From NCBI GenBank assembly GCA_020722985.1, contig DYJU01000001.1, positions 4,943 to 68,942 on the forward strand: a DNA stretch of 64,000 nt, in the 5' to 3' direction. Both the position numbers and the translations under genes were made by a program. The notes below the pieces were generated by a model. That model was not told the origin of the DNA. It worked only from the letters and a program-made list of their open reading frames with translations, and searched no databases. The stretch is from Candidatus Methylomirabilis sp. (GTDB lineage: Bacteria > Oederibacteriota > PGYV01 > DYJU01). Positions 1 to 64,000 of this stretch are shown in pieces (positions within the stretch are counted from its first letter, which is position 1; every line of letters starts with the position of its first letter).

Positions 1-1710
1 GGGGAAGATGCAGATGATGCTATGGGTATTTGCTGGAAAGGCAATCTTTTTGCAGGATATAGAAAACCATGTGGAGGATGTGTCGCAGGAGAATCCTGTT
101 CAAAAGGTGACAGGGATAGCGACCATGATAATAATAATACCTTTGCAATAAATTTAAAAGGAAATAAAATTTCTGATTCTGATTCTGATATTTTATATGG
201 ATGTATATCAAAGGCTTATGTATATAATAGTAGTTATTCAGGTAGAGGAGAACTCGTTATTACAAATGTTGGATCTGCATCCAATACAGCCAAAGTTGAT
301 GTTTATAAATATCGCTCTTCATCATCAGGGCTTGTAGACCCTGTGCCAGTAAGTTCTGGTTCTTTTGGAAATAATGGAAACTGGATGTTGTGGAAATCAG
401 ATTTGAGTATTGCAGGACAGAGCAGTTTAACTGTTTATAATGGTTTACCTTATGATGATCAGTTATCCCCTTTGGCAGAAGAATATTACGGTAGTTTTAT
501 AAAAATAGTTTTAAAATCAGGCGGTCCTATTCAGGCAGTGGGCGGATCCAATATTTTCGGTGCACATTACGGTCAGGCAGATTATTTAGAAGCAGCAGAT
601 ACTAAACTTGCTGTAGGAACTGAATTTTATCTGGGAAATGCAAATTATCAGGCAGCAAGAACCTGGGCACCAAACCTTGACTGGTGGACAGATAATAAAG
701 GGGGTATTTTAATAGCCCTCTGTCCTATACCAAATACAACGGTTCAAATAGTTCAGGGAAATCTTGTTGACGTAGGCGCGGCGACAGAGCATGGAACAAA
801 TGCTTATAGTGGGACAACTTCACTTATACAAACAACAGGTGCAACACCTGACCAGGCATTAAAATTTTATAGTTTAAATACTGATACCACATATAAAATA
901 ACTTCTAATAATAAAATATATCTTATGTATCAAAATTTAAAAGGCAGGGAAAAAGTCTTTTCGGGCGTTGTTGTTGATGTTGAATTTTTAAATCCTCAGG
1001 TAAATTTAAGTAAAAGTGCAAGTTCATCTCAGGTATATCAGGGAGATACAGTCACATACACAATAAAATTTACAAATAATGGCATGGGAGATGCATATGA
1101 TACGATAGTCATTGATACAATACCTGCAAATGCTACATATATAGGTGCAAGTAGAGCACCAATTGGAAGTTCCGGTAATGTTTTTACATGGGCTTTAACC
1201 TCTCCCATACTGGCAAATGGAGGACAGGATTTATTTGATTTATATTTACAGATAAATGCACCGGCGAATACATGCGTTACAAATACCACAGATGCTCATT
1301 ATACTGATTCTACAGGTAATTCAAAATTTTCAAGAATATCAAATGAATCAATAGTTTGCGTTCTTGCAACAAGCACTATTGTTCCTGACTTAAGATTGGA
1401 GATAGTTACAAATTATCCAAATCCTTTTAATAAAGGGACAGTTTTAGTTTTTAATTTATCTGTAAAGGCAGAAGTTACAATAAAAGTTTTTACTCTGGCA
1501 GGAGAGACGGTAAGAACTTTAAAACCGCTTGATGTAAAACGCAATCTTGTTAATCAGGTGGATATAAGACCTGGAGAAAATAGAGTTTACTGGGATGGTC
1601 TTAATGATTATAATGAAAAGGTAAGTTCTGGAGTTTATATTTATAAGATAGAAGCAAAAACAAAAGATGAAAATATTTTCAAATTTTCTAAACTCGCTGT
1701 AATGAGATAA
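1..1710 (+). CDS. Secreted cell-surface protein, 5' end truncated by the window start. It has DUF11/CARDB-like beta-sandwich repeats and a T9SS-type, FlgD-Ig-like C-terminal sorting domain.
   Basis: The reading frame is open from position 1 and the first ATG is at 22. A DUF11-like segment reads VTYTIKFTNNGMGDAYDTIVIDTIPANATYIG. The last ~90 aa (YPNPFNKGTVLVFNL...VYWDGLNDYNEKVSSGVYIYKIEA) match the YPNPF...WDG...SGVY pattern of Por secretion CTDs. The stop codon is TAA. Confidence 0.6.
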   Translation, partial: GEDADDAMGICWKGNLFAGYRKPCGGCVAGESCSKGDRDSDHDNNNTFAINLKGNKISDSDSDILYGCISKAYVYNSSYSGRGELVITNVGSASNTAKVDVYKYRSSSSGLVDPVPVSSGSFGNNGNWMLWKSDLSIAGQSSLTVYNGLPYDDQLSPLAEEYYGSFIKIVLKSGGPIQAVGGSNIFGAHYGQADYLEAADTKLAVGTEFYLGNANYQAARTWAPNLDWWTDNKGGILIALCPIPNTTVQIVQGNLVDVGAATEHGTNAYSGTTSLIQTTGATPDQALKFYSLNTDTTYKITSNNKIYLMYQNLKGREKVFSGVVVDVEFLNPQVNLSKSASSSQVYQGDTVTYTIKFTNNGMGDAYDTIVIDTIPANATYIGASRAPIGSSGNVFTWALTSPILANGGQDLFDLYLQINAPANTCVTNTTDAHYTDSTGNSKFSRISNESIVCVLATSTIVPDLRLEIVTNYPNPFNKGTVLVFNLSVKAEVTIKVFTLAGETVRTLKPLDVKRNLVNQVDIRPGENRVYWDGLNDYNEKVSSGVYIYKIEAKTKDENIFKFSKLAVMR

Positions 1711-1741
1711 TTCTTATCCTTTATTCTTTTCAGGGGCAATT

Positions 1742-2746
1742 ATGAATAATAAAAGATGTATTGCATTATTTTCAGGTGGGCTTGATAGTTTGCTGGCAGT
1801 TAAAATTGTAATGCAACAGAATATAGAAGTTATTCCGATATATTTTGATACTGGTTTTTTTTTAAAAACTATTATAAAAAAAGATGATAAATTTATATAT
1901 ACACCTAAAACGCCGCCAGATATTAATGTAGTTGTTGTTGATATTTCTTTGGAATTTTTTGAAATGCTTAAAAATCCAACCTTTGGATTTGGCACTAATA
2001 TGAATCCATGTATTGATTGTAAAATTTTAATGTTAAAAAAAGCTGGTGAACTTCGTTCGATATATAATGCCGGATTTGTTATAACAGGAGAAGTGTTAGG
2101 TCAAAGACCAATGACACAAAATATACAGGCGATGAAGTTAATAGAAGAAAAATCAGGAATTTCAGGATTTCTTTTAAGACCTTTAACAGCAAAAAATTTA
2201 CCTGAAACTGAACCGGAAAAATTAAAATGGGTTGATAGGGAAAAATTATTAGATTTTAAAGGTAGGGGAAGAAAACCTCAATTAGAACTGGCAAAAAAAT
2301 TTGGATTAGAAGAATATATAATTTCACCTGCCGGTGGTTGTATTTTAACTGACCCTAATTTTTCTAAAAGATTAAAGGATTTTTTAGAAAATGAAAATAA
2401 AATAACAAGAGATGATGTTTTTTTATTAAATACAGGAAGACATTTCCGTTATAATAAGAAAAAATTTATTATCGGTCGCAATAGATCTGAAAATGAAAAT
2501 CTTTTAAAATATAAAGGGATGGCGGATTTCTGTTTTTTTGATACACTTGAAATACCAGGACCTGTTTGTGTTGCAAAAGGAAAATTAAATAATGAAGAGA
2601 AAATTTTTATAGCCTCTGCGGTTGCGAGATATTCAGATGGTAAAGGATTAAATAATGTAAAAATTTTATTTTTTAACGGAGAAAAAGAAAAAGTGCTTAA
2701 TGTCCAACCTGTAGATGACAATATTTTAAAAAAATATATTATATAG
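1742..2746 (+). CDS. PP-loop (adenine-nucleotide alpha-hydrolase) superfamily ATPase, probably a divergent MnmA/TrmU-like tRNA thiolation enzyme
   Basis: The N-terminal SGGLDS PP-loop motif is present (ALFSGGLDSLLAVKIV). Downstream come NPCIDCKI, ITGEVLGQRP and SGFLLRPL blocks. They occupy the same positions as MnmA's NPDILCNKEIKF, ATGHYV and SYFL blocks, as recalled from memory. Confidence 0.4.
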   Translation: MNNKRCIALFSGGLDSLLAVKIVMQQNIEVIPIYFDTGFFLKTIIKKDDKFIYTPKTPPDINVVVVDISLEFFEMLKNPTFGFGTNMNPCIDCKILMLKKAGELRSIYNAGFVITGEVLGQRPMTQNIQAMKLIEEKSGISGFLLRPLTAKNLPETEPEKLKWVDREKLLDFKGRGRKPQLELAKKFGLEEYIISPAGGCILTDPNFSKRLKDFLENENKITRDDVFLLNTGRHFRYNKKKFIIGRNRSENENLLKYKGMADFCFFDTLEIPGPVCVAKGKLNNEEKIFIASAVARYSDGKGLNNVKILFFNGEKEKVLNVQPVDDNILKKYII

Positions 2747-2754
2747 GTATATAT

Positions 2755-3132
2755 ATGAAAATTTTGATAGATGGCTATAATCTTTTACATCAATTAAAAT
2801 TTAAAGAAAAAATTTTTTCTGATAAAAGAGAAAGGTTAATTTGTTTGCTCGAAGATTTTAAGAAAATAAACGAAGTTGATATTACAGTGATTTTTGATGG
2901 TAAAAATCAGGAGTCGCAGATAAGGGGTTTTGAAAATAAAAACGGAATAAAAATAATATATTCGGCATCAGGAGAAACAGCAGACGATGTTATAATTGAT
3001 ATTTTAAAAAAAAGAAAAGAAAAACCAGAAAATTATGCAGTGGTTACATCAGATAATAAAATAATAAATTTTGCTTATGAAAATTCAATAAGAATTATTA
3101 CAAGTGAAAGTTTTGCAGATTATTTAATTTAA
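2755..3132 (+). CDS. YacP-like NYN-domain (PIN-like) predicted RNA-binding protein or ribonuclease
   Basis: The N-terminus reads MKILIDGYNLLHQ...ITVIFDG, which is typical of YacP/Rae1 NYN proteins. Size is 125 aa. Confidence 0.55.
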   Translation: MKILIDGYNLLHQLKFKEKIFSDKRERLICLLEDFKKINEVDITVIFDGKNQESQIRGFENKNGIKIIYSASGETADDVIIDILKKRKEKPENYAVVTSDNKIINFAYENSIRIITSESFADYLI

Positions 3133-4187
3133 CTCTGTTTTAAAAAAATTGTTTGAGTGGGATAGGCAAAGATAATATTCAATTTTGAAAATTCTTCAAA
3201 TATTTTTAAATTAATTTCCTGTTGAATATCCATATATTTATTATAATCATTGCCATTTACATAATAGACAATTTCATAAATTAAAGCAGAATCACCGTAA
3301 CTTGCAAAATGTGCTCTATCAAATTTTGTATCGTTGATGGATAAAATTATATTTTTAATAATATCAGGGAGCTTTTTTAATTTTTCCAGCGGGGTGTCAT
3401 AAGTTACACCTATTTTAAATTCAACCCGCCTTAAATACATTCTTTTATAATTTTTAATACTGGAATTTGTTAAGGCAGAATTAGAAAAAATAAGTTCTTC
3501 ACCACTTAAACTTCTTATTCTCGTAGTTTTAAGACCTATGGTTTCAATTGTTCCTGAAGCATCGCCGACTATTATGAAATCGTCAACTTCAAATGGTTTA
3601 TCAAAGATAATAACAAAATATGAAAATAAATCACCAAGAATTGCTTGTGCTGCAAGGGCAACTGCAATACCGCCAATTCCAAGTCCAGCAAGGACAGTGG
3701 AAATTTTATAACCTAAATTATCTAAAATTAAAATAAACCCTAATCCCCAGATAAATACTTTAAAAATTATTAAAAATCCTTTTAGATTTTTTATTTTTGA
3801 AGTATCTTTGCTTTTATTTATTAAATAAAATTCCATAAAAAATGAAATTAAATTTACAATAAATTTTAGAATAAAAAATGTTGCAGAAATGATAAATAAA
3901 ATTTTAATATATTTGAATATTTTATCCGGCAATTCAATAAAATTAAAAGCAATGTAAAAAACACTTAAATAGAATAAGGGAATTATTGTATTATTAATTG
4001 TTGAATTTAAAAAAGTAAAGAAGTTTGAAGTTTTATCATCTAAAAATTTTTTTGAAAAATTTTTATAGATTTTTTTTAATAAAAATATACAAAACCAGCC
4101 TGTGAAAATAACCGCAAGAAAAAGAAAAAAATTATAAAATGCAGGGGTATTTTTAAAAAATATAAATAATTTATTTAATTTTTCCAT
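3129..4187 (-). CDS. Small-conductance mechanosensitive channel, MscS family
   Basis: There are N-terminal transmembrane helices and a conserved MscS beta-domain block (FEVDDFIIVGDASGTIETIGLKTTRIRSLSGEELIFSNSALTNSSIKNY). This is the only long minus-strand gene in the window. Confidence 0.8.
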   Translation of the reverse strand: MEKLNKLFIFFKNTPAFYNFFLFLAVIFTGWFCIFLLKKIYKNFSKKFLDDKTSNFFTFLNSTINNTIIPLFYLSVFYIAFNFIELPDKIFKYIKILFIISATFFILKFIVNLISFFMEFYLINKSKDTSKIKNLKGFLIIFKVFIWGLGFILILDNLGYKISTVLAGLGIGGIAVALAAQAILGDLFSYFVIIFDKPFEVDDFIIVGDASGTIETIGLKTTRIRSLSGEELIFSNSALTNSSIKNYKRMYLRRVEFKIGVTYDTPLEKLKKLPDIIKNIILSINDTKFDRAHFASYGDSALIYEIVYYVNGNDYNKYMDIQQEINLKIFEEFSKLNIIFAYPTQTIFLKQS

Positions 4188-4238
4188 AAGTTGCTCCTTG
4201 GTTATAATTTATAATTGAATATAACAGAAAATAATAAT

Positions 4239-4284
4239 TTGTAAAATATTTTTTTTCTTTTATAATTTAACTATATGGTTAAAT
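4239..4284 (+). promoter_or_regulatory. Sigma70-like promoter (TTGTAA, 16-bp spacer, TATAAT) with a 20-bp near-palindromic operator ATTTAACtATATGGTTAAAT immediately downstream
   Basis: TATAAT lies at 4261-4266 and the palindrome at 4265-4284. The same promoter-plus-operator arrangement recurs at 9427-9472 upstream of the TetR-family regulator gene. This copy points rightward toward the RND operon and sits divergently from mscS. Confidence 0.45.
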
Positions 4285-4617
4285 ACAAAATATATGAGGT
4301 GGCATATGTATAAAAAAAAGGGTAATAATTTTTATTTTTTTAATATTCTGGATAATTCCTGCATTTTTATTTTTTAATTTTAAAAAAATTTTTACAGTGA
4401 ATTTGCTATTGAATACAGGAGCATAATTGCGCCTTCCTTTGTTGAAAATAATACGACAGGCACTTCATATTTTTTAGGTAAACCGGGGATAGATATTTCA
4501 AAATGGGTAAATATATATGCCGGTCTTTCTTTTGCTTTTTTTGCTGAACATGCAAATAAACAGCATCATTTATATATCTAAAGTATATCAAATAAAAGAT
4601 TCATCACTAAAAAAATA

Positions 4618-4931
4618 GTAATGATTTAGCCACCAGGAGTAATTAAAAAGTTCGTATATTAAAAAAGACCTGGCGATGTCATTCTTAGGAAGCCGAAGTA
4701 GAAGTGAAGTGAGAAAAATAAGGGCGTATGAGGCTTAAGGAAGCAATCTGGCAGTTGAAAAACGAAAGAAGACAACACTAAAAGGCGATCGGTGATAAAA
4801 TCAAGATTGCTCTGTCAGCCTCATCAAACGGTAGAATAGAAGATAGAGGGAATCATTCGCCTGACAACGCAATGACAAATAAAAAATTTATTTATGGACC
4901 AATTTTGTTCTGCTAACGGCTAAACTATTAC
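4618..4931 (+). mobile_element. MITE-like repeat bounded by terminal inverted repeats, copy 1 (~315 bp)
   Basis: The 5' end reads GTAATGATTTAGCCACCAGGAGT and the 3' end reads AACGGCTAAACTATTAC. The conserved core is cattcttaggaagccgaag...aagcaatctggcagttgaaaaacgaaagaagacaa...gataaaatcaagattgctctgtcag...tcgcctgac...gcaatgacaaa. It contains no consistent ORF. Confidence 0.65.
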
Positions 4932-5012
4932 AAAAAATAAATTTTTGCATAGAAAAAAATTTTTATTTAATTTAAAATATTTAAAATATATTTAATTTAA
5001 CTGGAGGATAAA

Positions 5013-5906
5013 ATGAATGAAAAGATAAAAAAATTGTTAATCATTTTTATAGTAATAATTTTTATAATTATTTTTTTTCGGATAATAAGAAAAATAATTA
5101 TAACAACGGGAAAATCAAAAGAAATTTTTTTTGAAGTTGGCATTGAAAAATTAGTTTTAAAAGAAATTACAGAGATAATAAAATTTGAAGGTGTTGTAGA
5201 AGGAGATCCACAGATAAAGGTATATTCACAGGTCCCGGGAAAATTTGAAAAAAATAATGTAATAGAAGGTAATTATGTTAGGAAAGACAATATAATTTCA
5301 TATATAAATAGAGATGTTATCGGTTTTGAATATAATTTAGCTCCTGTAAAATCGCCAATAGATGGAATTGTTGTAAAACTTTATTTTTTTGATAAAGGCG
5401 ATACTGTTTTTCCTCAGATGCCAGTTGCTGAAATTGCAAAAGTTGATAATTTAAAAGTGGTTATTAATACAGGTGAAAAAGATTTAATTAAATTAAAAAA
5501 AGACCAGGCAGCAAAAATTACTTTAATTTATGATGAAAATGTTTATCTTAAAGGAAAAGTTTTTTCTGTAACGCCATTTATAAATAAAGACACCCTTTCA
5601 GGAACAGTTGTAATAAAAGCAAAAAATCCCGAACAAAAAATTAAACCAGGACAATCTGTTAAAATTGAAATTGAAACAGAAAAGAAAATTGCGTTTTTAA
5701 TTCCAGATAAAGCAATATTGACAGATGAAAATGGCACATATGTTTTTATAAATGATAATAATACTGCTAAAAAAGTTTATGTTAAAATCGGTTATATAGA
5801 AAATGATTTAACGGAGATAATAGGAGATTTAAAGGAAGGAATAGAAGTAATTACAGAAGGTAGTTTTAAACTTTATGAAAATGCAAAAATAAAAATATTA
5901 AATTAA
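5013..5906 (+). CDS. Efflux RND transporter periplasmic adaptor subunit (membrane fusion protein, HlyD/AcrA family)
   Basis: It has an N-terminal transmembrane or signal anchor and biotinyl/lipoyl-like and beta-barrel adaptor motifs (VKSPIDGIVV; KPGQSVKIEIE). It sits immediately upstream of the RND pump with a 10-bp gap. A GGAGG ribosome-binding site precedes the ATG. Confidence 0.8.
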   Translation: MNEKIKKLLIIFIVIIFIIIFFRIIRKIIITTGKSKEIFFEVGIEKLVLKEITEIIKFEGVVEGDPQIKVYSQVPGKFEKNNVIEGNYVRKDNIISYINRDVIGFEYNLAPVKSPIDGIVVKLYFFDKGDTVFPQMPVAEIAKVDNLKVVINTGEKDLIKLKKDQAAKITLIYDENVYLKGKVFSVTPFINKDTLSGTVVIKAKNPEQKIKPGQSVKIEIETEKKIAFLIPDKAILTDENGTYVFINDNNTAKKVYVKIGYIENDLTEIIGDLKEGIEVITEGSFKLYENAKIKILN

Positions 5907-5916
5907 AAGGATAAAA

Positions 5917-8900
5917 ATGAATATCGCAAAATTAGCAATTGAAAGACCCATTTTTGTAGTAATGATAATCATGTCTTTAATTACTTTAGGGGTAATTGGT
6001 TATAATAACATGGGCGTTGATTTACTTCCCGATGTTGAATATCCAACAATTACAGTGATAATAATATATGGAGGAGCATCAGCAGAAGAAATGGAAAATT
6101 TAATAACAAAACCGGTAGAAGATGCATTAGGAACGATACAGGGATTAGATTCAATTATTTCCACATCAAAAGAAAATATAGCATATATAACTGCAAAATT
6201 CGGACTTGGAACAGATATAAAATATGCAGAAATGAAAGTAAAAGAAAAAATTGACCTTGTAAAAACTAAACTGCCAGATGGCATAGAAGAGCCAAAAGTA
6301 ACCAGATTTTCTTTAACAGATATACCAGTGATTGCTTTAACTTTACAGGGTAAAAAAGATCTTGCCACCTTGTATGATATCGTTGAAGATACTTTAAAGC
6401 CGGAGTTAGAAAAAATATCAGGTGTTGGTAAGGTTGAAATCTGGGGTGGGAGGCAACGGGCAGTTATGGTTTATATTAATAAATCTTTACTTTCAGCAAG
6501 GGCAATTACTTTAAATCAAATAGTTGAGTCAATTAAAAAAGAAAATTTAAATATACCGGCTGGTTCTTTAAAAACAGACAACAAAAGTATCATTGTGAGG
6601 GTAAAGGGGCAATCTGACAGTATTGATGAAATAAAAAATATCCCTATAAAAACTTATACAGGAGAAGTTGTAAGATTGAAAGATATCGCAGATGTTAAAT
6701 TTACTTTAAAAGATGAAGAAGCAAGGGCAAGGGCAGAAGGAGAAAACGCAATAAGAATTGGTGTTTATAAACAAAGTGGAGAAAATACTGTTGCGGTTGC
6801 AAAAAGGGTTAAAATAAAGTTAAAAGATATACAAAAAGTTTTAAAAGATGAAGCAAGTATAAAGATATTCAGGGATCCTTCGGAATATATAAAAATAAGC
6901 ATAAAAGGTTTGCAGGAAGACATTTTACTTGGTGCTTTATTTGCAATGCTTATTGTGTGGTTATTTATGGGTAATTTCAGATCAACGATAATTACTGCAA
7001 TAGCATTGCCAAATTCATTGATAGGGGCTTTCTTTTTTATTTCAAATTTTGGATTTACAATTAATCTTATGGTTTTGCTTGCGCTTTCTCTCTGTATTGG
7101 ACTTTTAATTGATGATTCCATAGTTGTAAGAGAAAATATTTTTAGATATATGGAAAAAGGATTAAAACCAAAAGAAGCAGCTGAAAAAGGAACCAATGAA
7201 GTAGCTCTTGCAGTTGTTGCAACAACCATTTCAATTATGGCAGTTTTTATACCCATTTCTTTTTTACAGGGGGTAGTGGGACAATATTTCAAACAATTTG
7301 GTTTAACGGTTGCTTTTGCTTTAGTAATATCTTTAATTGATGCGTTTACTACAGCACCCATGCTATCTGCTTACTGGTGGAAAAAACATAAAAAAGGGGA
7401 AGGTGAATTTAATAAATTTTTTGATAAACTTTCTTATGAATGGAATTTATTTTATGAAAAGTTAAACAGCATTTACAGAGAAATACTTATCTGGGCGTTA
7501 GAAAAAAAGAAAAAAGTTTTATCAATTGTAATACTTTTATTTATTTTCAGTATAATATGCCTGAAATTTATTGGACTTAGTTTTTTACCTGACACGGATT
7601 ATCATAACTATGAGTTAAAATTTGAAACTTACCCGGGCGCTACACTTGATGAAACAGATAACAAAATAAAAAAAATTGAAAAGTATATTATGTCACACAA
7701 AGAAACTTTAAAATGTTTTACCGCAGTTGGGACAGATGGAGAAAATACCGGCACAATATTTGTGGAGACGGATAAGAAAAAACAAAAAAAACCAACACAG
7801 ATGATAGTAGAAGAAGTTATAAGTTATATAAAGAAAAATTATGGCAGTGATTTATTGATAAATCAGGAAGAAACAGGTGGAGCAGAAGTTATCTCGGGTG
7901 GTGGAGATAGTGCTTCTCTGGTTATAAATATAACTGGTCCAGAAATGAAAACTTTAGAAAAGTTAGCAACAGAAATAAAAAATGTAATATTAGAGACAGG
8001 GGGAGTATCTGGTGCGAATACTTCATTAAAAACAGGCAAACCAGAAATAATTATAAAGTTAGATAGAACCAAAGCATCAAGTTTTGGTATAACAAGTTAT
8101 GATATTGGTATTTTATTAAATTTTCTTATAAAAGGTGCTGAAATATCAAAATTTAAAAAGCGTGAAAAAGAATATGATATTATTTTAAGAATGAAAAAAA
8201 ACAATATCAAAACAATTGATGATTTAAAAGATATAATCATAACAACTTCTGCGGGTAAAAAAATACCATTAAACGCAATAAGCACAATGGAATATACGAC
8301 AGGTCCTGTTGAAATATTAAGAGAAAATAAAAAAAGAGTAATAAAAATTACTGGAAATTTACAGCATGGGTTTGCATTGGGCGATGTTATAAATATGATA
8401 AACGAAAATATTAAACGAAATGTTAAAATTCCAGAAGGTTATGAATATAATTTTTCAGGACAGGCAACACAGATGACAGAAACTATAACCCAGATGAGTA
8501 AGGCAATGTTTTTTGCGCTGCTTTTTATGTATATGATACTTGCATCTCTTTATAATTCTTTTATCCAGCCGCTTATTTTAATGCTTTCTGTTCCTCTTGC
8601 AATAATAGGCGCTTTTCTTACGCTTTTGCTTTTTGGAATAAAAATGGATGTTATGGCTATGATAGGAATTTTAATGGTTTTAGGTCTTGTCGCAAAAAAT
8701 GGAATACTACTTATAGATTTTACAAATCAGAAGAGAAAAGAAGGCTTATCAGCAAGAGATGCTTTGCTATATGCAGGTCCAATAAGGTTAAGGCCGATTT
8801 TGATGACTACATTTGCAATGATATTTGGAATGTTGCCGCTTGCTTTGGGTTTTGGAGAAGGACCGATGAGAACAAGAGCAATGCCTGTTGCAGTAATAGG

Positions 8901-9009
8901 CGGGTTGCTTACTTCTACTTTCCTAACTCTTGTTGTGATACCGATTGTGTATGAAATGTATGAGAATTTTAAAGAGAGGTTTAGTAAAAAAGTTAATAAA
9001 AAAAATTGA
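5917..9009 (+). CDS. RND efflux pump, inner-membrane permease of the AcrB/AcrD/AcrF family (hydrophobe/amphiphile efflux-1)
   Basis: The protein is 1030 aa with the classic AcrB N-terminus (IERPIFVVMIIMSLITLGVIGYNNMGVDLLPDVEYPTITV). It has the duplicated 12-TM architecture with two large periplasmic loops. No outer-membrane factor gene follows it. Confidence 0.9.
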   Translation: MNIAKLAIERPIFVVMIIMSLITLGVIGYNNMGVDLLPDVEYPTITVIIIYGGASAEEMENLITKPVEDALGTIQGLDSIISTSKENIAYITAKFGLGTDIKYAEMKVKEKIDLVKTKLPDGIEEPKVTRFSLTDIPVIALTLQGKKDLATLYDIVEDTLKPELEKISGVGKVEIWGGRQRAVMVYINKSLLSARAITLNQIVESIKKENLNIPAGSLKTDNKSIIVRVKGQSDSIDEIKNIPIKTYTGEVVRLKDIADVKFTLKDEEARARAEGENAIRIGVYKQSGENTVAVAKRVKIKLKDIQKVLKDEASIKIFRDPSEYIKISIKGLQEDILLGALFAMLIVWLFMGNFRSTIITAIALPNSLIGAFFFISNFGFTINLMVLLALSLCIGLLIDDSIVVRENIFRYMEKGLKPKEAAEKGTNEVALAVVATTISIMAVFIPISFLQGVVGQYFKQFGLTVAFALVISLIDAFTTAPMLSAYWWKKHKKGEGEFNKFFDKLSYEWNLFYEKLNSIYREILIWALEKKKKVLSIVILLFIFSIICLKFIGLSFLPDTDYHNYELKFETYPGATLDETDNKIKKIEKYIMSHKETLKCFTAVGTDGENTGTIFVETDKKKQKKPTQMIVEEVISYIKKNYGSDLLINQEETGGAEVISGGGDSASLVINITGPEMKTLEKLATEIKNVILETGGVSGANTSLKTGKPEIIIKLDRTKASSFGITSYDIGILLNFLIKGAEISKFKKREKEYDIILRMKKNNIKTIDDLKDIIITTSAGKKIPLNAISTMEYTTGPVEILRENKKRVIKITGNLQHGFALGDVINMINENIKRNVKIPEGYEYNFSGQATQMTETITQMSKAMFFALLFMYMILASLYNSFIQPLILMLSVPLAIIGAFLTLLLFGIKMDVMAMIGILMVLGLVAKNGILLIDFTNQKRKEGLSARDALLYAGPIRLRPILMTTFAMIFGMLPLALGFGEGPMRTRAMPVAVIGGLLTSTFLTLVVIPIVYEMYENFKERFSKKVNKKN

Positions 9010-9044
9010 AAATTCTTTTTAGTTATAGGTATTATAGATTTTTT

Positions 9045-9362
9045 GTAATAGTTTAACCATCAGAAGCAACTTATGAAAGTTCATATATTAGTAAAAGCCC
9101 CTTGAAGTTGTCATTCTCAGGAAGCCGAAAGGGGAGAATGAAAAACAAATGGCGTATGAGAATTAACAAAGCAATATAGCAGTTGAAAGCATGAAGCAAA
9201 AAAGGTGAGAAGGCAATCGGTAATAAAAGCAAGATTGCTCTGTCAGTCTCATTTAACGATGGGGTTAAAAAATAGGGGTTATAGTTCGTCTGACTTTAAA
9301 ATGGAAAGGCAAAAAAATTTATTTATGGGCGAAATTTATTCAACCAGTAACTAAATTATTAT
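9045..9362 (+). mobile_element. MITE-like TIR-bounded repeat, copy 2
   Basis: It starts GTAATAGTTTAACCATCAGAAG, shares the family core, and ends CAACCAGTAACTAAATTATTAT. It lies between the RND pump stop and the tetR promoter. Confidence 0.65.
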
Positions 9363-9426
9363 AATTTTTAATTTATTTAACTGTCCGCCATGTCTTTCAT
9401 TATTCCCATTAACAATAAAATTTTAC

Positions 9427-9472
9427 TTGATTTAATATTTTTTTATTTTATAATTTAACCATATGGTTAAAT
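9427..9472 (+). promoter_or_regulatory. Promoter (TTGATT, 16-bp spacer, TATAAT) overlapping a perfect 20-bp palindrome ATTTAACCATATGGTTAAAT. This is the likely autoregulatory operator of the TetR-family repressor.
   Basis: The palindrome at 9453-9472 is perfect. It lies 24 bp upstream of the tetR start at 9496 and overlaps the -10 element. Confidence 0.55.
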
Positions 9473-9495
9473 TCAATGGTCAAAAGGATGAATAA

Positions 9496-10158
9496 ATGAA
9501 GGGGAAAAAAGAAAAAGAAAGTAAAAGGGATAAGATTTTAAATGCCGCAGCAGAAGAATTTATAGAATATGGTTTTTATGGTGCAAGAACGCAAAGAATT
9601 GCAAATAAAGCAAAAGTGAATAAAGCAATGCTCCATTATTATTTTTCAAGTAAAGAAAATATTTACAAAGAAGTTTTAAAAACAGTTTTTAATTTACTTA
9701 TAGAAAAATTAAATTCAATAAAAGTTGATGATAAAGAGGGTAGACCAGAAGAAAAAATGCGACAAATAATTGATGCCTATAATGAAGTTTTTAAAAATTA
9801 CAGTAATTATGTAAGATTGGTGATTTATGAAGTTATAACGGGCGGCAGATACATACAACAGATAATCTTTGAAAATATCAACAGGATTCCTTTTAATCCA
9901 TGGACAGGTAAGTTATATAAATACTTTGAAAAACAGATAAGAAAAGGTAATATAAGAAAACTTAATATAATTCAGATGCTTATAAGTTTAATAAGTCAGA
10001 TGGTGCCTGTTTATATAGCAAAACCTGTTGCTGAAAATATATTTAAAAAATTAGGACTTGATAAATTTATAATAGAAAAATTTATCAATAAGAGAAAAGA
10101 GTTTGTAATGGATATTCTAAAACATGGGATTTTTAAAAAAAGTAATAAAAGGAGATAA
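9496..10158 (+). CDS. TetR/AcrR-family transcriptional regulator (YbiH/CecR-like)
   Basis: It has an N-terminal helix-turn-helix typical of TetR (ILNAAAEEFIEYGFYGARTQRIANKAKVNKAMLHYYFSSKENIY). It is the first gene of a regulator, HlyD, ABC, ABC, ABC-2, ABC-2 operon. Confidence 0.8.
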   Translation: MKGKKEKESKRDKILNAAAEEFIEYGFYGARTQRIANKAKVNKAMLHYYFSSKENIYKEVLKTVFNLLIEKLNSIKVDDKEGRPEEKMRQIIDAYNEVFKNYSNYVRLVIYEVITGGRYIQQIIFENINRIPFNPWTGKLYKYFEKQIRKGNIRKLNIIQMLISLISQMVPVYIAKPVAENIFKKLGLDKFIIEKFINKRKEFVMDILKHGIFKKSNKRR

Positions 10159-10163
10159 AGTTT

Positions 10164-10967
10164 ATGGAACATAATTTGCCACCTTTAAAAATAAGATTGG
10201 CAGTAGTTTTTTCATTAATTTTGATTTTTACTTTAATTTATATTTTTTTAAAATGCGAGAGAAACACAGGAAAAATAGAGGCGATGGGGACAATAGAAAT
10301 AAAAGAAGTTGATATAACTTCGCGGGTAAATGCAAAAGTTGAAAAAATATTTTTTGATGAAGGGCAGGAGGTTAAAAAAGGCGATATTTTAATTAAATTG
10401 GAATCACGGGTTTATGAGGCACAATTTAATGCGGCAACATCATTATATAACAATGCACAAAAAAATTATGAAAGATCAAAAGAACTTTTTAAAGTAAATT
10501 CAATTTCGAGGCAGCAGTATGAGCAGGCAGAAGCAAATTTTTTATCTGCAAAGGCAAACTTAGAACAGGCAAAATTATTGTTTGAAGATACCCAACCCAA
10601 GGCGCCCTGGGATGGAATTATTTTAAAAAGGCATGGGGAAGAAGGCGAACTTATATCGCCTAATACTCCACTTTTTACAATAGGCAATTTAAAAGAAGTA
10701 AAAATTATAGTATATGTTTCGTTAAAAGATTTGGGAAAAATAAAATACGGGCAGATGGCAAAGATAAAAATAGATAGTTTTAAAAATAAAATTTATGAAG
10801 GAAAAATTACATTTATCTCTGATAAAGCTGAGTTTACCCCTAAAAATATTCAGACAAAAGATGAAAGAGTAAAACAGGTTTTTGCAGTGGAGGTAAGTGC
10901 TAAAAATGATAATTATGAGTTAAAACCCGGGATGCCATGCGATGTTATTATTGACATTGAAAAATAA
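10164..10967 (+). CDS. HlyD-family periplasmic adaptor for the ABC-type efflux system (YbhG-like)
   Basis: It has one N-terminal transmembrane helix, a coiled-coil segment (QQYEQAEANFLSAKANLEQAKLL) and a beta-barrel domain. Its position matches ybhG. Confidence 0.75.
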   Translation: MEHNLPPLKIRLAVVFSLILIFTLIYIFLKCERNTGKIEAMGTIEIKEVDITSRVNAKVEKIFFDEGQEVKKGDILIKLESRVYEAQFNAATSLYNNAQKNYERSKELFKVNSISRQQYEQAEANFLSAKANLEQAKLLFEDTQPKAPWDGIILKRHGEEGELISPNTPLFTIGNLKEVKIIVYVSLKDLGKIKYGQMAKIKIDSFKNKIYEGKITFISDKAEFTPKNIQTKDERVKQVFAVEVSAKNDNYELKPGMPCDVIIDIEK

Positions 10968-10969
10968 AA

Positions 10970-11881
10970 ATGGAATCAATCGTAAAAGTTCAGGATTTAA
11001 AAAAATATTTTGGTAATATAAAAGCAGTTGATGGGATTTCTTTTGAGGTGAAAAAGGGGGAGATTTTTGGACTTATAGGACCAGATGGAGCAGGAAAAAC
11101 AACAACTTTAAGAATATTAACTGGCCTACTTAATATAAATTCAGGTGAAGTTCAGGTTGCAGGTTTTTATCTCCCGCAGGATTCAGAAAAAGTAAAAGAA
11201 AATATAGGTTATATGCCACAAAAATTTAGTTTATATAATGATTTAACTGTAAAAGAAAATATCTCATTTTTTGCAGAAATTTTTGAAATAGATAAAAAAA
11301 TTCTCATGGAAAGGATGGAACCGCTTCTTGAGATGACACGACTTCATCCTTTTTCAGACAGATTAACTGGTAATTTATCAGGTGGAATGAAACAGAAACT
11401 TGCCCTGATGTGCACTTTGATACACAGACCTAAAATTTTAATACTTGATGAACCAACAATAGGGGTTGATCCGGTTTCAAGGCGTGAATTCTGGGAAATT
11501 TTACAGAATATTGTTGCAGAAGGGATAACTGTTATATTAAGTACACCTTATATGGATGAAGCAGAGTGGTGCACACATATAGGACTTATTTTTAAAGGAA
11601 AAATATTGCAGATTGATACACCTAAAAATTTAAAAAAGCAATTTCCTTTTAATGTTTTTGAAATTGAATTAAAAAATAACAGGGAAAAAGTAATTGAAAA
11701 AATAAATAATATTAAAGAAATTGTTGATGCAAAAATTTTAGGTAAAAAAATACGAGTTATTACAAAAATTGATGAAATAGTGTTTAATTTAAAAAAAGAT
11801 TTTTATGATGCAATTGAACTAAAAAAGGTTGAACCGGTTATAGAAGATATATTTATTACAAAAATAAAAACAGGACATTGA
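10970..11881 (+). CDS. ABC transporter ATP-binding protein (ABC-2 type exporter)
   Basis: Walker A is GPDGAGKTT, the signature motif is LSGGMKQKLAL, and Walker B is ILILDEPT. Confidence 0.85.
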   Translation: MESIVKVQDLKKYFGNIKAVDGISFEVKKGEIFGLIGPDGAGKTTTLRILTGLLNINSGEVQVAGFYLPQDSEKVKENIGYMPQKFSLYNDLTVKENISFFAEIFEIDKKILMERMEPLLEMTRLHPFSDRLTGNLSGGMKQKLALMCTLIHRPKILILDEPTIGVDPVSRREFWEILQNIVAEGITVILSTPYMDEAEWCTHIGLIFKGKILQIDTPKNLKKQFPFNVFEIELKNNREKVIEKINNIKEIVDAKILGKKIRVITKIDEIVFNLKKDFYDAIELKKVEPVIEDIFITKIKTGH

Positions 11882-11891
11882 GGAGATAAAA

Positions 11892-12809
11892 TTGCAGGAT
11901 ATAGTAGTTTATGCGGAAAATTTAACAAAAAAATTTGGCAATTTTGTTGCTGTTGATAATATTTGTTTTGAAGTAAAAAAAGGTGAAATATATGGTTTTT
12001 TAGGCGCAAATGGTGCAGGAAAAACAACTACCATAAGAATGTTATGTGGTTTAATTACTCCAACATCAGGAGATGGTTTTGTTTGTGGGTTCAGCATAAA
12101 AGAAAATCCTGAGGAGGTTAAAAAACGTATAGGATATATGTCGCAAAAATTTTCTTTATATAATATATTAACTGTCAGGGAAAATTTAGAATTTTACGGT
12201 GGCATCTATGGGCTTGATAGCGGTTTAATAAAAAAGAGGATAAAAGAAATTTCAGAAAAAATTGATTTAAAAGAAGAAATTGACAGATTGGTGGAAGATT
12301 TGCCTGGTGGGATAAAACAACGTGTTGCACTTGCGTGTGCATTGCTGCATGATCCGCAGGTAATTTTTCTTGATGAGCCGACAGCAGGCGTTGATCCGGT
12401 TTTAAGAAAAAAATTCTGGGATATAATTGATGAATTATCTTTACAGGGAAAAACAGTTTTTGTCACCACACATTATATGGATGAAGTTGAACATTGTCAT
12501 AGAATTGCTTTGATGGATGAAGGGAAAATAATAAAAGAGGGTAAAATAAATAAGATAAAAAATCAAGATTTTGATAAAAAAATTTATGAAATAACTGTTA
12601 GCGATCCAGTTACTGAATATAAAAAATTAATAAAAGAAAAAGAAAAAATTGGAGATATATCTTTACATGGTTCATACATACATATAATAACCGATTTTTT
12701 TAAAGAAAAATTAAAAGAGTTATTATCTGATAATAATGTAGATTTTTCTGAAATAAAGCAAATAAATCCGAGCATGGAAGATATTTTTATAAAACTTGTG
12801 AAAAAATAG
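11892..12809 (+). CDS. ABC transporter ATP-binding protein, second ATPase. It is equivalent to the second half of the fused YbhF.
   Basis: Walker A is GANGAGKTT, the signature motif is LPGGIKQRVALA, and Walker B is VIFLDEPT. Confidence 0.85.
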   Translation: MQDIVVYAENLTKKFGNFVAVDNICFEVKKGEIYGFLGANGAGKTTTIRMLCGLITPTSGDGFVCGFSIKENPEEVKKRIGYMSQKFSLYNILTVRENLEFYGGIYGLDSGLIKKRIKEISEKIDLKEEIDRLVEDLPGGIKQRVALACALLHDPQVIFLDEPTAGVDPVLRKKFWDIIDELSLQGKTVFVTTHYMDEVEHCHRIALMDEGKIIKEGKINKIKNQDFDKKIYEITVSDPVTEYKKLIKEKEKIGDISLHGSYIHIITDFFKEKLKELLSDNNVDFSEIKQINPSMEDIFIKLVKK

Positions 12810-12817
12810 GGGAAATA

Positions 12818-13969
12818 ATGGATATAAAGGAAATAAATTTTAAAAGGATGCTTACAATATTTTTAAAAGAGTTTGTGCATATAAAAAGAGATGCGAGGTC
12901 TTTAGCAATTACTTTATTCGCCCCTGTTATATTGTTAATTCTATATGGATATGCGGTTACTTTTGATATAAAAAAAATAGATTTAGGCGTTGTTGATTAT
13001 GATAAAACAAAAGAAAGCAGGGAATTGATTATAAAATTTTTATCTTCTTCCTATTTTGAATTAAAAGAATCTAAAGATATAAAATTATGCATTGCGGCTT
13101 TAAGGGTAAATAAAATAAAAGCAATTTTAGTTATACCTGAAAAATTTTCAACTGATTTTAAGAAAAATAAAGATGTAAAAATACAGTTTATATTAGATGG
13201 CTCAGATGCCAATACAGCAAACGTTGCCCTGGGTTATGCAAAGATAATAATTGCAACATATTCAAAGAATATAATACTTGAAAAGGTAAGAAAAAAAGGA
13301 ATTAATCCTAAAAATATACCTGCTTTAGAACCTGTAGAAAGAATTTTTTATAATTCGGAATTAAAAAGTACAAATTTTATTATACCCGGGCTCATTGCCA
13401 TACTTATGATGTTAATTGCTGCAACATTAACATCGTTAACTATAGTCAGAGAAAAGGAAAGGGGAACATTTGAGCAGTTAATATCAACACCTGCAAAACC
13501 AATGGAACTCATGACGGGAAAATTATTTCCCTATGTTATCATAGGATGCGTTGATGTTGTTTTAGTTACACTTTTTGGGCTTTTATGGTTTAAAGTGCCG
13601 TTTAAGGGAGATATTTTTACTTTTTCTCTTTTTACAATACTCTTTATTTTTTGCGCGATGGGCCAGGGATTATTTATGTCAAGTATAGCAAAGAATCAGA
13701 CCATAGCAGTAATTGCAACTGTTTTTTCTACTGTTTTACCTTCCATGTTGCTTTCTGGCTTTGTTTTTCCAATTGATTCAATGCCATGGATTATAAGGTT
13801 ATTGACCTACATAGTTCCTGCAAAATATTTTTTAACTGCTTTACGTTCTATTTTTTTAAAAGAAGGCGTGGGACTTAATATTCTTTATCCAGAAGCTTTG
13901 TTTCTTTTTGTATTTGGTATGGTATTTTTATTGCTTGCTGCAAAAAAATTTAAAAAAAATCTGGAGTGA
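12818..13969 (+). CDS. ABC-2 family transporter permease (YbhS/YhhJ-like)
   Basis: It has an N-terminal transmembrane helix, a large periplasmic loop and six C-terminal transmembrane helices, which is the ABC-2 fold. Its end overlaps the next permease gene in an ATGA arrangement. Confidence 0.75.
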   Translation: MDIKEINFKRMLTIFLKEFVHIKRDARSLAITLFAPVILLILYGYAVTFDIKKIDLGVVDYDKTKESRELIIKFLSSSYFELKESKDIKLCIAALRVNKIKAILVIPEKFSTDFKKNKDVKIQFILDGSDANTANVALGYAKIIIATYSKNIILEKVRKKGINPKNIPALEPVERIFYNSELKSTNFIIPGLIAILMMLIAATLTSLTIVREKERGTFEQLISTPAKPMELMTGKLFPYVIIGCVDVVLVTLFGLLWFKVPFKGDIFTFSLFTILFIFCAMGQGLFMSSIAKNQTIAVIATVFSTVLPSMLLSGFVFPIDSMPWIIRLLTYIVPAKYFLTALRSIFLKEGVGLNILYPEALFLFVFGMVFLLLAAKKFKKNLE

Positions 13970-15099
13970 AAATGAATAAACCTATTTTAGCAATTATAAA
14001 AAAAGAATTTATAGAAATAAAAAGAAGCCATCTTATTGCATTGCTTATTATATCTCCTATTTTGCAGGTTATTGTATTCGGGTATGTTGCCACAACAGAT
14101 ATAAAAAATGTAAAAACAGTGATATGTGACAGGGATAATTCTGAATTAAGCAGAAAACTAACGGGAAAATTTTTAAATTCAGAATATTTTAAGGTAGTTG
14201 CATATACCCGTAATGAAAAAGATATAGATGAATTTATTAAAAGCAATAAGGCAGTTATAGGCATTTATATACCTGAAAAATTTTCAGAAAATATTAAAAG
14301 AACAAAAAAAACTCCTGTGCAAATAATAATAGATGGAACTGATTCAAATATGTCAACGATAAGTTTGAGCAGAACAGTTATGATAATAAATGCTTTTTCA
14401 GAAGATTGTTTTAAACAGAAAATGGAAATAATGAAAAAAATAATAGGTGGGCTTCCGTCTTTGAGTATGGAAGAACGAATCTTTTTTAATACCGAATTAA
14501 AAAGCGCAAATACAATGGTGCCTGGAGTTGTTGGACTTATTTTAACAATAGTTACGCTTGCAATAACTGCTGTTGCAATAGTGAGAGAAAAAGAAACAGG
14601 CAATATTGAGCAGATTATTGTAACTCCTGTAAAACCAGCAGAAATAATCGCAGGAAAAGTAATACCATATATTTTAATTGCTCTGTTAGACATTGTTTTA
14701 ATAACATTAACAAGTATTTTTATTTTCAGAATAAGTTTTGAAGGCAGTTTTACTTTGCTTGTTGCTTTATCATTTTTTTTGATTCTGGCAAATTTAGGAA
14801 TTGGGATTTATGTTTCAACTATTTCTTCAACCCAACAGCAAGCATTGCTTTCTTCTATTTTTTTTGCAGTGCCAAGTATTTTATTGTCTGGTTTTTTATT
14901 TCCTATAAAAAATATGCCGGAAATTTTGCAACTGCTCACCTTTTTTATACCGATGAGATATTATATGGTGATTTTGCGGGGAATATTTTTAAAAGGACTT
15001 GGCTTTATGGAACTTTTACCACAGACGCTTGCGTTATTCGTTTTTGGAGTAATTATTTTTATTGTTGCAATAAAGCAGTTTAGAAAACAGATAGGGTAA
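13966..15099 (+). CDS. ABC-2 family transporter permease (YbhR-like)
   Basis: It is a paralogue of the preceding permease with the same topology. Confidence 0.75.
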   Translation: MKMNKPILAIIKKEFIEIKRSHLIALLIISPILQVIVFGYVATTDIKNVKTVICDRDNSELSRKLTGKFLNSEYFKVVAYTRNEKDIDEFIKSNKAVIGIYIPEKFSENIKRTKKTPVQIIIDGTDSNMSTISLSRTVMIINAFSEDCFKQKMEIMKKIIGGLPSLSMEERIFFNTELKSANTMVPGVVGLILTIVTLAITAVAIVREKETGNIEQIIVTPVKPAEIIAGKVIPYILIALLDIVLITLTSIFIFRISFEGSFTLLVALSFFLILANLGIGIYVSTISSTQQQALLSSIFFAVPSILLSGFLFPIKNMPEILQLLTFFIPMRYYMVILRGIFLKGLGFMELLPQTLALFVFGVIIFIVAIKQFRKQIG

Positions 15100-15294
15100 A
15101 AATATTGTTGATCTTAGAATATTAGTTAGCGGTTAAAAAATCATATAGAATTACTTACTATAGATTAAAAAGAGTCGGTAAACGAATCTCATACAATAGA
15201 TAAAAAAATTTATGATTTGCGGTTCGGGGTTTATAAATAAAAATAACTTTTTTGAATTTGTATTATTTAAATATTATTTATTTTTATTCAACAC

Positions 15295-15322
15295 TTGACA
15301 GGGGAGGGTAGTATGCTATAAT
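15295..15322 (+). promoter_or_regulatory. Near-consensus sigma70 promoter: TTGACA, 16-bp spacer, TATAAT
   Basis: The exact sequence is ttgacaggggagggtagtatgctataat. It points toward the methyltransferase gene about 250 bp downstream. Confidence 0.4.
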
Positions 15323-15578
15323 TTTTATAATTGTTACAAGATAGTGAAAAAAATTTTTTAAATACATTAAAAAAACTTTAATTATTAATTATCGCAAACA
15401 ATTTTGTTGACTTGAGGAATCTGAATTTTACGTTTTTTTTAAAGGAAAAAATGAAAAAAAAGTCAAATATAAACAAAAAAGAAAAGAAAAATATTTTGTA
15501 AAAGAAAATTTTTTAACTACAATTGAATATAATAATGGAAGAAAAATAAAAAATAGTGAAGAAAATAAGCAAGTAACA

Positions 15579-16412
15579 ATGCATAATCTGGTTATAGTAG
15601 ACAAAGAAGATGAAAATTATTCTTTTGATAAAATTTCAAATAAAGTTATTTTAGGTGATTGTTTTAAAGTAATGAAAAGGTTGCCTTCCGAATTTGCCGA
15701 TTGTGTCTTTGTTGATCCCCCTTATTTTTTGCAACTCCCACCTAAAAAATTATTAAGGTGGACCGGTAGCATAGTTGATGGTGTAAATGACAAGTAGGAT
15801 ATTTTTAAAGATTTTGATGATTATGATAATTTTACAAAAAATTATTTGACGGAAATTAAAAGATTAATGAAACCCAATGCAACTATCTGGATTATAGGGA
15901 CATATCATAATATTCATAGAATTGGAAAGATAATGTTAGATTTGGGCTTTTGGATTTTAAATGATATAATATGGTTTAAGACAAATCCAATGCCTAATTT
16001 TTTAGGCGTTAGATTTACAAATGCTACAGAAACTTTACTTTGGGCTGTAAAAGATAAAAAAATAAAAAAATATACTTTTAATAAAGAAATTGCCAGAAGT
16101 TTCAATGGCGGTAAATTGGGAATAAATGTATGGCAAATACCGCTTTGCACTGGACGGGAGAGATTAAGAAATGAAAAAAAGGAGAAAATACATTCAACAC
16201 AAAAACCACAAGAATTATTAAGAAGAGTTATTTTAACATCTACAAAAGAAAATGATGTTATTTTTGACCCGATGGCTGGCACTGGAACAACTGGATTTAT
16301 GGCAAAAAAATTAAATCGTAAATTTGTAATGATAGAAAAAAATAAAGATTACGTTGATGCCATTGTTAAAAGATTTGAGACAGAATTTAATTCTTTATTA
16401 TTTAAAACATGA
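15579..16412 (+). pseudogene. Beta-class (DPPY) N6-adenine or N4-cytosine DNA methyltransferase of the CcrM/M.HinfI type, interrupted by a single in-frame TAG
   Basis: ORFs 15579-15797 and 15846-16412 lie in the same reading frame. Only the TAG at 15795-15797 separates them. Motif IV (VFVDPPY) comes first, then IWIIGTYHNI..FWILNDIIWFKTNPMPNF, then the C-terminal SAM-binding FDPMAGTGTTG. The TAG falls where CcrM-like enzymes have Trp (DEWDKF against DK*DIF), which fits a TGG to TAG change. Confidence 0.65.
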
Positions 16413-17275
16413 ATTATAAAAATTTTTGTTTAATTTTAAATAAACATATTTTTGAAGATGAAAAAAAAGAATTATTAAAAAATATCTCTGAAAGGCCAGA
16501 GCGTTTTATCGGATTGTTCAGACCTACAAAACCTGGTGCTAAAATTCTTCAACATATTTTGTAATCACACGAAATCAGATTTGGCGATGCTTTTGAAGAG
16601 TTAATAGGAGAAATTTTAAGAGAGTGTGGGTTTGTAATTCATAATAAAACAATTACTGATGAAAATGGAAATTTTTTATCATTGGATCAATATTATGAAA
16701 TAAATGAGATTTATTATTTTATTGAACAGAAAGTAAGGGATGATCATGACTCTACTAAAAAACGAGGACAAATCTCTAATTTTGAATCAAAATTAGAGAT
16801 ATTGTATAAAAAACACAAAGAGAAACTTGTTGGGATTATGTATTTTATTGATCCAGAACTTTCAAAAAATAAAAATTATTATTTGCCTGAATTAAATAAA
16901 TTATGTAAATTTTATGATGTTAAAACTTATTTGTTTTATGGAAAAGAATTATTTAATCATCTTGGCAGGTCAGATTTATGGAATCATATTCTCTCCTGGT
17001 TGAAAGAATGGAAAGACAGCTTACCGGAAATCCCGGAAATTGATTTTGATAAAACGCCAGAAAAAAGTTTTGAACAATTGAAAGAATTACCAATTAGATA
17101 TTGGCGTAAGGTATTAGAAAATGAAAAATTATGGACAGAAGGAATTGTTAAAGCAATTTTTAGAAAAGGCGAAGTACTAAAATTATTATTAGAATATTTT
17201 AAACAACAAAAAGACAAGCCACACATTGAATTATCAAAATTGCTAAAGGATTTATTAAAAAAATATTATGGTTAA
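16409..17275 (+). pseudogene. Probable cognate type II restriction endonuclease gene, interrupted by an in-frame TAA. Specific function is unassigned.
   Basis: Its ATG at 16409 overlaps the methyltransferase TGA in an ATGA arrangement. A 51-codon N-terminal segment ends at a TAA at 16562-16564. The listed ORF 16682-17275 continues in the same frame, and the frame is already open from 16565. Position directly after a methyltransferase is typical of an R-M pair, but no catalytic motif was recognised. Confidence 0.35.
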
Positions 17276-17344
17276 TTGCTTATCAAACGAGTTAAAAATC
17301 TGCATTATTTCAGAAAAATTCTCAAATACCTAAAATAATAAAAA

Positions 17345-17742
17345 GTAATAGTTCAACTTCCAGAAGTTCGTTTATAAAAGTTCATATATTAGCAGAAAAC
17401 TCTTGAAGACGGACTTCTTAGGAAGCCAAAAGAAAAGTGTAAAAGATTAAATAAGGATTAATGTGAGCCAGACGAAGCAATTTTGCAGTTAAAAAACGAA
17501 AGAAGACAACACTAAAAGGCGTCAGGTGATAAAAGCAAGATTGCTTTGTCGGGTTCAATTAAACGAGGGAATAGAAGACAAAGGGGTTTGTTCGTCTGAC
17601 ATTTAGAAGGTAGAGACGCCCATCCTTGGGCGTCTACACCCGGGGAATAGAAGATAAAGGAATTCATTCACCTGACTTTAAATGACAGAACAAAAAATTT
17701 ATATATGGGTAAAATTTATTCAATCAGCAACTAAATTATTAT
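17345..17742 (+). mobile_element. MITE-like TIR-bounded repeat, copy 3, carrying an internal ~75-bp duplication
   Basis: It starts GTAATAGTTCAACTTCCAGAAGT and ends CAGCAACTAAATTATTAT. The segment gaatagaaga..cctgac is duplicated inside it and includes a perfect hairpin, agacgccca-tcct-tgggcgtct, at 17605-17626. Confidence 0.65.
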
Positions 17743-17808
17743 AATTTTTAACTTCTTTAATCGTGCATCCTATATTTCCTTATTCCTCAACCTGTGCAAT
17801 TTTTTTAC

Positions 17809-17835
17809 TTGACAAATTATACGATAGCGTATAAA
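17809..17835 (+). promoter_or_regulatory. Promoter (TTGACA, 15-bp spacer, TATAAA) ending 8 bp before the ATG of the AAA ATPase gene, which suggests a leaderless transcript
   Basis: The sequence is ttgacaaattatacgatagcgtataaaATGtc... No Shine-Dalgarno sequence precedes the ATG at 17844. Confidence 0.35.
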
Positions 17836-17843
17836 ATGTCATT

Positions 17844-19097
17844 ATGAAATTAAAAAGGACAATATATAAAAGCATTATACGAGGAATAAAACGCAAAGAA
17901 ATATCAATAATTATAGGTCCAAGACAGGTCGGTAAAACAACACTGCTTAATGAAGTGGCCGGGCATTGCGTTAAAAATAAATTAAAATATAAATATTTTA
18001 ACCTTGAAATGCCTGCTGATGCCGCTTATTTTGCGCAAAATTTTGGGGTCCTATTAAAAGAACTATGCGCTGAAAAAAACATTATTTTGATAGATGAATT
18101 TCATTACCTTCCTAATGCAACGAAATTATTTAAAACTGTATATGACGGTTATCAAGGGATTAAAATAATAGCATCCGGTTCATCCGCATTGGAAATGCAT
18201 AAGCACATGAAAGAGAGTCTGGCAGGAAGGCGGATTATTCACAAAGTTTATCCTTTGTCTTTTGATGAATGGCTTCCTTCAAAAACAAAAAATCAACTAC
18301 TTCCTCGCAGCATCAAAGAAAAAACCAATAATATATTTCATAAAAAAATTAAAAAATATTTTAATGAATTTTTAATTTATGGTGGTATGCCAGGGCTTGT
18401 GCATGAAAAAAACTCTTCAGACAAAAAAAGATTGTTGATAGACTTTGTCTCAACATATATACAAAAAGACGTTAAATCCTTATTAAGAGAAGAAGACGTG
18501 CTTTCTTTTAATAGATTAATTGCCCTTTTGGCTGCAAACGAAGGAGGATTATTAAGTGAAAATGCGGTATCGGGAAACCTTAATTATTCATTAAGACAGG
18601 TACGTAAAGATCTGGCAATTTTAAATCAAATGTTTTTACTTTACAGTTTGAAACCTTTTTCCACAAATAGGGGAAGAGAATTAAAACAAACTGTTAAAAC
18701 GTATTTTTTTGATTCTGGAATAAGAAATGCGATTATAAATGATTTTAGAAGTGTTAAATCGCGGGAAGATAAAGGTGCGTTATTTGAATCATTTGTTTTT
18801 AATGAAATACAAAAAAATATAAAAATAGGACAGGATATTTACTATTGGCGAACAAGGCAGAAGGACGAAGTGGATTTTGTGCTCGTTCAGGATAGAATGC
18901 CCGTGGCAATTGAAGTAAAATCTAATATTTATAATGACGAAGTTCCACATGGGATAAAGCGGTTCATTGATGTTTATCCAGAATGTAAAACTGCAGTGGT
19001 TTTAAATAGCGATTATTATGGTAAGACAACGTATAAAGGTAAAAAAATTATATTTGCACCACATTATTATGCACATTTACTACCAGATATTTTTTAA
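17844..19097 (+). CDS. AAA+ ATPase with a C-terminal DUF4143 domain (the archaeal-ATPase-like AAA_14 plus DUF4143 family)
   Basis: Walker A is GPRQVGKTTLL and Walker B is IILIDEFHY. The C-terminal region (YYWRTRQKDEVDFVL) is typical of DUF4143 proteins. Confidence 0.7.
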   Translation: MKLKRTIYKSIIRGIKRKEISIIIGPRQVGKTTLLNEVAGHCVKNKLKYKYFNLEMPADAAYFAQNFGVLLKELCAEKNIILIDEFHYLPNATKLFKTVYDGYQGIKIIASGSSALEMHKHMKESLAGRRIIHKVYPLSFDEWLPSKTKNQLLPRSIKEKTNNIFHKKIKKYFNEFLIYGGMPGLVHEKNSSDKKRLLIDFVSTYIQKDVKSLLREEDVLSFNRLIALLAANEGGLLSENAVSGNLNYSLRQVRKDLAILNQMFLLYSLKPFSTNRGRELKQTVKTYFFDSGIRNAIINDFRSVKSREDKGALFESFVFNEIQKNIKIGQDIYYWRTRQKDEVDFVLVQDRMPVAIEVKSNIYNDEVPHGIKRFIDVYPECKTAVVLNSDYYGKTTYKGKKIIFAPHYYAHLLPDIF

Positions 19098-19166
19098 CTA
19101 TCTTTGCTTAAAGGAACGAGCATAAATCCGCGGATGGTAAATGCGAAGGAGGGGGTTAAATTTAAC

Positions 19167-19488
19167 GTAATAGTTAAGCCACTAGAAGTGAATTTGTAAA
19201 AGTTTGGCTACTAGTAAGGAAACACTTGGCGATGTCATTGCGAGGAAGCCGAAAGAAAAGTGTAGAAAGAAAAATAAAAAGCGGACGAGGCTGACGAAGC
19301 AATCTGGCAGTTGAAAAACGGAAGCAGACAAGGTGAGAAAGCATCATGTGATAAAATCAAGATTGCTTTGTCGGGCGGGAGTTAACTGTGGAATAAAATG
19401 CATAAGTTATCGTTCGCCTGACTTTAAAATGACAGAACAAAAATTTATTTATAGACTGATTTTATTTTATTGGTGGCTAAACTATTGC
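19167..19488 (+). mobile_element. MITE-like TIR-bounded repeat, copy 4
   Basis: It starts GTAATAGTTAAGCCACTAGAAGT and ends TGGTGGCTAAACTATTGC. The internal ORF 19333-19542 is not conserved in frame among copies. Confidence 0.65.
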
Positions 19489-19604
19489 AAATCTCTCTTT
19501 AACTGTTTACCATGTCTATCCTTATTCCCAGTAAAAATATAAAAATATTTGTAAAATTTATTTATTTTGTTATACTTATATAAGTAAATTTCAAGGAGGT
19601 AAAA

Positions 19605-20702
19605 ATGGAAATAGTAAATATTATTTTTTTAGTTGCAATATTTATTTTTTTAATTTTTATATTTTTAAGACCAAAAACAGGAGAAATTAATGAAATAAAT
19701 GAATTGAAAAAAGAAATTCTGGAATTAAAAACAAAGCAACTTGAAGCACAGGCAGAGAGTTTAAGAAGGCAGCAGGAACTTTTTATTCAAACACAGAATA
19801 TGATAAATAGCCAGTTACAGGGAATAATGAAAACTGTTAATGAAAATTTAACGAATACTTCAGGAAATATTATTAATCAGTTAAAAGTCGTTCAGGATAT
19901 AGAAAAAAAATTAGGTGAATTACAGGAGACATCAAGGCAGATGCGGGAAATAGGGAAAGACATTTCTTCTTTACAGGATATTTTTAAAGCGCCAAAAATA
20001 AGAGGAAATATAGGAGAGATGCTTCTTGAAAATTTACTCGGACAGATATTCTCTAAAGAAAATTTTCAGACGCAATATAAATTCAGGGATAATTCTCTGG
20101 TTGATGCTGTTATAAGATTAAGCGGAAAATTAGTGCCTGTGGATTCTAAATTCCCGCTGGAAGATTTTCAAAAAATTGTAGATGCAAAGGATAATAAAAC
20201 AAAAGGAATAGCAAAAACAGCATTTATAAGAAATGTAAAAAGTAAAATAGATAGTATTGCAAAAAACTATATAAAACCAGATGAAGGAACCTATGATTTT
20301 GCATTAATGTATATTCCTGCTGAAAATGTATATTATGAAGTAATAATTAACGAATCTTTTAAAGAAAATGATAAAGAAAAAGGAAATGAAATTTTGCATT
20401 ATGCGATAGAAAAAAAAGTTATTCCGGTTTCGCCCAATACTATGTATGCATATTTAATAGCAATTGCGTATGGATTAAAGGGATTCAGTTTAGAGAAAAA
20501 AACAGAGCAGATTTTATCGTATATTTCCTCAATTTTAAATGATTATAAAAATTTTCAGGAATCATATAAAACCCTCGGTGGACATTTGAAAAATGCAATA
20601 AATAAATATGAAGAAACTTCACAAATATCATTTGAACTCGGAACTAAAATTGCATCAACTGCTCAAATTGGGGGAGAAGAAACGAAAAAGTTGAATAATT
20701 AA
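19605..20702 (+). CDS. rmuC: DNA recombination protein RmuC
   Basis: It has an N-terminal transmembrane helix, a long coiled coil and a conserved RmuC core (GNIGEMLLENLLGQIF...LVPVDSKFPLEDFQKI...YIPAENVYYE). An AAGGAGG ribosome-binding site is present. Confidence 0.7.
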   Translation: MEIVNIIFLVAIFIFLIFIFLRPKTGEINEINELKKEILELKTKQLEAQAESLRRQQELFIQTQNMINSQLQGIMKTVNENLTNTSGNIINQLKVVQDIEKKLGELQETSRQMREIGKDISSLQDIFKAPKIRGNIGEMLLENLLGQIFSKENFQTQYKFRDNSLVDAVIRLSGKLVPVDSKFPLEDFQKIVDAKDNKTKGIAKTAFIRNVKSKIDSIAKNYIKPDEGTYDFALMYIPAENVYYEVIINESFKENDKEKGNEILHYAIEKKVIPVSPNTMYAYLIAIAYGLKGFSLEKKTEQILSYISSILNDYKNFQESYKTLGGHLKNAINKYEETSQISFELGTKIASTAQIGGEETKKLNN

Positions 20703-20811
20703 TAAAAACTCTGGACAAAAAAATTTTTTCGGGTATAATATATTTAGAAACTTTTTTGAAATTATTTTGTCTAATATAATAATAACAAAAACGTTTTCGG
20801 AGAATTTTTAA

Positions 20812-23436
20812 ATGAAAAAAAATTTCATTTTGGCTTTAATAATAAATATATTCTCAACTCATATTTTTTCTGCAAATATAACTTCTGTTTCAAATGTTCA
20901 GATAATTCCATCTAATCCATCCCCAGGACAGACAGTTGAGGTAAGATGGGACTATTATGTTGATTCTGAATATAATAATCCGCATGCACTTGTAGTTGTA
21001 TCCGATACAAATACTTTAAGACCAGCAAATACATCAGGGCAGTGGGTTATGATAGGGAATGGCTGCATAACGCCACCAAATCCTGAATCAGCACAGGTTA
21101 CTGGCGGATGCAGTTTAGGCAATAATATTTCACCGGCAGGCACTCATTCTTCCATAGAAAGTGGGACATACACTTTCACTTTGCCATCTACTTTGATTCC
21201 TGGTTATACGTATTATATTATTGTTGGAATGAAAGATTACAATGTTTATATGAATCCAAGCGTTGATGTCAGTGCACAAAATTATTTTCAGTTTACAATA
21301 CCGCTACCACCACCTACCATCCAATTAAGTAAAGTAGCCGAAGGTTCTGCTGCACAGCCAGGTGGTTATGTGCTTTATACAATTTATTATTATATAGCAA
21401 ATACAAATAATGTAGTAATAACAGATGATATTCCAGCAAATGTAACATGTGTGGAAGTTTACGATGGTGGAACCTGTGGCAATCCAATAACATGGAATTT
21501 AGGTAATATTTCAATTCCAGTAAGGGGAAGTGTGTCATGGCTCGGGCAGATAAGTGGATCAGTTTCTCAGGGAACAGTAATACATAATACAGCACAGGGC
21601 ACGAGTAATGAGACGAGTGCTACATCAAATGATGCTACTGTAACAATTGGTGCATCACTTGAAATAAATAAAGGTGCGGTTTCAAATGCTGTACAGGTTG
21701 GAGATACGATAACTTATGTCTTAACTTATACAAATAGCGGATTTGCACTTTCAGAATATGTTGACTTTTCAACTCCTGCAACAGAACCAATTCCAGGGTG
21801 GACAGAAGAAGTTACAGGCGCAACATGGCAGATAATTGGCGGGTATTTACAGGCGACAGGTCCCGGCGGTCAGTGGGGTAAACTTATTAAAAATACACCA
21901 TCTTTACATGATGCTATGTATATAACAGATATATATGTACCATCAAGTAATACTTCGGGTGATGCTGTTTTTATTTTTAATTTTATTGATCAGGGAAATA
22001 TGTATCATGCGAGAATACAATCAGATGCAAATCAGGTTTGTTTTGATAGGGTTCTTTCAACCACATGGTCTCAATTACAATGTGCGACTCCAAGTGGTTT
22101 TTCAATTCAGAATGACAGATGGTATACGATGAAAGTGGCTGTGCAGGGTTCAAATATCAGAATAAAAGCATGGCCCAAAGGCGAATCTGAGCCAGTTAAC
22201 TGGCAGATAAATTATACAGAATCTTCTCTACCTCTATCTGGTAGACCAGGATATCAGGATAATGAAGGAGAAGATAGATTTGATAATTTGAAAATTTTTG
22301 TACCAGCACCTGCAACAAATGTTGTAATCTGGGATACAGTTCCTGATTGCACAACTTATCTTTCCTGTATTGGCGGAACATCATGTGATCATACAGGCGC
22401 AAGTCCAGATGTTGTTTACTTTAATCTCGGGAACTTAGGATATCAATATGGACAAATAACTTTTACAGTAAGGACAGAAGCATGTGCAGGCGGAACTTAC
22501 GTAAATAATACAGCATGTATAGATTCAACTGAACCAGCACCGGAGGTTTGCTCAAATATTGCAACTGTTGCAGTAGGTTCTGTTGCAACAGAAACATTTA
22601 CATCCACAAGCACTTTTACACCCACATCCACGAATACATTTACTTTTACATATACAAATACAATAACAAATACGCCGACAAATACTAATTCTCCAACAGA
22701 AACAAACACAGCAACAGATACCAGAACACAAACTGCAACATTTACTTTTACAAATACAGGGACACCAACATCAACAAGCACACCACAACCAGCGAATATC
22801 GCACTTATATTAGAAGCAATTGATACAACGACAACCTCTGGCGGTTATGCAAAGTTTAAAATAACAATAAAAAACACAGGGAGTGATGCATTTGATGTGA
22901 TATTATGGGATTCGATTCCTTCTGATGCTTTGTTTGATGTAAATTATTTTGAAAATACTGGCTGGTCATTAAATGAAAATGTTTTTTATAAAAACATATC
23001 ATCTGTATCAGCAGGAGAGACAAGAACATTTTATTTTAATTTAAAAACTTCTGAGGGGTTATCGACAGGTCATTTAATTTATGTATCACCTGTATTATCA
23101 AGTTATAGTGATATTTTAAATCCAATTGCTTATGCAGTTAGTAATCCTGTTGTCATATCTGTCGGTGAGATAGTTGTATATCCTAATCCATTTAATCCTG
23201 AAACTGCGAAGGGAAATGTTTTAAAATTCGCGAATATACCAAGAAATGCAAAAATTATGATATATACTATTTCAGGAGAGCTGATAAAAGTATATACCGC
23301 ATTGAGTGCTTATGTATTCTGGGATGGAACCAATGCCTTTGGGGATAAAGTTTCTCCGGGAATATACTATTATATTATTACATGGGATGAAGGGAAAAAG
23401 ATAAAGAAGGATAAGATTTTTGTGATAGGACAATGA
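20812..23436 (+). CDS. Secreted 874-aa surface protein. It has DUF11-like repeats, a LamG or lectin-like segment, a Thr-rich TxT linker and a T9SS-type C-terminal sorting domain.
   Basis: It has a signal peptide. The TxT linker runs TFTSTSTFTPTSTNTFTFTYTNT... The C-terminus (VVYPNPFNPETAKGNVLKFANIP...VFWDGTNAFGDKVSPGIYYYIITW) resembles the C-termini of the genes ending at 1710 and 48787. Confidence 0.6.
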   Translation: MKKNFILALIINIFSTHIFSANITSVSNVQIIPSNPSPGQTVEVRWDYYVDSEYNNPHALVVVSDTNTLRPANTSGQWVMIGNGCITPPNPESAQVTGGCSLGNNISPAGTHSSIESGTYTFTLPSTLIPGYTYYIIVGMKDYNVYMNPSVDVSAQNYFQFTIPLPPPTIQLSKVAEGSAAQPGGYVLYTIYYYIANTNNVVITDDIPANVTCVEVYDGGTCGNPITWNLGNISIPVRGSVSWLGQISGSVSQGTVIHNTAQGTSNETSATSNDATVTIGASLEINKGAVSNAVQVGDTITYVLTYTNSGFALSEYVDFSTPATEPIPGWTEEVTGATWQIIGGYLQATGPGGQWGKLIKNTPSLHDAMYITDIYVPSSNTSGDAVFIFNFIDQGNMYHARIQSDANQVCFDRVLSTTWSQLQCATPSGFSIQNDRWYTMKVAVQGSNIRIKAWPKGESEPVNWQINYTESSLPLSGRPGYQDNEGEDRFDNLKIFVPAPATNVVIWDTVPDCTTYLSCIGGTSCDHTGASPDVVYFNLGNLGYQYGQITFTVRTEACAGGTYVNNTACIDSTEPAPEVCSNIATVAVGSVATETFTSTSTFTPTSTNTFTFTYTNTITNTPTNTNSPTETNTATDTRTQTATFTFTNTGTPTSTSTPQPANIALILEAIDTTTTSGGYAKFKITIKNTGSDAFDVILWDSIPSDALFDVNYFENTGWSLNENVFYKNISSVSAGETRTFYFNLKTSEGLSTGHLIYVSPVLSSYSDILNPIAYAVSNPVVISVGEIVVYPNPFNPETAKGNVLKFANIPRNAKIMIYTISGELIKVYTALSAYVFWDGTNAFGDKVSPGIYYYIITWDEGKKIKKDKIFVIGQ

Positions 23437-23730
23437 TGGGAGACGGCAAGTTTATCAAAAATTGGCTTGAAGTTTGAGTTTTAAAGATAAACGTTGGTTA
23501 TTACGAGGAGTTCAAACGAAAAATTTTTAAAATCTTGCCAATTGCTGTGTTTAAAAAAATAATAGCAGAAATAAATAGATATTTACTCAAAATTATAATT
23601 TACTGGAAATATTTTTTGCGAAAGAGGATGCTTATAAAAATATCTATTAACACATAATTAAAAAAATATTGAAAATTAAAAATACTGTTGTTAAAATATA
23701 ACTAAATTTTTATTTTTAGAGGGAAACAAA

Positions 23731-24459
23731 ATGAAAGTTGTTTTAAAAATTTTTTTCATTATACTTTTGCCATGTTTAATTTTTGCGAAAAATAATTTTA
23801 AAGAAGGAAATAAATTCTATTTTGAAAAAAAATATGATGATGCTATATTAGAATATAACGAATTTTTAAAGAAAAATCCTGATTATTATGAGGGTTATTA
23901 TAATGCTGGCAATTCGTATTTCAGAAAAGGAGAATATCAAAAAACATTAGAAATGTATAAAAAAGCTCTTGAATTAAAACCCGATGATGAAGATATAAAA
24001 CATAATATAAAAGTTGTAGAAGAAAAATTAAAAAATCAAAATAAAGAGGCAAAACAACAGGATAATAAAAAAGAAAACCAGCAATCTTCTAATAATAAAG
24101 AACAACAAAAAAATGAACAATCAGCAAATAATAAACAAGACGGGAAAAATCAGCAATTAGCAAACAACAGCAAGAATGATAAAAAAATTCAACAAGAAAA
24201 AAAACAATCAGTTAAACCAGATATGTCGGATGATGAGGTTCAGGCAATGCTTAATATGATGCAAAAACAGGAAAAAAAATTAAGGCAATATTTTAATCAA
24301 CAGCAAAAAAGAAACCAGAGAAGCGGAGAACCTGATTTTTCTGACTTTTTTAACATGTCTCCTGAAGAAATATTTGAGTATATGAATAAAAGAATGATGG
24401 ATCCCTTTGATGAGAATATAACGAGAAGAAGAGGCAATCAACAGGAAAAGGATTGGTAA
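23731..24459 (+). CDS. TPR-repeat protein with a lysine/glutamine/asparagine-rich low-complexity C-terminal half (BatC-like)
   Basis: It has a signal or anchor sequence, then two or three TPR motifs (YNAGNSYFRKGEYQKTLEMYKKALELKP), then a K/Q/N-rich tail. Confidence 0.55.
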   Translation: MKVVLKIFFIILLPCLIFAKNNFKEGNKFYFEKKYDDAILEYNEFLKKNPDYYEGYYNAGNSYFRKGEYQKTLEMYKKALELKPDDEDIKHNIKVVEEKLKNQNKEAKQQDNKKENQQSSNNKEQQKNEQSANNKQDGKNQQLANNSKNDKKIQQEKKQSVKPDMSDDEVQAMLNMMQKQEKKLRQYFNQQQKRNQRSGEPDFSDFFNMSPEEIFEYMNKRMMDPFDENITRRRGNQQEKDW

Positions 24460-24574
24460 AGAGTTTCAGATTTATGAATAAGGATCAGGGATTGAATATT
24501 TAGAATATTGATAGGTATTTAGCGATTTAAGGATTAAATAGTTAATGCTATAAGTATTAGAAAAAATATTGAGA

Positions 24575-24902
24575 GTAATAGTTCGGATACCAGAGGTAAT
24601 TTATAAAAGTGCATATATTAGAAAAAAACTCTTGAAGGCGTTGATGGAAGAAAGCCGAAAAAGAATGGTGGAATGGGAAATAAGGGTAACGGGTAACGGA
24701 AGGATTAATAAAGCAATCTTGCAGTTTAAAAATGAAAGAAGACAAGGCGAAAAGGCAACCGTAAATAAAATCAAGATTACTTTGTCATGCAAAATTTAAG
24801 GTGTAATAGTAGATAAATGGACCCATTCACCTGACTTTAAAATGACAAAGCGAAAAATTTATATCTGGACTAATTTTGTTTTACCAGTGGCTAAACTATT
24901 AC
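24575..24902 (+). mobile_element. MITE-like TIR-bounded repeat, copy 5
   Basis: It starts GTAATAGTTCGGATACCAGAGGT and ends TACCAGTGGCTAAACTATTAC. The ORFs 24569-24799 (+) and 24557-24745 (-) are artefacts within it. Confidence 0.65.
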
Positions 24903-24939
24903 AATTTACAATAAAGATAATTTAAAAGGATAGAATTTA

Positions 24940-26862
24940 ATGAAAAATATCTTTACAAATATACTTTCAAAGTATATTTCAGATTATGAACACAGAGAAG
25001 AACAGATATTAATGGCAGATGCGGTAAGGGATACAATAAAAAATAAAAAAACTCTTTTAATAGAAGCAGGAACAGGTATTGGAAAAACTATGAGTTATAT
25101 TATTCCGCTTGCTGAATACGCAATAAAAGAAAACAAAAAAGTTATAATTTCTACTTATTCAAAAGCTTTACAGCAGCAGATTTACAAAAAAGATATGCTT
25201 GCGGTAAAAAAGGTATTTCCAGAAATAAAATATAATGTTGTCTTTGGAACTGCTAATTATATCTGTAAGAAAAGGATGAATACATTTTCAAATAAAGAAG
25301 GTTTATTTACAGCGTCAGGAATGAAAGATATTTTAGAATTTATTAAAATAGGTGATGGGGTAAGAGAAAATTTAAAATTTCATTTGCCTGATGAAATATG
25401 GAATGAAATAAACATGGATAGGGAACTATGCATGGATACAAAATGCGAATATTTAAAAAAATGTTATTACTTTAATATGAGAAAAAAATTAAGCAAAAGC
25501 CATATAATAATTGCGAATCATTATTTATATTTTAGCGATATTTTGGTGGCAAGGGCATTATTACCAGAAGCAGATATAGTTGTTTTTGACGAAGCTCACA
25601 GAGTAGAAGATGTCATAAGAGATACTTTCAGTAAACAATTTTCAACCATTGCTTTTTTTAAATTTTTATCTTTGCTTGAAAATTTTATAAAAGATTATCT
25701 TTCTAAAAAAGATATGACTCACATACGCAATTCTATAATAAATTTAAAATATGAAATAAAATATTTTTTAGATGAAATATATTCCAAATTTTTTAGTGAT
25801 AAAAAAGAATATTTGTTATGTAATTTCAAACTGGATAGAGAAATAAACATAAAGAATTTTTTAAGAGACGTTATACATGAACTGGATGTCTTAAAAAAGA
25901 AAAAAGAAATAAGTAAAAATCAAAAAAATTTTATAGATTTTTTGCTTTCAAAGATAGAAGATTATTCTGAAATATTGAATTGTTTTTTTAATAAGAATGC
26001 AAAGGATAGTTTTTACTGGATAGAAGCAAAGGAAAAAAAATTTAATTTTTTTATAACACCATATAAAATCAAAGATATTTATAAAGAAAATGTCGAAAAT
26101 TTTCATAAATCAATTATTTTTACTTCTGCAACACTTTCTGTTGATAAAAATTTTGAATATATAAAAAAACAATTTGGCTTAAATGGGGTTCTTGAAAAAA
26201 TTTTACAATCTCCTTTTAATCATAAAAAACAAAGCATTCTTTACCTTGAAGAAAATTTACCTTTTCCAACTGAAGATATTTTTGAAAAGAAATTATTAGA
26301 AAAAATTTATGAAATCATAGATATAACAAAAGGTGGTGTTATGTTTCTTTTTACAAATATCAATTTAATGAATAATATTTATAGAAAAATTAAGAGTAAT
26401 ACAGGAAAGATACCAATTTTAATACAGGGAGAAATGAATTCTAATGATTTAATTGAAAATTTTAAAAAGGAACCTTCGGCTCTTTTTGCAACATATTCAT
26501 TCTGGCAGGGGATAGATATAAAAGGCGAGGCATTAAAATGTGTTGTAATAACCCGTCTGCCATTTGAAATGCCAGACCATCCTGTGCAGAAAGCATTATA
26601 TGAAAATATAAGGAGAGAAGGGGGAGATCATTTTTATGACTATGCATTGCCAAGGGCAGTGTTTATGTTAAAACAGGGTTTTGGAAGATTGATAAGATCT
26701 AAAAAGGATTATGGAGCTGTGATGATATTAGATAAGAGAATAAAAATAAAAAATTATGGGAAAAAATTTTTAAATTCCTTGCCAGATGTAGTTATAACAA
26801 GCAATATTAAAGATATTAAAGAATTTTTTTGGGCAAAAGAAAACACAGAAATAGTTGTATGA
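24940..26862 (+). CDS. dinG: ATP-dependent DNA helicase of the DinG/Rad3 (XPD-like superfamily 2) family
   Basis: It has helicase motif I (LIEAGTGIGKTMSYIIP), a DEAH box (VVFDEAHR) and C-terminal motifs V and VI (FATYSFWQGIDIKG...GRLIRS). Confidence 0.7.
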   Translation: MKNIFTNILSKYISDYEHREEQILMADAVRDTIKNKKTLLIEAGTGIGKTMSYIIPLAEYAIKENKKVIISTYSKALQQQIYKKDMLAVKKVFPEIKYNVVFGTANYICKKRMNTFSNKEGLFTASGMKDILEFIKIGDGVRENLKFHLPDEIWNEINMDRELCMDTKCEYLKKCYYFNMRKKLSKSHIIIANHYLYFSDILVARALLPEADIVVFDEAHRVEDVIRDTFSKQFSTIAFFKFLSLLENFIKDYLSKKDMTHIRNSIINLKYEIKYFLDEIYSKFFSDKKEYLLCNFKLDREINIKNFLRDVIHELDVLKKKKEISKNQKNFIDFLLSKIEDYSEILNCFFNKNAKDSFYWIEAKEKKFNFFITPYKIKDIYKENVENFHKSIIFTSATLSVDKNFEYIKKQFGLNGVLEKILQSPFNHKKQSILYLEENLPFPTEDIFEKKLLEKIYEIIDITKGGVMFLFTNINLMNNIYRKIKSNTGKIPILIQGEMNSNDLIENFKKEPSALFATYSFWQGIDIKGEALKCVVITRLPFEMPDHPVQKALYENIRREGGDHFYDYALPRAVFMLKQGFGRLIRSKKDYGAVMILDKRIKIKNYGKKFLNSLPDVVITSNIKDIKEFFWAKENTEIVV

Positions 26863-26985
26863 TTAGATATTGAAAGATAAAATTATAGAAACATAGATGA
26901 AAGAAATTTGAAAATTGGGAAACAAAATAAATTGTAAAATGAAAAATGGAAATCATAAAATATAAAATAAAAATTTTACTTAGAT

Positions 26986-27105
26986 TTGATTTTTTAAAAT
27001 AATATGCTATAATTATAATAAGGACCCGGAAATCACGGGTTATGGGAGAGTCGGCAAAAAGCCATTTTATATGGTTTAAAGAGATGAGGGACTCTCCCAT
27101 TAATA
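26986..27105 (+). ncRNA. Candidate small structured RNA with its own promoter (TTGATT, 16-bp spacer, TATAAT). It contains two hairpins.
   Basis: The -10 element lies at 27008-27013. Hairpin 1 is acccgg-aaatca-cgggt. Hairpin 2 is gggagagtc...gactctccc, an 11-bp stem closing a ~37-nt loop. No family was recognised. A 37-codon ORF would also fit this stretch. Confidence 0.2.
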
Positions 27106-27111
27106 TTTTAT

Positions 27112-27431
27112 GTAAAAATTTAGTCACCAGAGGTAATTTACAAAAGTTCAGATATTAGTAAAAAACTCTTGAAGACGGCCTTCTTAGGAATCCGAAAGAG
27201 AAGCGTAGAAAGAAAAATAAAGGGCGGACGAGCAAAATGAAGCAATCTTGTAATTGTATAGCGGCAAGAAAACTAAGCTAAAAAACAATCGGTAATAAGA
27301 GCAAAGATTATTTTTAAGGTGGGAGTTAACTGTGAAATAAAAGACAAAAGGGCTTGTTTGCCTGACTTTAAAATGACAACAAAAAATTTATTTATTGGCA
27401 AATTTTATTATGCTAGTGGTAAAATTATTGC
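27112..27431 (+). mobile_element. MITE-like repeat, copy 6, with a degenerate 5' TIR
   Basis: The 5' end is GTAAAAATTTAGTCACCAGAGGT. The core is conserved (ggaatccgaaagagaag...aagcaatcttgtaattg...). The 3' end is GCTAGTGGTAAAATTATTGC. Confidence 0.55.
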
Positions 27432-27615
27432 ATATATTTTATAGGGAGGAACCCTTTTTGAAAAGTCCACACAATATTATACATTAACCAGTGGGAAAAT
27501 ATTGCGTAAATTCTAATTTTTGGCTATAATTATTTAATAAATAAATTTTAAAAATCTGTTCTATTTGAGGCTAAACTATTATCAGTATTGAAATATTCAT
27601 TAAGGAGGTTATATT

Positions 27616-27832
27616 ATGAAATTTAATATCATTCTTGAATCGGCTGAGGAAGGTGGTTTTAATGTGAGTGTTCCGGCCGCTTGACGGATGTTTTACGCAA
27701 GGGGTAACCGAAGAAGAAGCGATTAAAAACGCTAAAGAGGCTATTCTCACATATCTGGAAGGACTTAAAAAAATTAATCAAATTAAATCAGTGCTGAAAG
27801 CCATTCTGAAAGAAGTTGAGATAGTGCTGTGA
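27616..27832 (+). pseudogene. hicB: HicB-family antitoxin gene with a +1 frameshift
   Basis: The N-terminal frame gives MKFNIILESAEEGGFNVSVPAA and then a stop at 27682. The next frame continues RPLDGCFTQGVTEEEAIKNAKEAILTYLEGL, which matches the HicB consensus VPALPGCF.QG.T.EEA. A ribosome-binding site AAGGAGG is present. Confidence 0.6.
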
Positions 27833-28044
27833 GCAAGACTTTTTTAGAGGAGTAGGTAATAAAAGCACTGAGGAGAATCGGCTTTATTGTTGACCATCAG
27901 AGAGGAAGTCATGTATTCTTGCATAACATTGAACGTAATATCTCTGTTGTTGTGCCTATGCATAAGGAGTTAAAAAAAGGGACGTTAAATAACATAATCA
28001 AGAAAGCAGGCATTACAGTAGATGAATTAAAGGAACTGGTATAA
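27829..28044 (+). pseudogene. hicA: HicA-family mRNA interferase toxin gene with an in-frame TAG at codon 9
   Basis: Its GTG start overlaps the hicB stop in a GTGA arrangement. The translation reads [61 protein letters not shown]. The GSH..., VP.H and G.L...I...G motifs are typical of HicA. Confidence 0.6.
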
Positions 28045-28110
28045 TTTTTGATGATACAGTTCAAGAATTGTGTGGAAAAATTAATTAACATAAAAGGGTG
28101 CGCCTTGCCA

Positions 28111-28499
28111 GTAATGGTTCAGCCGCCAGAAGTGAACTTGGAAGAGTGTGGCTACCATTAAGTAAATATATGGCATTGTCATTTTTAGGAAGCCGAAAGA
28201 GGAATGTAAAATGGGAAATAAGGATAATATGAGCCGAATGAAGCAATCTTGCAGTTGAAAAACGAAAGAAGACAATATTAAAAGGCGATCGGTAGTAAAA
28301 AGCAAGATTGCTTTGTCAGGCGATAGTGAATGTATAAAAAATATAGGTTATCATTCGCTTTGCTTTAAAATGACAACGGAAAAAATTTAATGATTAATTT
28401 TGTTCTACCAGTGGCTAAGCTATTACCCTGATTTTGCAATGAAAGAGCGAAAAATTTATATCTTAACAAATTTTATTTTACCAACGGCTATACTGTTAC
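28111..28499 (+). mobile_element. MITE-like repeat, copy 7 (28111-28426), followed by a tandem partial duplicate of its 3' end (28427-28499)
   Basis: It starts GTAATGGTTCAGCCGCCAGAAGT. Its first 3' end is CTACCAGTGGCTAAGCTATTAC. The partial unit then repeats gcaatgaaagagcgaaaaatttatat...CCAACGGCTATACTGTTAC. Confidence 0.6.
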
Positions 28500-28688
28500 T
28501 AAATATTTTAATTATTATTATTGTTTTATAATATGGGACAGTTTTTAAATAATTTTTTTATTTCTATTGCTAGTTTAAGGAACCTGACAAAATGATTTTA
28601 AAGTAATATATGAATAATATATACTATGTGTTTCGGTTTCGCTTAGAAAATTTATCTAAAAATATTACGAAAACTAAATAAAAAAAAT

Positions 28689-28716
28689 TTGACAAATAAT
28701 TAAAATATGCTATTAT
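28689..28716 (+). promoter_or_regulatory. Promoter (TTGACA, 16-bp spacer, TATTAT) whose -10 element ends 6 bp before the ATG at 28723, which suggests a leaderless mRNA
   Basis: The sequence is tttgacaaataattaaaatatgctattatttaaatATGaaa. No Shine-Dalgarno sequence is present. Confidence 0.35.
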
Positions 28717-28722
28717 TTAAAT

Positions 28723-30783
28723 ATGAAAACAAAAAAAGCGTTTTTGCGAAAAGGGTTAATTTCAATTAGAGAAATAATAATTGTAATAATTTTGTTATAC
28801 TTTAATTCTTTTTTGTTTTCGCAAAATTTCGGAACAAATACAGCAGAATTTATAAAAATAGAGCCAGAAGCAGAAACAGCAGGAATTGGTGGGGCTGGAA
28901 TTGCAATTGTAGATGGAACTAATTGTTTGTCGTTAAATCCAGGTCGTCTTGCATTACTTGATAAGTCCGAGATAACATTTAATGAAATACTCTGGTTTAA
29001 TAATATTTATATGGAATATTTTGCTTTTGCATATACACCTGAAATAGGAACTGGATTTGGTTTGAATTTTTTTTATATTAACTTTGGAGATTTTGATTCA
29101 ACAGGTTTCCTTTCTGAATCAATAAATGTCCAAAATGCATTTTTAAATTTTGGTTTTGGAAAAAGTTTTGGAGAAAGTTTTTCTTTAGGCATTTCCTTAA
29201 AAGGAATTTATGAAAGTTTTATTGATGAAAAAAGTTTTGGGCTTTCTTTTGACGCAGGATTTGTTTTACCACTGATAGAGAGAACTTTATTTACAGGGAT
29301 GTCTTTTAAGAATTTAGGTTTTTTATTTGGTGGTAAAGACCTTTTGCCGATGGAAATAGGATTGGGAATAGGATTTAAATTTTTTCAGCGGAATTTTGAC
29401 TTTGCCAATATAGCGTTAGACATTAGAAAAATAATAAACACAGATAATGTTTTTATTGGGGCGGGCTTTGAATATTATTTTTTAAAAATGTTAGCATTCA
29501 GATTGGGAGTAAAATATAACAATGCACTTGATATGGAACATATATTTGATAATCTACAAAATTTTCTTATCCTTTCAGGTGGGGTTGGCTTGAATTTTGG
29601 TGATACAGTATCAATTGATTATGCATATTCACCTATGGGAGATATTGGTATTGCTCATAGAGCTTCCTTGAAAATTAAATTTGGAGAATCCCATTATGAA
29701 GAACAACTCGCAGAAAAACAGGCAGTTTACATTCCAAAAGCAATTGAAGTTCCTGAAGTAAAAGCAGAAGCGGGGGAGATAAAAGCAGTATCATTTAAAC
29801 CAACTTTACCAGAAGAAAAAATAAAAGAATGGAAATTAAATATTAAAACATCAGATGGTAAAATAATTAAAACATATAGTGGTTTTGGTGAAATACCTAA
29901 AACTTTAAAATGGGATGGAACTGATAATCGTGGGCAGATATCAAAAGCAGACATAGGTTATATCTATGATTTTAAAGTAAAAGATGTAGGAGGAAAAATT
30001 ACTAAATCAATGGGTAAAATTCAGATAACCAAAAAATTTGAATTTTTAAAATTTGATGTAGAGAGTGCGCAGGAGCGTTTTATACCTGAAAAAGGAAAAG
30101 AGATGCTCGTTATACCGATGGCATCTATCATTTCGCCCGATTTTAAAGAACGTCAGAATGTTCCTTTTATAATGGAAAATAAATATATGAAAAAAATAAA
30201 GGGGTGGGAATTTAATATATATGATAAAAATGGCAATATTGTTAAAACTTTTTCAGGTAGAAGTGTTTTTCCATCATATCTTATATGGGATGGTAAGGAT
30301 ATAAATGGCAATTATGTAAAAGAAACAGATAAGTGCGATTATTTATTAGTACTTACCGGGATAGATAGTAAAAAGAAAGAAGTTAAAGAAAGAAAAATAG
30401 TAAGAAGTCCATTTGCTATAGCTTCTAAAAATAAAGTAGTGAAAGTTTTGAAGAAAATTTATTTTGATAAAAGATCGTATGAAATTATGTCTGAGATGCA
30501 GGATTGGATAAGTGAAATAGCAGAAGAAATAAAAAAATATAGAAAAGTTAATGTGTTTATCCAAGGACACTCTTCTAATGAAGGGACTGCAATTTATAAT
30601 CAGACAATTTCTGAAGAGAGGGCAAAAATGGTTTTAAGGGCACTGGTTGAAAATTATTATATAAATCCTAATATTTTATCTACGGCAGGTTATGGTAATA
30701 ATGTTCCTGCTGTTAAAGGTAGTGAAGAAGAAGCAGAACAGCAGAACAGAAGGGTTGAAATAATATTATTAGGAGAAGAATAG
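28723..30783 (+). CDS. Outer-membrane protein combining three parts: an N-terminal PorV/FadL-like beta-barrel, two internal FlgD-Ig/CTD-like domains and a C-terminal OmpA peptidoglycan-binding domain
   Basis: The signal peptide is followed by the motif TAEFIKIEPEAETAGIGGAGIAIVDGTNCLSLNPGRLALL. This resembles the PorV/FadL signature FL.I.PdARs.GMG.AgVA...NPA. Two internal repeats read K.W.LNIKTSDGKIIKTYSGFGEIPKTLKWDGTDNRGQ and KGWEFNIYDKNGNIVKTFSGRSVFPSYLIWDGKDINGN. The C-terminal OmpA block is NVFIQGHSSNEGTAIYNQTISEERAKMVLRAL...NRRVEIILL. The TAG stop is followed by TGA. Confidence 0.55.
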   Translation: MKTKKAFLRKGLISIREIIIVIILLYFNSFLFSQNFGTNTAEFIKIEPEAETAGIGGAGIAIVDGTNCLSLNPGRLALLDKSEITFNEILWFNNIYMEYFAFAYTPEIGTGFGLNFFYINFGDFDSTGFLSESINVQNAFLNFGFGKSFGESFSLGISLKGIYESFIDEKSFGLSFDAGFVLPLIERTLFTGMSFKNLGFLFGGKDLLPMEIGLGIGFKFFQRNFDFANIALDIRKIINTDNVFIGAGFEYYFLKMLAFRLGVKYNNALDMEHIFDNLQNFLILSGGVGLNFGDTVSIDYAYSPMGDIGIAHRASLKIKFGESHYEEQLAEKQAVYIPKAIEVPEVKAEAGEIKAVSFKPTLPEEKIKEWKLNIKTSDGKIIKTYSGFGEIPKTLKWDGTDNRGQISKADIGYIYDFKVKDVGGKITKSMGKIQITKKFEFLKFDVESAQERFIPEKGKEMLVIPMASIISPDFKERQNVPFIMENKYMKKIKGWEFNIYDKNGNIVKTFSGRSVFPSYLIWDGKDINGNYVKETDKCDYLLVLTGIDSKKKEVKERKIVRSPFAIASKNKVVKVLKKIYFDKRSYEIMSEMQDWISEIAEEIKKYRKVNVFIQGHSSNEGTAIYNQTISEERAKMVLRALVENYYINPNILSTAGYGNNVPAVKGSEEEAEQQNRRVEIILLGEE

Positions 30784-30785
30784 AA

Positions 30786-31856
30786 ATGAAAGTAAGAATC
30801 TTTTTATCAGTTTTATTAATTTTTATAATTTTTATCAATTGTAAAAAGCAAGCCCCAGGTGAAGCGCCTGAGAGTATTTTTAATAAAGCAAATAATTTTA
30901 TGGTAAAAAAGGAATATTCCCTTGCCATAGAATTATATTATAAACTTTTAAATGAATATCAAAATTTTAAAAAATACAGGTCGGATGTTATTTATCGTTT
31001 AGGTTTTTCACTTTATAAAACTGAAAGGTATGATGAAGCAGAAAAGATCCTTTTGCTTTTATTAAATAAATATAAAAACTATCCTAAAATAAAAAACGCT
31101 TATATTATGCTTATTCATATTTATATTCAGATTTTAAGAGACGAAGAAAAAGCATTAAAATTATTAAATATTTATAAAAAAGAATTTGGAGAAGATGAAA
31201 ATTATTATGAAATAAAAAAGACATTGCTATTTTTAAAAACAGATGATAAAGCGTTAAGTATTTTAAAACTTAAAGAAAAAGATATTGTTATAGTTAATGA
31301 CACCATTGTTGATTATTACGATAAGGAAATTTTCCCTGTTATAAATTATGAATTAAAAGCAAGAATATCAAATAATAAAAAAATGTTTGTTGAAAGAAAA
31401 AAAATAAAAGAAGGATATTATTTATTTTTAAAAAATTTGATCAATAATAAAACCACAAAAATCCATAGCAGTAAAAATGGTTATGCTCCACAATGGTCAT
31501 GGGATAACAGGTTGATATTATTTACTGCAATGGATTGGGATAATGAAGAGAGAAAAATAAAAATATATGATTTAGGAAAAAATAAAAGTAATATGATATT
31601 TAAAGGGAAAAATATTGGAAGTATTTTATGCATTTCTCCTGATTCAACTAAAATCATTTTTAGTTATGTTGGAAAATATTGGATTATAAATAGCAATGGG
31701 TCAAATGTTTCATTACTCCATAAAAATTTAAACAGTTCAGATATTGAATTTATGGCGTGGTCAAGAGATAGCGATAAAATACTGGTAAAAAAAAGAAAAG
31801 AAAAAAAATACCATATATTACAGCTTGGAAAAAGAGAAATAAGTATATTTAAATAA
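30786..31856 (+). CDS. Lipoprotein with N-terminal TPR repeats and a C-terminal TolB-like PD40/WD40 beta-propeller
   Basis: A lipobox-like FINC ends the signal peptide. TPR motifs follow (AIELYYKLLNEYQNF...). PD40-like repeats come next (SSKNGYAPQWSWDNRLILFTA; ISPDSTKIIFSY; MAWSRDSDKIL). Confidence 0.5.
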   Translation: MKVRIFLSVLLIFIIFINCKKQAPGEAPESIFNKANNFMVKKEYSLAIELYYKLLNEYQNFKKYRSDVIYRLGFSLYKTERYDEAEKILLLLLNKYKNYPKIKNAYIMLIHIYIQILRDEEKALKLLNIYKKEFGEDENYYEIKKTLLFLKTDDKALSILKLKEKDIVIVNDTIVDYYDKEIFPVINYELKARISNNKKMFVERKKIKEGYYLFLKNLINNKTTKIHSSKNGYAPQWSWDNRLILFTAMDWDNEERKIKIYDLGKNKSNMIFKGKNIGSILCISPDSTKIIFSYVGKYWIINSNGSNVSLLHKNLNSSDIEFMAWSRDSDKILVKKRKEKKYHILQLGKREISIFK

Positions 31857-31867
31857 AGGAGGATTAA

Positions 31868-33724
31868 ATGAAAAAATTATTAAGTTTTTTGTTCTTGTTT
31901 TTTATTCTTTTTAATTTTTTGTCCCTTGCTTCTATTGAAGAATATAAAAAAGCAGTTGAACTTGAAAAAGATAATGTCATTAAAAGATTTAATCTGGGAC
32001 TTGCATATTATAAAGAACAGATGTTTGATGATTCAATAAAAACATTTAAAGAAATGCTTGAACTTAACAGGGCAGATATAGAATCTCATAAAAAAGTTGA
32101 TGCAACTGCAACTCAACTTATAGGTATAATTTATTTTAATTATAAAGAAAATGATGATGAATCTATAAAATATTTTAATAAAACAATGGAATTAAATCCT
32201 TCTGACCCGGACAATTATTATTATGCTGGACTTGCTTTTTTAAGAAAAAACGATTTAGAAAAAGCATTATCAATGTTTTTAGAAAGTTTAAAAAAAGGTA
32301 TTAAAGATACAACTGATGTTAATTTCAGGATTGGTTTGATTTATTATAAGAAAGGCATTTATGGAGAAGCACAGAAGCATTTTGAAAATGTTATTAAAGA
32401 AAAATCAGACCATATAGAAGCCCTGGAACAATTAGGGCTTATTTATCATAAAAGAGAAAATTCAAAAGAAACGATAAGAGTTTTTAAAAAGGTGGTAAGG
32501 ATAAAACCCGATGATTTTAATGCATATTACCTTTTAGGACTTAATTATTTTAAAGAAAAACAATATGAAAAAATGATAGAGGCATATAAAAAAGCAATAA
32601 CGATAAATCCTGATTTTGCAGATGCGCATTATAATCTCGGTATGGCTTATTATTATAGAAATATGTATGAAGATGCAATAGAAGAACTTGAAAAGGCAAA
32701 AAAATTAAATCCAGATGATCCTGCTACTTATTCTTTTTTGGCACAGGTAAAAACAACTGCTTTTGAATATCATTTAAGTAAAGGAACAACATATTTAACA
32801 GAAGAAGAATATTATAAAGCCAAAAATGAATTTGAACTCGCTTTAAAAGCAAAACCTGGTGATGGTGAAGCAGAAAAATATAAAAATAAAGCGCTTGAAG
32901 CAATAAAAAAGGAAATACCTTTCCGTCTTGAAAAGGCAGATAAATATTTTAAAGCAGGTAAATATTCTGAGGCATTTACAGAATGGAATGGTGTAATTGA
33001 GATAGACCCTGAAAACAGCGAAGCAAAAGAAGGATTAAAAAAGATAGAAAAAAATTTAAGCGATATTATAAATGCACGAGAAAAAAAGGCTAAAGACCTG
33101 TTAGGTGAAGGGAAATATACTGAAGCGTTAAATGAATATATTGAACTTAAAAAAGTAATTCCTAAAACAAAACTGGCTGCTGTTAATGAAAAAATAACGA
33201 AAATAAGAACAAAATTAAAAATAAAAGTTGCTACGCTTTTAAACGATGCTGAAAAATATTTAATAGGAGAAAAAAAGAATTATAAAAAGGCACTTGAAAA
33301 ATATAATGAAGTGTTAAAATATGATGAAAATAACGAAAAAGCATTAAACGGAATAACAAAAATAAATTCCAAAATTGAAGAAGATAAAGAAAAATATTTA
33401 GAATATGGCAAACAAAATATGAAAAGCAATAGGATTAAAGCTTTAAATTATTTTAAAAAAGTTTTAGAACTTGACCCTAATAATAAAGACGCAGATAAGT
33501 TTATCCAGGAATTAACAGGTGAAGAATCAAAACAGGCTAAAGATGCAAAACAGATCAGGACGCTTTATTATGAAGGTGTTGATAAGTATGTAAATGGCGA
33601 TATAGAGCAAGCAATCGCAATCTGGCAAAAAGTTTTATCAATTGATCCCGGTCATATTGAAGCAAAGAAAAATATGCAAAGGGCAAAGGAAAAACTCGCT
33701 GCTATTAAAAGTCTGACTAAATGA
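31868..33724 (+). CDS. Multi-TPR repeat protein, 618 aa
   Basis: It has a signal peptide and at least ten TPR units (for example AYYLLGLNYFKEKQYEKMIEAYKKAITINPDFADAHYNLGMAYY). Confidence 0.65.
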   Translation: MKKLLSFLFLFFILFNFLSLASIEEYKKAVELEKDNVIKRFNLGLAYYKEQMFDDSIKTFKEMLELNRADIESHKKVDATATQLIGIIYFNYKENDDESIKYFNKTMELNPSDPDNYYYAGLAFLRKNDLEKALSMFLESLKKGIKDTTDVNFRIGLIYYKKGIYGEAQKHFENVIKEKSDHIEALEQLGLIYHKRENSKETIRVFKKVVRIKPDDFNAYYLLGLNYFKEKQYEKMIEAYKKAITINPDFADAHYNLGMAYYYRNMYEDAIEELEKAKKLNPDDPATYSFLAQVKTTAFEYHLSKGTTYLTEEEYYKAKNEFELALKAKPGDGEAEKYKNKALEAIKKEIPFRLEKADKYFKAGKYSEAFTEWNGVIEIDPENSEAKEGLKKIEKNLSDIINAREKKAKDLLGEGKYTEALNEYIELKKVIPKTKLAAVNEKITKIRTKLKIKVATLLNDAEKYLIGEKKNYKKALEKYNEVLKYDENNEKALNGITKINSKIEEDKEKYLEYGKQNMKSNRIKALNYFKKVLELDPNNKDADKFIQELTGEESKQAKDAKQIRTLYYEGVDKYVNGDIEQAIAIWQKVLSIDPGHIEAKKNMQRAKEKLAAIKSLTK

Positions 33725-34764
33725 AAGGAAATATACAAATGAAAGTAACTATTTATGATGTGGCTAAAAGGGCAAAAGTTTCAATATCAACAGCATCAAA
33801 GGCATTAAATGATAGACGTGATGTGAGTGAGGCAACCAAACAGCGCGTTCGGGAAATTGCAAAAGAATTAAACTATGAACCATCACATTTTGCAAGAGCA
33901 TTAGCCTCGCGTAAGACAAATAATATTGGTGTTATTACAGTAAGATATTTTAAAACTCCGATTCTCACGAACCCTTTTTATTCAAAAATAATAGAAGGTA
34001 TAGAAGAACAATTGATAGGAACGGAATTTAATCTTTTAACCAATATTTTAAACAAAGAACAATTAAAAAGTATGGAAATTCCAAGAATGATAAAAGAAAA
34101 AAATGTAGATGGTGTTATACTTATGGGACATATGAATAAAGAGTTTATAGATATGCTAAATCAAAAAGGCATTCCTGTGGTTATGATAGATAATTATTTT
34201 GAAGGCACACCAATAAAATATGTAATTGCTGATAATATTGACGGTGCTTATCAGATCGTGAGTTATCTTATCAATACAGGACATAAAAAAATTGCATACC
34301 TTGCTGTTTCAAAAGAAAGATATAGTTTTGTAGAAAGAGAAAAAGGTTACAGGAAAGCACTTGAAGGAAAAGGGATTCCAATTGATGAAAGATTCATTAT
34401 ATACAGTTCTGAGCAAGGGGATGAGCAGGATTATAGCTGGATGAAAAAAGTATTTGAATATGATGAAAAACCAGATGCTTTATTTTTATGCAATGATGTA
34501 AATGCAATACTTGCTTTAAATATGTTAAATAATATGGGCATTAGGGTTCCTGATGATATAAGTGTTGCAGGATTTGATAACATTGATTTAACTCAGCATT
34601 TCATTCCATCAATAACAACAGTTGATATACCAAAAGATTTGATGGGGAAAAAAGCAGTTGAAATATTATTAAACATAATTGCAAAGAAAAAAGAAGGAAT
34701 AGAAAATATAATTTTTCCGACACAACTTATAATAAGAAATTCAACAAAAGAAAGAAAAAGTTAA
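33721..34764 (+). CDS. LacI-family transcriptional regulator
   Basis: It has an N-terminal helix-turn-helix (VTIYDVAKRAKVSISTASKALND) and a periplasmic-binding-protein-like sugar-binding core. Confidence 0.8.
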   Translation: MKGNIQMKVTIYDVAKRAKVSISTASKALNDRRDVSEATKQRVREIAKELNYEPSHFARALASRKTNNIGVITVRYFKTPILTNPFYSKIIEGIEEQLIGTEFNLLTNILNKEQLKSMEIPRMIKEKNVDGVILMGHMNKEFIDMLNQKGIPVVMIDNYFEGTPIKYVIADNIDGAYQIVSYLINTGHKKIAYLAVSKERYSFVEREKGYRKALEGKGIPIDERFIIYSSEQGDEQDYSWMKKVFEYDEKPDALFLCNDVNAILALNMLNNMGIRVPDDISVAGFDNIDLTQHFIPSITTVDIPKDLMGKKAVEILLNIIAKKKEGIENIIFPTQLIIRNSTKERKS

Positions 34765-34818
34765 AATTCAATTTTTATTATAAAAAAATTTTTTATTAAA
34801 CAAACAAAAGGATTATTT

Positions 34819-36015
34819 ATGAAAATAAAAGAAAATTTAATATTATATCTATTTTTATTATATGCCTTATTTGCAGTTGTATCAATAACAATATCGGAAT
34901 TTTTTTTTATTTTAACGCTTATATTATGTATTTGTGAGATAATAAAGAAAAAAATAGATATAAAAAAAATTTTTTCAACGCCTGTCGCTTTGCCTGTAAT
35001 TATTTTTATTATTTTTCATTTTATATCGGCACTTTTTAGTATAGACCATTTTAATAGTTTAAAAGATATGAGGAAAGTTTATTTAATATTGATGTTTTTT
35101 TTAAGTATATATTGCCTTGATAATACAGAAAAAATAAAAGCAGTTTTAAATGCTTTTACTTCAGGAGCAGGTTTTGTAGGATTATATGCTATTATAAATA
35201 GTATTTATTTTAAATATATAAAAGGGATTTCTGATTTTAGAGCAACTTCTTTTTCTGGTAATCATATGCATTTAGGTGGAATGCTTATGATGGCTTTGAT
35301 CATAATTTTTATATTATTGATATATTCTATAAAAGAAAAACAAAAAGTTAAAACTTTTTTTTATACTATAACTTTTATTATAGTTTTTTTGGGGCTTTTG
35401 TTTACCTATACACGTAGTTCCTGGATTTCCGCTATTTCTGGTATACTTTTAATTTTATTTATTTTAAATAAAAAATGGTTTTTAAGTGGCATTGCAGTTT
35501 TATTTTTGTTATTTATTTTATTTTTTAATACTTCGTTTGCCCAGCGAATTGTAAGAACCGTTTCCTTTTTTTCAAATGATTCGGGTGCGGAAAGAATTTA
35601 TATGTGGAAAAGCGGGCTTAATATAATCAAAGATTATCCTTTAACCGGCATAGGGACAGCCAACCTTGAAAAAATATATCCGCGTTATATTAATAAAAAT
35701 GCAAAAGAAAAAAATCAGGGGCACATGCATAATAATATTTTACAGATTGCAGTAATTGATGGTTTGCCTGGACTCGCTGCTTTTTTATGGATTTTTATTG
35801 CGATTTTTATTTATTTTTATAAAAATTTTATAAAAGCAAAAGAAACCTATTTAAAATATATTTTACTTTCTGCTTTTTCAATTAGTGTTTCTTTTTTTAT
35901 TAATGGTTTTTTTGAATATAATTTTTTTTCTTCGCAGGTTGTATTGATTTTCTGGTTTTTAATAGGAACTGGTGAAGCTGCAAAAAGGTTGATAATAAAT
36001 GACCATGCAAATTGA
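34819..36015 (+). CDS. O-antigen ligase or polymerase family membrane protein (WaaL/Wzy_C domain)
   Basis: It has about twelve transmembrane helices and a Wzy_C block (TYTRSSWISAISGILLILFIL) with a periplasmic loop. Confidence 0.65.
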   Translation: MKIKENLILYLFLLYALFAVVSITISEFFFILTLILCICEIIKKKIDIKKIFSTPVALPVIIFIIFHFISALFSIDHFNSLKDMRKVYLILMFFLSIYCLDNTEKIKAVLNAFTSGAGFVGLYAIINSIYFKYIKGISDFRATSFSGNHMHLGGMLMMALIIIFILLIYSIKEKQKVKTFFYTITFIIVFLGLLFTYTRSSWISAISGILLILFILNKKWFLSGIAVLFLLFILFFNTSFAQRIVRTVSFFSNDSGAERIYMWKSGLNIIKDYPLTGIGTANLEKIYPRYINKNAKEKNQGHMHNNILQIAVIDGLPGLAAFLWIFIAIFIYFYKNFIKAKETYLKYILLSAFSISVSFFINGFFEYNFFSSQVVLIFWFLIGTGEAAKRLIINDHAN

Positions 36016-37111
36016 TAAAAGAAAAATAAAAAAAATTCTTATTTTAAGACCCCGAGCAATAGGAGATGTGATCCTGACAACTCCATTTATAAGAACATTA
36101 AGAAAAGAATTCCCGCAGGCACAGATTGATTATGTTGTAGAAGAATTTGTCAAGCCTGTTTTAGAAGGCAATCCCCATATCTCCAATATTATTATACTAA
36201 AAAGACATAAATTAAAAAAAGAACCGGAAAATATAAAAGCAATAAAAAATAAGTTGAAAAAGTCAATGCCTTCTGTCAAAATAATAGAAGATATTAGATT
36301 TTATCTAAAACTTATTAAAGAAAGATATGATATTGTTTTTGACCTATGGGGCAATTTAAGGACAGCCCTTATAAGCTTTTTGACAGGAGCAAAGTATAGA
36401 GTCGGTTTTACCTTTCGTTTTAGAAAATATTTTTATAATATAAGGGTAAGACCTGATATTATCCCAAAGTATAATGCCAATTACCACCTTGATCTTTTGA
36501 GAGCAATAGGTGTAGAGCCAGATTCGGATAGAACTGAATTTTATTTTAATGAGAGTGATGATGAATTCATTAAAAATTTTTTAAAAAACGCAGGTATAAG
36601 AGAAAATGATGCTATTATTGGATTAAGTGGTTCGGGGTCATGGGTTACTAAAAGGTGGTTTGAAGAGAAATTTTCAAAACTGGCTGATATTATACTTAAA
36701 GAGATAAAAAATTCAAAAATCATCATCTTATGGGGACCGGGTGAAAAACAAATGGCAGAAAAGATAATAAACGGTATAGAATCAGATAAGGACAGGGTTT
36801 TTTTAGCGCCAGAGACAAATTTAAAACAGTTTGGCGCTTTGATTAAAAATTTAACACTTTTAATTACCAATGATGGTGCAGCAAGCCATATTGCTGTTGC
36901 AGTTTCAACTAAGTCAATAACTATTTATGGTCCTACAAACCCTATTTCCTGGTCACCAGAAGGAAATAAAATGCATTTAACTGTTTCGCCTTTGATAAAA
37001 TGTGCTCCATGTGATAAAACCATATGTCCTTCTGGAACAATAGAATGTATGAAAAAGATAGATGAAAAGGAAGTTTTTGAAAAAGTAAAAAATATTCTGG
37101 AATTAAGTTAA
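35999..37111 (+). CDS. Glycosyltransferase family 9 (ADP-heptose:LPS heptosyltransferase-like, RfaF/RfaC/RfaQ family)
   Basis: The N-terminus reads KKILILRPRAIGDVILTTPFIRTLRKEFPQAQIDYVV, which is typical of GT9. The C-terminal block is LLITNDGAASHIA. Confidence 0.75.
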   Translation: MTMQIDKRKIKKILILRPRAIGDVILTTPFIRTLRKEFPQAQIDYVVEEFVKPVLEGNPHISNIIILKRHKLKKEPENIKAIKNKLKKSMPSVKIIEDIRFYLKLIKERYDIVFDLWGNLRTALISFLTGAKYRVGFTFRFRKYFYNIRVRPDIIPKYNANYHLDLLRAIGVEPDSDRTEFYFNESDDEFIKNFLKNAGIRENDAIIGLSGSGSWVTKRWFEEKFSKLADIILKEIKNSKIIILWGPGEKQMAEKIINGIESDKDRVFLAPETNLKQFGALIKNLTLLITNDGAASHIAVAVSTKSITIYGPTNPISWSPEGNKMHLTVSPLIKCAPCDKTICPSGTIECMKKIDEKEVFEKVKNILELS

Positions 37112-37137
37112 ATAAATCTAACTGGAGGTTTCTTGTT

Positions 37138-37803
37138 ATGGTTGATATTGATATAGATAAAATACTTGAAAAAACTGAAAAGATGGAGGAAGAAAAGAAA
37201 AAGAAACAAAAAGTAATTTTAATTTCAATTACTTCTGCCACTGTAATTTTACTTGCGATTTTTATATTTTTTTTAATAAATATTATTTTAGGTGAAAAAA
37301 GCACAGTTTATTACCCATTAAAGAGTGGAATTAAATTTATTTATAATAAAAAGAATCAAAGTCCAGAAGAATGGGAAATTTTAAATAAAATAGAAAATAT
37401 AAATAATTATGAGTGCAAAATTTTAAATGTTATTGACAAAGGAACGTTTTCTTCAACACAGGAATATTATTATACAGGAAAGAAAGAAGGAATAATAAGG
37501 ATGGCAATATCAAAAGATTATGGGAAAAAAATAAAAGCAGGTTTTAAATTACTTCCTGCAAGAATAAAAAAAGGCATGGAATTTAAAACAGGGAAAATTA
37601 AAGATAAAATTATTAATGCAAAAGTTGAAGAAAAGGAAACTTTATCTTTACCTATTGGAACTTTAACTACTTACAGGGTTCATTATAAGGCAGAACCATA
37701 TTATGATGAAATAATATGGTTTGCAAAAAATACTGGAATAGTAAAAAAAGTTGATAATGTAAATAATACAGAATTAAATATTATTAATATGGAAGAAAGA
37801 TGA
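37138..37803 (+). CDS. Hypothetical membrane-anchored protein
   Basis: It has one N-terminal transmembrane helix and no recognised motif. Its stop overlaps the MCP gene start in an ATGA arrangement. Confidence 0.35.
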
Positions 37804-39446
37804 ATATAAATAAATTTATTTTAAAGAAAGATTTTTTATTTTATATTGCATTAGGTTCATTATTGCTGGTTATGATTTTGTTTTCTATAGTAAATTCTTA
37901 CACAAAAAAGCAAATTGCAAAAAGCAATGAAATTATTGAAAAAAATTTATCGGATATATCAATCCTGTCTATCATATATTCGGATTTAAAAAGTTATACT
38001 GCTAAACTTATCTTAATCAGGAATTTAAAATGGAATAATTCATCAAAAATAAAATATTTAAGCGTTAAATTTAATAAACAAAAAGAAAATATCCAGAAGA
38101 TAAATAAAGAATATATAAAAAATTTATTAACTTCTTTTTTTGAAAATTTAAAAGAAATAGAACCGGATAAAACTTCAACTAAAATTTTAACAGAAAAGAT
38201 AAATAAAAATAATGGATTTTTAAAAAAAATTGATACTTCAATTCAACTGTTAAAAGCAGAAATAAATAAAAGCAGGGCAAATTTAAAACAAATTTCTGGT
38301 TCATCTGGAATTATTTTTATAGTTGTTGTTTTTATTATATTGATAATTTCCGGATGGGGGTTTTATTATAATTATAATGCAATAAATATAACAAAATCTT
38401 TTATTGAAAAATGGCAAATAGAAACTTCCATTATCGAAAATTTTGGAGAATTTTTTAGCATTAAAGAAAAATTAAATGAATTTTTATCAGAAGTAAAAAA
38501 AGCAAAATTAATTGAAAAAAATACAGAAGAAAAAATTAAATTAATTAAAGATGCATTAATAAATGTTATAACTTCTTTTTCTGAAATTTCACTTGCTGCT
38601 GATTCTGTATCAACTGCGTCTCAGGAACTTGCAAAAAAAATTACAGGGTATTCTGATAGTATAAAAAGCACAAAAGATTTGACAATCAATATGGCAAATG
38701 ATACAGAAAAGATAAGAACAGAAACAAATAAGGGGGCTGTTTATTCACAAAAAATGAATGAAACAGCAAAGGCAGATGAAGACACTATCGTTTCAATTAT
38801 AAAAGAAATTGAATCAATGCATGGGGTTATAAATGATTTAAATAACGTAATAGGTAATATGAATACTAAAGCAACAGAAATAAGTAAAGTGGCTTCTTTG
38901 ATAAAAGAAATAGCAGAGCAGACTAACCTTCTCGCTTTAAATGCTTCAATAGAAGCAGCAAGGGCAGGGGAGGCTGGCAGAGGTTTTGCTGTTGTTGCCG
39001 AAGAAATAAGACAACTTGCAGAATCTACAGGTAGTGCGTCCAAAAAGATTTCAGAAGAAGTAAGAGAAATAAATAAAATAACTAATCTTACAGTTGAAAA
39101 AATAAGTGGGGCAACCAAAAGAATAAATGCAAGTGTGAGTGTTGCAAATGATGTTGCAATTTCATTCCAGAAAATAAAAGATTCAATTGAAGAAACAATG
39201 CAGGTATCGGGCAATATTTATAATTTAACAAATGATGAAGTAAACAAAATACAGAGCATAGTTGGAATAATTAAGGATGTTGAAAGTATAATTGATGAAA
39301 TGGCTTCAAATATAGAAGGCATATCAGCTTCCATTGAGCAGGAAACTGCAAGCATTGAAAATTTGCGTTCGTCCTTAGAAGAGATTTATCAAAAATCCGA
39401 AAATATACGGCTTGATATAGAGAAAATCAGGAAATCTGAAAATTAA
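37800..39446 (+). CDS. Methyl-accepting chemotaxis protein
   Basis: It has two transmembrane helices and a highly conserved MCP signalling hairpin ([41 protein letters not shown]). Confidence 0.8.
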
Positions 39447-42400
39447 ATGCCTTATCTATTTTTTTTTATTAAAATTTTAATTTTAATTTTTAATATATCA
39501 TTATTTGCCGAAGAAAAAATATCAGATAACGCTGCCAATACTCAAAATGTAACAATTGGAAATTATGTTTTTAAAGGACCTGAAAATTTAAGGGCACAGG
39601 TAGATGGGATACAGGTAAAATTGATATGGGATTCAGTTAATTTACCGGGAATAACATATAATATATACAGAAGCACAGAAGAACAGGGAGAATATTTAAA
39701 AATAAATAAAGAAGAAATAAAAATAAATGAATATATTGACAATAAAAAAAATAGTATAATGTCATTGTTAAGCAGTATTAAATATTTTTATAAGGTGTCT
39801 GCCGTTGATTCCGGGAAGGAAATAGGGGAATCCAATATAGTATTTGCTGTCCCTACAGGCAGTCTTTTACCGCCAGATGAAGTAAATGTTGTCCCTTATC
39901 CTGATAAGGTTTTGATAAAATGGGTAGAACCTGATTCAACAGGCGAATATGAAATTGATGGATATAATATTTTCAGGTCAATTGATGATAAAGAAGAGGG
40001 TATAAAATTAAACAAAGAGTTAATAAAGGGTTTTGAATACGAAGATAAAGATATTGAACAGGGAGTAAAATATTTTTATAAATTGCAGAGTGTTGATGTC
40101 AGGGGAAATACTTCTGCATTTTCTAAAAGTTATGAGACAATGCCTTTTTCACTTATCTCAGAACCACTTGATGTTACTGCTTATGCTAAGTCAAGCGAAA
40201 GTATAAAAATTGCCTGGTCAGAGCCAGATATAAAAGGGACATATGGCATAGGTTATTATAATATATTCAGAAGTGAAAATCCTGATTCTTTTCCTGAAAA
40301 ACCGATTAATATTAAACCTGTAAAAACTTATTATGACGAAGAAGGAAAAGTTTTTTATTTTGATAATATAATAAATAGCACCGAACCGCCACAGCCCGGG
40401 AAAAATTATTATTATAAAGTTGTTCCTGTTGATGCAGAGGGGCACGCAGGAGTTGCAAGTAAAGTTGCAGGAGCAAATATAGAGATTTTGAAACTAAAAA
40501 AATCCGGAATTATTTCTGCTGAAATTTCAGAATACGGGCTTCCACCAGATTCAAATTTAAAGATATCGGGAAGTAAACAAATAGAGTTATCCTATAAATA
40601 TGTATTTGAAACAGGTAAAATTCCACAGCGAACCAGATTTGACATTAAGCAACCACTTAAAGTTAAAGTGGAAGGAAACATAGGCAAAAAAATAACTGTG
40701 GAAGTTGACCATGATGATGACAGGACTCAGGATGAACAAAGGAAAATATCAATTAAATATCAAGGTGATAAAGAAGAGACCATACAGGAAGTAAATTTCG
40801 GTGATATAACACTTTCCATACCTGCAACGAGATTTGTAAGTTATTCACAGTCATTGTTCGGTATTAATGCAAAAGCAAAATTTGGTGATAAATTTACGCT
40901 TTCTGCAATTGCGGCGCAGACAAAAGGTATAACAGCCAAACAGACTTTTAAAGGCAATTTAAGGGAAAAAGAAGTAAACGGTAAAATAGGTATTTTTATA
41001 ATGGATACAGATTTTATCAAAAATACATATTATTATATAACAAAAGAAAATATTCAAATAAAACCAGGTTCGGTAGTTGTTTATGTTGACAATGCCAATG
41101 CGTATGATTCAAACATTTATACCAGAAAGTCATATCCGACAGGCAAATTTGAATTTGACTTTAAATATTTAGGGCTTGATTATACAGTTGATTATAAAAA
41201 TAATATAATTAAGTTTAGTTTTCCGATATATGATAATTATATAATTGCAATTGCTTATGAAACAATGGATGGAAGAAAAATAGGTTTTGATGCAAGTGGT
41301 AATTTTGATTTTAATGAAGCAAATTTAGTTTCTGATACCAACGGTATGACATCTGAATATGCACATCTTATTCAGGATGGAACAATGCAAAACCCCAAAG
41401 ATATATCACATAAAGTTTTAAGTTATTATTATCTGGGCGATACGCAGATTTTTGACCCTAAACTGGATCAGGATTTTGAAATAAGAATATATGATATGTC
41501 AGATAAAGAATATTATATACCTAAACCAACAGACCCTGATGCTGATAAATGGTATGAAATAGATACGGATTTTGGTTTGCTTAGATTTAAAAGTTATTAT
41601 CCTTTTGTTTATCCAAATAATTCACCCTGCGATCCTGCAACAAGCAATACAAGAATAGGAACAGAAGATGATGCATATAAAACCTATCCACCAGTTAGTT
41701 CAAGATATAAAATATATTTAAGATATAAATATTATGTTTCATCTTATAAACTTGATTATCCCGGTGTAGTATATGGAAGCGAACGTGTATATTTAAATGG
41801 CAGATTATTAAAAAAAGATGTAGATTATTATATTATATATGAAACCGGAGAAATAAGTTTTATTGATAAAAATTTGATTCAATCAGATTCTGAAATTATA
41901 ATTACTTATGAATATTTTCCATTTTTTCAGGCATTCCCGAGTAATCTATATGGAGCAAGGGCAGAGTATAAATTGCTTGATAATTTATCTCTGGGCTCTA
42001 CTTTTCTTTATAAAAGCGCAAATACAAGTAGTAAAACTATTCCGGATGCAAGGTCCACATATCAGGGACTTTCAACGCCATACAGTATGTATATATTAGA
42101 TGGTGATATCAAATTTGATTTAAAAAAAGATCAGATAAATAAAATACTGGACGCTTTACCACTTATTGAAAATTCTGAAGTGCCTGTTGATTTTTCATTC
42201 CAGGCTGAAATAGCCCATAGCAATTTTAACCCCAATATATTTGATAAAAATAATGAGCATGGCGTTGCTATGATAGATAATATAGAAGGTGCTGATAACA
42301 TAATTAGCACATCAATGGATCTAAATTACTGGTTCCCGGCGAGTAGACCACAGGCATCAGATATTTCAACTGATAGAATTCAGATAAGAAAATCAAATAT

Positions 42401-45400
42401 AACAGATGTTGATCCCGCACCGAGTTCAGGTACTGATATATACGGGACATCAGATAGAAAAATTATGCTCCAGTTAAATTATGCTAACTTAACGAGTTCA
42501 AGATGGGATGCATATAGATATTTAATTTCTTCCTATGGCGAAAATTTAAATAGTTATTCATATATTGAAATGTGGATTTATACAACACAGCCAATTGAAA
42601 TTGGCTTTGATCTCGGAGTAATCAGTGAAGATTCAAATGGGAATGGTATTTTAAATACTGAAGATAACTCTGGTGGTAGGCCAAATGGTATTTTAGAATC
42701 AGGCGAAGATATCGGGATAGATCAGTCAGGAAACGAATACTGGGGAGGAGGAAATGGTTTTTTAGATACTGAAGACATGAGTAATAATGGGATTTTGGAT
42801 ACATATGATGCATATTACCAGTATAGAAAAACACTTACAGAAACCGGCAGGTGGATAAATTTAAAAATTGATTTAAAAAAGATAGGAGAATTTGTAGGAT
42901 ATAATGTTACAACTGATCCAGCAAATAAGAATTTTCTTTCTCTTGTGAAACATTTAAGATTAGTTATAAGAGGCACTTCGGCAACGCCTGTAAATGGTTA
43001 TGTAAAAATATCATCAGTTGATATTACCGGGAATTCATGGGTTTTAAAAGTTATGCCAAATTCTTATGACAGGGTAGGTAATAAAATTGACTCTCCTGAT
43101 GTAAACAAATTTAATATGACAACTGTAAATCAATATACAGATTCTTCGTATATTCCGAATACCAGTTTTTTTGAATATCAGAGTGAAGAAGATAAAAAAT
43201 CAGAAAAAGGATTAAAAATAAATTATGAACTGTCAAATTATGATTTTAGAACAGATGGTAAACCTATTTATTTTGCAACCAAGGATTTAAGCAGGAGTAT
43301 AGGATATGATTATTCGGCATTTAAAAAATTAAGGTTTGATATTTTATATTCAAAAAAAGATGGTAGTTCTGGTTCCGGAAAAATATTATTTATACGCCTG
43401 GGTACCGGAACATCAGATGATAATAATTATTATCAGTATAACACTCAATTAGATGAAATACCTGTAGATAATGCATGGCATACCATTGAATTAAGACTGG
43501 ACGGTTCAGATAAAAAAAGAAGCGAACCTGTTGGTTCGCCCAATTTAAAACAGATAAATTATATTTCAATAGGTGTTATTAATCCTAATTCAATGTCTGT
43601 AAATGAAATTTTTTATATAAATAATATAAGGTTAACAGATCCGGACGAAAAGGTTGGCTCAGGTAAATATACCAATGCTACAATTAATTATTCTAATTTT
43701 GGAACTTTATCGCATTCTTTTGAAGAAAAAGAAAGTGATTTTATGACAATTGCTGATATAGGAAGTTCTATAGTAAAACAGCATTCCCGTAAAAATTCTA
43801 TAAATTTTAATTATAACCAGATTTCTTTTTTACCGGTAAATAACTCATATTCAAAAGAAGAATTATTTACCGAGGGTAAATATAGAAATGACCCTGAATA
43901 CACAAGTAATTATATAATACCTGATATCGTCAGAGAAAGTTTTACAAATTCAACAACATTCAGTTTAGTCCCAAACCTTACACTTATCAATAATCTAACA
44001 AAAGAAAACAGTAAAAACAGATATGTAAAAGTTTATACATATAAAGATTATGATTATGAAAAATTAAAAACTGTGCCTTCTGCCCGCTATATAGTTCCTG
44101 CTGAAATTGAATTACCAGCAGGTTTTAAGGTGCCGCTCGGAAATAACACCATAGAAGGCAATATTGCTTTTACAGATGAAAGATATAATTATATTCAGCC
44201 AGAACCAATTACCATCTGTGCTGACTGCTTTGATCAATGGAAATTGAGCAGGGAGCAAAGTTATAAATGGACAGGTAATTATAAAATTGACAGACTAACT
44301 TTATCCCCTGGTTATCAATATTCGCTTAATGAAATAAAAGGGAATGTTCAATCTATATATACTTATTATCAGGATAGGATAAGCCCTGATAAAAAATATG
44401 TGGATGATTATATACTTTTAAAACGAAGTATAATACCAGCGCTATCTTTGTCACTTGGTGAAATTTTGATTTTTAATCCACAGATTTCTTATCAAACAAA
44501 CTATACTATGGATTATTCACAGAGAAATCTATCAACAACAGGTAATTTTTCTTTTATGACAAAGGTAGAATTAAAAAAATTACTTGACTTTTTACCAGAC
44601 ATCAGCACATATAATATCAGTATAAACATTGTTGAAAACTATAATGATGCATATTATGCGGATTCAACGAAAGAATATGAAAAGTTAAGTTTTGAAACAA
44701 AGTGGTTTATTAATTCCTGGGAGAATATATTTAACATTAAAAAAATAGAGGAGTTAGAAAACATATCCTATAATGGTTCATTAAGATTAAATCATAATTT
44801 AAATTTTTCAGAAATAAAATTACTTGATAGAATTTCTATTTCGCCGGGCTTCGAATATGGTATTTATAGGAGTTCATATTCAAGGATTTTAAACACATTT
44901 ACAAATACAATAACTTTGAGTGTTTATAATATACAAATTTTTAATGTTAATATTCCAGGATTGGAAAAATTTATAAGAAATGAAACAATATCAGGTAAAT
45001 ATTCGTATAATAATACGAAAACCATAAACCCAACAAATAAAGAAGAGATAATAGCTGAAAATTCAAATCAACAGGTAAGCGCAACCTTAAATTTTAAAGA
45101 TTATGATGCAAATGAAAATCCGCTTACAGGCCAGATTGGCATTACATATAGCAATAAAAATAACAAAAACAAAGAGATTTTAACCTCGGAAAATATTTTT
45201 ACACCTACGTTTCAAATTAACTATCAGTTAAAATTTGGAGAACCATTTGTTTTTCCCTCATGGATGCCATGGATTGGTGGAAAAGCATTTAAGTTAGAAC
45301 ATATATTACAGTGGCAGAATTCAATGGCAGTTACAATAACAAGAGGCGATGAAAAAGGCGGAACTGGTGCAAATAAACAATCAAATGAAAAATATACAGC

Positions 45401-45545
45401 TTCAACAGAATTTTCTTATAATTTTCTTGAAAATTTTAATGGAATTTTCAGGCTGACCTATGAAAATAATGTGGATAGGATAAAAGATCCCAAGTATTCA
45501 TATAGTTCAATAGAAATTTCTCTTTCTTTCAGTGCATATTTTTAA
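39447..45545 (+). CDS. Giant 2032-aa outer-membrane-associated protein with four N-terminal Fn3 repeats and a long beta-rich region of about 1,650 aa ending in Phe. It may be a very large beta-barrel, possibly SprA/Sov-like.
   Basis: It has a signal peptide. The Fn3 repeats carry YNIYRS/YNIFRS ... YFYK/YYYKV motifs. The rest is rich in alternating Y, N, S and T beta-strand-like sequence. The C-terminus ...IEISLSFSAYF is an OMP-type aromatic end. Its ATG directly abuts the MCP stop codon (aatTAAATG). Confidence 0.45.
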   Translation: MPYLFFFIKILILIFNISLFAEEKISDNAANTQNVTIGNYVFKGPENLRAQVDGIQVKLIWDSVNLPGITYNIYRSTEEQGEYLKINKEEIKINEYIDNKKNSIMSLLSSIKYFYKVSAVDSGKEIGESNIVFAVPTGSLLPPDEVNVVPYPDKVLIKWVEPDSTGEYEIDGYNIFRSIDDKEEGIKLNKELIKGFEYEDKDIEQGVKYFYKLQSVDVRGNTSAFSKSYETMPFSLISEPLDVTAYAKSSESIKIAWSEPDIKGTYGIGYYNIFRSENPDSFPEKPINIKPVKTYYDEEGKVFYFDNIINSTEPPQPGKNYYYKVVPVDAEGHAGVASKVAGANIEILKLKKSGIISAEISEYGLPPDSNLKISGSKQIELSYKYVFETGKIPQRTRFDIKQPLKVKVEGNIGKKITVEVDHDDDRTQDEQRKISIKYQGDKEETIQEVNFGDITLSIPATRFVSYSQSLFGINAKAKFGDKFTLSAIAAQTKGITAKQTFKGNLREKEVNGKIGIFIMDTDFIKNTYYYITKENIQIKPGSVVVYVDNANAYDSNIYTRKSYPTGKFEFDFKYLGLDYTVDYKNNIIKFSFPIYDNYIIAIAYETMDGRKIGFDASGNFDFNEANLVSDTNGMTSEYAHLIQDGTMQNPKDISHKVLSYYYLGDTQIFDPKLDQDFEIRIYDMSDKEYYIPKPTDPDADKWYEIDTDFGLLRFKSYYPFVYPNNSPCDPATSNTRIGTEDDAYKTYPPVSSRYKIYLRYKYYVSSYKLDYPGVVYGSERVYLNGRLLKKDVDYYIIYETGEISFIDKNLIQSDSEIIITYEYFPFFQAFPSNLYGARAEYKLLDNLSLGSTFLYKSANTSSKTIPDARSTYQGLSTPYSMYILDGDIKFDLKKDQINKILDALPLIENSEVPVDFSFQAEIAHSNFNPNIFDKNNEHGVAMIDNIEGADNIISTSMDLNYWFPASRPQASDISTDRIQIRKSNITDVDPAPSSGTDIYGTSDRKIMLQLNYANLTSSRWDAYRYLISSYGENLNSYSYIEMWIYTTQPIEIGFDLGVISEDSNGNGILNTEDNSGGRPNGILESGEDIGIDQSGNEYWGGGNGFLDTEDMSNNGILDTYDAYYQYRKTLTETGRWINLKIDLKKIGEFVGYNVTTDPANKNFLSLVKHLRLVIRGTSATPVNGYVKISSVDITGNSWVLKVMPNSYDRVGNKIDSPDVNKFNMTTVNQYTDSSYIPNTSFFEYQSEEDKKSEKGLKINYELSNYDFRTDGKPIYFATKDLSRSIGYDYSAFKKLRFDILYSKKDGSSGSGKILFIRLGTGTSDDNNYYQYNTQLDEIPVDNAWHTIELRLDGSDKKRSEPVGSPNLKQINYISIGVINPNSMSVNEIFYINNIRLTDPDEKVGSGKYTNATINYSNFGTLSHSFEEKESDFMTIADIGSSIVKQHSRKNSINFNYNQISFLPVNNSYSKEELFTEGKYRNDPEYTSNYIIPDIVRESFTNSTTFSLVPNLTLINNLTKENSKNRYVKVYTYKDYDYEKLKTVPSARYIVPAEIELPAGFKVPLGNNTIEGNIAFTDERYNYIQPEPITICADCFDQWKLSREQSYKWTGNYKIDRLTLSPGYQYSLNEIKGNVQSIYTYYQDRISPDKKYVDDYILLKRSIIPALSLSLGEILIFNPQISYQTNYTMDYSQRNLSTTGNFSFMTKVELKKLLDFLPDISTYNISINIVENYNDAYYADSTKEYEKLSFETKWFINSWENIFNIKKIEELENISYNGSLRLNHNLNFSEIKLLDRISISPGFEYGIYRSSYSRILNTFTNTITLSVYNIQIFNVNIPGLEKFIRNETISGKYSYNNTKTINPTNKEEIIAENSNQQVSATLNFKDYDANENPLTGQIGITYSNKNNKNKEILTSENIFTPTFQINYQLKFGEPFVFPSWMPWIGGKAFKLEHILQWQNSMAVTITRGDEKGGTGANKQSNEKYTASTEFSYNFLENFNGIFRLTYENNVDRIKDPKYSYSSIEISLSFSAYF

Positions 45546-45556
45546 AAGGAGGTATT

Positions 45557-48500
45557 ATGAGTTTAATAAAAAAAATTTTTTATATAATAATAATTACTTC
45601 AATGCCTGTTTTTTTATCTGCTGAGATTTTACCGCCTTCTTCAGTAAATCCTGTAAGATGGGATGATGGAGTTGAAATTATATGGCAGGATGCTGTTTCA
45701 ACAACGAATGTTTCTTATTATATAATTTACAGATCGACCTTTGAAAATTTAACCGAGACATATTATGATGTTACATTTTCAACAGGCACAAACGTAACGC
45801 GTTATGTTGATAGTTTAATAAATACCTATGATGTTTTTTATTATGCTATCCAGACAGTTGATTCAGCAGGCAATACCAGTGTTTTATCATCTGTAAAACC
45901 TGCTTTCCCTTATAACCTGACAATTACAGCTTTTAACTCAAAAAATTTTTTAAAATGGAATAACAAATTTTTAAGTTCGTGTAGTTTTAATATTTATAGT
46001 AGTACAGATGCACAGGGGAATTTCACATCAATTGCAAGCACAATAACAGCAGGAGAATATATAGATACTGAAGTTATAAATGGATTTACATATTATTATA
46101 AAATAGGTGTTATTTACAATTCGCAGGAAGCGCCTTTATCATCAACAAAATCTGCTATACCTTTTGTAAATCCATTTTCGCCTGCAAATTTATCGTATTC
46201 TGTAAATATTGATACTTCGGGAAATACAAATGTAATTATCACATGGTCATCTGAAAATACAAAAGGAACCTATCCTGTATCAGGATTTAAAATTTTCAGG
46301 TCATTAATTTATGATGATGAAAATGATTTTTCTGCTTTTTCAACGTCAACGGGTTATGTGGATACTTTACCTGCACCCGGATATAAATATTATTATAAGA
46401 TAATGACAGAAGATATAAAAGGTAATACTTCTTTGCCTTCCTATTTTTCGGTATATATAAATGGTCAGCCATCAGCGCCTTTAAATCTCACAATTACCTC
46501 TTCTGGTATTGAATCTGTAAATCTTATGTGGGATACAAATTTAAGTTATGAAAATGTAACTGCTTATGTTGTTTACAGGGCAACTTATGAAGAAATTGGT
46601 TTGACATCTTTTAATTTTTATATTGATAATATTACTTTTTCACCCGGGGAAACAATAAATTATCATGTGCGTGCTTTAAATGCATCTGGATTAAGTGATT
46701 TTTCAAATGCTGTTACAGTAACAGTGGTTCCTAAAAAACCTTCAAATTTTAATGTTTATCAGGATGAACCCGACAAAGTCAATCTAAACTGGGATGCAAA
46801 TGGTACAATTGAAAATATAAAGATATATAATATTTATAGAGTTGTGCCGCCTGCAACAATTGATATTAACAATCCATATTATGTTTTGACAACAGAAACA
46901 GTAGCAGGAACTATTGAGTGGCAGGATTCAGCAGTAAATACAGGCACATTTTATAGTTATGCTGTGGCAGGTGTTACATTAAATGCTTATTCACAGTATG
47001 TAACAGGAATTGCAACATCTGCGCTTTATATAACACCTGTTTCAATACCTGCAATTCCTGTTAATTTAACGATCACAGCTTTTAATTCCTATGTTTTACT
47101 TTCCTGGGTTGAAAATGATGAAAAAGAAAAAATAGCAGGATATAATATATTTAGAAGTACTGATGATATTTTTTATGAGAATATTACAAAAGTAGTAAAT
47201 AACTATTATTATGATACAGGACTTAATACATATACTGTTTATTATTATAAAACTAATGCTGAAAATTATCTGGGCTGGTCATCAACCTTAACTGCTTATG
47301 TTTTTGCTATACCTTATGCGTTAAATTTTATAGATAATCCAAGAAACGTAACCTTATCATCAAAAGGAGATGGAAATTTATTTTTACAATGGTCGGCATC
47401 GCCGCCTGAGGATTCTGTTACAAAATACAATATTTACAGGTCAACAGTTTCAGGAATTTATGAAGCAACCCCATATACTTATACACAGGTTACATATTAT
47501 ACTGATACATCTGTAACAGCAGGAACACAATACTTTTATAAAATAACAGCTTTTGGGGTAACAGAAAGTGCAGCATCAGATGAAGTGAACGGAATACCAT
47601 ATTTAAAACCATATCCGCCGACAAATATAGAAATTGTTAATTTGCATAATAAGGTTTTATTAAAATGGACTGCTCCTGCTTTAAAAGGCACATATCAGAG
47701 TATAGATCAGTATAATATTTATAAAAGCACATCTTCCAGTAATTTTACTCTTATAGAATCAAAAACCACTGAAAATTATTTTATTGATAGTTCTGTAAAT
47801 ACAGGATATTCTTATTATTATAAAATAAAAACAGTTGATGATAATAACGAAGAAGATACAGATACCACAAATTATTATATAAATCTCATTGATACATCTT
47901 TTCCGCCGGATACTCTTATTGCATTTGCAGGAGAAAACTGGGTTACCTTGAACTGGAAAAGGGTTACTTTAACTGCTGATTCATATAATATTTATAAAAG
48001 CACTACATCAGGTAATTATGGAGAACCTTACATTTATTCTTTGGGCGTAAATCAATACAAGGAATTTACGGATTATAATGTCCAGAGGGGAATTACATAT
48101 TATTATACTATAACTGCAATTAATTCAGCAGGTGAAGGTCCTAAATCAAATGAAGTTGAAATTACACCATATCTTACAGCAAGATTACCTGAAAATCCTT
48201 TAATAAGATATACATTAGAAAACAAGAAAAACATCCATCTTTACTGGGATAAGGCAATAGATGGCGATTATCCGGTTGTGGGATATAATATTTTGAGGAG
48301 TAAAGATGGTGGAGCAAATTATGAAACTTTAGGTTTTGTAACAGCAACAGCTACTCCTGATTTTTTAGATGATAAGACAGAGTGGGGTAATATTTATTAT
48401 TATATGATAAGAACTGTTGACTCTAAATCAAATCAGGATGCTATATATCCTGTTTTAAAGGTTGAATTGCCGGTGCCTGAAGATAAAATAAGAGTTTTTG

Positions 48501-48787
48501 CCAATCTTTTTGATTTGAGCAAAAATGAAAAATTAAAATTAAAATATCAGGCAGTAAAAAGTGGAAAAATAAGGATAAAAATTTATACATTAAGTGGTAA
48601 TTTTGTAAAAACTTTATTAGAAGAAGAGGTACCGGAAGGAACTTCTTCAGAAAATCCTTATGAAAGTCATGAATTTTTCTGGGATGGAAAGAATTCCAAT
48701 GGAGAAAAAGTTGCATCCGGAGTTTACATTATAATACTTGAAACAAAAGATAAAAAAGTTATGGCAAAGGTGGCAGTGGTGAAGTAA
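45557..48787 (+). CDS. Secreted 1076-aa protein with about ten Fn3-like repeats and a T9SS-type, FlgD-Ig-like C-terminal sorting domain
   Basis: It has a signal peptide. The repeats show YNIYRS/FRST ... YYYKI motifs. The C-terminus reads KIRIKIYTLSGNFVKTLLEE...FFWDGKNSNGEKVASGVYIIILE. Confidence 0.65.
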   Translation: MSLIKKIFYIIIITSMPVFLSAEILPPSSVNPVRWDDGVEIIWQDAVSTTNVSYYIIYRSTFENLTETYYDVTFSTGTNVTRYVDSLINTYDVFYYAIQTVDSAGNTSVLSSVKPAFPYNLTITAFNSKNFLKWNNKFLSSCSFNIYSSTDAQGNFTSIASTITAGEYIDTEVINGFTYYYKIGVIYNSQEAPLSSTKSAIPFVNPFSPANLSYSVNIDTSGNTNVIITWSSENTKGTYPVSGFKIFRSLIYDDENDFSAFSTSTGYVDTLPAPGYKYYYKIMTEDIKGNTSLPSYFSVYINGQPSAPLNLTITSSGIESVNLMWDTNLSYENVTAYVVYRATYEEIGLTSFNFYIDNITFSPGETINYHVRALNASGLSDFSNAVTVTVVPKKPSNFNVYQDEPDKVNLNWDANGTIENIKIYNIYRVVPPATIDINNPYYVLTTETVAGTIEWQDSAVNTGTFYSYAVAGVTLNAYSQYVTGIATSALYITPVSIPAIPVNLTITAFNSYVLLSWVENDEKEKIAGYNIFRSTDDIFYENITKVVNNYYYDTGLNTYTVYYYKTNAENYLGWSSTLTAYVFAIPYALNFIDNPRNVTLSSKGDGNLFLQWSASPPEDSVTKYNIYRSTVSGIYEATPYTYTQVTYYTDTSVTAGTQYFYKITAFGVTESAASDEVNGIPYLKPYPPTNIEIVNLHNKVLLKWTAPALKGTYQSIDQYNIYKSTSSSNFTLIESKTTENYFIDSSVNTGYSYYYKIKTVDDNNEEDTDTTNYYINLIDTSFPPDTLIAFAGENWVTLNWKRVTLTADSYNIYKSTTSGNYGEPYIYSLGVNQYKEFTDYNVQRGITYYYTITAINSAGEGPKSNEVEITPYLTARLPENPLIRYTLENKKNIHLYWDKAIDGDYPVVGYNILRSKDGGANYETLGFVTATATPDFLDDKTEWGNIYYYMIRTVDSKSNQDAIYPVLKVELPVPEDKIRVFANLFDLSKNEKLKLKYQAVKSGKIRIKIYTLSGNFVKTLLEEEVPEGTSSENPYESHEFFWDGKNSNGEKVASGVYIIILETKDKKVMAKVAVVK

Positions 48788-48828
48788 AAACTTTACCGAT
48801 TGTCAATGCTGGTTGATATAACAAAGAC

Positions 48829-49154
48829 GTAATAGTTTTGCCATTAGAAGTCCACTTGTAAAAGTATGGCTACTAGTAAGGAAAACCCTAACTATTGTCA
48901 TTCTTAGGAAGCCGAAAGAGAAGTTAAGAAGAGGAAATAAGGGCGGACGGACGAGCCAGACGAAGCAATCTGGCAGTTGAAAAACGAAAGAAGACAAGAT
49001 AAAAAGGCGCTCAGGTATAAAAGCAAGATTGCTTTGTCAGACTCATTAAACGGAGGAATAGAAGTCAGAAGTTATCGTTTGCCTGACTTCGCAATGACAA
49101 AGTAAAAAATTTATTTATTGACCAATTTTGTCCTATCAGTGGCTAAAATGTTAC
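48829..49154 (+). mobile_element. MITE-like TIR-bounded repeat, copy 8
   Basis: It starts GTAATAGTTTTGCCATTAGAAGT and ends ATCAGTGGCTAAAATGTTAC. Confidence 0.65.
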
Positions 49155-49317
49155 TAATATTTTATTAATACTATTATTTTATAAAAAAGGGCAATCTTTT
49201 TTAATTATTTTCCCCTTTCTATTACAATTTTAACGGATACAGAACATGCTTTTTAAAATCAATAAACTATGATAAAATAAAAATCAAATTTATATTTAAT
49301 TCAGGAAGGAAAGAAAA

Positions 49318-51045
49318 ATGAATAAAATTCAGTTATTACCAGAAAATGTGGCAAACCAAATAGCAGCAGGTGAAGTAATTGTCAGGCCTGCATCCTGTGT
49401 TAAAGAACTTATTGAAAATTCAATAGATGCGAATGCGAAAAATATAAAAATAAACATAAAAAAAGCAGGCAGAAAACTAATAGAAGTTATTGATGATGGT
49501 TCTGGAATGAGTCATCAGGATGCCCAAATTGCATTTTTACGGCATGCGACAAGTAAAATAAGAAATACAAACGATCTTAATAATATTTCAACCTTTGGTT
49601 TCAGGGGGGAAGCGCTTGCTGCTATTTCTTCTGTTTCAAAGGTTGAAATTTTAACAAAAGATAGTGAAGCAGAAGAAGGTATTTTCCTTTATTTGGAATC
49701 AGGCAGGATAAAAAAAGAAGAAAAGGTGGCTTTAAATAAGGGAACCATAATAAGAGTAAAAGAACTTTTTTTTAATACTCCAGCACGCCTTAAATTTTTA
49801 AAATCAGATTATACAGAAGAAAATCATATAATAGAAACAGTAACCATGCTTGGACTTTCAAATGAAGGAATTTCTTTTACTCTAAAAATTGATGAAAAAG
49901 ATGTAATATATTTCCCGGCACAGATAAAATTAAAAGAAAGAATAAAAATCATATACGGATCAGAAATCTATAACTCGCTTTTAGAAATAAAAAATTTTTC
50001 AGATAATATAAAAATATATGGCTATATTGCAAAACCGGAAATTACAAAAACAACAAGGAATTTTATTAATATTTTTGTAAATCAAAGACCGGTTTCGGTG
50101 CGCAGCCTTTTATATGCAATATACGAAGGATATGGCACAACCATGATGAAAGGCAACTATCCTGTTGCATTTATTTTTATTGATATTAATCCGCAATTGA
50201 TTGATGTAAATGTTCATCCTGCAAAAGCAGAAATTAAATTTAAAGATGAAAGATCGGTTTTTAATAAAATAAAATATGCAATTTCTGAAGTTTTAAAAAG
50301 TTCTGAACTTACACCTGAGATTAACCTTGAAAAAGCCGGGAGAAAGCCAGAAATAGAAAATGCCATAAAAGAATACTTTGCCAGAGAAACGCCTGAAATG
50401 TTCCCTGATAATAAAAATGTTTTTGAAAAAAGTAAGGATACAGAGATAGTTTCCCGGAGAAGAAAGTTTTTTAATTATAAAATTTTAGGGCAATTACATA
50501 ATACATATATAATAGGTGAGGATGAAGAAAATTTAATTATCATTGACCAGCATGCCGCACATGAAAAGGTATTATTTGAGCAATTTATAAAAGAAGTGGA
50601 AGAAAAAAGGGTTAAAGTTCAGGAAATGTTAATTCCAGAAATAATAGAGTTAACCCCTGAAGAAAAAAATGTATTATTAAATAATATGGAAATTTTTAAC
50701 GAAATGGGATTTGAACTGGAACCTTTTGGAAAAAATCAATATAAGGTAACGGCACACCCTGTAATAATAAAAGAAAAAATAAACAGAGAATTTATCAAAG
50801 AAATTTTAGGAAATATAAAAGAAAAAGAAAAATCAGAAAAAAAAGAAATATTAAAAGATCTGATAGCAACCACCGCCTGTCGGGCAGCAGTTAAAGGAGG
50901 CGATATTTTAAAGGATGAAGAGATAGAGAATTTACTTACAGAATACTTTGAAATAGAAGATCCATTCAGCTGTCCGCATGGCAGACCACCTATAATTAAA
51001 ATTTCTTTTTCGGAAATTGAGAAAATGTTTAAAAGGAAAAAATAA
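49318..51045 (+). CDS. mutL: DNA mismatch repair protein MutL
   Basis: The N-terminal GHKL ATPase motifs are present (ANQIAAGEVIVRPASCVKELIENSIDA; DDGSGM; FGFRGEAL). The C-terminal dimerisation domain ends with a CPHGRP metal-binding motif. Confidence 0.85.
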   Translation: MNKIQLLPENVANQIAAGEVIVRPASCVKELIENSIDANAKNIKINIKKAGRKLIEVIDDGSGMSHQDAQIAFLRHATSKIRNTNDLNNISTFGFRGEALAAISSVSKVEILTKDSEAEEGIFLYLESGRIKKEEKVALNKGTIIRVKELFFNTPARLKFLKSDYTEENHIIETVTMLGLSNEGISFTLKIDEKDVIYFPAQIKLKERIKIIYGSEIYNSLLEIKNFSDNIKIYGYIAKPEITKTTRNFINIFVNQRPVSVRSLLYAIYEGYGTTMMKGNYPVAFIFIDINPQLIDVNVHPAKAEIKFKDERSVFNKIKYAISEVLKSSELTPEINLEKAGRKPEIENAIKEYFARETPEMFPDNKNVFEKSKDTEIVSRRRKFFNYKILGQLHNTYIIGEDEENLIIIDQHAAHEKVLFEQFIKEVEEKRVKVQEMLIPEIIELTPEEKNVLLNNMEIFNEMGFELEPFGKNQYKVTAHPVIIKEKINREFIKEILGNIKEKEKSEKKEILKDLIATTACRAAVKGGDILKDEEIENLLTEYFEIEDPFSCPHGRPPIIKISFSEIEKMFKRKK

Positions 51046-51049
51046 AGTT

Positions 51050-52009
51050 ATGCTTATCATTGTTGCGGGACCAACCGGCACCGGTAAATCAGAAATAGCG
51101 GTTGAACTTGCATTAAAATTAAATGGAGAAATAATATCAGCAGATTCAATGCAGATTTATAAAGGAATGGATATTGGAACTTTTAAAATAAAAAAAGAAG
51201 ATATGAAAGGAATAAAACATTATATGTTAGATGTGGTTTTGCCATCTGATAATTTTACAGCAGGTGATTTTAAAAAAATGGCTGAAAATTTTATTGATAA
51301 AATAAAAAGTAAAAAAAAAATACCTATAATTGCTGGTGGAACAGGTTTATATATTGACGCAATAATAAGGGGGCTTTTTGAATTTAAGAAAACAGACCAG
51401 AATTTAAGAAAAAAATTAAATGATATCTATAAAGAAAAGGGACTTGATTTTTTAGTGAATATGTTAAAAGAAAAAGATAAAGAAGCAATAAATTTAATAG
51501 ATATAAAAAATCCGAGGCGTGTGCTAAGAACGCTTGAAATAATTTTATCAGAGAATCTTAAATTCTCAGAGATAAGAAAAAAAACAGAAAAAACAAAATA
51601 TAAAGACAGTTATATTTTATTTGTTTTTTTTATGGATAGAAAAAAATTATACGAAAAAATTGAAAAAAGGGTAGAGGAAATGTTTGAAAATGGCTTAATA
51701 GATGAAGTAAATAACTTAATAAAAAGCGGAATTGATTTAAATACAACTTCCATGCAGGCAATTGGCTATAAAGAAATTATAGATACTTTTTATACGAAAA
51801 AAATAATGGATTTAAAAGAAAAAGTTAAAAAAGCAAAAGAAAAAATAAAAATAGCCACAAAAAATTATGCAAAAAGACAGATAACATGGTTTAGAAGATA
51901 TAAAGAAGCAATATGGATTGATGTCACTGATAGAAAAAAAGAAGATATGGTTCAAGAAATTTTATCAATTATAAAAGAAAAGGAGAAAAATGAAAAACAT
52001 ACTAATTAA
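51050..52009 (+). CDS. miaA: tRNA dimethylallyltransferase MiaA
   Basis: The track ORF starts at 51017, but the likely start is the ATG at 51050 (MLIIVAGPTGTGKSEIAVELA...ISADSMQIYKGMDIGT). This is the P-loop and DSMQ motif of MiaA. It lies immediately after mutL, which is the classic synteny. Confidence 0.85.
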   Translation: MLIIVAGPTGTGKSEIAVELALKLNGEIISADSMQIYKGMDIGTFKIKKEDMKGIKHYMLDVVLPSDNFTAGDFKKMAENFIDKIKSKKKIPIIAGGTGLYIDAIIRGLFEFKKTDQNLRKKLNDIYKEKGLDFLVNMLKEKDKEAINLIDIKNPRRVLRTLEIILSENLKFSEIRKKTEKTKYKDSYILFVFFMDRKKLYEKIEKRVEEMFENGLIDEVNNLIKSGIDLNTTSMQAIGYKEIIDTFYTKKIMDLKEKVKKAKEKIKIATKNYAKRQITWFRRYKEAIWIDVTDRKKEDMVQEILSIIKEKEKNEKHTN

Positions 52010-53264
52010 TAGAAATTTTTTACTTTTATGGTCAGGACAGATCTTTGAACAATTTGGTGATAGTTTAAATTTAATGGCTTTAATTGCCTGGGTTATAAAT
52101 TTTCATTCTAAAGAGGGAAGCAACGCTATGCATATGTCAATTTTAATGTTCTGGCTTGGACTACCTATAATACTTTTAGGACCATTTGCAGGTGTTTTTG
52201 TTGACAGAATTAAAAGAAAAACAATTTTACTTTTAGCCGCTGCAATCCGCGGCTCCCTGGTTTTTATTATGTTTTTAATAATTTCAGGAAAAGAAAATAC
52301 ATGGTCAGTATATTTAATTGTATTTTTTATATCAATTGTTACCCAATTTTTTATACCTGCAAAATCATCATTTATACCCGTAATTGTTGAGAAAGAAAAA
52401 CTTTTAATTGCAAATTCTCTTTCCGCAACAACAACAATAATCGTCCAGATATTCAGTTATGCTCTTGCCGGGATTATTATTGCTGAAATAGGTGTTGAAA
52501 AAACTTTGCTTATAAATGTATTTACTTACATCATTTCATTTACAACCCTTTCATTTATAAATGCGAGGGAAGAGATAAAAAAAGGAATCAATATTAAAAC
52601 TCAACAGATTTTTAATGAATTAAAAGAGGGTCTTTCTTTCATAAAACATCAGGAGGATATATTTTTTGTTGTTAGAAGAGTTTTTGTTTTAATGATTGTT
52701 ACTGGATTTTTTTATGTTGCATTTACAAGTTCATTTATTCAGGATGTAATAGATGCATCTCATATCAAAATGCAGAGTATAAAAGCAATAGGTTTTATGC
52801 AGTCATTTTTAGGATTCGGACTTGTTGCTGGTATATTTTTTATTGAAAAGGTGGCAAAAAGATTTTCGGCATTTAAATTGATACGATTTTTATTTCCATT
52901 ACTTGGTATTTTAGTGGTTGTTTTTTATTATGTTAAAAATTTTTATTATATGCTTTTTATGGCATTTTTTGCAGGCATTGCAGCTGTTGTTATATTGAGT
53001 ATTGCTGAAACACTTATTCAGAATAAAACGCCTGATAATTTACGCGGTAGAGTTTTTGCTGCATATTATGTATTAAGAAATATAGGAACAGTTATTGCTT
53101 CTGTTTTAACAGGACCTTTGACAATGATAATAAAAGAATCTTTAATAATTTTACTTTCGGGTTTGACACTTATTATTTATGCAATTATAAATATATTTGT
53201 AAAAATAAAAGATATAAAAACAGAGTTAAAAATAATTTTTAAAGGTGAACCATGGGTGAAATAA
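51990..53264 (+). CDS. Major facilitator superfamily transporter
   Basis: It has twelve predicted transmembrane helices arranged 6+6 with a central loop. Confidence 0.65.
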   Translation: MKNILINRNFLLLWSGQIFEQFGDSLNLMALIAWVINFHSKEGSNAMHMSILMFWLGLPIILLGPFAGVFVDRIKRKTILLLAAAIRGSLVFIMFLIISGKENTWSVYLIVFFISIVTQFFIPAKSSFIPVIVEKEKLLIANSLSATTTIIVQIFSYALAGIIIAEIGVEKTLLINVFTYIISFTTLSFINAREEIKKGINIKTQQIFNELKEGLSFIKHQEDIFFVVRRVFVLMIVTGFFYVAFTSSFIQDVIDASHIKMQSIKAIGFMQSFLGFGLVAGIFFIEKVAKRFSAFKLIRFLFPLLGILVVVFYYVKNFYYMLFMAFFAGIAAVVILSIAETLIQNKTPDNLRGRVFAAYYVLRNIGTVIASVLTGPLTMIIKESLIILLSGLTLIIYAIINIFVKIKDIKTELKIIFKGEPWVK

Positions 53265-53785
53265 AAGAAGTAAAAGAAGAAAAGTTAGTTATGGGTTTTA
53301 TATATAAAGAAGATGATATTTATTTAAAAGCAAAAGAAAAACTTATAGAAAAATTCGGGAATATTGACTTTGAAAGCAATAAGATATCTTTTATTCATAC
53401 GGATTATTATAATAAAGAAATAGGAGAAAATCTCTTAAAAAAATTTATCTCTTTTGAGAAATTTGTTTTGCCTGATATTCTGGCTGATATTAAACTTTTT
53501 ACAAATGATGTTGAAAAACAGTTTTTATATGAAGGAACAAATAAAAGAAAGATAAATATAGATCCTGGATTACTATCTCTTTCAAAGTTTATACTTGCCA
53601 CTACCAAAAATTATGACCACAGGATCTATATAGGTAAAGGAATATATGCAGAAGTTACTTTAAAATATACCCAAAAAGATTTCAAAGAATTTGAATGGAC
53701 CTATCCTGATTTTAGAACGGATGAATATAAAAATATATTAAAGATAATAAGAGAAATTTACAAAAAGCAGATAAATGTTTTATAA
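53252..53785 (+). CDS. Hypothetical cytoplasmic protein, 177 aa
   Basis: No diagnostic motif was found. It overlaps both neighbouring genes. Confidence 0.35.
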   Translation: MGEIKEVKEEKLVMGFIYKEDDIYLKAKEKLIEKFGNIDFESNKISFIHTDYYNKEIGENLLKKFISFEKFVLPDILADIKLFTNDVEKQFLYEGTNKRKINIDPGLLSLSKFILATTKNYDHRIYIGKGIYAEVTLKYTQKDFKEFEWTYPDFRTDEYKNILKIIREIYKKQINVL

Positions 53786-54992
53786 AGGTGATAAAATGAG
53801 ACGTAAATTAGAAAATTTAAAAAAAGAAATTTTAGAGGAATTTAACAGAGTTATTTCTTTCTGGATGGAAAATGTTATAGATTATAAAAATAGGGATTTT
53901 ATTGGTAAAATAAAAGCAGATGGAACAAAGGAAATGCAAAGTGAAAAATCTTTAATTTTGGCAACAAGAATACTATGGACATTTTCTAAATGTTATCAGA
54001 GATTTAAAGAAAATAAATATTTAGAAACAGCAGATATTTTATATGAATATATAAAAAATAATTTCGTTGATAAGGAGTATGGCGGACTTTACTGGATGTT
54101 GGATTATAATGGAAATGTTATTGATTCTACAAAAAAATTTTATGGGCAAAGTTTTGGTATATACTCATTTGTAGAATATGCAAAGGCATCAGGTAATAAG
54201 CAGGCAGTAGCAGATGCTTATGAAATATTTGATATTATTGAAAAGTATGGAAAAGATAAAGAAAATGGAGGATATATTGAATCAGCATCAAGGGATTTTT
54301 CTTTTATAAAAGACATGCGGCTTTCAGAAAGAGATATGAATGCACCTAAGAGTATGAATACGCATCTTCATATTTTAGAAGCATATTCAAACCTGGCAAA
54401 TTTTACAAAAGATGAAAAGGTCATAAAAGTATTAGAAGAAATAATTGAGATTTTTTTAGATAAGATTATGCAGAAAAATGGGCATTCAGGATTATTTTTT
54501 GATATGAAATGGAATTTGCTTTCTGATTTAATATCTTACGGACACGATATAGAAACGAGCTGGCTTTTAAAAGAAGCAGTAGAAAATTCAAATGATAAAG
54601 ATTTAAAAGAAAAGGTAATTTTATCTTCTATAAATTTAGCAGAAGTTTCAACAAAAGAAGCAATAGATAAAAAGGGTGGTATTTTATACGAAGGGGCTAG
54701 CAAAGGTCCATTTAAAACAAAAAAAGAATGGTGGATGCAGGTTGAAGCAATGGTTGGATATATGAATGCTTATCAAATGACAGATAAGGAAATATATATA
54801 GATAAATTATTAAATATATGGAAGTTCTGTAAGGAAAAATTCAGAACCCCTTATGGAGAATGGTATTATTTTGTTGATGAAAAAAACGAACCGGTAAAAG
54901 AAAGGGAAATTGCAGGTCCCTGGAAATGCCCGTATCATAGCATAAGGGCTTTTTTAGAGATAATGGAAAGGATTGAAAAGGTTTTTATTTAA
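53775..54992 (+). CDS. N-acylglucosamine 2-epimerase (AGE) superfamily protein, cellobiose/mannose epimerase-like
   Basis: It contains (alpha/alpha)6-barrel AGE motifs (GGLYWMLDYNGNVIDSTKKFYGQSFGIYSFVEYAKASG; DKENGGYIE). Confidence 0.65.
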   Translation: MFYKGDKMRRKLENLKKEILEEFNRVISFWMENVIDYKNRDFIGKIKADGTKEMQSEKSLILATRILWTFSKCYQRFKENKYLETADILYEYIKNNFVDKEYGGLYWMLDYNGNVIDSTKKFYGQSFGIYSFVEYAKASGNKQAVADAYEIFDIIEKYGKDKENGGYIESASRDFSFIKDMRLSERDMNAPKSMNTHLHILEAYSNLANFTKDEKVIKVLEEIIEIFLDKIMQKNGHSGLFFDMKWNLLSDLISYGHDIETSWLLKEAVENSNDKDLKEKVILSSINLAEVSTKEAIDKKGGILYEGASKGPFKTKKEWWMQVEAMVGYMNAYQMTDKEIYIDKLLNIWKFCKEKFRTPYGEWYYFVDEKNEPVKEREIAGPWKCPYHSIRAFLEIMERIEKVFI

Positions 54993-55105
54993 TATTTTAA
55001 AAAAATAATTTAGACTTTTTTGTTTTGTTTGCATTTTATAAAGTGTAACAGAATTTTAAAGGAAATGGGTAAAGTTAAAAACTGCCTTTATATTTCAGAA
55101 TAATA

Positions 55106-55428
55106 GTAATAGTTCAGACACCAGAAGTCCACCTGTAAAAGTGTGATTACTAGAAAGAAAATACATGGCTTTGGCATTCTTAGGAAGCCGAAATAAAAGT
55201 TAAGAAGGGAAAATAAGGGCATATGAGGCTTAAGGAAGCAATATGGCAGTTAAAAGCCAGAAGATGATAATGGAAGAAGGCATTTTGTGATAAAAGCAAG
55301 ATTGCTTTGTCAGGCGAGAGTTAAGGTGGAATAGAAGGCAGTGGTTATCATTCGCCTGACTTCGCAATGACAAAATGAAAAAATTTATATATGGACAAAA
55401 TTTATTCTGCCAGTGGCTAAAATATTAC
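55106..55428 (+). mobile_element. MITE-like TIR-bounded repeat, copy 9
   Basis: It starts GTAATAGTTCAGACACCAGAAGT and ends CTGCCAGTGGCTAAAATATTAC. Confidence 0.65.
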
Positions 55429-55439
55429 AAAAAGAAGTC

Positions 55440-55462
55440 CCTTCTCCCCAGAGGGGAGAAGG
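55440..55462 (+). terminator. GC-rich perfect hairpin (10-bp stem, 3-nt loop) followed by a G/T-rich tract. It may be a terminator or RNA stability element.
   Basis: The hairpin ccttctcccc-aga-ggggagaagg sits immediately 3' of repeat copy 9. Confidence 0.3.
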
Positions 55463-55503
55463 ATAGGATGAGGGGGTTTTGTTGTTGCGGTTAAAATTTT
55501 TTC

Positions 55504-55531
55504 TTGACAGGGAGTTGAATTGGTGTAAAAT
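55504..55531 (+). promoter_or_regulatory. Promoter-like TTGACA, 16-bp spacer, TAAAAT upstream of the giant NHL-repeat gene
   Basis: The sequence is ttgacagggagttgaattggtgtaaaat. It lies about 230 bp upstream of the proposed start. Confidence 0.3.
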
Positions 55532-55757
55532 AAATTTAATAAAAAAAAGAGATATAACTTACTTTGTGGCTTCTTACCTGTAGGGCAAGAAAAATCTCTT
55601 TTCCCTATGGAGGGGTTTTGAATTGGAAATAAAAAATTTATTTTTAAAATTTATAGGGACATACAGGAATAATTTATACCCATGGAACAACGTTTTATAT
55701 ACTTTTAAAAATATAATACTGTATGAAATAGACTCAGTTTTAAAATGGGTTAAAAAT

Positions 55758-58700
55758 TTGAAAAAGGTATTTTTTATAATAACCTACCTGAGTCTTTATT
55801 TCGTTTTTATTTTAACTCCTTCTTCTGTTCTGGCTGATTCTAATGATAATATATATATTCCCTGTGATGCTGATTTTACAAAAAAACTTGATTTAATGGT
55901 GAATTGTTCGCTTCATGGAAAAGACGAAAGAAGGTATTATTTAAAGATTATAAATCGCAATAACGAGGCAATAGATATAAGGGATATAAATCTTGCAATC
56001 AAATTATGGCTGTATGAACCTGAACTCTGGTGTATAACATTAACCGGTCAGAATGGTGAAGTTTATGATGGTAATGGCAACCGCATAAATGCAATGCAGA
56101 TAGAATCAAATAATTTTTGTTCTTTTGTTTCAAAAGAAATATTTATAGAAGACAAAAATCACAAATCAAATCAGGAAGGATCATCTTTTATTATTTATAA
56201 ATCAGGAGTTGCCACCATACCTGCAGGTGGCTGGGTTCAGGGATTTGAAATATTCATAACATCAAAGTGTAATTTTCTAAAACCAGCTGAGAACAGGCAG
56301 AAAATTTATTATGCATATCTTCCAGATAATATGAAAAACAAGGAACAGACAGTAATTCCTGGAGGGATGTATGAAGCCAGTGGGAGAATTATTCTGGCAT
56401 CAAACAATGGTTATGTTAAATGGCGGGATGATGATAAAGAAACGTGTTATGGGATTTTTGATGATTATTCTGGTATTCCATCAAACCAGGGAAAAAGCAA
56501 TGGAAATATAATGGGTCCATATTATGACGACCATCATTTTGCTTTGTATTCAGGAAGTTCACTTATAGGAGAAATAAAAAAGTATGGCAAAATAGATCCT
56601 GAAACAGGGTTGCCTCCTGGTGCTGCATTATGTATGCCTGCTATAACGCATACCCCGGCGTTTACAATAACAGCAACTTGCACAATTACACCAACTCTTA
56701 CTGCAACGCTGACAGAAAATGTGTTTAACTGTCCTCCGAAAAAACATAGATGGCATCCATGCGGACTTGTTTGCGAAGCAGTTACTAGGAATTGTGAAGA
56801 AGATGACGACGACGATGACTGCGATGATGACGGTTGCAGGGATGATGACTGTTTTTCTGCGGGCTCAGACTGTAAAAAGTGCGGGGATGGATGTGAAAAA
56901 AGTAAATGCAAACATAAGTGTGGGAAACATGGTTCTTACATAAAATTGACATGGCACGCAGCCTATAAAGGGATATTCAGAAATCCAGATTATTACGAGG
57001 TTTATAGAGCGTTATCAGAAGCAGGACCATTTAATTTAGTTTTTATTGTTCCGGGAAAATCAGGAAGCATTCATCATCAGATTGTAACTGTTTATGATAA
57101 GCCTGGTGACGGGTACTGGTGTTATAAGGTAAGGGCTGTAAAGAAGGAATGTAAAAAAGGGTGTAAAAAATGTAAAAAGAAATACAGTAATTTTACAAAT
57201 ATATGTTGTGCAGCAACAGGAGTGGTAGATTCACCAACAATAACACCAACTATATCCTTTACTGCAACCAATATTTTAAGTCCAACTTTTACAATGACAC
57301 AGACTTCTTCAGACACAGAGACACTTACTGCAACGCCTACTGTTACAATTACAGTTACATACACAATAACGCGGACAATGACGGAAACAATAACTCCGAC
57401 AATCACTTATACAATAACTCCGACAATTACGGAGACCGTAACTCCTACTGTAACACAAACAGTAACCCGAACAGTTACACAAACCATAACGAAGACTGTA
57501 ACGTCAACAATTACACCTACGATATCGCCTACCATAACAGAAAGCATAACACAGACCATAACAGCAACAATAACGCAAACAGTGACGCCTACAATAACTG
57601 AAACAATAACACCAACAGTAACGACAACGATAACAGAGACAATAACGCGGACAATGACGGAAACAATAACTCCGACAATTACTTATACAATAACTCCGAC
57701 AATCACGGAGACCGTAACGCCTACTGTAACACAAACAGCAACCCGAACAGTTACACAAACCATAACGAAGACTGTAACGTCAACAATTACACCTACGATA
57801 TCGCCTACCATAACAGAAAGCATAACACAGACCATAACAGCAACAATAACGCAAACAGTGACGCCTACAATAACAGAAAGCGTGACGCCTACCATAACTG
57901 AAACAATAACACCAACAGTAACGCAAACAATGACAGAGACAGTAACAGAGACAGTAACTCAGACAATAACATCATCAATAACTCAAACAATTACACCAAC
58001 TATTACAGTGACTTTTACGCCGGTTAGTGAAATTTGTCTTAAATTTGCAGAAAAATGGGGAGTTGACCTTTCACTATTGTTTGGGGCAATTGCATATTAT
58101 ACGGGAGAACAGGGATATATTGTGCCTATTGGAGCAGGATACGGGCAGGATGGGAATATATACGTATCAATAACCGGATATATACCTGTAACAGGTGTTT
58201 ATGAAATATTAATAAACGAGTATCCCCGGCTGGCGCCGCTCATAGAAAGCATGGGGCTGGCAGATATTTACATAGATCAGGTTGTCGTGCTTAATAAGGA
58301 TGGAAAAGTTATAAAGCAATGGGGTAAACATGGAAGTGAACCGGGTGAGTTTAATATTCCAGGAACAATTGCAATATCTCCAGATGGGTTAGTATATGTA
58401 TGGGATTTTGGTAACAATCGTATTCAGATATTTAATACGGATGGAGATTATATAAGAGAAATACCCGGGAGTGGTTCGGGCCCTGGTTCAACACCTCAAA
58501 TTCAGGATTATTTTCCAATTGGAATAGCATTTGATAATTTGGGGTATATTTATATAGCAGATGGATATAGCACAGTTATGAAATTTACACCAGAAGGTGA
58601 TCCTGTTAATGGGCAGTGGCCAGTCGGTAGTTTTGGGAGTGAGACTGAACAATTTATGTATCCAGGTAGTCTTGCTATAGGTGAGGATAATAAAATTTTT

Positions 58701-61700
58701 GTGCTTGATATTGGAAATATGCGCGTTCAGGTACTTGATACGGATGGTAATTTTCTCGGAAACTGGGGAAATTGCGGGAGCGGGGATGAATGCTTACAAT
58801 CGCCTTTTTCAATTGCAATTGACGGTTCGGGGTTCCTTTATATTGTGGATGGGACACGGGTTAAGGTTTTTGACCAGACAGGCAACCTTAAAGAACTGGC
58901 AGAAAATGAGAATATGGTTTATCCTGTATCAGTAGCGATAGATGAGGAAAGGAACGTTTATGTAACGCAGGCTTCCGGCTGGACGCTTTTAAAATATATC
59001 CCGTGTGAGACATTGCCAACGCCTACATCATCGGCAATACCAACTTATTTACCAACGATATGTTATGAACTGGGAAATAAGTGGGGGTATGAAATTGAAA
59101 ATTTACCGTTTGGTGGCATAGCAGTGGATACTGATGGTAAAATATATCTGGCAGAAACAGCAATAGGTCAGGTCACCATTCTTGATCAGGCAGGAAAACA
59201 AATCGGTTATTTCAGAACATCTCCAACAGTTGTGAGCGAGGATTTTCCATTTGGAGATCCCAGTGCTGTAGGTATAAGCAGTTTAGACAAAATTTATGTT
59301 ACAGATATACTCGGCAGTAATGTTCAGGTATTTACAAAGGAGGGGATTTTCGTTGATTTATGGACTGGAGATGGAACAGAAGCAGGGAAATTTAAGCAAC
59401 CTTCCTGGGTTGCTGTTGATGATATAAGAGGGCTGGTATATATCACAGATTTTCAAAATTCACGTATTCAGGTATTTGATTTAAATGGCGCACCTGCAGG
59501 GAAAATTGGTGAGATTGGTGTTTTCAATGGACAATTTTTAGGACCTATAGGAATAACTTTGGGTAAAGATGAAAACATTTTTGTAAGCGATATTATTTCT
59601 GGAAATATCACAAAATTAAATAATAATTATGAGTTTATTAAAAGGTGGGGTGGTTTTGGAACCACATCGGGATTATTTGCAGGAGCAGGTGGAATTGCTA
59701 CAGGTCATGATGGCAGAATATTTGTTTTAGATATTTTAAGGAAGAGAATCCAGGTTTTTGATCCGGATGGAAATCTTATACAGGTGCTTAATGGTCAATT
59801 AATGGGAGGAGAAGATTTTAACTATCCGTCAGGAATAGCAGTTGATTCAGAAGGCAGTATTTATGTATCTGAGATGGGGTTGCAGAGGTTACAAAAGTTT
59901 GTTATATGTGGGACGGCGCCGACACCAACCTCAACACCGGTTTCAACACCAGGAATAACAGTATGCCTTACTCCTGGAATGAAACTTGGTGGTGTGGATG
60001 CAAAGGGGTTTATAAATCCTGCTTATTTTGACATTGATACCAAAAATAAAAAAATTATAGTTATGACAGAACTTACTATAGGACCTGGCTTAAAAATTGC
60101 AATATTTACATTAGATGGTGTATATGTAAGTAGTTTTGATATACCGGGGGAAAGGTTTGATTATGCCTCCTTAGAAATAACCTCTGATGGTAGAATATTT
60201 TTATTAAACAAGAAAAATAAACAAATACTTGTATATAACCAGGAAGGGATGCTTTTAAATACCTTTGGTGAAGAAGGATATGAAAAAGAAAAATTAAAAA
60301 TTCCTTCGGATATGGCGGTTAATTCAACCACGGTGTATGTTGCGGATGAGACTTTTAAAATAAATAAATATAACCTGTCAGGAGAGTTTATAAAAGAGGA
60401 AGGAAGAGGAACAGGCGCGTTTGAAGGGCAGGTTGGAATAGTTAAAAAGATATATATAAATGAAGATGGAAGTATGATAACTTTTGATCAGAATAATAAA
60501 AAAATTTCAAGATTTGACCCTTCAGGCAGTTTTGTAACAAGGTTTGGTGGTGCTGATGTATTTAATTTAATAATAGATATAGCATTTGACTCTTATGGAA
60601 GTATATGGGTGGTTGATAATATGGGGGTTGAACAGGGTAATATAAAAATATTTGATGGGAATGGGTATATTATAAAAACTTTAACAGGAAATGATTTTGG
60701 GGTTGAAAATTTTAATACAATAAATGAGATAAAATTTGATAGCAAAGGGAATTTATATACTTTACAAACATCGGAGAATCAGATAAGAAAATTTGATTTA
60801 TGTTATCTTATTACTCCAACACCTACGCCAGATGTTATTCAGGGTATTGAACATTGTGAGGTATTTATTAAACAATGGGGGAAACAGGGAAATGAGCCTG
60901 GTTTTTTAAATTACCCATCAGGCGTAGCAATAGACAGTGATGGAGATTTATTTGTAAGTGAAAAATACGGAAAGCGGATAGATGTATTCAGTTCCAGTGG
61001 AGATTATATAAAATCATTTGGCAGTGAATTGCTTGAAGTTCCATCGGATCTGGTAATAGATAGTTACAATAGATTTCTGGTTCTTGATAGTTCCCTTGGT
61101 TGTATTTATGTATTTGATTCAACCGGGAATTGTCTGACATCCATTGGATTTTTTGATGATGAATATAGACATTTAAAAAATCCTTCTTCGCTGACAATAG
61201 ATGGTGATGATAATGTTTATGTGGTAGATACAGGAAATCACAGAATACAGAAATATCACATAGATGCCCTGAATAATACAACGTTTGTAAAACAGATAAG
61301 TATAGGCCCGGGAGCATTTAAAAACATGCTGGATACGCCTGTTACAATATGTGTAAATAATAATTATATATACGTTGTTGAAGAGACAAATAAAAGGATA
61401 AGTGTGTTTGATCTTGATGGAAATTTTATAAGAATATGGGAACCATATATACCTGGTGAAGGTTATTTAGATGTTCATAAGATTAGAGACATTCAATATT
61501 TTGAAAATAATTATATGTATATATCTGACTGGGAAAAAGACAGGATAATTGTATTTGATGAAAAGGGTAGATTCATACATTCTTTTGGAAAAACCGGGGA
61601 GCAGATTGGTGAATTTATGGAACCATATATTGCTTTAAATGGAGATGGACAGATATATGTGGTTGAACATACGGGAAACAGGATACAGAAGTTTCAGCTT

Positions 61701-64000
61701 TGCGAAAATCTGATGCCGATGCCAGTAGGCACGCCTATGCCAGATTTGATAATAGCAGGGCTTAACGTAGTAGAGGACGGTGTGACAAGGACATTCACGG
61801 CACGGGTAAAAAATATAGTAATATCCACGTTTGGTATAGCATCGCCTCAGGTGGCGGTTTCTATTTATGAAAATGATCCCAGAACAGAAAACGGAATTCT
61901 GCTTGGCACAGGATTTACGGATGGAGCTCTCTTAAAGGGAGAGGTAAAGGAAGTCAGTATTCCTGTTTCTGTGACATTGACTGTAAGAGGTCCAATATGG
62001 GCAGTTGCAGACGATACAGGCAATATTACGGGCTTGTTTCAGGAAATAAATGAGGAAAATAATTTTTATAATTCAGAGATATTTATAGAGGCGCCTGAGT
62101 TCACACCAACACCAGGTATAAAGAACGAAGCGCCTGTAGTTAATCTGGGAAAAGACAGGGTGCTTACCTGTATGGACTCTAAATTGCCTGTGGTGACGCC
62201 CATACCTGTATTTGAATTAACCGAGATAAGCACAAAATTGAATAACGCAACAGGGATAGACCACAACCAGAGGCTTAATAAGATAATATTATCAGTGAAT
62301 TATTCAAATGGACTGCCATGGAACTTTGAGGTTGTAAACCCTGATGGATCCCATGAACAGTTCAGCGATATAAAAGGATTCACAGATGAGGTGCCGATTG
62401 CGATAGCAAAAGGTAGTTGTGACGGGTTTTCCATAGGAGGATTTGAGATAGGGACGCTGTTCGTAGGAACGGGAAATCCAGGGGAAATAGCGAAGATTTC
62501 GTCTGATGGTCTGGTAGCGGAGGTGCCATGGGTAAAAATTCCAGGTGAGACAGGCTTATTCAGGGGTGATTTATACATAGACGATACCGGCATATTCGGA
62601 GGAGATTTAATAGCGGTCACCACTGCAGGAGGGGCATACAGGATTAATTCAAACAAAGAAATCACAATGCTTGCGAAGTTTAATTTTAAACTGGGAGACG
62701 GCTTGATAGTGGTGCCGGATAATGAAGAAAAATACGGTCCGTGGTCCGGGAAAATACTGGTAGGTGCAGAAGATACGGGACAACTTATAACAATAGATGC
62801 TGAAGGCAATACACAAGCTTACCCGGGATACTCGCCTGAAGACATAAAACTGGTCCCACCGAACGAGAATTTTTACGCCTGCGCTTATTCAGACGCGGTT
62901 TTATACGGCGCACCAGCAGGCATGTTCGCTAATATGGTAGGCGATATTATAATAGCGCAGGAATTTCCGGGTATACTGTGGCATGTAAAATGGAACGGCG
63001 AGGAATTCGTCAAAAAACAACTCGGTAAGACATTAGGTCAATTTGAACAGATAGCGTTTTCAACAGAAGGTATCGTTGAGATACAGCCTATTTATTCAAT
63101 GAGAATAGAGCCAGAGGTGAGCGATGACGGACTGCCGAAACCGTCTACTTTAACCGCACAGTGGGTCCTGGTGGATGGTCCTGGAAGCGTTGATTTTTCC
63201 GCACCCAATAGCATAAACACTGATGTGGTCTTTGAAAAACCAGGGATATATAGATTAAAACTTTCTGTTTCTGATGGTATGCTGAGCGAGTCTGACGAAA
63301 TAAGTATTACTGTCCCTGATTACGGAGTTCCGACTTTAACACCCACAATAACGCCGACCGTAAACCCTTCCTTTAAAAGCGATCTGACGATACTTGATAT
63401 AAATACATCGGAAATACATAGAGATATAAAAACCCTTGAAGTTACAGGCAGGATTACTGTAACCATAGCGAATATAGGTGATAGGTCTCCAGGAATTGAA
63501 ACCGAACTTATAATTTTTGAAGATATCAATTTCAATCAGTCCTATGATTATGGGATTGATACAGTGCTTGGAAGTGCAGCAATACCAGCCAGTTTTAAGC
63601 CAGGATCAGACGCAGATTTCACATTTGAACTTCATTATACTGAACTTTTCAGGGAAAACATTATTTATGCTGTTGTTGATGGCGGGAGTATTGTTGCAGA
63701 ATATAATGAAAATAATAATATATTAAATACAGGCGACAGGTGCGGAAATATGTCCTTGCCTCAACCTGATACGCTTTCTTTAAAATGGGCATGGACATCT
63801 TCAACAAAAGAACCTGATTTTATTAATGTAAGAACAAGTCCGCTTGTGTGTGACATTAACAATGATAACGTTCCTGAAATAATAGTTAATACAGGAAATA
63901 TAAATGGCGGAGAAGATGGTATTTTAAGAATTCTTAATGGAATTTCAGGAGTGGAGGTGTTATCAGTTACGGTAAATGCCTACAGGATAAACAGTATGGT
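55758..64000 (+). CDS. Giant secreted multi-domain protein of more than 2,740 aa that continues past the window end. It has multiple NHL-repeat six-bladed beta-propeller domains separated by TPT-rich linkers, a Cys/Asp-rich segment, a PKD-like domain and FG-GAP-like repeats.
   Basis: I read the frame by hand and found it open from 55584 to 64000 with no stop. The ORF track omits it because it has no in-window stop. The proposed start is the TTG at 55758, followed by the signal peptide KKVFFIITYLSLYFVFILTPSSVLA. The TTG at 55623 sits downstream of a GGAGG and is an alternative start. NHL signatures recur, for example EFNIPGTIAISPDGLVYVWDFGNNRIQIF and FMYPGSLAIGEDNKIFVLDIGNMRVQVLD, with ...RIQ(V/K)F repeated. 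The PKD-like block is QWVLVDGPGSVDFSAPNSINTDVVFEKPGIYRLKLSVSDG. The FG-GAP-like block is VCDINNDNVPEIIVNTG. Confidence 0.65.
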   Translation, partial: MKKVFFIITYLSLYFVFILTPSSVLADSNDNIYIPCDADFTKKLDLMVNCSLHGKDERRYYLKIINRNNEAIDIRDINLAIKLWLYEPELWCITLTGQNGEVYDGNGNRINAMQIESNNFCSFVSKEIFIEDKNHKSNQEGSSFIIYKSGVATIPAGGWVQGFEIFITSKCNFLKPAENRQKIYYAYLPDNMKNKEQTVIPGGMYEASGRIILASNNGYVKWRDDDKETCYGIFDDYSGIPSNQGKSNGNIMGPYYDDHHFALYSGSSLIGEIKKYGKIDPETGLPPGAALCMPAITHTPAFTITATCTITPTLTATLTENVFNCPPKKHRWHPCGLVCEAVTRNCEEDDDDDDCDDDGCRDDDCFSAGSDCKKCGDGCEKSKCKHKCGKHGSYIKLTWHAAYKGIFRNPDYYEVYRALSEAGPFNLVFIVPGKSGSIHHQIVTVYDKPGDGYWCYKVRAVKKECKKGCKKCKKKYSNFTNICCAATGVVDSPTITPTISFTATNILSPTFTMTQTSSDTETLTATPTVTITVTYTITRTMTETITPTITYTITPTITETVTPTVTQTVTRTVTQTITKTVTSTITPTISPTITESITQTITATITQTVTPTITETITPTVTTTITETITRTMTETITPTITYTITPTITETVTPTVTQTATRTVTQTITKTVTSTITPTISPTITESITQTITATITQTVTPTITESVTPTITETITPTVTQTMTETVTETVTQTITSSITQTITPTITVTFTPVSEICLKFAEKWGVDLSLLFGAIAYYTGEQGYIVPIGAGYGQDGNIYVSITGYIPVTGVYEILINEYPRLAPLIESMGLADIYIDQVVVLNKDGKVIKQWGKHGSEPGEFNIPGTIAISPDGLVYVWDFGNNRIQIFNTDGDYIREIPGSGSGPGSTPQIQDYFPIGIAFDNLGYIYIADGYSTVMKFTPEGDPVNGQWPVGSFGSETEQFMYPGSLAIGEDNKIFVLDIGNMRVQVLDTDGNFLGNWGNCGSGDECLQSPFSIAIDGSGFLYIVDGTRVKVFDQTGNLKELAENENMVYPVSVAIDEERNVYVTQASGWTLLKYIPCETLPTPTSSAIPTYLPTICYELGNKWGYEIENLPFGGIAVDTDGKIYLAETAIGQVTILDQAGKQIGYFRTSPTVVSEDFPFGDPSAVGISSLDKIYVTDILGSNVQVFTKEGIFVDLWTGDGTEAGKFKQPSWVAVDDIRGLVYITDFQNSRIQVFDLNGAPAGKIGEIGVFNGQFLGPIGITLGKDENIFVSDIISGNITKLNNNYEFIKRWGGFGTTSGLFAGAGGIATGHDGRIFVLDILRKRIQVFDPDGNLIQVLNGQLMGGEDFNYPSGIAVDSEGSIYVSEMGLQRLQKFVICGTAPTPTSTPVSTPGITVCLTPGMKLGGVDAKGFINPAYFDIDTKNKKIIVMTELTIGPGLKIAIFTLDGVYVSSFDIPGERFDYASLEITSDGRIFLLNKKNKQILVYNQEGMLLNTFGEEGYEKEKLKIPSDMAVNSTTVYVADETFKINKYNLSGEFIKEEGRGTGAFEGQVGIVKKIYINEDGSMITFDQNNKKISRFDPSGSFVTRFGGADVFNLIIDIAFDSYGSIWVVDNMGVEQGNIKIFDGNGYIIKTLTGNDFGVENFNTINEIKFDSKGNLYTLQTSENQIRKFDLCYLITPTPTPDVIQGIEHCEVFIKQWGKQGNEPGFLNYPSGVAIDSDGDLFVSEKYGKRIDVFSSSGDYIKSFGSELLEVPSDLVIDSYNRFLVLDSSLGCIYVFDSTGNCLTSIGFFDDEYRHLKNPSSLTIDGDDNVYVVDTGNHRIQKYHIDALNNTTFVKQISIGPGAFKNMLDTPVTICVNNNYIYVVEETNKRISVFDLDGNFIRIWEPYIPGEGYLDVHKIRDIQYFENNYMYISDWEKDRIIVFDEKGRFIHSFGKTGEQIGEFMEPYIALNGDGQIYVVEHTGNRIQKFQLCENLMPMPVGTPMPDLIIAGLNVVEDGVTRTFTARVKNIVISTFGIASPQVAVSIYENDPRTENGILLGTGFTDGALLKGEVKEVSIPVSVTLTVRGPIWAVADDTGNITGLFQEINEENNFYNSEIFIEAPEFTPTPGIKNEAPVVNLGKDRVLTCMDSKLPVVTPIPVFELTEISTKLNNATGIDHNQRLNKIILSVNYSNGLPWNFEVVNPDGSHEQFSDIKGFTDEVPIAIAKGSCDGFSIGGFEIGTLFVGTGNPGEIAKISSDGLVAEVPWVKIPGETGLFRGDLYIDDTGIFGGDLIAVTTAGGAYRINSNKEITMLAKFNFKLGDGLIVVPDNEEKYGPWSGKILVGAEDTGQLITIDAEGNTQAYPGYSPEDIKLVPPNENFYACAYSDAVLYGAPAGMFANMVGDIIIAQEFPGILWHVKWNGEEFVKKQLGKTLGQFEQIAFSTEGIVEIQPIYSMRIEPEVSDDGLPKPSTLTAQWVLVDGPGSVDFSAPNSINTDVVFEKPGIYRLKLSVSDGMLSESDEISITVPDYGVPTLTPTITPTVNPSFKSDLTILDINTSEIHRDIKTLEVTGRITVTIANIGDRSPGIETELIIFEDINFNQSYDYGIDTVLGSAAIPASFKPGSDADFTFELHYTELFRENIIYAVVDGGSIVAEYNENNNILNTGDRCGNMSLPQPDTLSLKWAWTSSTKEPDFINVRTSPLVCDINNDNVPEIIVNTGNINGGEDGILRILNGISGVEVLSVTVNAYRINSM
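57363..57941 (+). repeat. Near-identical tandem duplication, about 276 bp then about 303 bp, inside the Thr-rich linker of the giant NHL gene
   Basis: The unit acaataacgcggacaatgacggaaacaataactccgacaat... at 57363 recurs at 57639 with only a few substitutions and a 27-bp indel. It encodes TITRTMTETITPTITYTITPTITETVTPTVTQT... Confidence 0.7.

Follow-up and report, generated by a model that had tools for sequence, protein, structure and literature searches.

The locus lies in a 64-kb window (the whole stretch of DNA that was analysed), which corresponds to a contig of GCA_973628015.1, and the host is a Candidatus Goldbacteria MAG. No marker of taxonomy turned up in Rfam, tRNA and composition scans of the window. 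A chemoreceptor gene, a gene for a giant outer-membrane protein and a gene for a secreted multi-domain protein follow one another on the + strand (ORFs at 37800-39446, 548 aa; 39447-45545, 2032 aa; and 45557-48787, 1076 aa). Together with their surroundings they comprise the following features:

22..1710, + strand: DUF11-repeat protein with a T9SS type-A CTD, likely cargo, 562 aa (TIGR04183 23.7 bits, cut-off 23; PorU CTD E=2.6e-11)
20812..23436, + strand: DUF11-repeat protein with a T9SS CTD, likely cargo, 874 aa (TIGR04183 24.6 bits, cut-off 23; PorZ CTD E=7.6e-13; CHU_C E=1.9e-5)
28723..30783, + strand: outer-membrane protein, 686 aa: PorV/PorQ-family barrel at the N-terminus (residues 38-320), Ig-like repeats of FlgD_ig/CTD-like type in the interior, OmpA peptidoglycan-binding domain at the C-terminus
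30786..33724, + strand: two TPR proteins, 356 aa and 618 aa (TPR Pfam matches)
33721..37111, + strand: LacI-family regulator (347 aa), Wzy_C/O-antigen-ligase-like membrane protein (398 aa) and GT9 LPS heptosyltransferase (370 aa)
37138..37803, + strand: bitopic membrane protein, 221 aa, with an N-terminal TM helix (hydropathy, residues ~24-52) and a beta domain of 12 strands with a predicted YmcC/LolA-like fold
37800..39446, + strand: methyl-accepting chemotaxis protein (MCP), 548 aa
39447..45545, + strand: SprA/Sov-family outer-membrane translocon homologue, 2032 aa, with a signal peptide of ~21 residues
39576..40469, + strand: three tandem Fn3 modules at the mature N-terminus of the SprA-like protein (residues 44-133, 141-230 and 239-341)
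40479..45545, + strand: SprA-homologous core (residues 345-2032)
45557..48787, + strand: secreted protein, 1076 aa, with a signal peptide, ten Fn3 modules and a T9SS type-A-like CTD
45629..48454, + strand: the ten Fn3 modules of the 1076-aa protein (residues 25-966; custom Fn3 HMM)
48515..48784, + strand: its T9SS type-A-like CTD (residues 987-1076)

These genes are very closely packed. The stop of the 221-aa gene overlaps the MCP start (-4 nt), the MCP stop abuts the giant-gene start in the sequence aatTAAATG (0 nt), just as an earlier note on this DNA had read it, and 11 nt separate the giant gene from its Fn3 partner. Shine-Dalgarno sequences are present, among them an AAGGAGG ribosome-binding site inside the 11-nt spacer 3' of the SprA-like stop. 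No + strand terminator was found within the operon in a promoter/terminator scan, and promoter-like sites were no commoner than the shuffled expectation for this 29% GC DNA. But does such packing mean anything? Gaps of 15 nt or less separate 17 of the 31 same-strand neighbour pairs in the window and are ordinary in this compact genome, so chance could account for the abutment taken by itself. It could not account for the retention of the arrangement among relatives that have no more than 37-45% identity between their SprA-like proteins.

The giant protein is named 'hypothetical protein' by NCBI, and the earlier note had guessed from size and composition that it belongs to the SprA/Sov class of translocons. 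Profile searches bear this guess out. The SprA model TIGR04189 matches in three stretches (E=5.7e-55, 186.3 bits), below its curated cut-off of 200 bits, and the scores of relatives fall on either side of that value (L026 224, L042 182, L062 166, L053 138). A profile built from 53 homologues with the Fn3 modules trimmed off matches 6H3I_A at E=4.4e-68 (233 bits), the sole PDB family matched, with profile positions 33-208 aligned to SprA 144-331 and positions 230-1047 to SprA 429-1577; hhalign to SprA gives a probability of 100% (E=9e-50, 946 columns). In a single-sequence search, phmmer of the 2032-aa protein against the PDB returns Fn3 proteins only (titin, for example), SprA surfacing with profiles only. 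Pfam SprA_N (PF14349) has no match in the giant protein at E<=0.01; it is precomputed on the relatives P0023 and P0029-P0033, and the equivalent region of the giant protein is the one that the family profile aligns to SprA 144-331. The C-terminal third has no significant SprA sequence match in the profile comparison with 6H3I_A and is tied to SprA by predicted fold alone. Judged by homology, then, the giant protein counts as a divergent homologue of the SprA/Sov translocon, with a core of ~1690 aa that is SprA-homologous over two thirds of its length.

The giant protein starts with a signal peptide (N-terminus MPYLFFFIKILILIFNISLFA|EE), shows no internal hydrophobic or TM helix in hydropathy plots, and terminates in ...SLSFSAYF, as the earlier note had pointed out from the translated ORF; the terminal Phe is typical of BAM-inserted barrels and is present in 51 of 53 homologues. 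Four N-terminal Fn3 modules had been claimed. The count is three, scoring 70-85 bits each with a custom Fn3 HMM and matched by Pfam fn3 as well, and any other match of the custom HMM in the protein stays below 2 bits. The Fn3 arm is probably periplasmic, a placement drawn from general outer-membrane protein topology.

Is the core really a membrane barrel? An AF2 model spanning residues 833-2032 only (1200 of 2032), with an alignment built from database proteins, has a pLDDT of 86.9. In Foldseek its first four matches are the SprA chains 8GL6, 8GL8, 6H3I and 6H3J (E=1.6e-42 to 2.3e-34, TMq 0.52-0.54), the next match coming at E=4.9e-6. The core is therefore predicted to adopt the SprA fold, which in SprA itself consists of 36 strands with an extracellular cap and a lateral opening (PMC7463736). 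The model contains 30 long strands, four at its start and 26 within the last 650 residues. Along the whole core, SprA_N-like strands at the N-terminal side are followed by putative cap inserts, including a CBM11-like jelly roll, and by the long C-terminal beta strands that run to the Phe. A soluble or surface adhesin, either a beta-helix or a repeat protein with no membrane barrel, could be imagined from the N-terminal Fn3 modules, the jelly-roll subdomain and the Tyr/Asn/Thr/Ser-rich composition, and the earlier note had named it as the outcome that would overturn its proposal. No such structure was found. Outside the jelly-roll subdomain all neighbours in fold space are outer-membrane barrels with SprA far ahead, the 26 long strands that the model shows in the final 650 residues are antiparallel and succeed one another directly, and the terminal Phe is kept among homologues, all of which leaves the adhesin next to no credibility.

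What would such a channel export? The earlier note proposed that the next gene encodes a matching cargo, and the 1076-aa protein fits that description, with ten Fn3 modules and a type-A-like CTD that matches the PorZ CTD (E=9e-10) and the PorU CTD (E=4.8e-6). The match to TIGR04183 in the last 100 residues (21.6 bits, E=1.6e-4) is under the cut-off of 23, as is the match to Pfam FlgD_ig (24.3 bits, cut-off 27). In 19 loci the gene that comes directly after the SprA-like one encodes an Fn3-CTD partner, and across lineages 47 ORFs in the flanks of SprA-like genes have a CTD-like domain at their very C-terminal end. The Fn3 modules of cargo and channel N-terminus belong to a common subtype (W...YNIYRS...YYYKV.AVD). 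The idea that the channel modules are recent copies of those of the cargo was rejected, as identity is 14-33% in all comparisons, within and between proteins. Could the 1076-aa protein instead be a structural part of the machinery, such as a surface attachment or shuttle component like Porphyromonas PorU/PorZ? Its orthologs in the Goldbacteria clade have a steady length (~955-1174 aa) and keep the fixed position downstream of the translocon gene in those 19 loci, its CTD resembles those of PorZ and PorU best, and the same Fn3 subtype recurs on the channel's own N-terminus. However, it has no catalytic or propeller domains as in PorU/PorZ, its length ranges from 429 to 2512 aa in deeper relatives, it is missing beside many FCPU426 and all Elusimicrobiota homologues, and the modules of the two proteins are no closer to each other than modules within one protein. 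A machinery role is thus doubtful, and cargo remains the preferred assignment.

The channel and its partner also have suggestive company upstream. The 686-aa protein matches the PorV/PorQ family model NF033709 with 99 bits (cut-off 90) over residues 38-320, which cover the whole profile; T9SS_PorQ (E=1.5e-20) and OmpA PF00691 (E=6e-17) match too, and the protein scores far below the cut-offs of the PorV, PorQ and PorE equivalog models. Its gene heads a syntenic block that is conserved throughout the Goldbacteria clade. The two TPR proteins are conserved in the block, the 356-aa one with a weak TolB/PD40-type beta-propeller match (TIGR02800, E=6e-6); possibly they are periplasmic scaffolds, their domains recall PorE and PorW, and they might have a role in T9SS. 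The LacI, Wzy_C and GT9 genes overlap or are tightly spaced, and throughout the clade the block keeps its place ahead of the SprA-like gene. The immediate upstream partner in the operon is the 221-aa gene, found in 16 loci and upstream of the SprA-like gene every time; the AF2 model of its product (pLDDT 86.7) retrieves 4FVS (E=6.5e-6) and 3FZX (TM 0.47) as top Foldseek matches, followed by RseB, LolA and LprG.

The T9SS-like parts of the window are an SprA-like channel, a PorV/PorQ-family gene, two CTD proteins above the TIGR04183 cut-off and the Fn3-CTD partner. Our main reading, to which we give a probability of roughly 0.72, sees in this part of a Candidatus Goldbacteria genome the core of a type-IX-like secretion locus, comprising the SprA-like channel, the Fn3-CTD cargo, the PorV/PorQ-OmpA protein and a co-transcribed MCP. 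By analogy with F. johnsoniae, CTD proteins would pass the inner membrane via Sec, enter the capped SprA-like barrel from the periplasm and leave it by a lateral opening, where the PorV/PorQ-like protein would take them over, and end on the cell surface. The protein with ten Fn3 modules would be the cargo dedicated to this channel and expressed with it, probably serving as a surface adhesin or coat, and on the same analogy the channel's own Fn3 modules could dock cargo or other machinery in the periplasm.

How does this fit with what is known about the distribution of the system? Reviews confine T9SS to the Bacteroidota/FCB superphylum. The closest named relatives are in Candidatus Goldbacteria/Goldiibacteriota and FCPU426, with further homologues in Elusimicrobiota MAGs, all of them outside that range, and a search of the literature for T9SS together with Goldbacteria or Elusimicrobia/Elusimicrobiota found nothing relevant. 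SprA-like relatives carry the Fn3 modules across Goldbacteria/FCPU426; the modules are absent from Elusimicrobiota homologues and from canonical SprA_N proteins. Elusimicrobiota loci carry, close upstream of their SprA-like gene, a PorV/PorQ-like gene and one for an M6-peptidase-CTD protein. Divergent lptF/lptG flank the SprA-like gene at 36 distant loci, and elsewhere its neighbours are mostly housekeeping genes; conserved neighbours in Elusimicrobiota/FCPU426 are mostly LptF/G, ComF-like, PGK, GAPDH, AspRS, GreA, MetK, CoaD and ClpB. Recurring downstream ABC-ATPase homologues at distant loci were considered as T9SS-related and rejected, being generic ABC transporters. Neither the 64-kb window nor the flanking 10 kb at 79 related loci showed a GldK/L/M/N, PorU, PorT or PorW gene, and PorZ is absent from the window and from the annotated conserved neighbours of those 79 loci.

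Given the lptF/lptG and housekeeping neighbours in distant relatives, a general envelope role would fit too. The SprA-fold barrel would then be a housekeeping protein of LPS, lipoprotein or outer-membrane biogenesis, in a lineage with no true T9SS; this agrees with the gene order in the Goldbacteria clade, where it comes after O-antigen-ligase-like, LPS heptosyltransferase and LolA/YmcC-like genes, with the lack of GldKLMN-type motor genes in the flanks examined and with the range that the literature gives for T9SS. Yet the homology and fold are specific to SprA, in Goldbacteria as well as Elusimicrobiota loci the gene has PorV/PorQ-family genes and genes for CTD proteins close by, and a CTD cargo gene is translationally adjacent. 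The LPS link is itself a T9SS trait, since type-A cargo is anchored to A-LPS (PMC7463736). We consider the housekeeping role quite improbable and retain the type-IX-like locus.

And what is a chemoreceptor doing in this operon? The MCP matches PF00015 with 118 bits (E=5e-34, cut-off 34.6), in agreement with its first identification; hydropathy places TM helices at about residues 10-35 and 162-192, the periplasmic domain measures ~125 aa, the signalling domain is cytoplasmic, and Pfam detects no HAMP domain. We see in it an ordinary chemoreceptor with two TM helices that belongs to a lineage-specific orthogroup, which counts 43 proteins of 529-548 aa except for two shorter, possibly partial entries (383 and 347 aa) and beyond which similarity drops sharply to generic MCPs. 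The adjacency would have meant less had it been peculiar to this genome, but orthologs occupy the same slot wherever the context is visible, that is in the window, in 11 of 18 informative loci and for four of four further orthologs, and MCP-bearing loci are spread over the clade including its basal branches in a neighbour-joining tree. The slot between the 221-aa LolA/YmcC-like gene and the translocon gene would thus have been held since before the clade diversified. In the other seven informative operons, otherwise intact, the 221-aa and SprA-like genes abut directly. The MCP is therefore conserved but dispensable, and the translocon does not need it, several relatives having cleanly lost it. 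Mere co-transcription is the likeliest explanation, by which expression of the receptor would go along with that of surface-protein export. Flagellar genes are present in Goldbacteria and not in Elusimicrobia or Firestonebacteria (PMC7031533), and the receptor would most likely signal to the flagellar Che system.

A functional and perhaps physical coupling of the MCP to the translocon can also be envisaged. Its periplasmic domain might sense the cargo, the channel's Fn3 arm or the 221-aa protein, with chemotaxis then tracking the state of secretion or adhesion, or a receptor array might position secretion. The orthogroup is seen in no other slot, a spacing of -4 to +9 nt is retained at 37-45% identity of the SprA-like proteins, and Fn3 arm and MCP are both confined to the Goldbacteria/FCPU426 side of the family. 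Against this stand the seven operons that do without it, the absence of che genes nearby, a close spacing that is the genome norm, and a poorly conserved periplasmic domain (27% mean pairwise identity and no invariant residue, compared with 65% for the signalling domain). We hold coupling to be unlikely and keep co-transcription as the explanation; in any case, a conserved MCP gene within a translocon operon is an unreported arrangement.

The analysis shows a clear SprA homologue, with PorV/PorQ-like genes and CTD cargo, conserved in a separate deep lineage, which puts the origin of the translocon further back in time or else points to an ancient inter-lineage transfer. In the most far-reaching version, Elusimicrobiota, Goldbacteria and FCPU426 would share a vertically inherited minimal SprA-PorV-CTD export system that works without the GldKLMN motor or with another kind of energy coupling and is sister or ancestral to the Bacteroidota T9SS, the Goldbacteria channel having gained a periplasmic Fn3 arm and a functionally wired chemoreceptor linking chemotaxis to surface-protein export; taken as a whole this is a speculative scenario that we would not expect to hold. 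The locus nonetheless makes directly testable the question of an SprA channel working without a GldKLMN motor, and it offers for structural work a smaller, differently decorated SprA with a ~1690-aa core and an N-terminal Fn3 arm. Goldbacteria are known as rare cellulose degraders, and the locus suggests a route by which their many surface and CAZyme proteins could arrive at the cell surface.

Several known systems invite comparison. Chemoreceptor genes inside surface-machinery operons are exemplified by PilJ in the Pseudomonas pil-chp cluster and FrzCD in Myxococcus, and these clusters also hold their own CheA, CheW and CheY homologues. Here, too, an MCP-family receptor is encoded alongside the genes of a cell-surface machine, but no CheA/CheW/CheY homologue adjoins it, the partner is a secretion channel rather than a pilus or gliding motor, and the receptor is dispensable in some relatives. 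The CTD resembles those of T9SS type-A cargo (TIGR04183/PF18962 class) in being a ~90-aa Ig-like domain at the extreme C-terminus of Sec-exported multi-domain proteins and in matching the CTDs of PorZ, PorU and TIGR04183; it differs in a sequence intermediate between two models, TIGR04183 and FlgD_ig, and scoring at or under the cut-off of each. The 686-aa protein shares with PorV/PorQ a barrel that matches the full NF033709 profile above cut-off and with PorE, an OmpA_C-containing T9SS lipoprotein, an OmpA domain that aligns to the OmpA part of the latter, whose TPR and propeller-like domains are supplied here by neighbouring genes. In contrast to both, barrel, Ig-like repeats and OmpA domain are fused in one polypeptide, and we know of no such fusion in Bacteroidota.

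The closest comparison is with SprA of Flavobacterium johnsoniae (6H3I/6H3J/8GL6/8GL8) and Sov of Porphyromonas gingivalis. The giant protein shares with them significant sequence homology, the same predicted fold over residues 833-2032, a Sec signal peptide, a terminal aromatic residue and nearby genes for a PorV/PorQ-family barrel and for proteins with a CTD. It departs from them in its Goldbacteria host, outside Bacteroidota/FCB, and in its score under the TIGR04189 cut-off. Compared with SprA, the core is ~700 aa shorter (1690 versus 2400 aa), chiefly in the cap inserts, and the first ~140 SprA residues are replaced by the three Fn3 modules, while the operon around it holds an MCP, a LolA-like membrane protein and a fixed cargo.

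What is the giant protein of 2032 residues, and how does it relate to its neighbours? A signal peptide stands at its N-terminus and a C-terminal β-signal, ...SLSFSAYF, at its other end; its gene belongs to a forward-strand series with operon-like spacing.

Four-gene series around the giant gene (ORF calls, window positions)
37138-37803, forward strand: 221-aa protein
37800-39446, forward strand: 548-aa chemoreceptor (MCP; PF00015)
39447-45545, forward strand: 2032-aa SprA-like protein (TIGR04189)
45557-48787, forward strand: 1076-aa Fn3 protein with a T9SS-type C-terminal sorting domain (CTD; Fn3 HMM)

The first two ORFs overlap by 4 nt, the MCP stop directly abuts the giant-gene start (aatTAAATG), as the earlier note had read it, and the 11-nt spacer between the SprA-like and Fn3 genes contains an AAGGAGG ribosome-binding site. 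Spacing of at most 15 nt is found in 17 of the 31 same-strand gene pairs of the window, so such packing is ordinary here and the abutment of MCP and giant gene matters solely through the conservation of the arrangement.

Is the giant protein a translocon of the SprA/Sov class, as had been suspected? Its sole NCBIfam match is TIGR04189, 'T9SS outer membrane translocon Sov/SprA' (E=5.7e-55), at 186 bits, slightly below the curated cut-off of 200 bits. A database search with the protein retrieved full-length relatives of 2030-2170 aa (28-90% identity), nearly all without a name, from Goldbacteria, FCPU426 and 'Spirochaetia' MAGs, as well as a shorter, 1765-aa relative from a Firestonebacteria MAG; some database relatives carry Pfam SprA_N. 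When 53 homologues were combined without their Fn3 region, the resulting profile matched Flavobacterium johnsoniae SprA (PDB 6H3I chain A) with E=4.4e-68 and no other family in the PDB. Profile positions 33-208 correspond to SprA 144-331 and 230-1047 to SprA 429-1577, and the C-terminal third is collinear with SprA, with a match that is not significant; hhalign against a 2410-aa SprA_N protein gave a probability of 100%. To reach the C-terminus, where there was no sequence match, residues 833-2032 were modelled with AlphaFold2 from a 44-sequence alignment (mean pLDDT 86.9). In this model the last 650 residues form 26 long strands in succession. Foldseek against the PDB placed four SprA chains first (8GL6, 8GL8, 6H3I and 6H3J; E=1.6e-42 to 2.3e-34, TMq 0.52-0.54), the first non-SprA match being MtrB (4.9e-6). 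The C-terminal Phe pointed out in the earlier note is kept in 51 of the 53 homologues. A soluble adhesin was the competing reading; it was rejected because of the SprA-first ranking, the long strands and the conserved terminal Phe. The translocon reading is thus supported by family, profile and structure matches alike. The N-terminal Fn3 modules are also present, but three (residues 44-133, 141-230 and 239-341), not the four counted originally, score strongly with an Fn3 HMM built for the purpose.

The adjoining protein had been described as Fn3-built cargo with a T9SS-type sorting domain, and this description stands. It carries a signal peptide and ten Fn3 modules by the same HMM, and its C-terminal 100 residues form a CTD-like domain that matches the CTDs of PorZ (E=9e-10) and PorU (E=4.8e-6), scoring 21.6 bits against TIGR04183 (cut-off 23) and 24.3 against Pfam FlgD_ig (cut-off 27). 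Two DUF11-repeat proteins of the window (22-1710 and 20812-23436) exceed the TIGR04183 cut-off. An iterated search seeded with the three window CTDs covered the regions around SprA-like genes; 47 ORFs there, from several lineages, carry a CTD as their very C-terminal end. Nine kb upstream, a 686-aa protein (28723-30783, forward strand) matches the whole PorV/PorQ-family profile (99 bits, cut-off 90). Translocon, PorV/PorQ barrel and CTD cargo are three T9SS hallmarks within the window; profile searches of these 64 kb found none of GldK/L/M/N, PorU, PorT or PorW. Beyond its barrel the 686-aa protein has Ig-like repeats and a peptidoglycan-binding OmpA domain, a single-polypeptide fusion that is conserved in the clade. 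To our knowledge, this architecture is not known from Bacteroidota T9SS. Next come two TPR proteins, one of which weakly matches a TolB-type propeller.

Several other features of the window deserve mention. A forward-strand ORF of at least 2792 aa (55623-64000) contains many NHL/β-propeller repeats (PF01436, E=1.7e-52) and runs past the 3' end of the window, so its C-terminus, and hence any CTD, lies beyond it; its DNA has 34-41% GC, compared with about 29% elsewhere. Just before the 686-aa gene, a 1.9-kb stretch without a long ORF (26863-28722) holds truncated forward-strand fragments at 27668-27832 (HicB-like; PF15919, profile positions 20-53 of 123) and 27919-28044 (HicA; PF07927, 29-58 of 58), apparently the remains of a hicAB toxin-antitoxin pair. 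At 15846-19097 (forward strand), a 188-aa DNA methylase ORF is probably 5'-truncated or mis-started, as it matches only positions 37-220 of PF01555; behind it lie a 197-aa ORF that matches no family and an ATPase of the AAA_14/DUF4143 type, and the three may form a small mobile or defence islet. Among non-nested ORFs of 150 aa or more, 32 of 34 are on the forward strand; the sole annotated reverse-strand gene encodes an MscS-type channel (3129-4187). GC skew is positive nearly throughout, which probably places the window on a single leading-strand replichore.

How widespread are such loci? The window itself matches part of contig CCYMCF010000055.1 (GCA_973628015.1) without a difference. With each species represented by one genome, a scan yielded 176 relatives, of which 79 loci were kept; TIGR04189 scores of relatives range from 138 to 224 bits. 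Proteins from Goldbacteria/Goldiibacteriota and FCPU426 have 2030-2330 aa and N-terminal Fn3 modules; those from Elusimicrobiota, Sumerlaeota, Desantisbacteria, Aerophobetes and a few MAGs labelled Clostridia or Ignavibacteria have about 1650-1850 aa and no such modules. Reviews confine the T9SS to Bacteroidota or the FCB superphylum. Full-text literature searches found no paper linking it to Goldbacteria or Elusimicrobia, and in the Goldbacteria genome paper it appears merely in one cited reference.

In the Goldbacteria clade, gene order is conserved: PorV/Q-OmpA, TPR, TPR, LacI-type regulator, Wzy_C (O-antigen-ligase-like), GT9 heptosyltransferase, 221-aa protein, MCP (where present), SprA-like, Fn3-CTD, MutL, MiaA, MFS and DUF4416. 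In one relative (locus L083, 5996-8269), Wzy_C and GT9 are called as one 757-aa fusion, which hints that the two work jointly. In 19 loci the translocon gene is immediately followed by the Fn3-CTD gene; these include deeper FCPU426 relatives, where the Fn3-CTD product has between 429 and 2512 aa. In Elusimicrobiota and deep FCPU426, counted over loci L017-L081, the neighbours are divergent lptF/lptG (36 loci), a downstream ComF-like phosphoribosyltransferase gene (31 loci) and housekeeping genes (examples of such flanks are L061:8276-9439, reverse strand, and L057:19162-19911, forward strand), a pattern that suggests an old envelope gene, kept vertically. The link to LPS-export genes is unexpectedly stable. 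In one Elusimicrobiota group, a PorV/PorQ-like gene (NF033709 E=7e-15, PorV2 N-terminal match) adjoins an M6-metalloprotease-CTD gene, both lying 2.5-4 kb before the SprA-like gene on its upstream side (L062:3925-5421 and L063:5392-7092).

Why would a chemoreceptor gene sit in this operon? The protein has an MCP signalling domain (PF00015, E=5e-34) and, between two hydrophobic helices, about 125 periplasmic residues. Its orthogroup is sharply bounded: 43 proteins, 32-100% identical and 529-548 aa long except for two shorter entries (383 and 347 aa), beyond which a database search gave generic signalling-domain matches only. The adjacency, which would have meant less if unique to this genome, recurs: the MCP lies between the 221-aa and SprA-like genes in 11 of 18 related loci with readable upstream sequence, with a gap to the SprA-like gene of -4 to +9 nt in nine (the SprA-like start call is uncertain in the other two), and all four further orthologs, on contigs outside the original locus set, show the same four-gene arrangement. 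The remaining seven loci lack it, and in five of these the 221-aa gene abuts the translocon gene. MCP-bearing loci fall on basal and scattered branches of a neighbour-joining tree, which, weak as the tree is, fits an ancestral MCP followed by at least three losses; the gene is conserved yet dispensable. Mean identity is 27% in the periplasmic domain, with zero invariant residues, and 65% in the signalling domain. A normal chemotaxis role fits, and the restriction of the MCP to the Goldbacteria clade is accounted for by flagellar genes, found in Goldbacteria and not in Elusimicrobia or Firestonebacteria (PMC7031533).

In the 221-aa protein, a TM helix at the N-terminus is joined to a β domain of 12 strands (AlphaFold2 pLDDT 86.7). 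Its nearest folds are YmcC-like Bacteroides lipoproteins (4FVS, E=6.5e-6; 3FZX, TM 0.47), followed by EPDR1, RseB, LolA and LprG, all open barrels binding hydrophobic ligands. Given the adjoining LPS genes, our guess is that it handles lipid or LPS.

How might the locus work? On the model of the F. johnsoniae T9SS (PMC7463736), CTD proteins would pass from the periplasm into a capped barrel and leave it sideways, bound to the PorV/PorQ-like protein, and the ten-module Fn3 protein would be a dedicated surface product. The Fn3 arm of the channel would be periplasmic, since both termini of outer-membrane proteins generally face that side. The MCP would be co-expressed with the channel and not mechanically coupled to it.

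The earlier observation was essentially right, and the analysis supports its interpretation. As a lead for T9SS evolution and structure the locus is solid, but it is no new kind of machine. It is best classed as a divergent, out-of-phylum form of the SprA translocon, to which the Fn3 arm and the fixed Fn3-CTD cargo are lineage-specific additions.

Follow-up and report, generated by a model that had tools for sequence, protein, structure and literature searches.

Modular N-terminal regions are the norm for the RHS toxin class. WapA of Bacillus subtilis is reportedly a Sec-dependent, wall-associated RHS toxin that serves in contact-dependent competition without a T6SS; its layout is said to consist of a signal peptide, an N-terminal surface-association region, an RHS core, a variable toxin, and an immunity gene. 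It reportedly differs from the protein described here in belonging to a monoderm, in carrying cell-wall-binding repeats in place of CBM3-like, NHL, and FG-GAP modules, and in being far smaller. Polymorphic toxins were defined as a class by Zhang et al. 2012 (Biol Direct 7:18, via PMC13018210), and examples of the Rhs/YD type are the T6SS-delivered RhsA of Pseudomonas protegens (PMC8765631) and Rhs of Photorhabdus (PMC8636562). The Gram-negative teneurin-like RHS toxins (TLPs) undergo Sec-dependent export and have a contiguous FN-plug, NHL, and YD-shell superfold, in which a single NHL propeller is docked on the shell; a TIP domain lies N-terminal to the FN-plug in 96% of TLPs, which are rare, yet found in several phyla (PMC13018210).

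The window (i.e., the whole 64 kb stretch of DNA that was analyzed) ends within a giant ORF that quite probably encodes the N-terminal ~2,750 of some 5,000 residues of a Sec-exported RHS/YD polymorphic toxin. The predicted total length holds if the ORF resembles its closest relative and, because the C-terminus lies beyond the window, the toxin part is predicted purely from the homologous architecture of relatives. The closest full-length relatives share with Rhs/YD toxins the RHS shell, the DPxG autocleavage motif, hypervariable toxins, and small downstream ORFs, and the window ORF is collinear with the N-terminal halves of these RHS proteins. In contrast to T6SS Rhs proteins, it has neither a PAAR/VgrG-type N-terminus nor T6SS genes nearby, but does have a predicted Sec signal peptide, after which CBM3-like, propeller, and Ig-like modules fill ~2,700 residues. 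The window is part of a diderm chromosome, with genes for AcrB, OmpA, O-antigen ligase, and heptosyltransferase, and no T6SS genes were found in its 64 kb; this context fits Sec-dependent export. With TLPs and metazoan teneurins (PMC13018210; PMC5851990), the ORF would, given its putative RHS part, have in common a Sec-exported, surface-displayed RHS-shell toxin with a downstream immunity gene, and it shares variable N-terminal adhesion domains and NHL propellers (174.7 bits to NHL over the whole protein; TEN_NHL 1e-18), although there are four or more NHL propellers here rather than one. It was not filed as a strict teneurin-like protein because the domain order in its closest full-length relative, P0001, differs: CARDB, FG-GAP, and malectin domains intervene between the NHL array of P0001 (476-1900) and its RHS repeats, which start at ~3326.

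Frame +3 lacks a stop codon from 55584 to the window end at 64000, comprising 2,806 codons of ~29% GC DNA, and when all frames are compared it is the sole open stretch of more than 500 codons beyond 52 kb. The window outside the ORF is 25-34% GC, so that stops are common in non-coding frames and an open frame of this length is not explicable by chance; the unlisted frame is a genuine gene. The initial annotation had read it by hand as an ORF of more than 2,740 codons with a signal peptide, allowing that a stop might have been missed. Frame translation found none, and the ORF is 2,747 codons long when counted from TTG 55758. As had also been stated, the program-made ORF list shows only short antisense or out-of-frame ORFs in this region (56534-56911, 57122-57406, 57203-57601, 60988-61317, and 62300-62809); the giant ORF is absent because the list omits ORFs that run off the window. 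The features of the locus are as follows.

55504-55531, + strand: promoter-like site, TTGACA-16 nt-TAAAAT, recognized solely by consensus match (11/12)
55609-55625, + strand: GGAGG Shine-Dalgarno sequence (55609-55613) and, at 9 nt spacing, alternative start TTG 55623
55758-55835, + strand: start TTG 55758 and predicted Sec-type signal peptide MKKVFFIITYLSLYFVFILTPSSVLA, read from the translation
55836-56654, + strand: N-terminal module (residues 27-300), predicted CBM3-like beta-sandwich from AlphaFold2 model and fold matches
56715-56930, + strand: Cys/Asp-rich segment (residues 320-391), with 12 Cys at 325-388 and D-runs CEEDDDDDDCDDDGCRDDDC
56931-57212, + strand: fn3-like stretch (residues 392-485), pattern L.W...Y.VYR...Y.V.AV
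57213-58010, + strand: Thr-rich linker, 266 aa with 121 Thr (45%), TxT periodicity of 12 nt
58011-59024, + strand: NHL beta-propeller 1, 68.6 bits (NHL 2.6e-19, TEN_NHL 1.8e-14), flanked by Cys760/Cys1083
59058-59927, + strand: NHL beta-propeller 2, 81.2 bits (NHL 2.7e-23, DUF5128 4.3e-17), flanked by Cys1102/Cys1384
59955-60827, + strand: NHL beta-propeller 3, divergent, 22.9 bits (NHL 8e-5), flanked by Cys1403/Cys1682
60849-61727, + strand: NHL beta-propeller 4, 83.2 bits (NHL 6.2e-24), flanked by Cys1700/Cys1982
61743-62102, + strand: CARDB-like Ig domain 1, CARDB E 0.0067, 17 bits, below the threshold of 22.7
62130-63077, + strand: "domain X," a predicted six-bladed beta-propeller (model pLDDT 93)
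63078-63317, + strand: PKD-like Ig domain, K319L-like PKD 1.7e-5, 25.2 bits against a cut-off of 27
63378-63725, + strand: CARDB Ig domain 2, 8.5e-7, 29.6 bits, passing the threshold of 22.7
63771-64000, + strand: start of an FG-GAP/VCBS-type propeller (first blade, LKWAWT...SPLVCDINNDNVPEII...), cut by the window end

There are two candidate starts. TTG 55758, the start in the initial annotation, yields a textbook signal peptide, with predicted cleavage between MKKVFFIITYLSLYFVFILTPSSVLA and the following DSNDN, and no Shine-Dalgarno sequence is present upstream of it. TTG 55623 would give 2,792 codons, placing 45 extra residues before the hydrophobic segment; it has the Shine-Dalgarno sequence, of a type (GGAGG/AGGA) that precedes most genes of the window, the promoter-like site sits 92 nt upstream, and the public gene call P0038 begins there. 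Comparable N-terminal hydrophobic leaders are present in the relatives P0002, P0003, P0039, and P0041, the last being labelled Candidatus Goldiibacteriota bacterium.

The N-terminal module matched no family model in Pfam or NCBIfam. Its AlphaFold2 model has a pLDDT of 70 (core >85, with a low-confidence insertion at module residues ~152-209), and the best 24 Foldseek matches in PDB are all CBM3 (1nbc, E 1.1e-6, TM 0.65 on target); by this model, the fold is that of a CBM3-like beta-sandwich. The sequence does not place it in that family, as Pfam CBM_3 (PF00942) gave no match at E<=1. A profile of the module found nothing meaningful among PDB sequences, and it gave a marginal hit (E 0.0036) to P0011, a protein with PF00942 in its precomputed Pfam list. 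The predicted fold is thus shared with the CBM3 of cellulosomal scaffoldins and GH9 cellulases (PDB 1nbc, 4jo5, 1g43, 2wob) and, as in cellulosomal proteins, a Thr/Pro-rich linker comes after; however, sequence identity is only ~10%, the module has a 50-60-residue insertion and a conserved Cys pair, and it is joined to toxins instead of glycoside hydrolases. In alignment A2, the module is 43-51% identical to seven of the eight aligned copies and 28% identical to the remaining one, a divergent first copy in P0003. The Cys/Asp-rich segment is missing from P0001-P0003 and had no match in Pfam or PDB. The fn3 assignment was made by eye only, since neither the stretch against Pfam nor the combined Cys/Asp and fn3-like segment against PDB gave anything significant. 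The Thr-rich linker holds two 276-bp tandem units that are 97% identical; the sole near-identical public contig (L002, 4 kb, JGI sample 3300000227), which ends at window position 59385, has one unit fewer.

All four NHL propellers exceed the Pfam NHL (PF01436) gathering cut-off of 20 bits, the third marginally; the latter falls inside the collinear alignment to P0001. An NCBIfam match to the ScyF equivalog (360.9 bits against 350) was rejected, the score being summed over six stretches of several NHL propellers. Domain X, a fifth, six-bladed propeller, belongs to no Pfam or NCBIfam family, and its profile found no relative among PDB sequences; its structural matches are generic six-bladed propellers (TM ~0.55). 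Its family comprises at least 889 cluster representatives (50% identity) at E<=1e-3, of which 242 are found at E<=1e-30. CARDB domain 1 most resembles the CARDB located after the FG-GAP propeller of P0001-P0003 (34-38% identity to P0001 2491-2635 and P0003 1652-1778), whereas CARDB domain 2 aligns to the one ahead of that propeller. Third-position GC of the CARDB/domain X/PKD cassette is about twice that of the genome, which is evidence that the front end is a mosaic.

Most of what the initial annotation had described in this half of the protein was borne out: the four NHL regions lie near the positions it gave and have the profile matches whose absence would have spoken against them, the Cys/Asp-rich motif is present, and the Cys-containing junctions were found (ICGTAPTPTSTP at 59901, DLCYLITPTPTP at 60795, and QLCENLMPMP at 61695). 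Its PKD-like part holds with the qualification that the score is just below the cut-off. The FG-GAP-like part is weak by Pfam (~76 residues are visible; E 0.12, 12.8 bits against 22.1), yet it aligns to the start of the relatives' FG-GAP propeller with 32-35% identity to the same junction in P0001-P0003, and the matching slice of P0001 is recognized as FG-GAP_3 (1.5e-15). The CBM3-like module, both CARDB domains, the fifth propeller, and the link to RHS proteins go beyond that reading.

Top-ranking relatives in the databases were P0001 (4,748 aa, which JGI names "RHS repeat-associated protein"), P0002 (3,751 aa), and P0003 (4,082 aa). Three collinear blocks are shared with each of these RHS-core proteins; by BLAST, those with P0001 are the N-terminal module (34-306 to P0001 12-262, 44.5% identity), the linker and propellers (558-1890 to 237-1585, 38%), and the CARDB plus FG-GAP start (2531-2746 to 1909-2122, 32%). 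The window therefore ends at the equivalent of P0001 residue 2122 of 4,748, or 45% of its length. Downstream of this point, P0001 goes on through FG-GAP and malectin domains to RHS repeats and the closing part of a YD shell, the RHS repeats beginning ~1,200 residues past the window-end equivalent. Within the window itself, a profile made from five RHS cores found no RHS repeats in any ORF.

The closest relatives behave as polymorphic toxins. Their RHS cores are conserved (29-55% identity over 700 aa), whereas no similarity could be detected among their tips beyond the DPxG motif. The motif and a variable C-terminal tip are present in P0001, P0002, P0003, P0006, and P0044; the tip of P0002 is Ntox44 (5.8e-15) and that of P0006 resembles a WHH nuclease. 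Small ORFs follow the relatives' genes (L001 24251-25042, L003 5650-6078, L008 16578-17009, and L007 11950-12228), lying 4 nt past or overlapping the stop, with one 49 nt past; they have no Pfam match and are candidate immunity genes.

The individual modules point the same way. The CBM3-like module is tied to an RHS core in five of five informative loci, a count that leaves out the remaining homologs as contig-end fragments: it is fused to the core in P0001, P0002, and P0003, and immediately precedes an RHS-shell ORF in L003 and L007. An RHS core lies downstream of the CARDB/FG-GAP junction in all four cases (P0001, P0002, P0003, and the Acidobacteriota MAG protein L006), and is present in 30 of the 35 domain X proteins of at least 2,000 aa; the domain X plus PKD cassette recurs in the RHS giants P0043 and P0044. 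Since the informative relatives of the distinctive modules are all RHS/YD-shell toxins or adjoin one, the functions offered by the initial annotation for its exported multi-propeller protein, i.e., a surface-layer component, an adhesin, or an enzyme, are not the best reading, even though its domain description largely stands.

Searches for the continuation of the gene gave little. An exact 62-mer from the window end matched no genome or metagenome contig, a protein-based scan of metagenomes with the last 307 residues found no relative, nor did the last 207 residues yield any homolog; an alignment of the CARDB/FG-GAP junction, scanned against genomes, recovered nothing beyond the contig of P0003 itself and a single Acidobacteriota MAG. 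The neighboring epimerase protein had no exact match, and the window gave no Rfam or tRNA hits.

The ORF might instead encode a stand-alone surface adhesin or a multi-propeller protein of the surface-layer type, with no toxin, that ends in a sorting or anchoring C-terminus and attaches to cells or polymers. All of the visible domains are of adhesion or binding type, and in short proteins domain X is accompanied by PEP-CTERM, T9SS tail, TSP3, Big_9, and VWA domains; furthermore, 5 of the 35 giant domain X proteins are without a detectable RHS core, no RHS domain is included in the precomputed Pfam lists of the NHL-rich matches P0007, P0010, and P0012, and two other large fn3 proteins, one with a FlgD_ig-like C-terminus, are encoded just upstream. 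We nevertheless judge this unlikely, because the closest relatives of the N-terminal module, the propeller array, and the CARDB/FG-GAP junction all run into RHS cores, and the window end is less than halfway through P0001.

A second alternative is a split system, in which the ORF ends past the window and the visible protein is an accessory adhesin or carrier for a separate downstream RHS shell/toxin gene. Two loci have such an arrangement: in L007, a 2,004-aa N-module/NHL/malectin protein is followed after 90 nt by a 1,746-aa RHS-shell ORF and then a 92-aa ORF, and in L003, the N-module ORF (267 aa) and an RHS ORF (723 aa) overlap. A single fused protein is thus not guaranteed. However, both loci come from metagenome contigs assembled from short reads, where a frameshift or decay of the copy could explain the split, whereas the three closest relatives are single fused ORFs, and we regard a split as improbable. 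Note that the window ORF is itself rearranged relative to P0001-P0003, with extra Cys/Asp plus fn3-like and CARDB plus domain X plus PKD insertions; domain shuffling has thus occurred, and the C-terminus could differ too. Finally, a CBM3-bearing scaffold or enzyme, or an array of NHL/lactonase-type catalytic propellers, acting on polysaccharides or small molecules would suit the CBM3-like fold, the Thr-rich linker that follows it, and weak propeller matches to SGL, lactonase, and Vgb-lyase families, but it is very improbable indeed, as family searches found no glycoside hydrolase, lyase, or other catalytic domain in the 2,747 visible residues (which also argues against the enzymatic role suggested earlier), the lactonase-type matches are below or near threshold and reflect the generic six-bladed fold, and the N-terminal module has no sequence match to Pfam CBM_3.

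Most likely, then, the visible part of the ORF serves a toxin as its front end, for delivery and adhesion, and the payload lies past the window. In this polymorphic toxin, Sec would export a giant RHS/YD protein, of which the visible part would serve in display and targeting; passage through the outer membrane is presumed, no route across it being evident. The CBM3-like sandwich probably binds a glycan, either of the producer's own envelope, as an anchor, or of a target or substrate. The Cys/Asp-rich segment would form a knot, after which the Thr-rich linker would be an extended stalk, and the cysteines that flank each of the four NHL propellers probably form a disulfide that clasps it. These propellers, followed by CARDB, the fifth propeller, PKD, CARDB, and the FG-GAP propeller, would make up a rigid chain of modules that keeps the distal end off the cell and offers binding surfaces. 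Past the window, the FG-GAP propeller would be completed and lectin-type domains possibly added before a shell of RHS/YD repeats (Pfam PF05593, PF25023) that would enclose the variable C-terminal toxin; cleavage at an aspartyl autoprotease motif, PxxxxDPxG, would release the toxin, and directly downstream would lie a small immunity gene. The expected function would be competition with, or killing of, neighboring cells.

A broader reading may be entertained, but taken as a whole we consider it rather doubtful. The ORF together with P0001-P0004 may constitute an undescribed class of T6SS-independent, Sec-exported RHS toxins of uncultivated diderms, marked by a dedicated N-terminal module, CBM3-like and glycan-binding, by a stalk rich in Thr, and by a series of NHL propellers, each clasped by a disulfide, together with an FG-GAP propeller. 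In such a class, recognition of a glycan, be it on the envelope of a competitor or on a polysaccharide substrate that is shared, may steer toxin delivery, and domain X may represent a large propeller family that is preferentially recruited into RHS toxins.

The present results do not overturn current ideas. RHS toxins are known weapons between bacteria, and what is unusual here is how elaborate the front end is; the evidence for its mosaic makeup may be of use in the study of polymorphic toxins. For family curators, there is a CBM3-like module family so far found only with RHS toxins, and a widespread six-bladed propeller family, domain X, awaiting a Pfam or NCBIfam model. Annotation routinely misses giant genes that extend past the end of a contig, and the present one was invisible in the ORF track. 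If what the ORF encodes is indeed an RHS toxin's front half, the downstream DNA would be expected to supply a shell, a toxin, and an immunity gene, a prediction that can be tested in this uncultivated, AT-rich diderm lineage.

Frame +3 was free of stop codons from position 55584 right up to the window end, or 2,806 codons, and in the six-frame check no open stretch of more than 500 codons was found beyond 52 kb in any of the other five frames. The surrounding DNA is only 25–34% GC, and because stops are then dense in non-coding frames, an open frame of this length is not a chance occurrence. An ORF listing of 55.5–64 kb contained only short antisense or out-of-frame ORFs because the lister, by design, skips ORFs that run off the source; six-frame translation thus bears out the initial annotation of an unlisted giant ORF.

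Two TTG codons, at 55758 and 55623, are candidate starts. The first is immediately 5' of a canonical Sec leader (MKKVFFIITYLSLYFVFILTPSSVLA/DSNDN) and lacks a Shine-Dalgarno sequence; the second has GGAGG 9 nt upstream, a pattern common to most genes in the window, and is the start chosen in the public gene call (P0038). Initiation at 55623 would place 45 additional residues before the hydrophobic segment; residues are counted here from 55758. A strong promoter-like sequence match (TTGACA-16-TAAAAT) lies upstream at 55504–55531, and the 630-nt intergenic region 5' of the giant ORF (54993–55622) contained no ORF and no Rfam match. Also in this region are a perfect 11-bp GC-rich hairpin at 55439–55463 (CCCTTCTCCCC-AGA-GGGGAGAAGGG) and, at 55301–55368, a further inverted repeat that is imperfect.

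The structural description given earlier was largely right: the four NHL propellers and the Cys/Asp-rich, PKD-like and FG-GAP-like parts could all be located.

Domain layout of the giant ORF product (frame +3, residues counted from TTG 55758)
1–26, signal peptide
27–300, N-terminal module (N-module), no Pfam or NCBIfam match
320–391, Cys/Asp-rich segment, 12 Cys within 325–388, with the run CEEDDDDDDCDDDGCRDDDC
392–485, fn3-like stretch, seen by eye only; profile searches gave no support
486–751, Thr-rich linker, 121 Thr in 266 residues
752–1990, four NHL propellers, Pfam NHL
1996–2110, first CARDB domain (CARDB-1), below the Pfam threshold
2125–2441 (326-residue segment), domain X, no family match
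2441–2517, PKD domain, near-threshold
2541–2657, second CARDB domain, above threshold
2672–2747, first part of an FG-GAP-type propeller, truncated where the window stops

The Pfam NHL scores of propellers 1–4 were 68.6, 81.2, 22.9, and 83.2 bits (cut-off 20), and TEN_NHL matched the whole protein at 1e-18. In every NHL propeller a Cys sits immediately ahead of the first blade and another immediately behind the last (760/1083, 1102/1384, 1403/1682, and 1700/1982), a bracketing also seen in the sequences of relatives; the predicted disulfide clasp closing each propeller would suit an extracytoplasmic protein. The Thr-rich linker has a 12-nt TxT period and includes two 276-bp units that are 97% identical.

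The N-module belongs to a small family, the window copy being 43–51% identical to seven of the eight other copies aligned and 28% identical to the divergent first copy in P0003, one of the closest relatives; invariant motifs include IPxGG and DDY...GP..DD.HF. Its AlphaFold2 model had a mean pLDDT of 70 (core >85, with one disordered insertion), and the top 24 Foldseek matches in the PDB were all CBM3, the best being 1nbc (E 1.1e-6, TM 0.65 on the target). By its model, the N-module is CBM3-like in fold; there was no sequence match to Pfam CBM_3, and it was therefore not filed as a member of that family. Domain X was modeled very confidently (pLDDT 93) and is a generic six-bladed beta-propeller of the Vgb lyase, strictosidine synthase, NHL, and YWTD kind, with TM values of about 0.55 and 10–15% identity to those known propellers. 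It had no sequence relatives in Pfam, NCBIfam or the PDB. When 1.84 billion cluster representatives were searched with a sensitive method, 889 relatives came up at E≤1e-3, and 242 at E≤1e-30. The short proteins with domain X carry extracellular domains (TSP3, Big_9, PEP-CTERM, PKD, VWA, or a T9SS tail).

Database searches with the full query ranked highest P0001 (4,748 aa; JGI name "RHS repeat-associated protein"), P0002 (3,751 aa), and P0003 (4,082 aa). All three begin with the N-module, a Thr-rich linker, an NHL propeller array, CARDB, and an FG-GAP propeller, after which come another CARDB, then malectin domains in P0001 and P0003 (P0002 gave no malectin match), and finally RHS repeats closing with the end of a YD shell. 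BLAST aligned the giant ORF to its relatives in three collinear blocks, the last of which set the final window residue opposite P0001 residue 2122 of 4,748; a conserved architecture would leave about 2,600 residues of the giant protein missing. By classical criteria, these relatives are polymorphic toxins. Their RHS cores, over the last 700 residues, are 29–55% identical, and no similarity was detectable among the tips that follow the R.[YW][DEK]P..GRF...DPxG motif; that of P0002 is Pfam Ntox44 (5.8e-15), and that of P0006, a further RHS protein, is close to a WHH nuclease. Small ORFs without Pfam matches lie beside the toxin genes, starting 4 nt past the stop or overlapping it (49 nt past in the contig L007), and published immunity genes of RHS and teneurin-like toxins are placed in this way (PMC13018210).

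No RHS repeat occurs in the window itself, and the unseen C-terminus was approached through three independent modules. The CBM3-like module was, at every locus with visible context, either fused to an RHS core (P0001, P0002, and P0003) or directly 5' of an RHS-shell ORF; its remaining homologs are contig-end fragments. The 150 best matches to domain X include 35 proteins of 2,000 aa or more, and a profile built from five RHS cores detected a core in 30 of the 35; the cassette of domain X plus PKD is also present in two further RHS proteins (P0043 and P0044). Lastly, the CARDB/FG-GAP junction was followed downstream by an RHS core in all four proteins found (P0001–P0003 and one from the Acidobacteriota MAG locus L006). 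Apart from the lack of RHS repeats in the window, two points count against an RHS C-terminus: the giant ORF is rearranged with respect to P0001–P0003, and split loci show that fusion to the RHS shell is not obligatory. In metagenome contigs L003 (2712–6078) and L007 (557–12228), front end and RHS shell are encoded by distinct ORFs that adjoin or overlap, and a small ORF comes next in each contig: a 267-aa CBM3-like module ORF overlaps a 723-aa RHS ORF in L003, and in L007 a 2,004-aa protein (CBM3-like module, NHL, and malectin) is followed 90 nt on by a 1,746-aa RHS-shell ORF. Such loci may reflect decay or frameshifting, or may be a genuine two-gene form of the system. Overall, we consider it very probable that the giant ORF is part of an RHS toxin, fused or directly adjacent, and probable that it is the fused form. 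The earlier functional reading, which left adhesion or enzymatic activity open, can thus be improved upon: from the architecture of its relatives, the ORF most likely encodes the N-terminal half of a very large RHS polymorphic toxin that is exported through Sec.

Relative to P0001–P0003 the front end has two insertions, one of the Cys/Asp-rich and fn3-like segments after the N-module and one of CARDB-1, domain X, and PKD after NHL-4; CARDB-1 is closest to the relatives' CARDB 3' of the FG-GAP propeller. Third-position GC is 0.12–0.23 in 22 other window genes, 0.28 over the giant ORF, and 0.21 in NHL-3; it rises to 0.34–0.42 exactly over the CARDB-1/domain X/PKD cassette (61743–63317). This rise, together with the absence of the cassette from the closest relatives, suggests that it was recombined in, perhaps laterally, from a higher-GC donor. 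Variation is also visible in a near-identical public 4-kb contig (L002; JGI 3300000227, TB_AS07_7DRAFT_10011772) that matches window 55045–59385 and is from the same population. Outside the repeats it differs by two substitutions in the shared ORF and, in the intergenic region upstream, by an indel of one base. This contig lacks one of the 276-bp Thr-repeat units (window 57363–57946) and has a 16-bp insertion at 56864, where the window's own frame is intact; the resulting frameshift leaves two called ORFs there, one of 422 aa and one of 761 aa. These differences could be assembly artefacts or allelic variation, the insertion perhaps marking a real disrupted allele.

The giant ORF product is an exported protein of binding and spacer modules, homologous to RHS-toxin front halves. 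After Sec export, the CBM3-like module would bind a glycan, either of the producer's envelope or of a target or substrate, and the Thr-rich segment would form an extended stalk. The chain of propellers and Ig domains may then project a C-terminal RHS capsule and offer receptor-binding surfaces; the capsule would enclose a toxin, released by autoproteolysis to act on neighboring cells, and a downstream immunity protein would shield the producer. Genes for diderm envelope functions are present in the window (AcrB, OmpA family, O-antigen ligase, and heptosyltransferase), and none for T6SS components. Should the start be at 55623 and the leader uncleaved, the leader would instead hold the protein by its N-terminus in the inner membrane.

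The class is already known, namely RHS/YD polymorphic toxins with interchangeable N-terminal trafficking or adhesion regions, and WapA is one of their Sec-dependent surface forms. Bacterial teneurin-like proteins, described in 2026, are also Sec-dependent surface RHS forms, defined by a superfold in which the FN-plug, a single NHL propeller, and the YD-shell are contiguous (PMC13018210). The giant ORF product would work alike but, judged by its closest relative, falls outside that definition: in P0001, CARDB, FG-GAP, and malectin domains lie between the NHL array (476–1900) and the RHS repeats, which start at about 3326. A limited literature search found no published description of a CBM3-like module combined with a Thr stalk, four or more NHL propellers, and an FG-GAP propeller; we do not rank this as a separate variant because proteins of this class commonly shuffle their modules and the C-terminal part that would define it lies outside the window.

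Elsewhere in the window, two large genes (39447–48787) directly 3' of a methyl-accepting chemotaxis protein gene (37800–39446) encode what are probably additional surface proteins, one of 2,032 aa with a weak fn3 match alone and one of 1,076 aa with an fn3 domain and a FlgD_ig-like C-terminus; neither matched the N-module, domain X, or RHS profiles. DUF11-repeat proteins at 22–1710 (562 aa) and 20812–23436 (874 aa) are further cell-surface candidates. In the 1.9 kb at 26863–28722 no ORF reaches 120 aa, and small ORFs at 27668–27832 and 27919–28044 resemble, by eye, remnants of a HicB/HicA-type antitoxin/toxin pair. Across 1–64000, nearly all real-looking ORFs of at least 120 aa are on the + strand, and, of the 32 2-kb bins, 31 have positive GC skew and only 56001–58000, within the giant ORF, does not, consistent with a single replichore with leading-strand bias.

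Useful by-products of the analysis are two domain families that have lacked models, the N-module and domain X, and a prediction that can be tested just past the window end.
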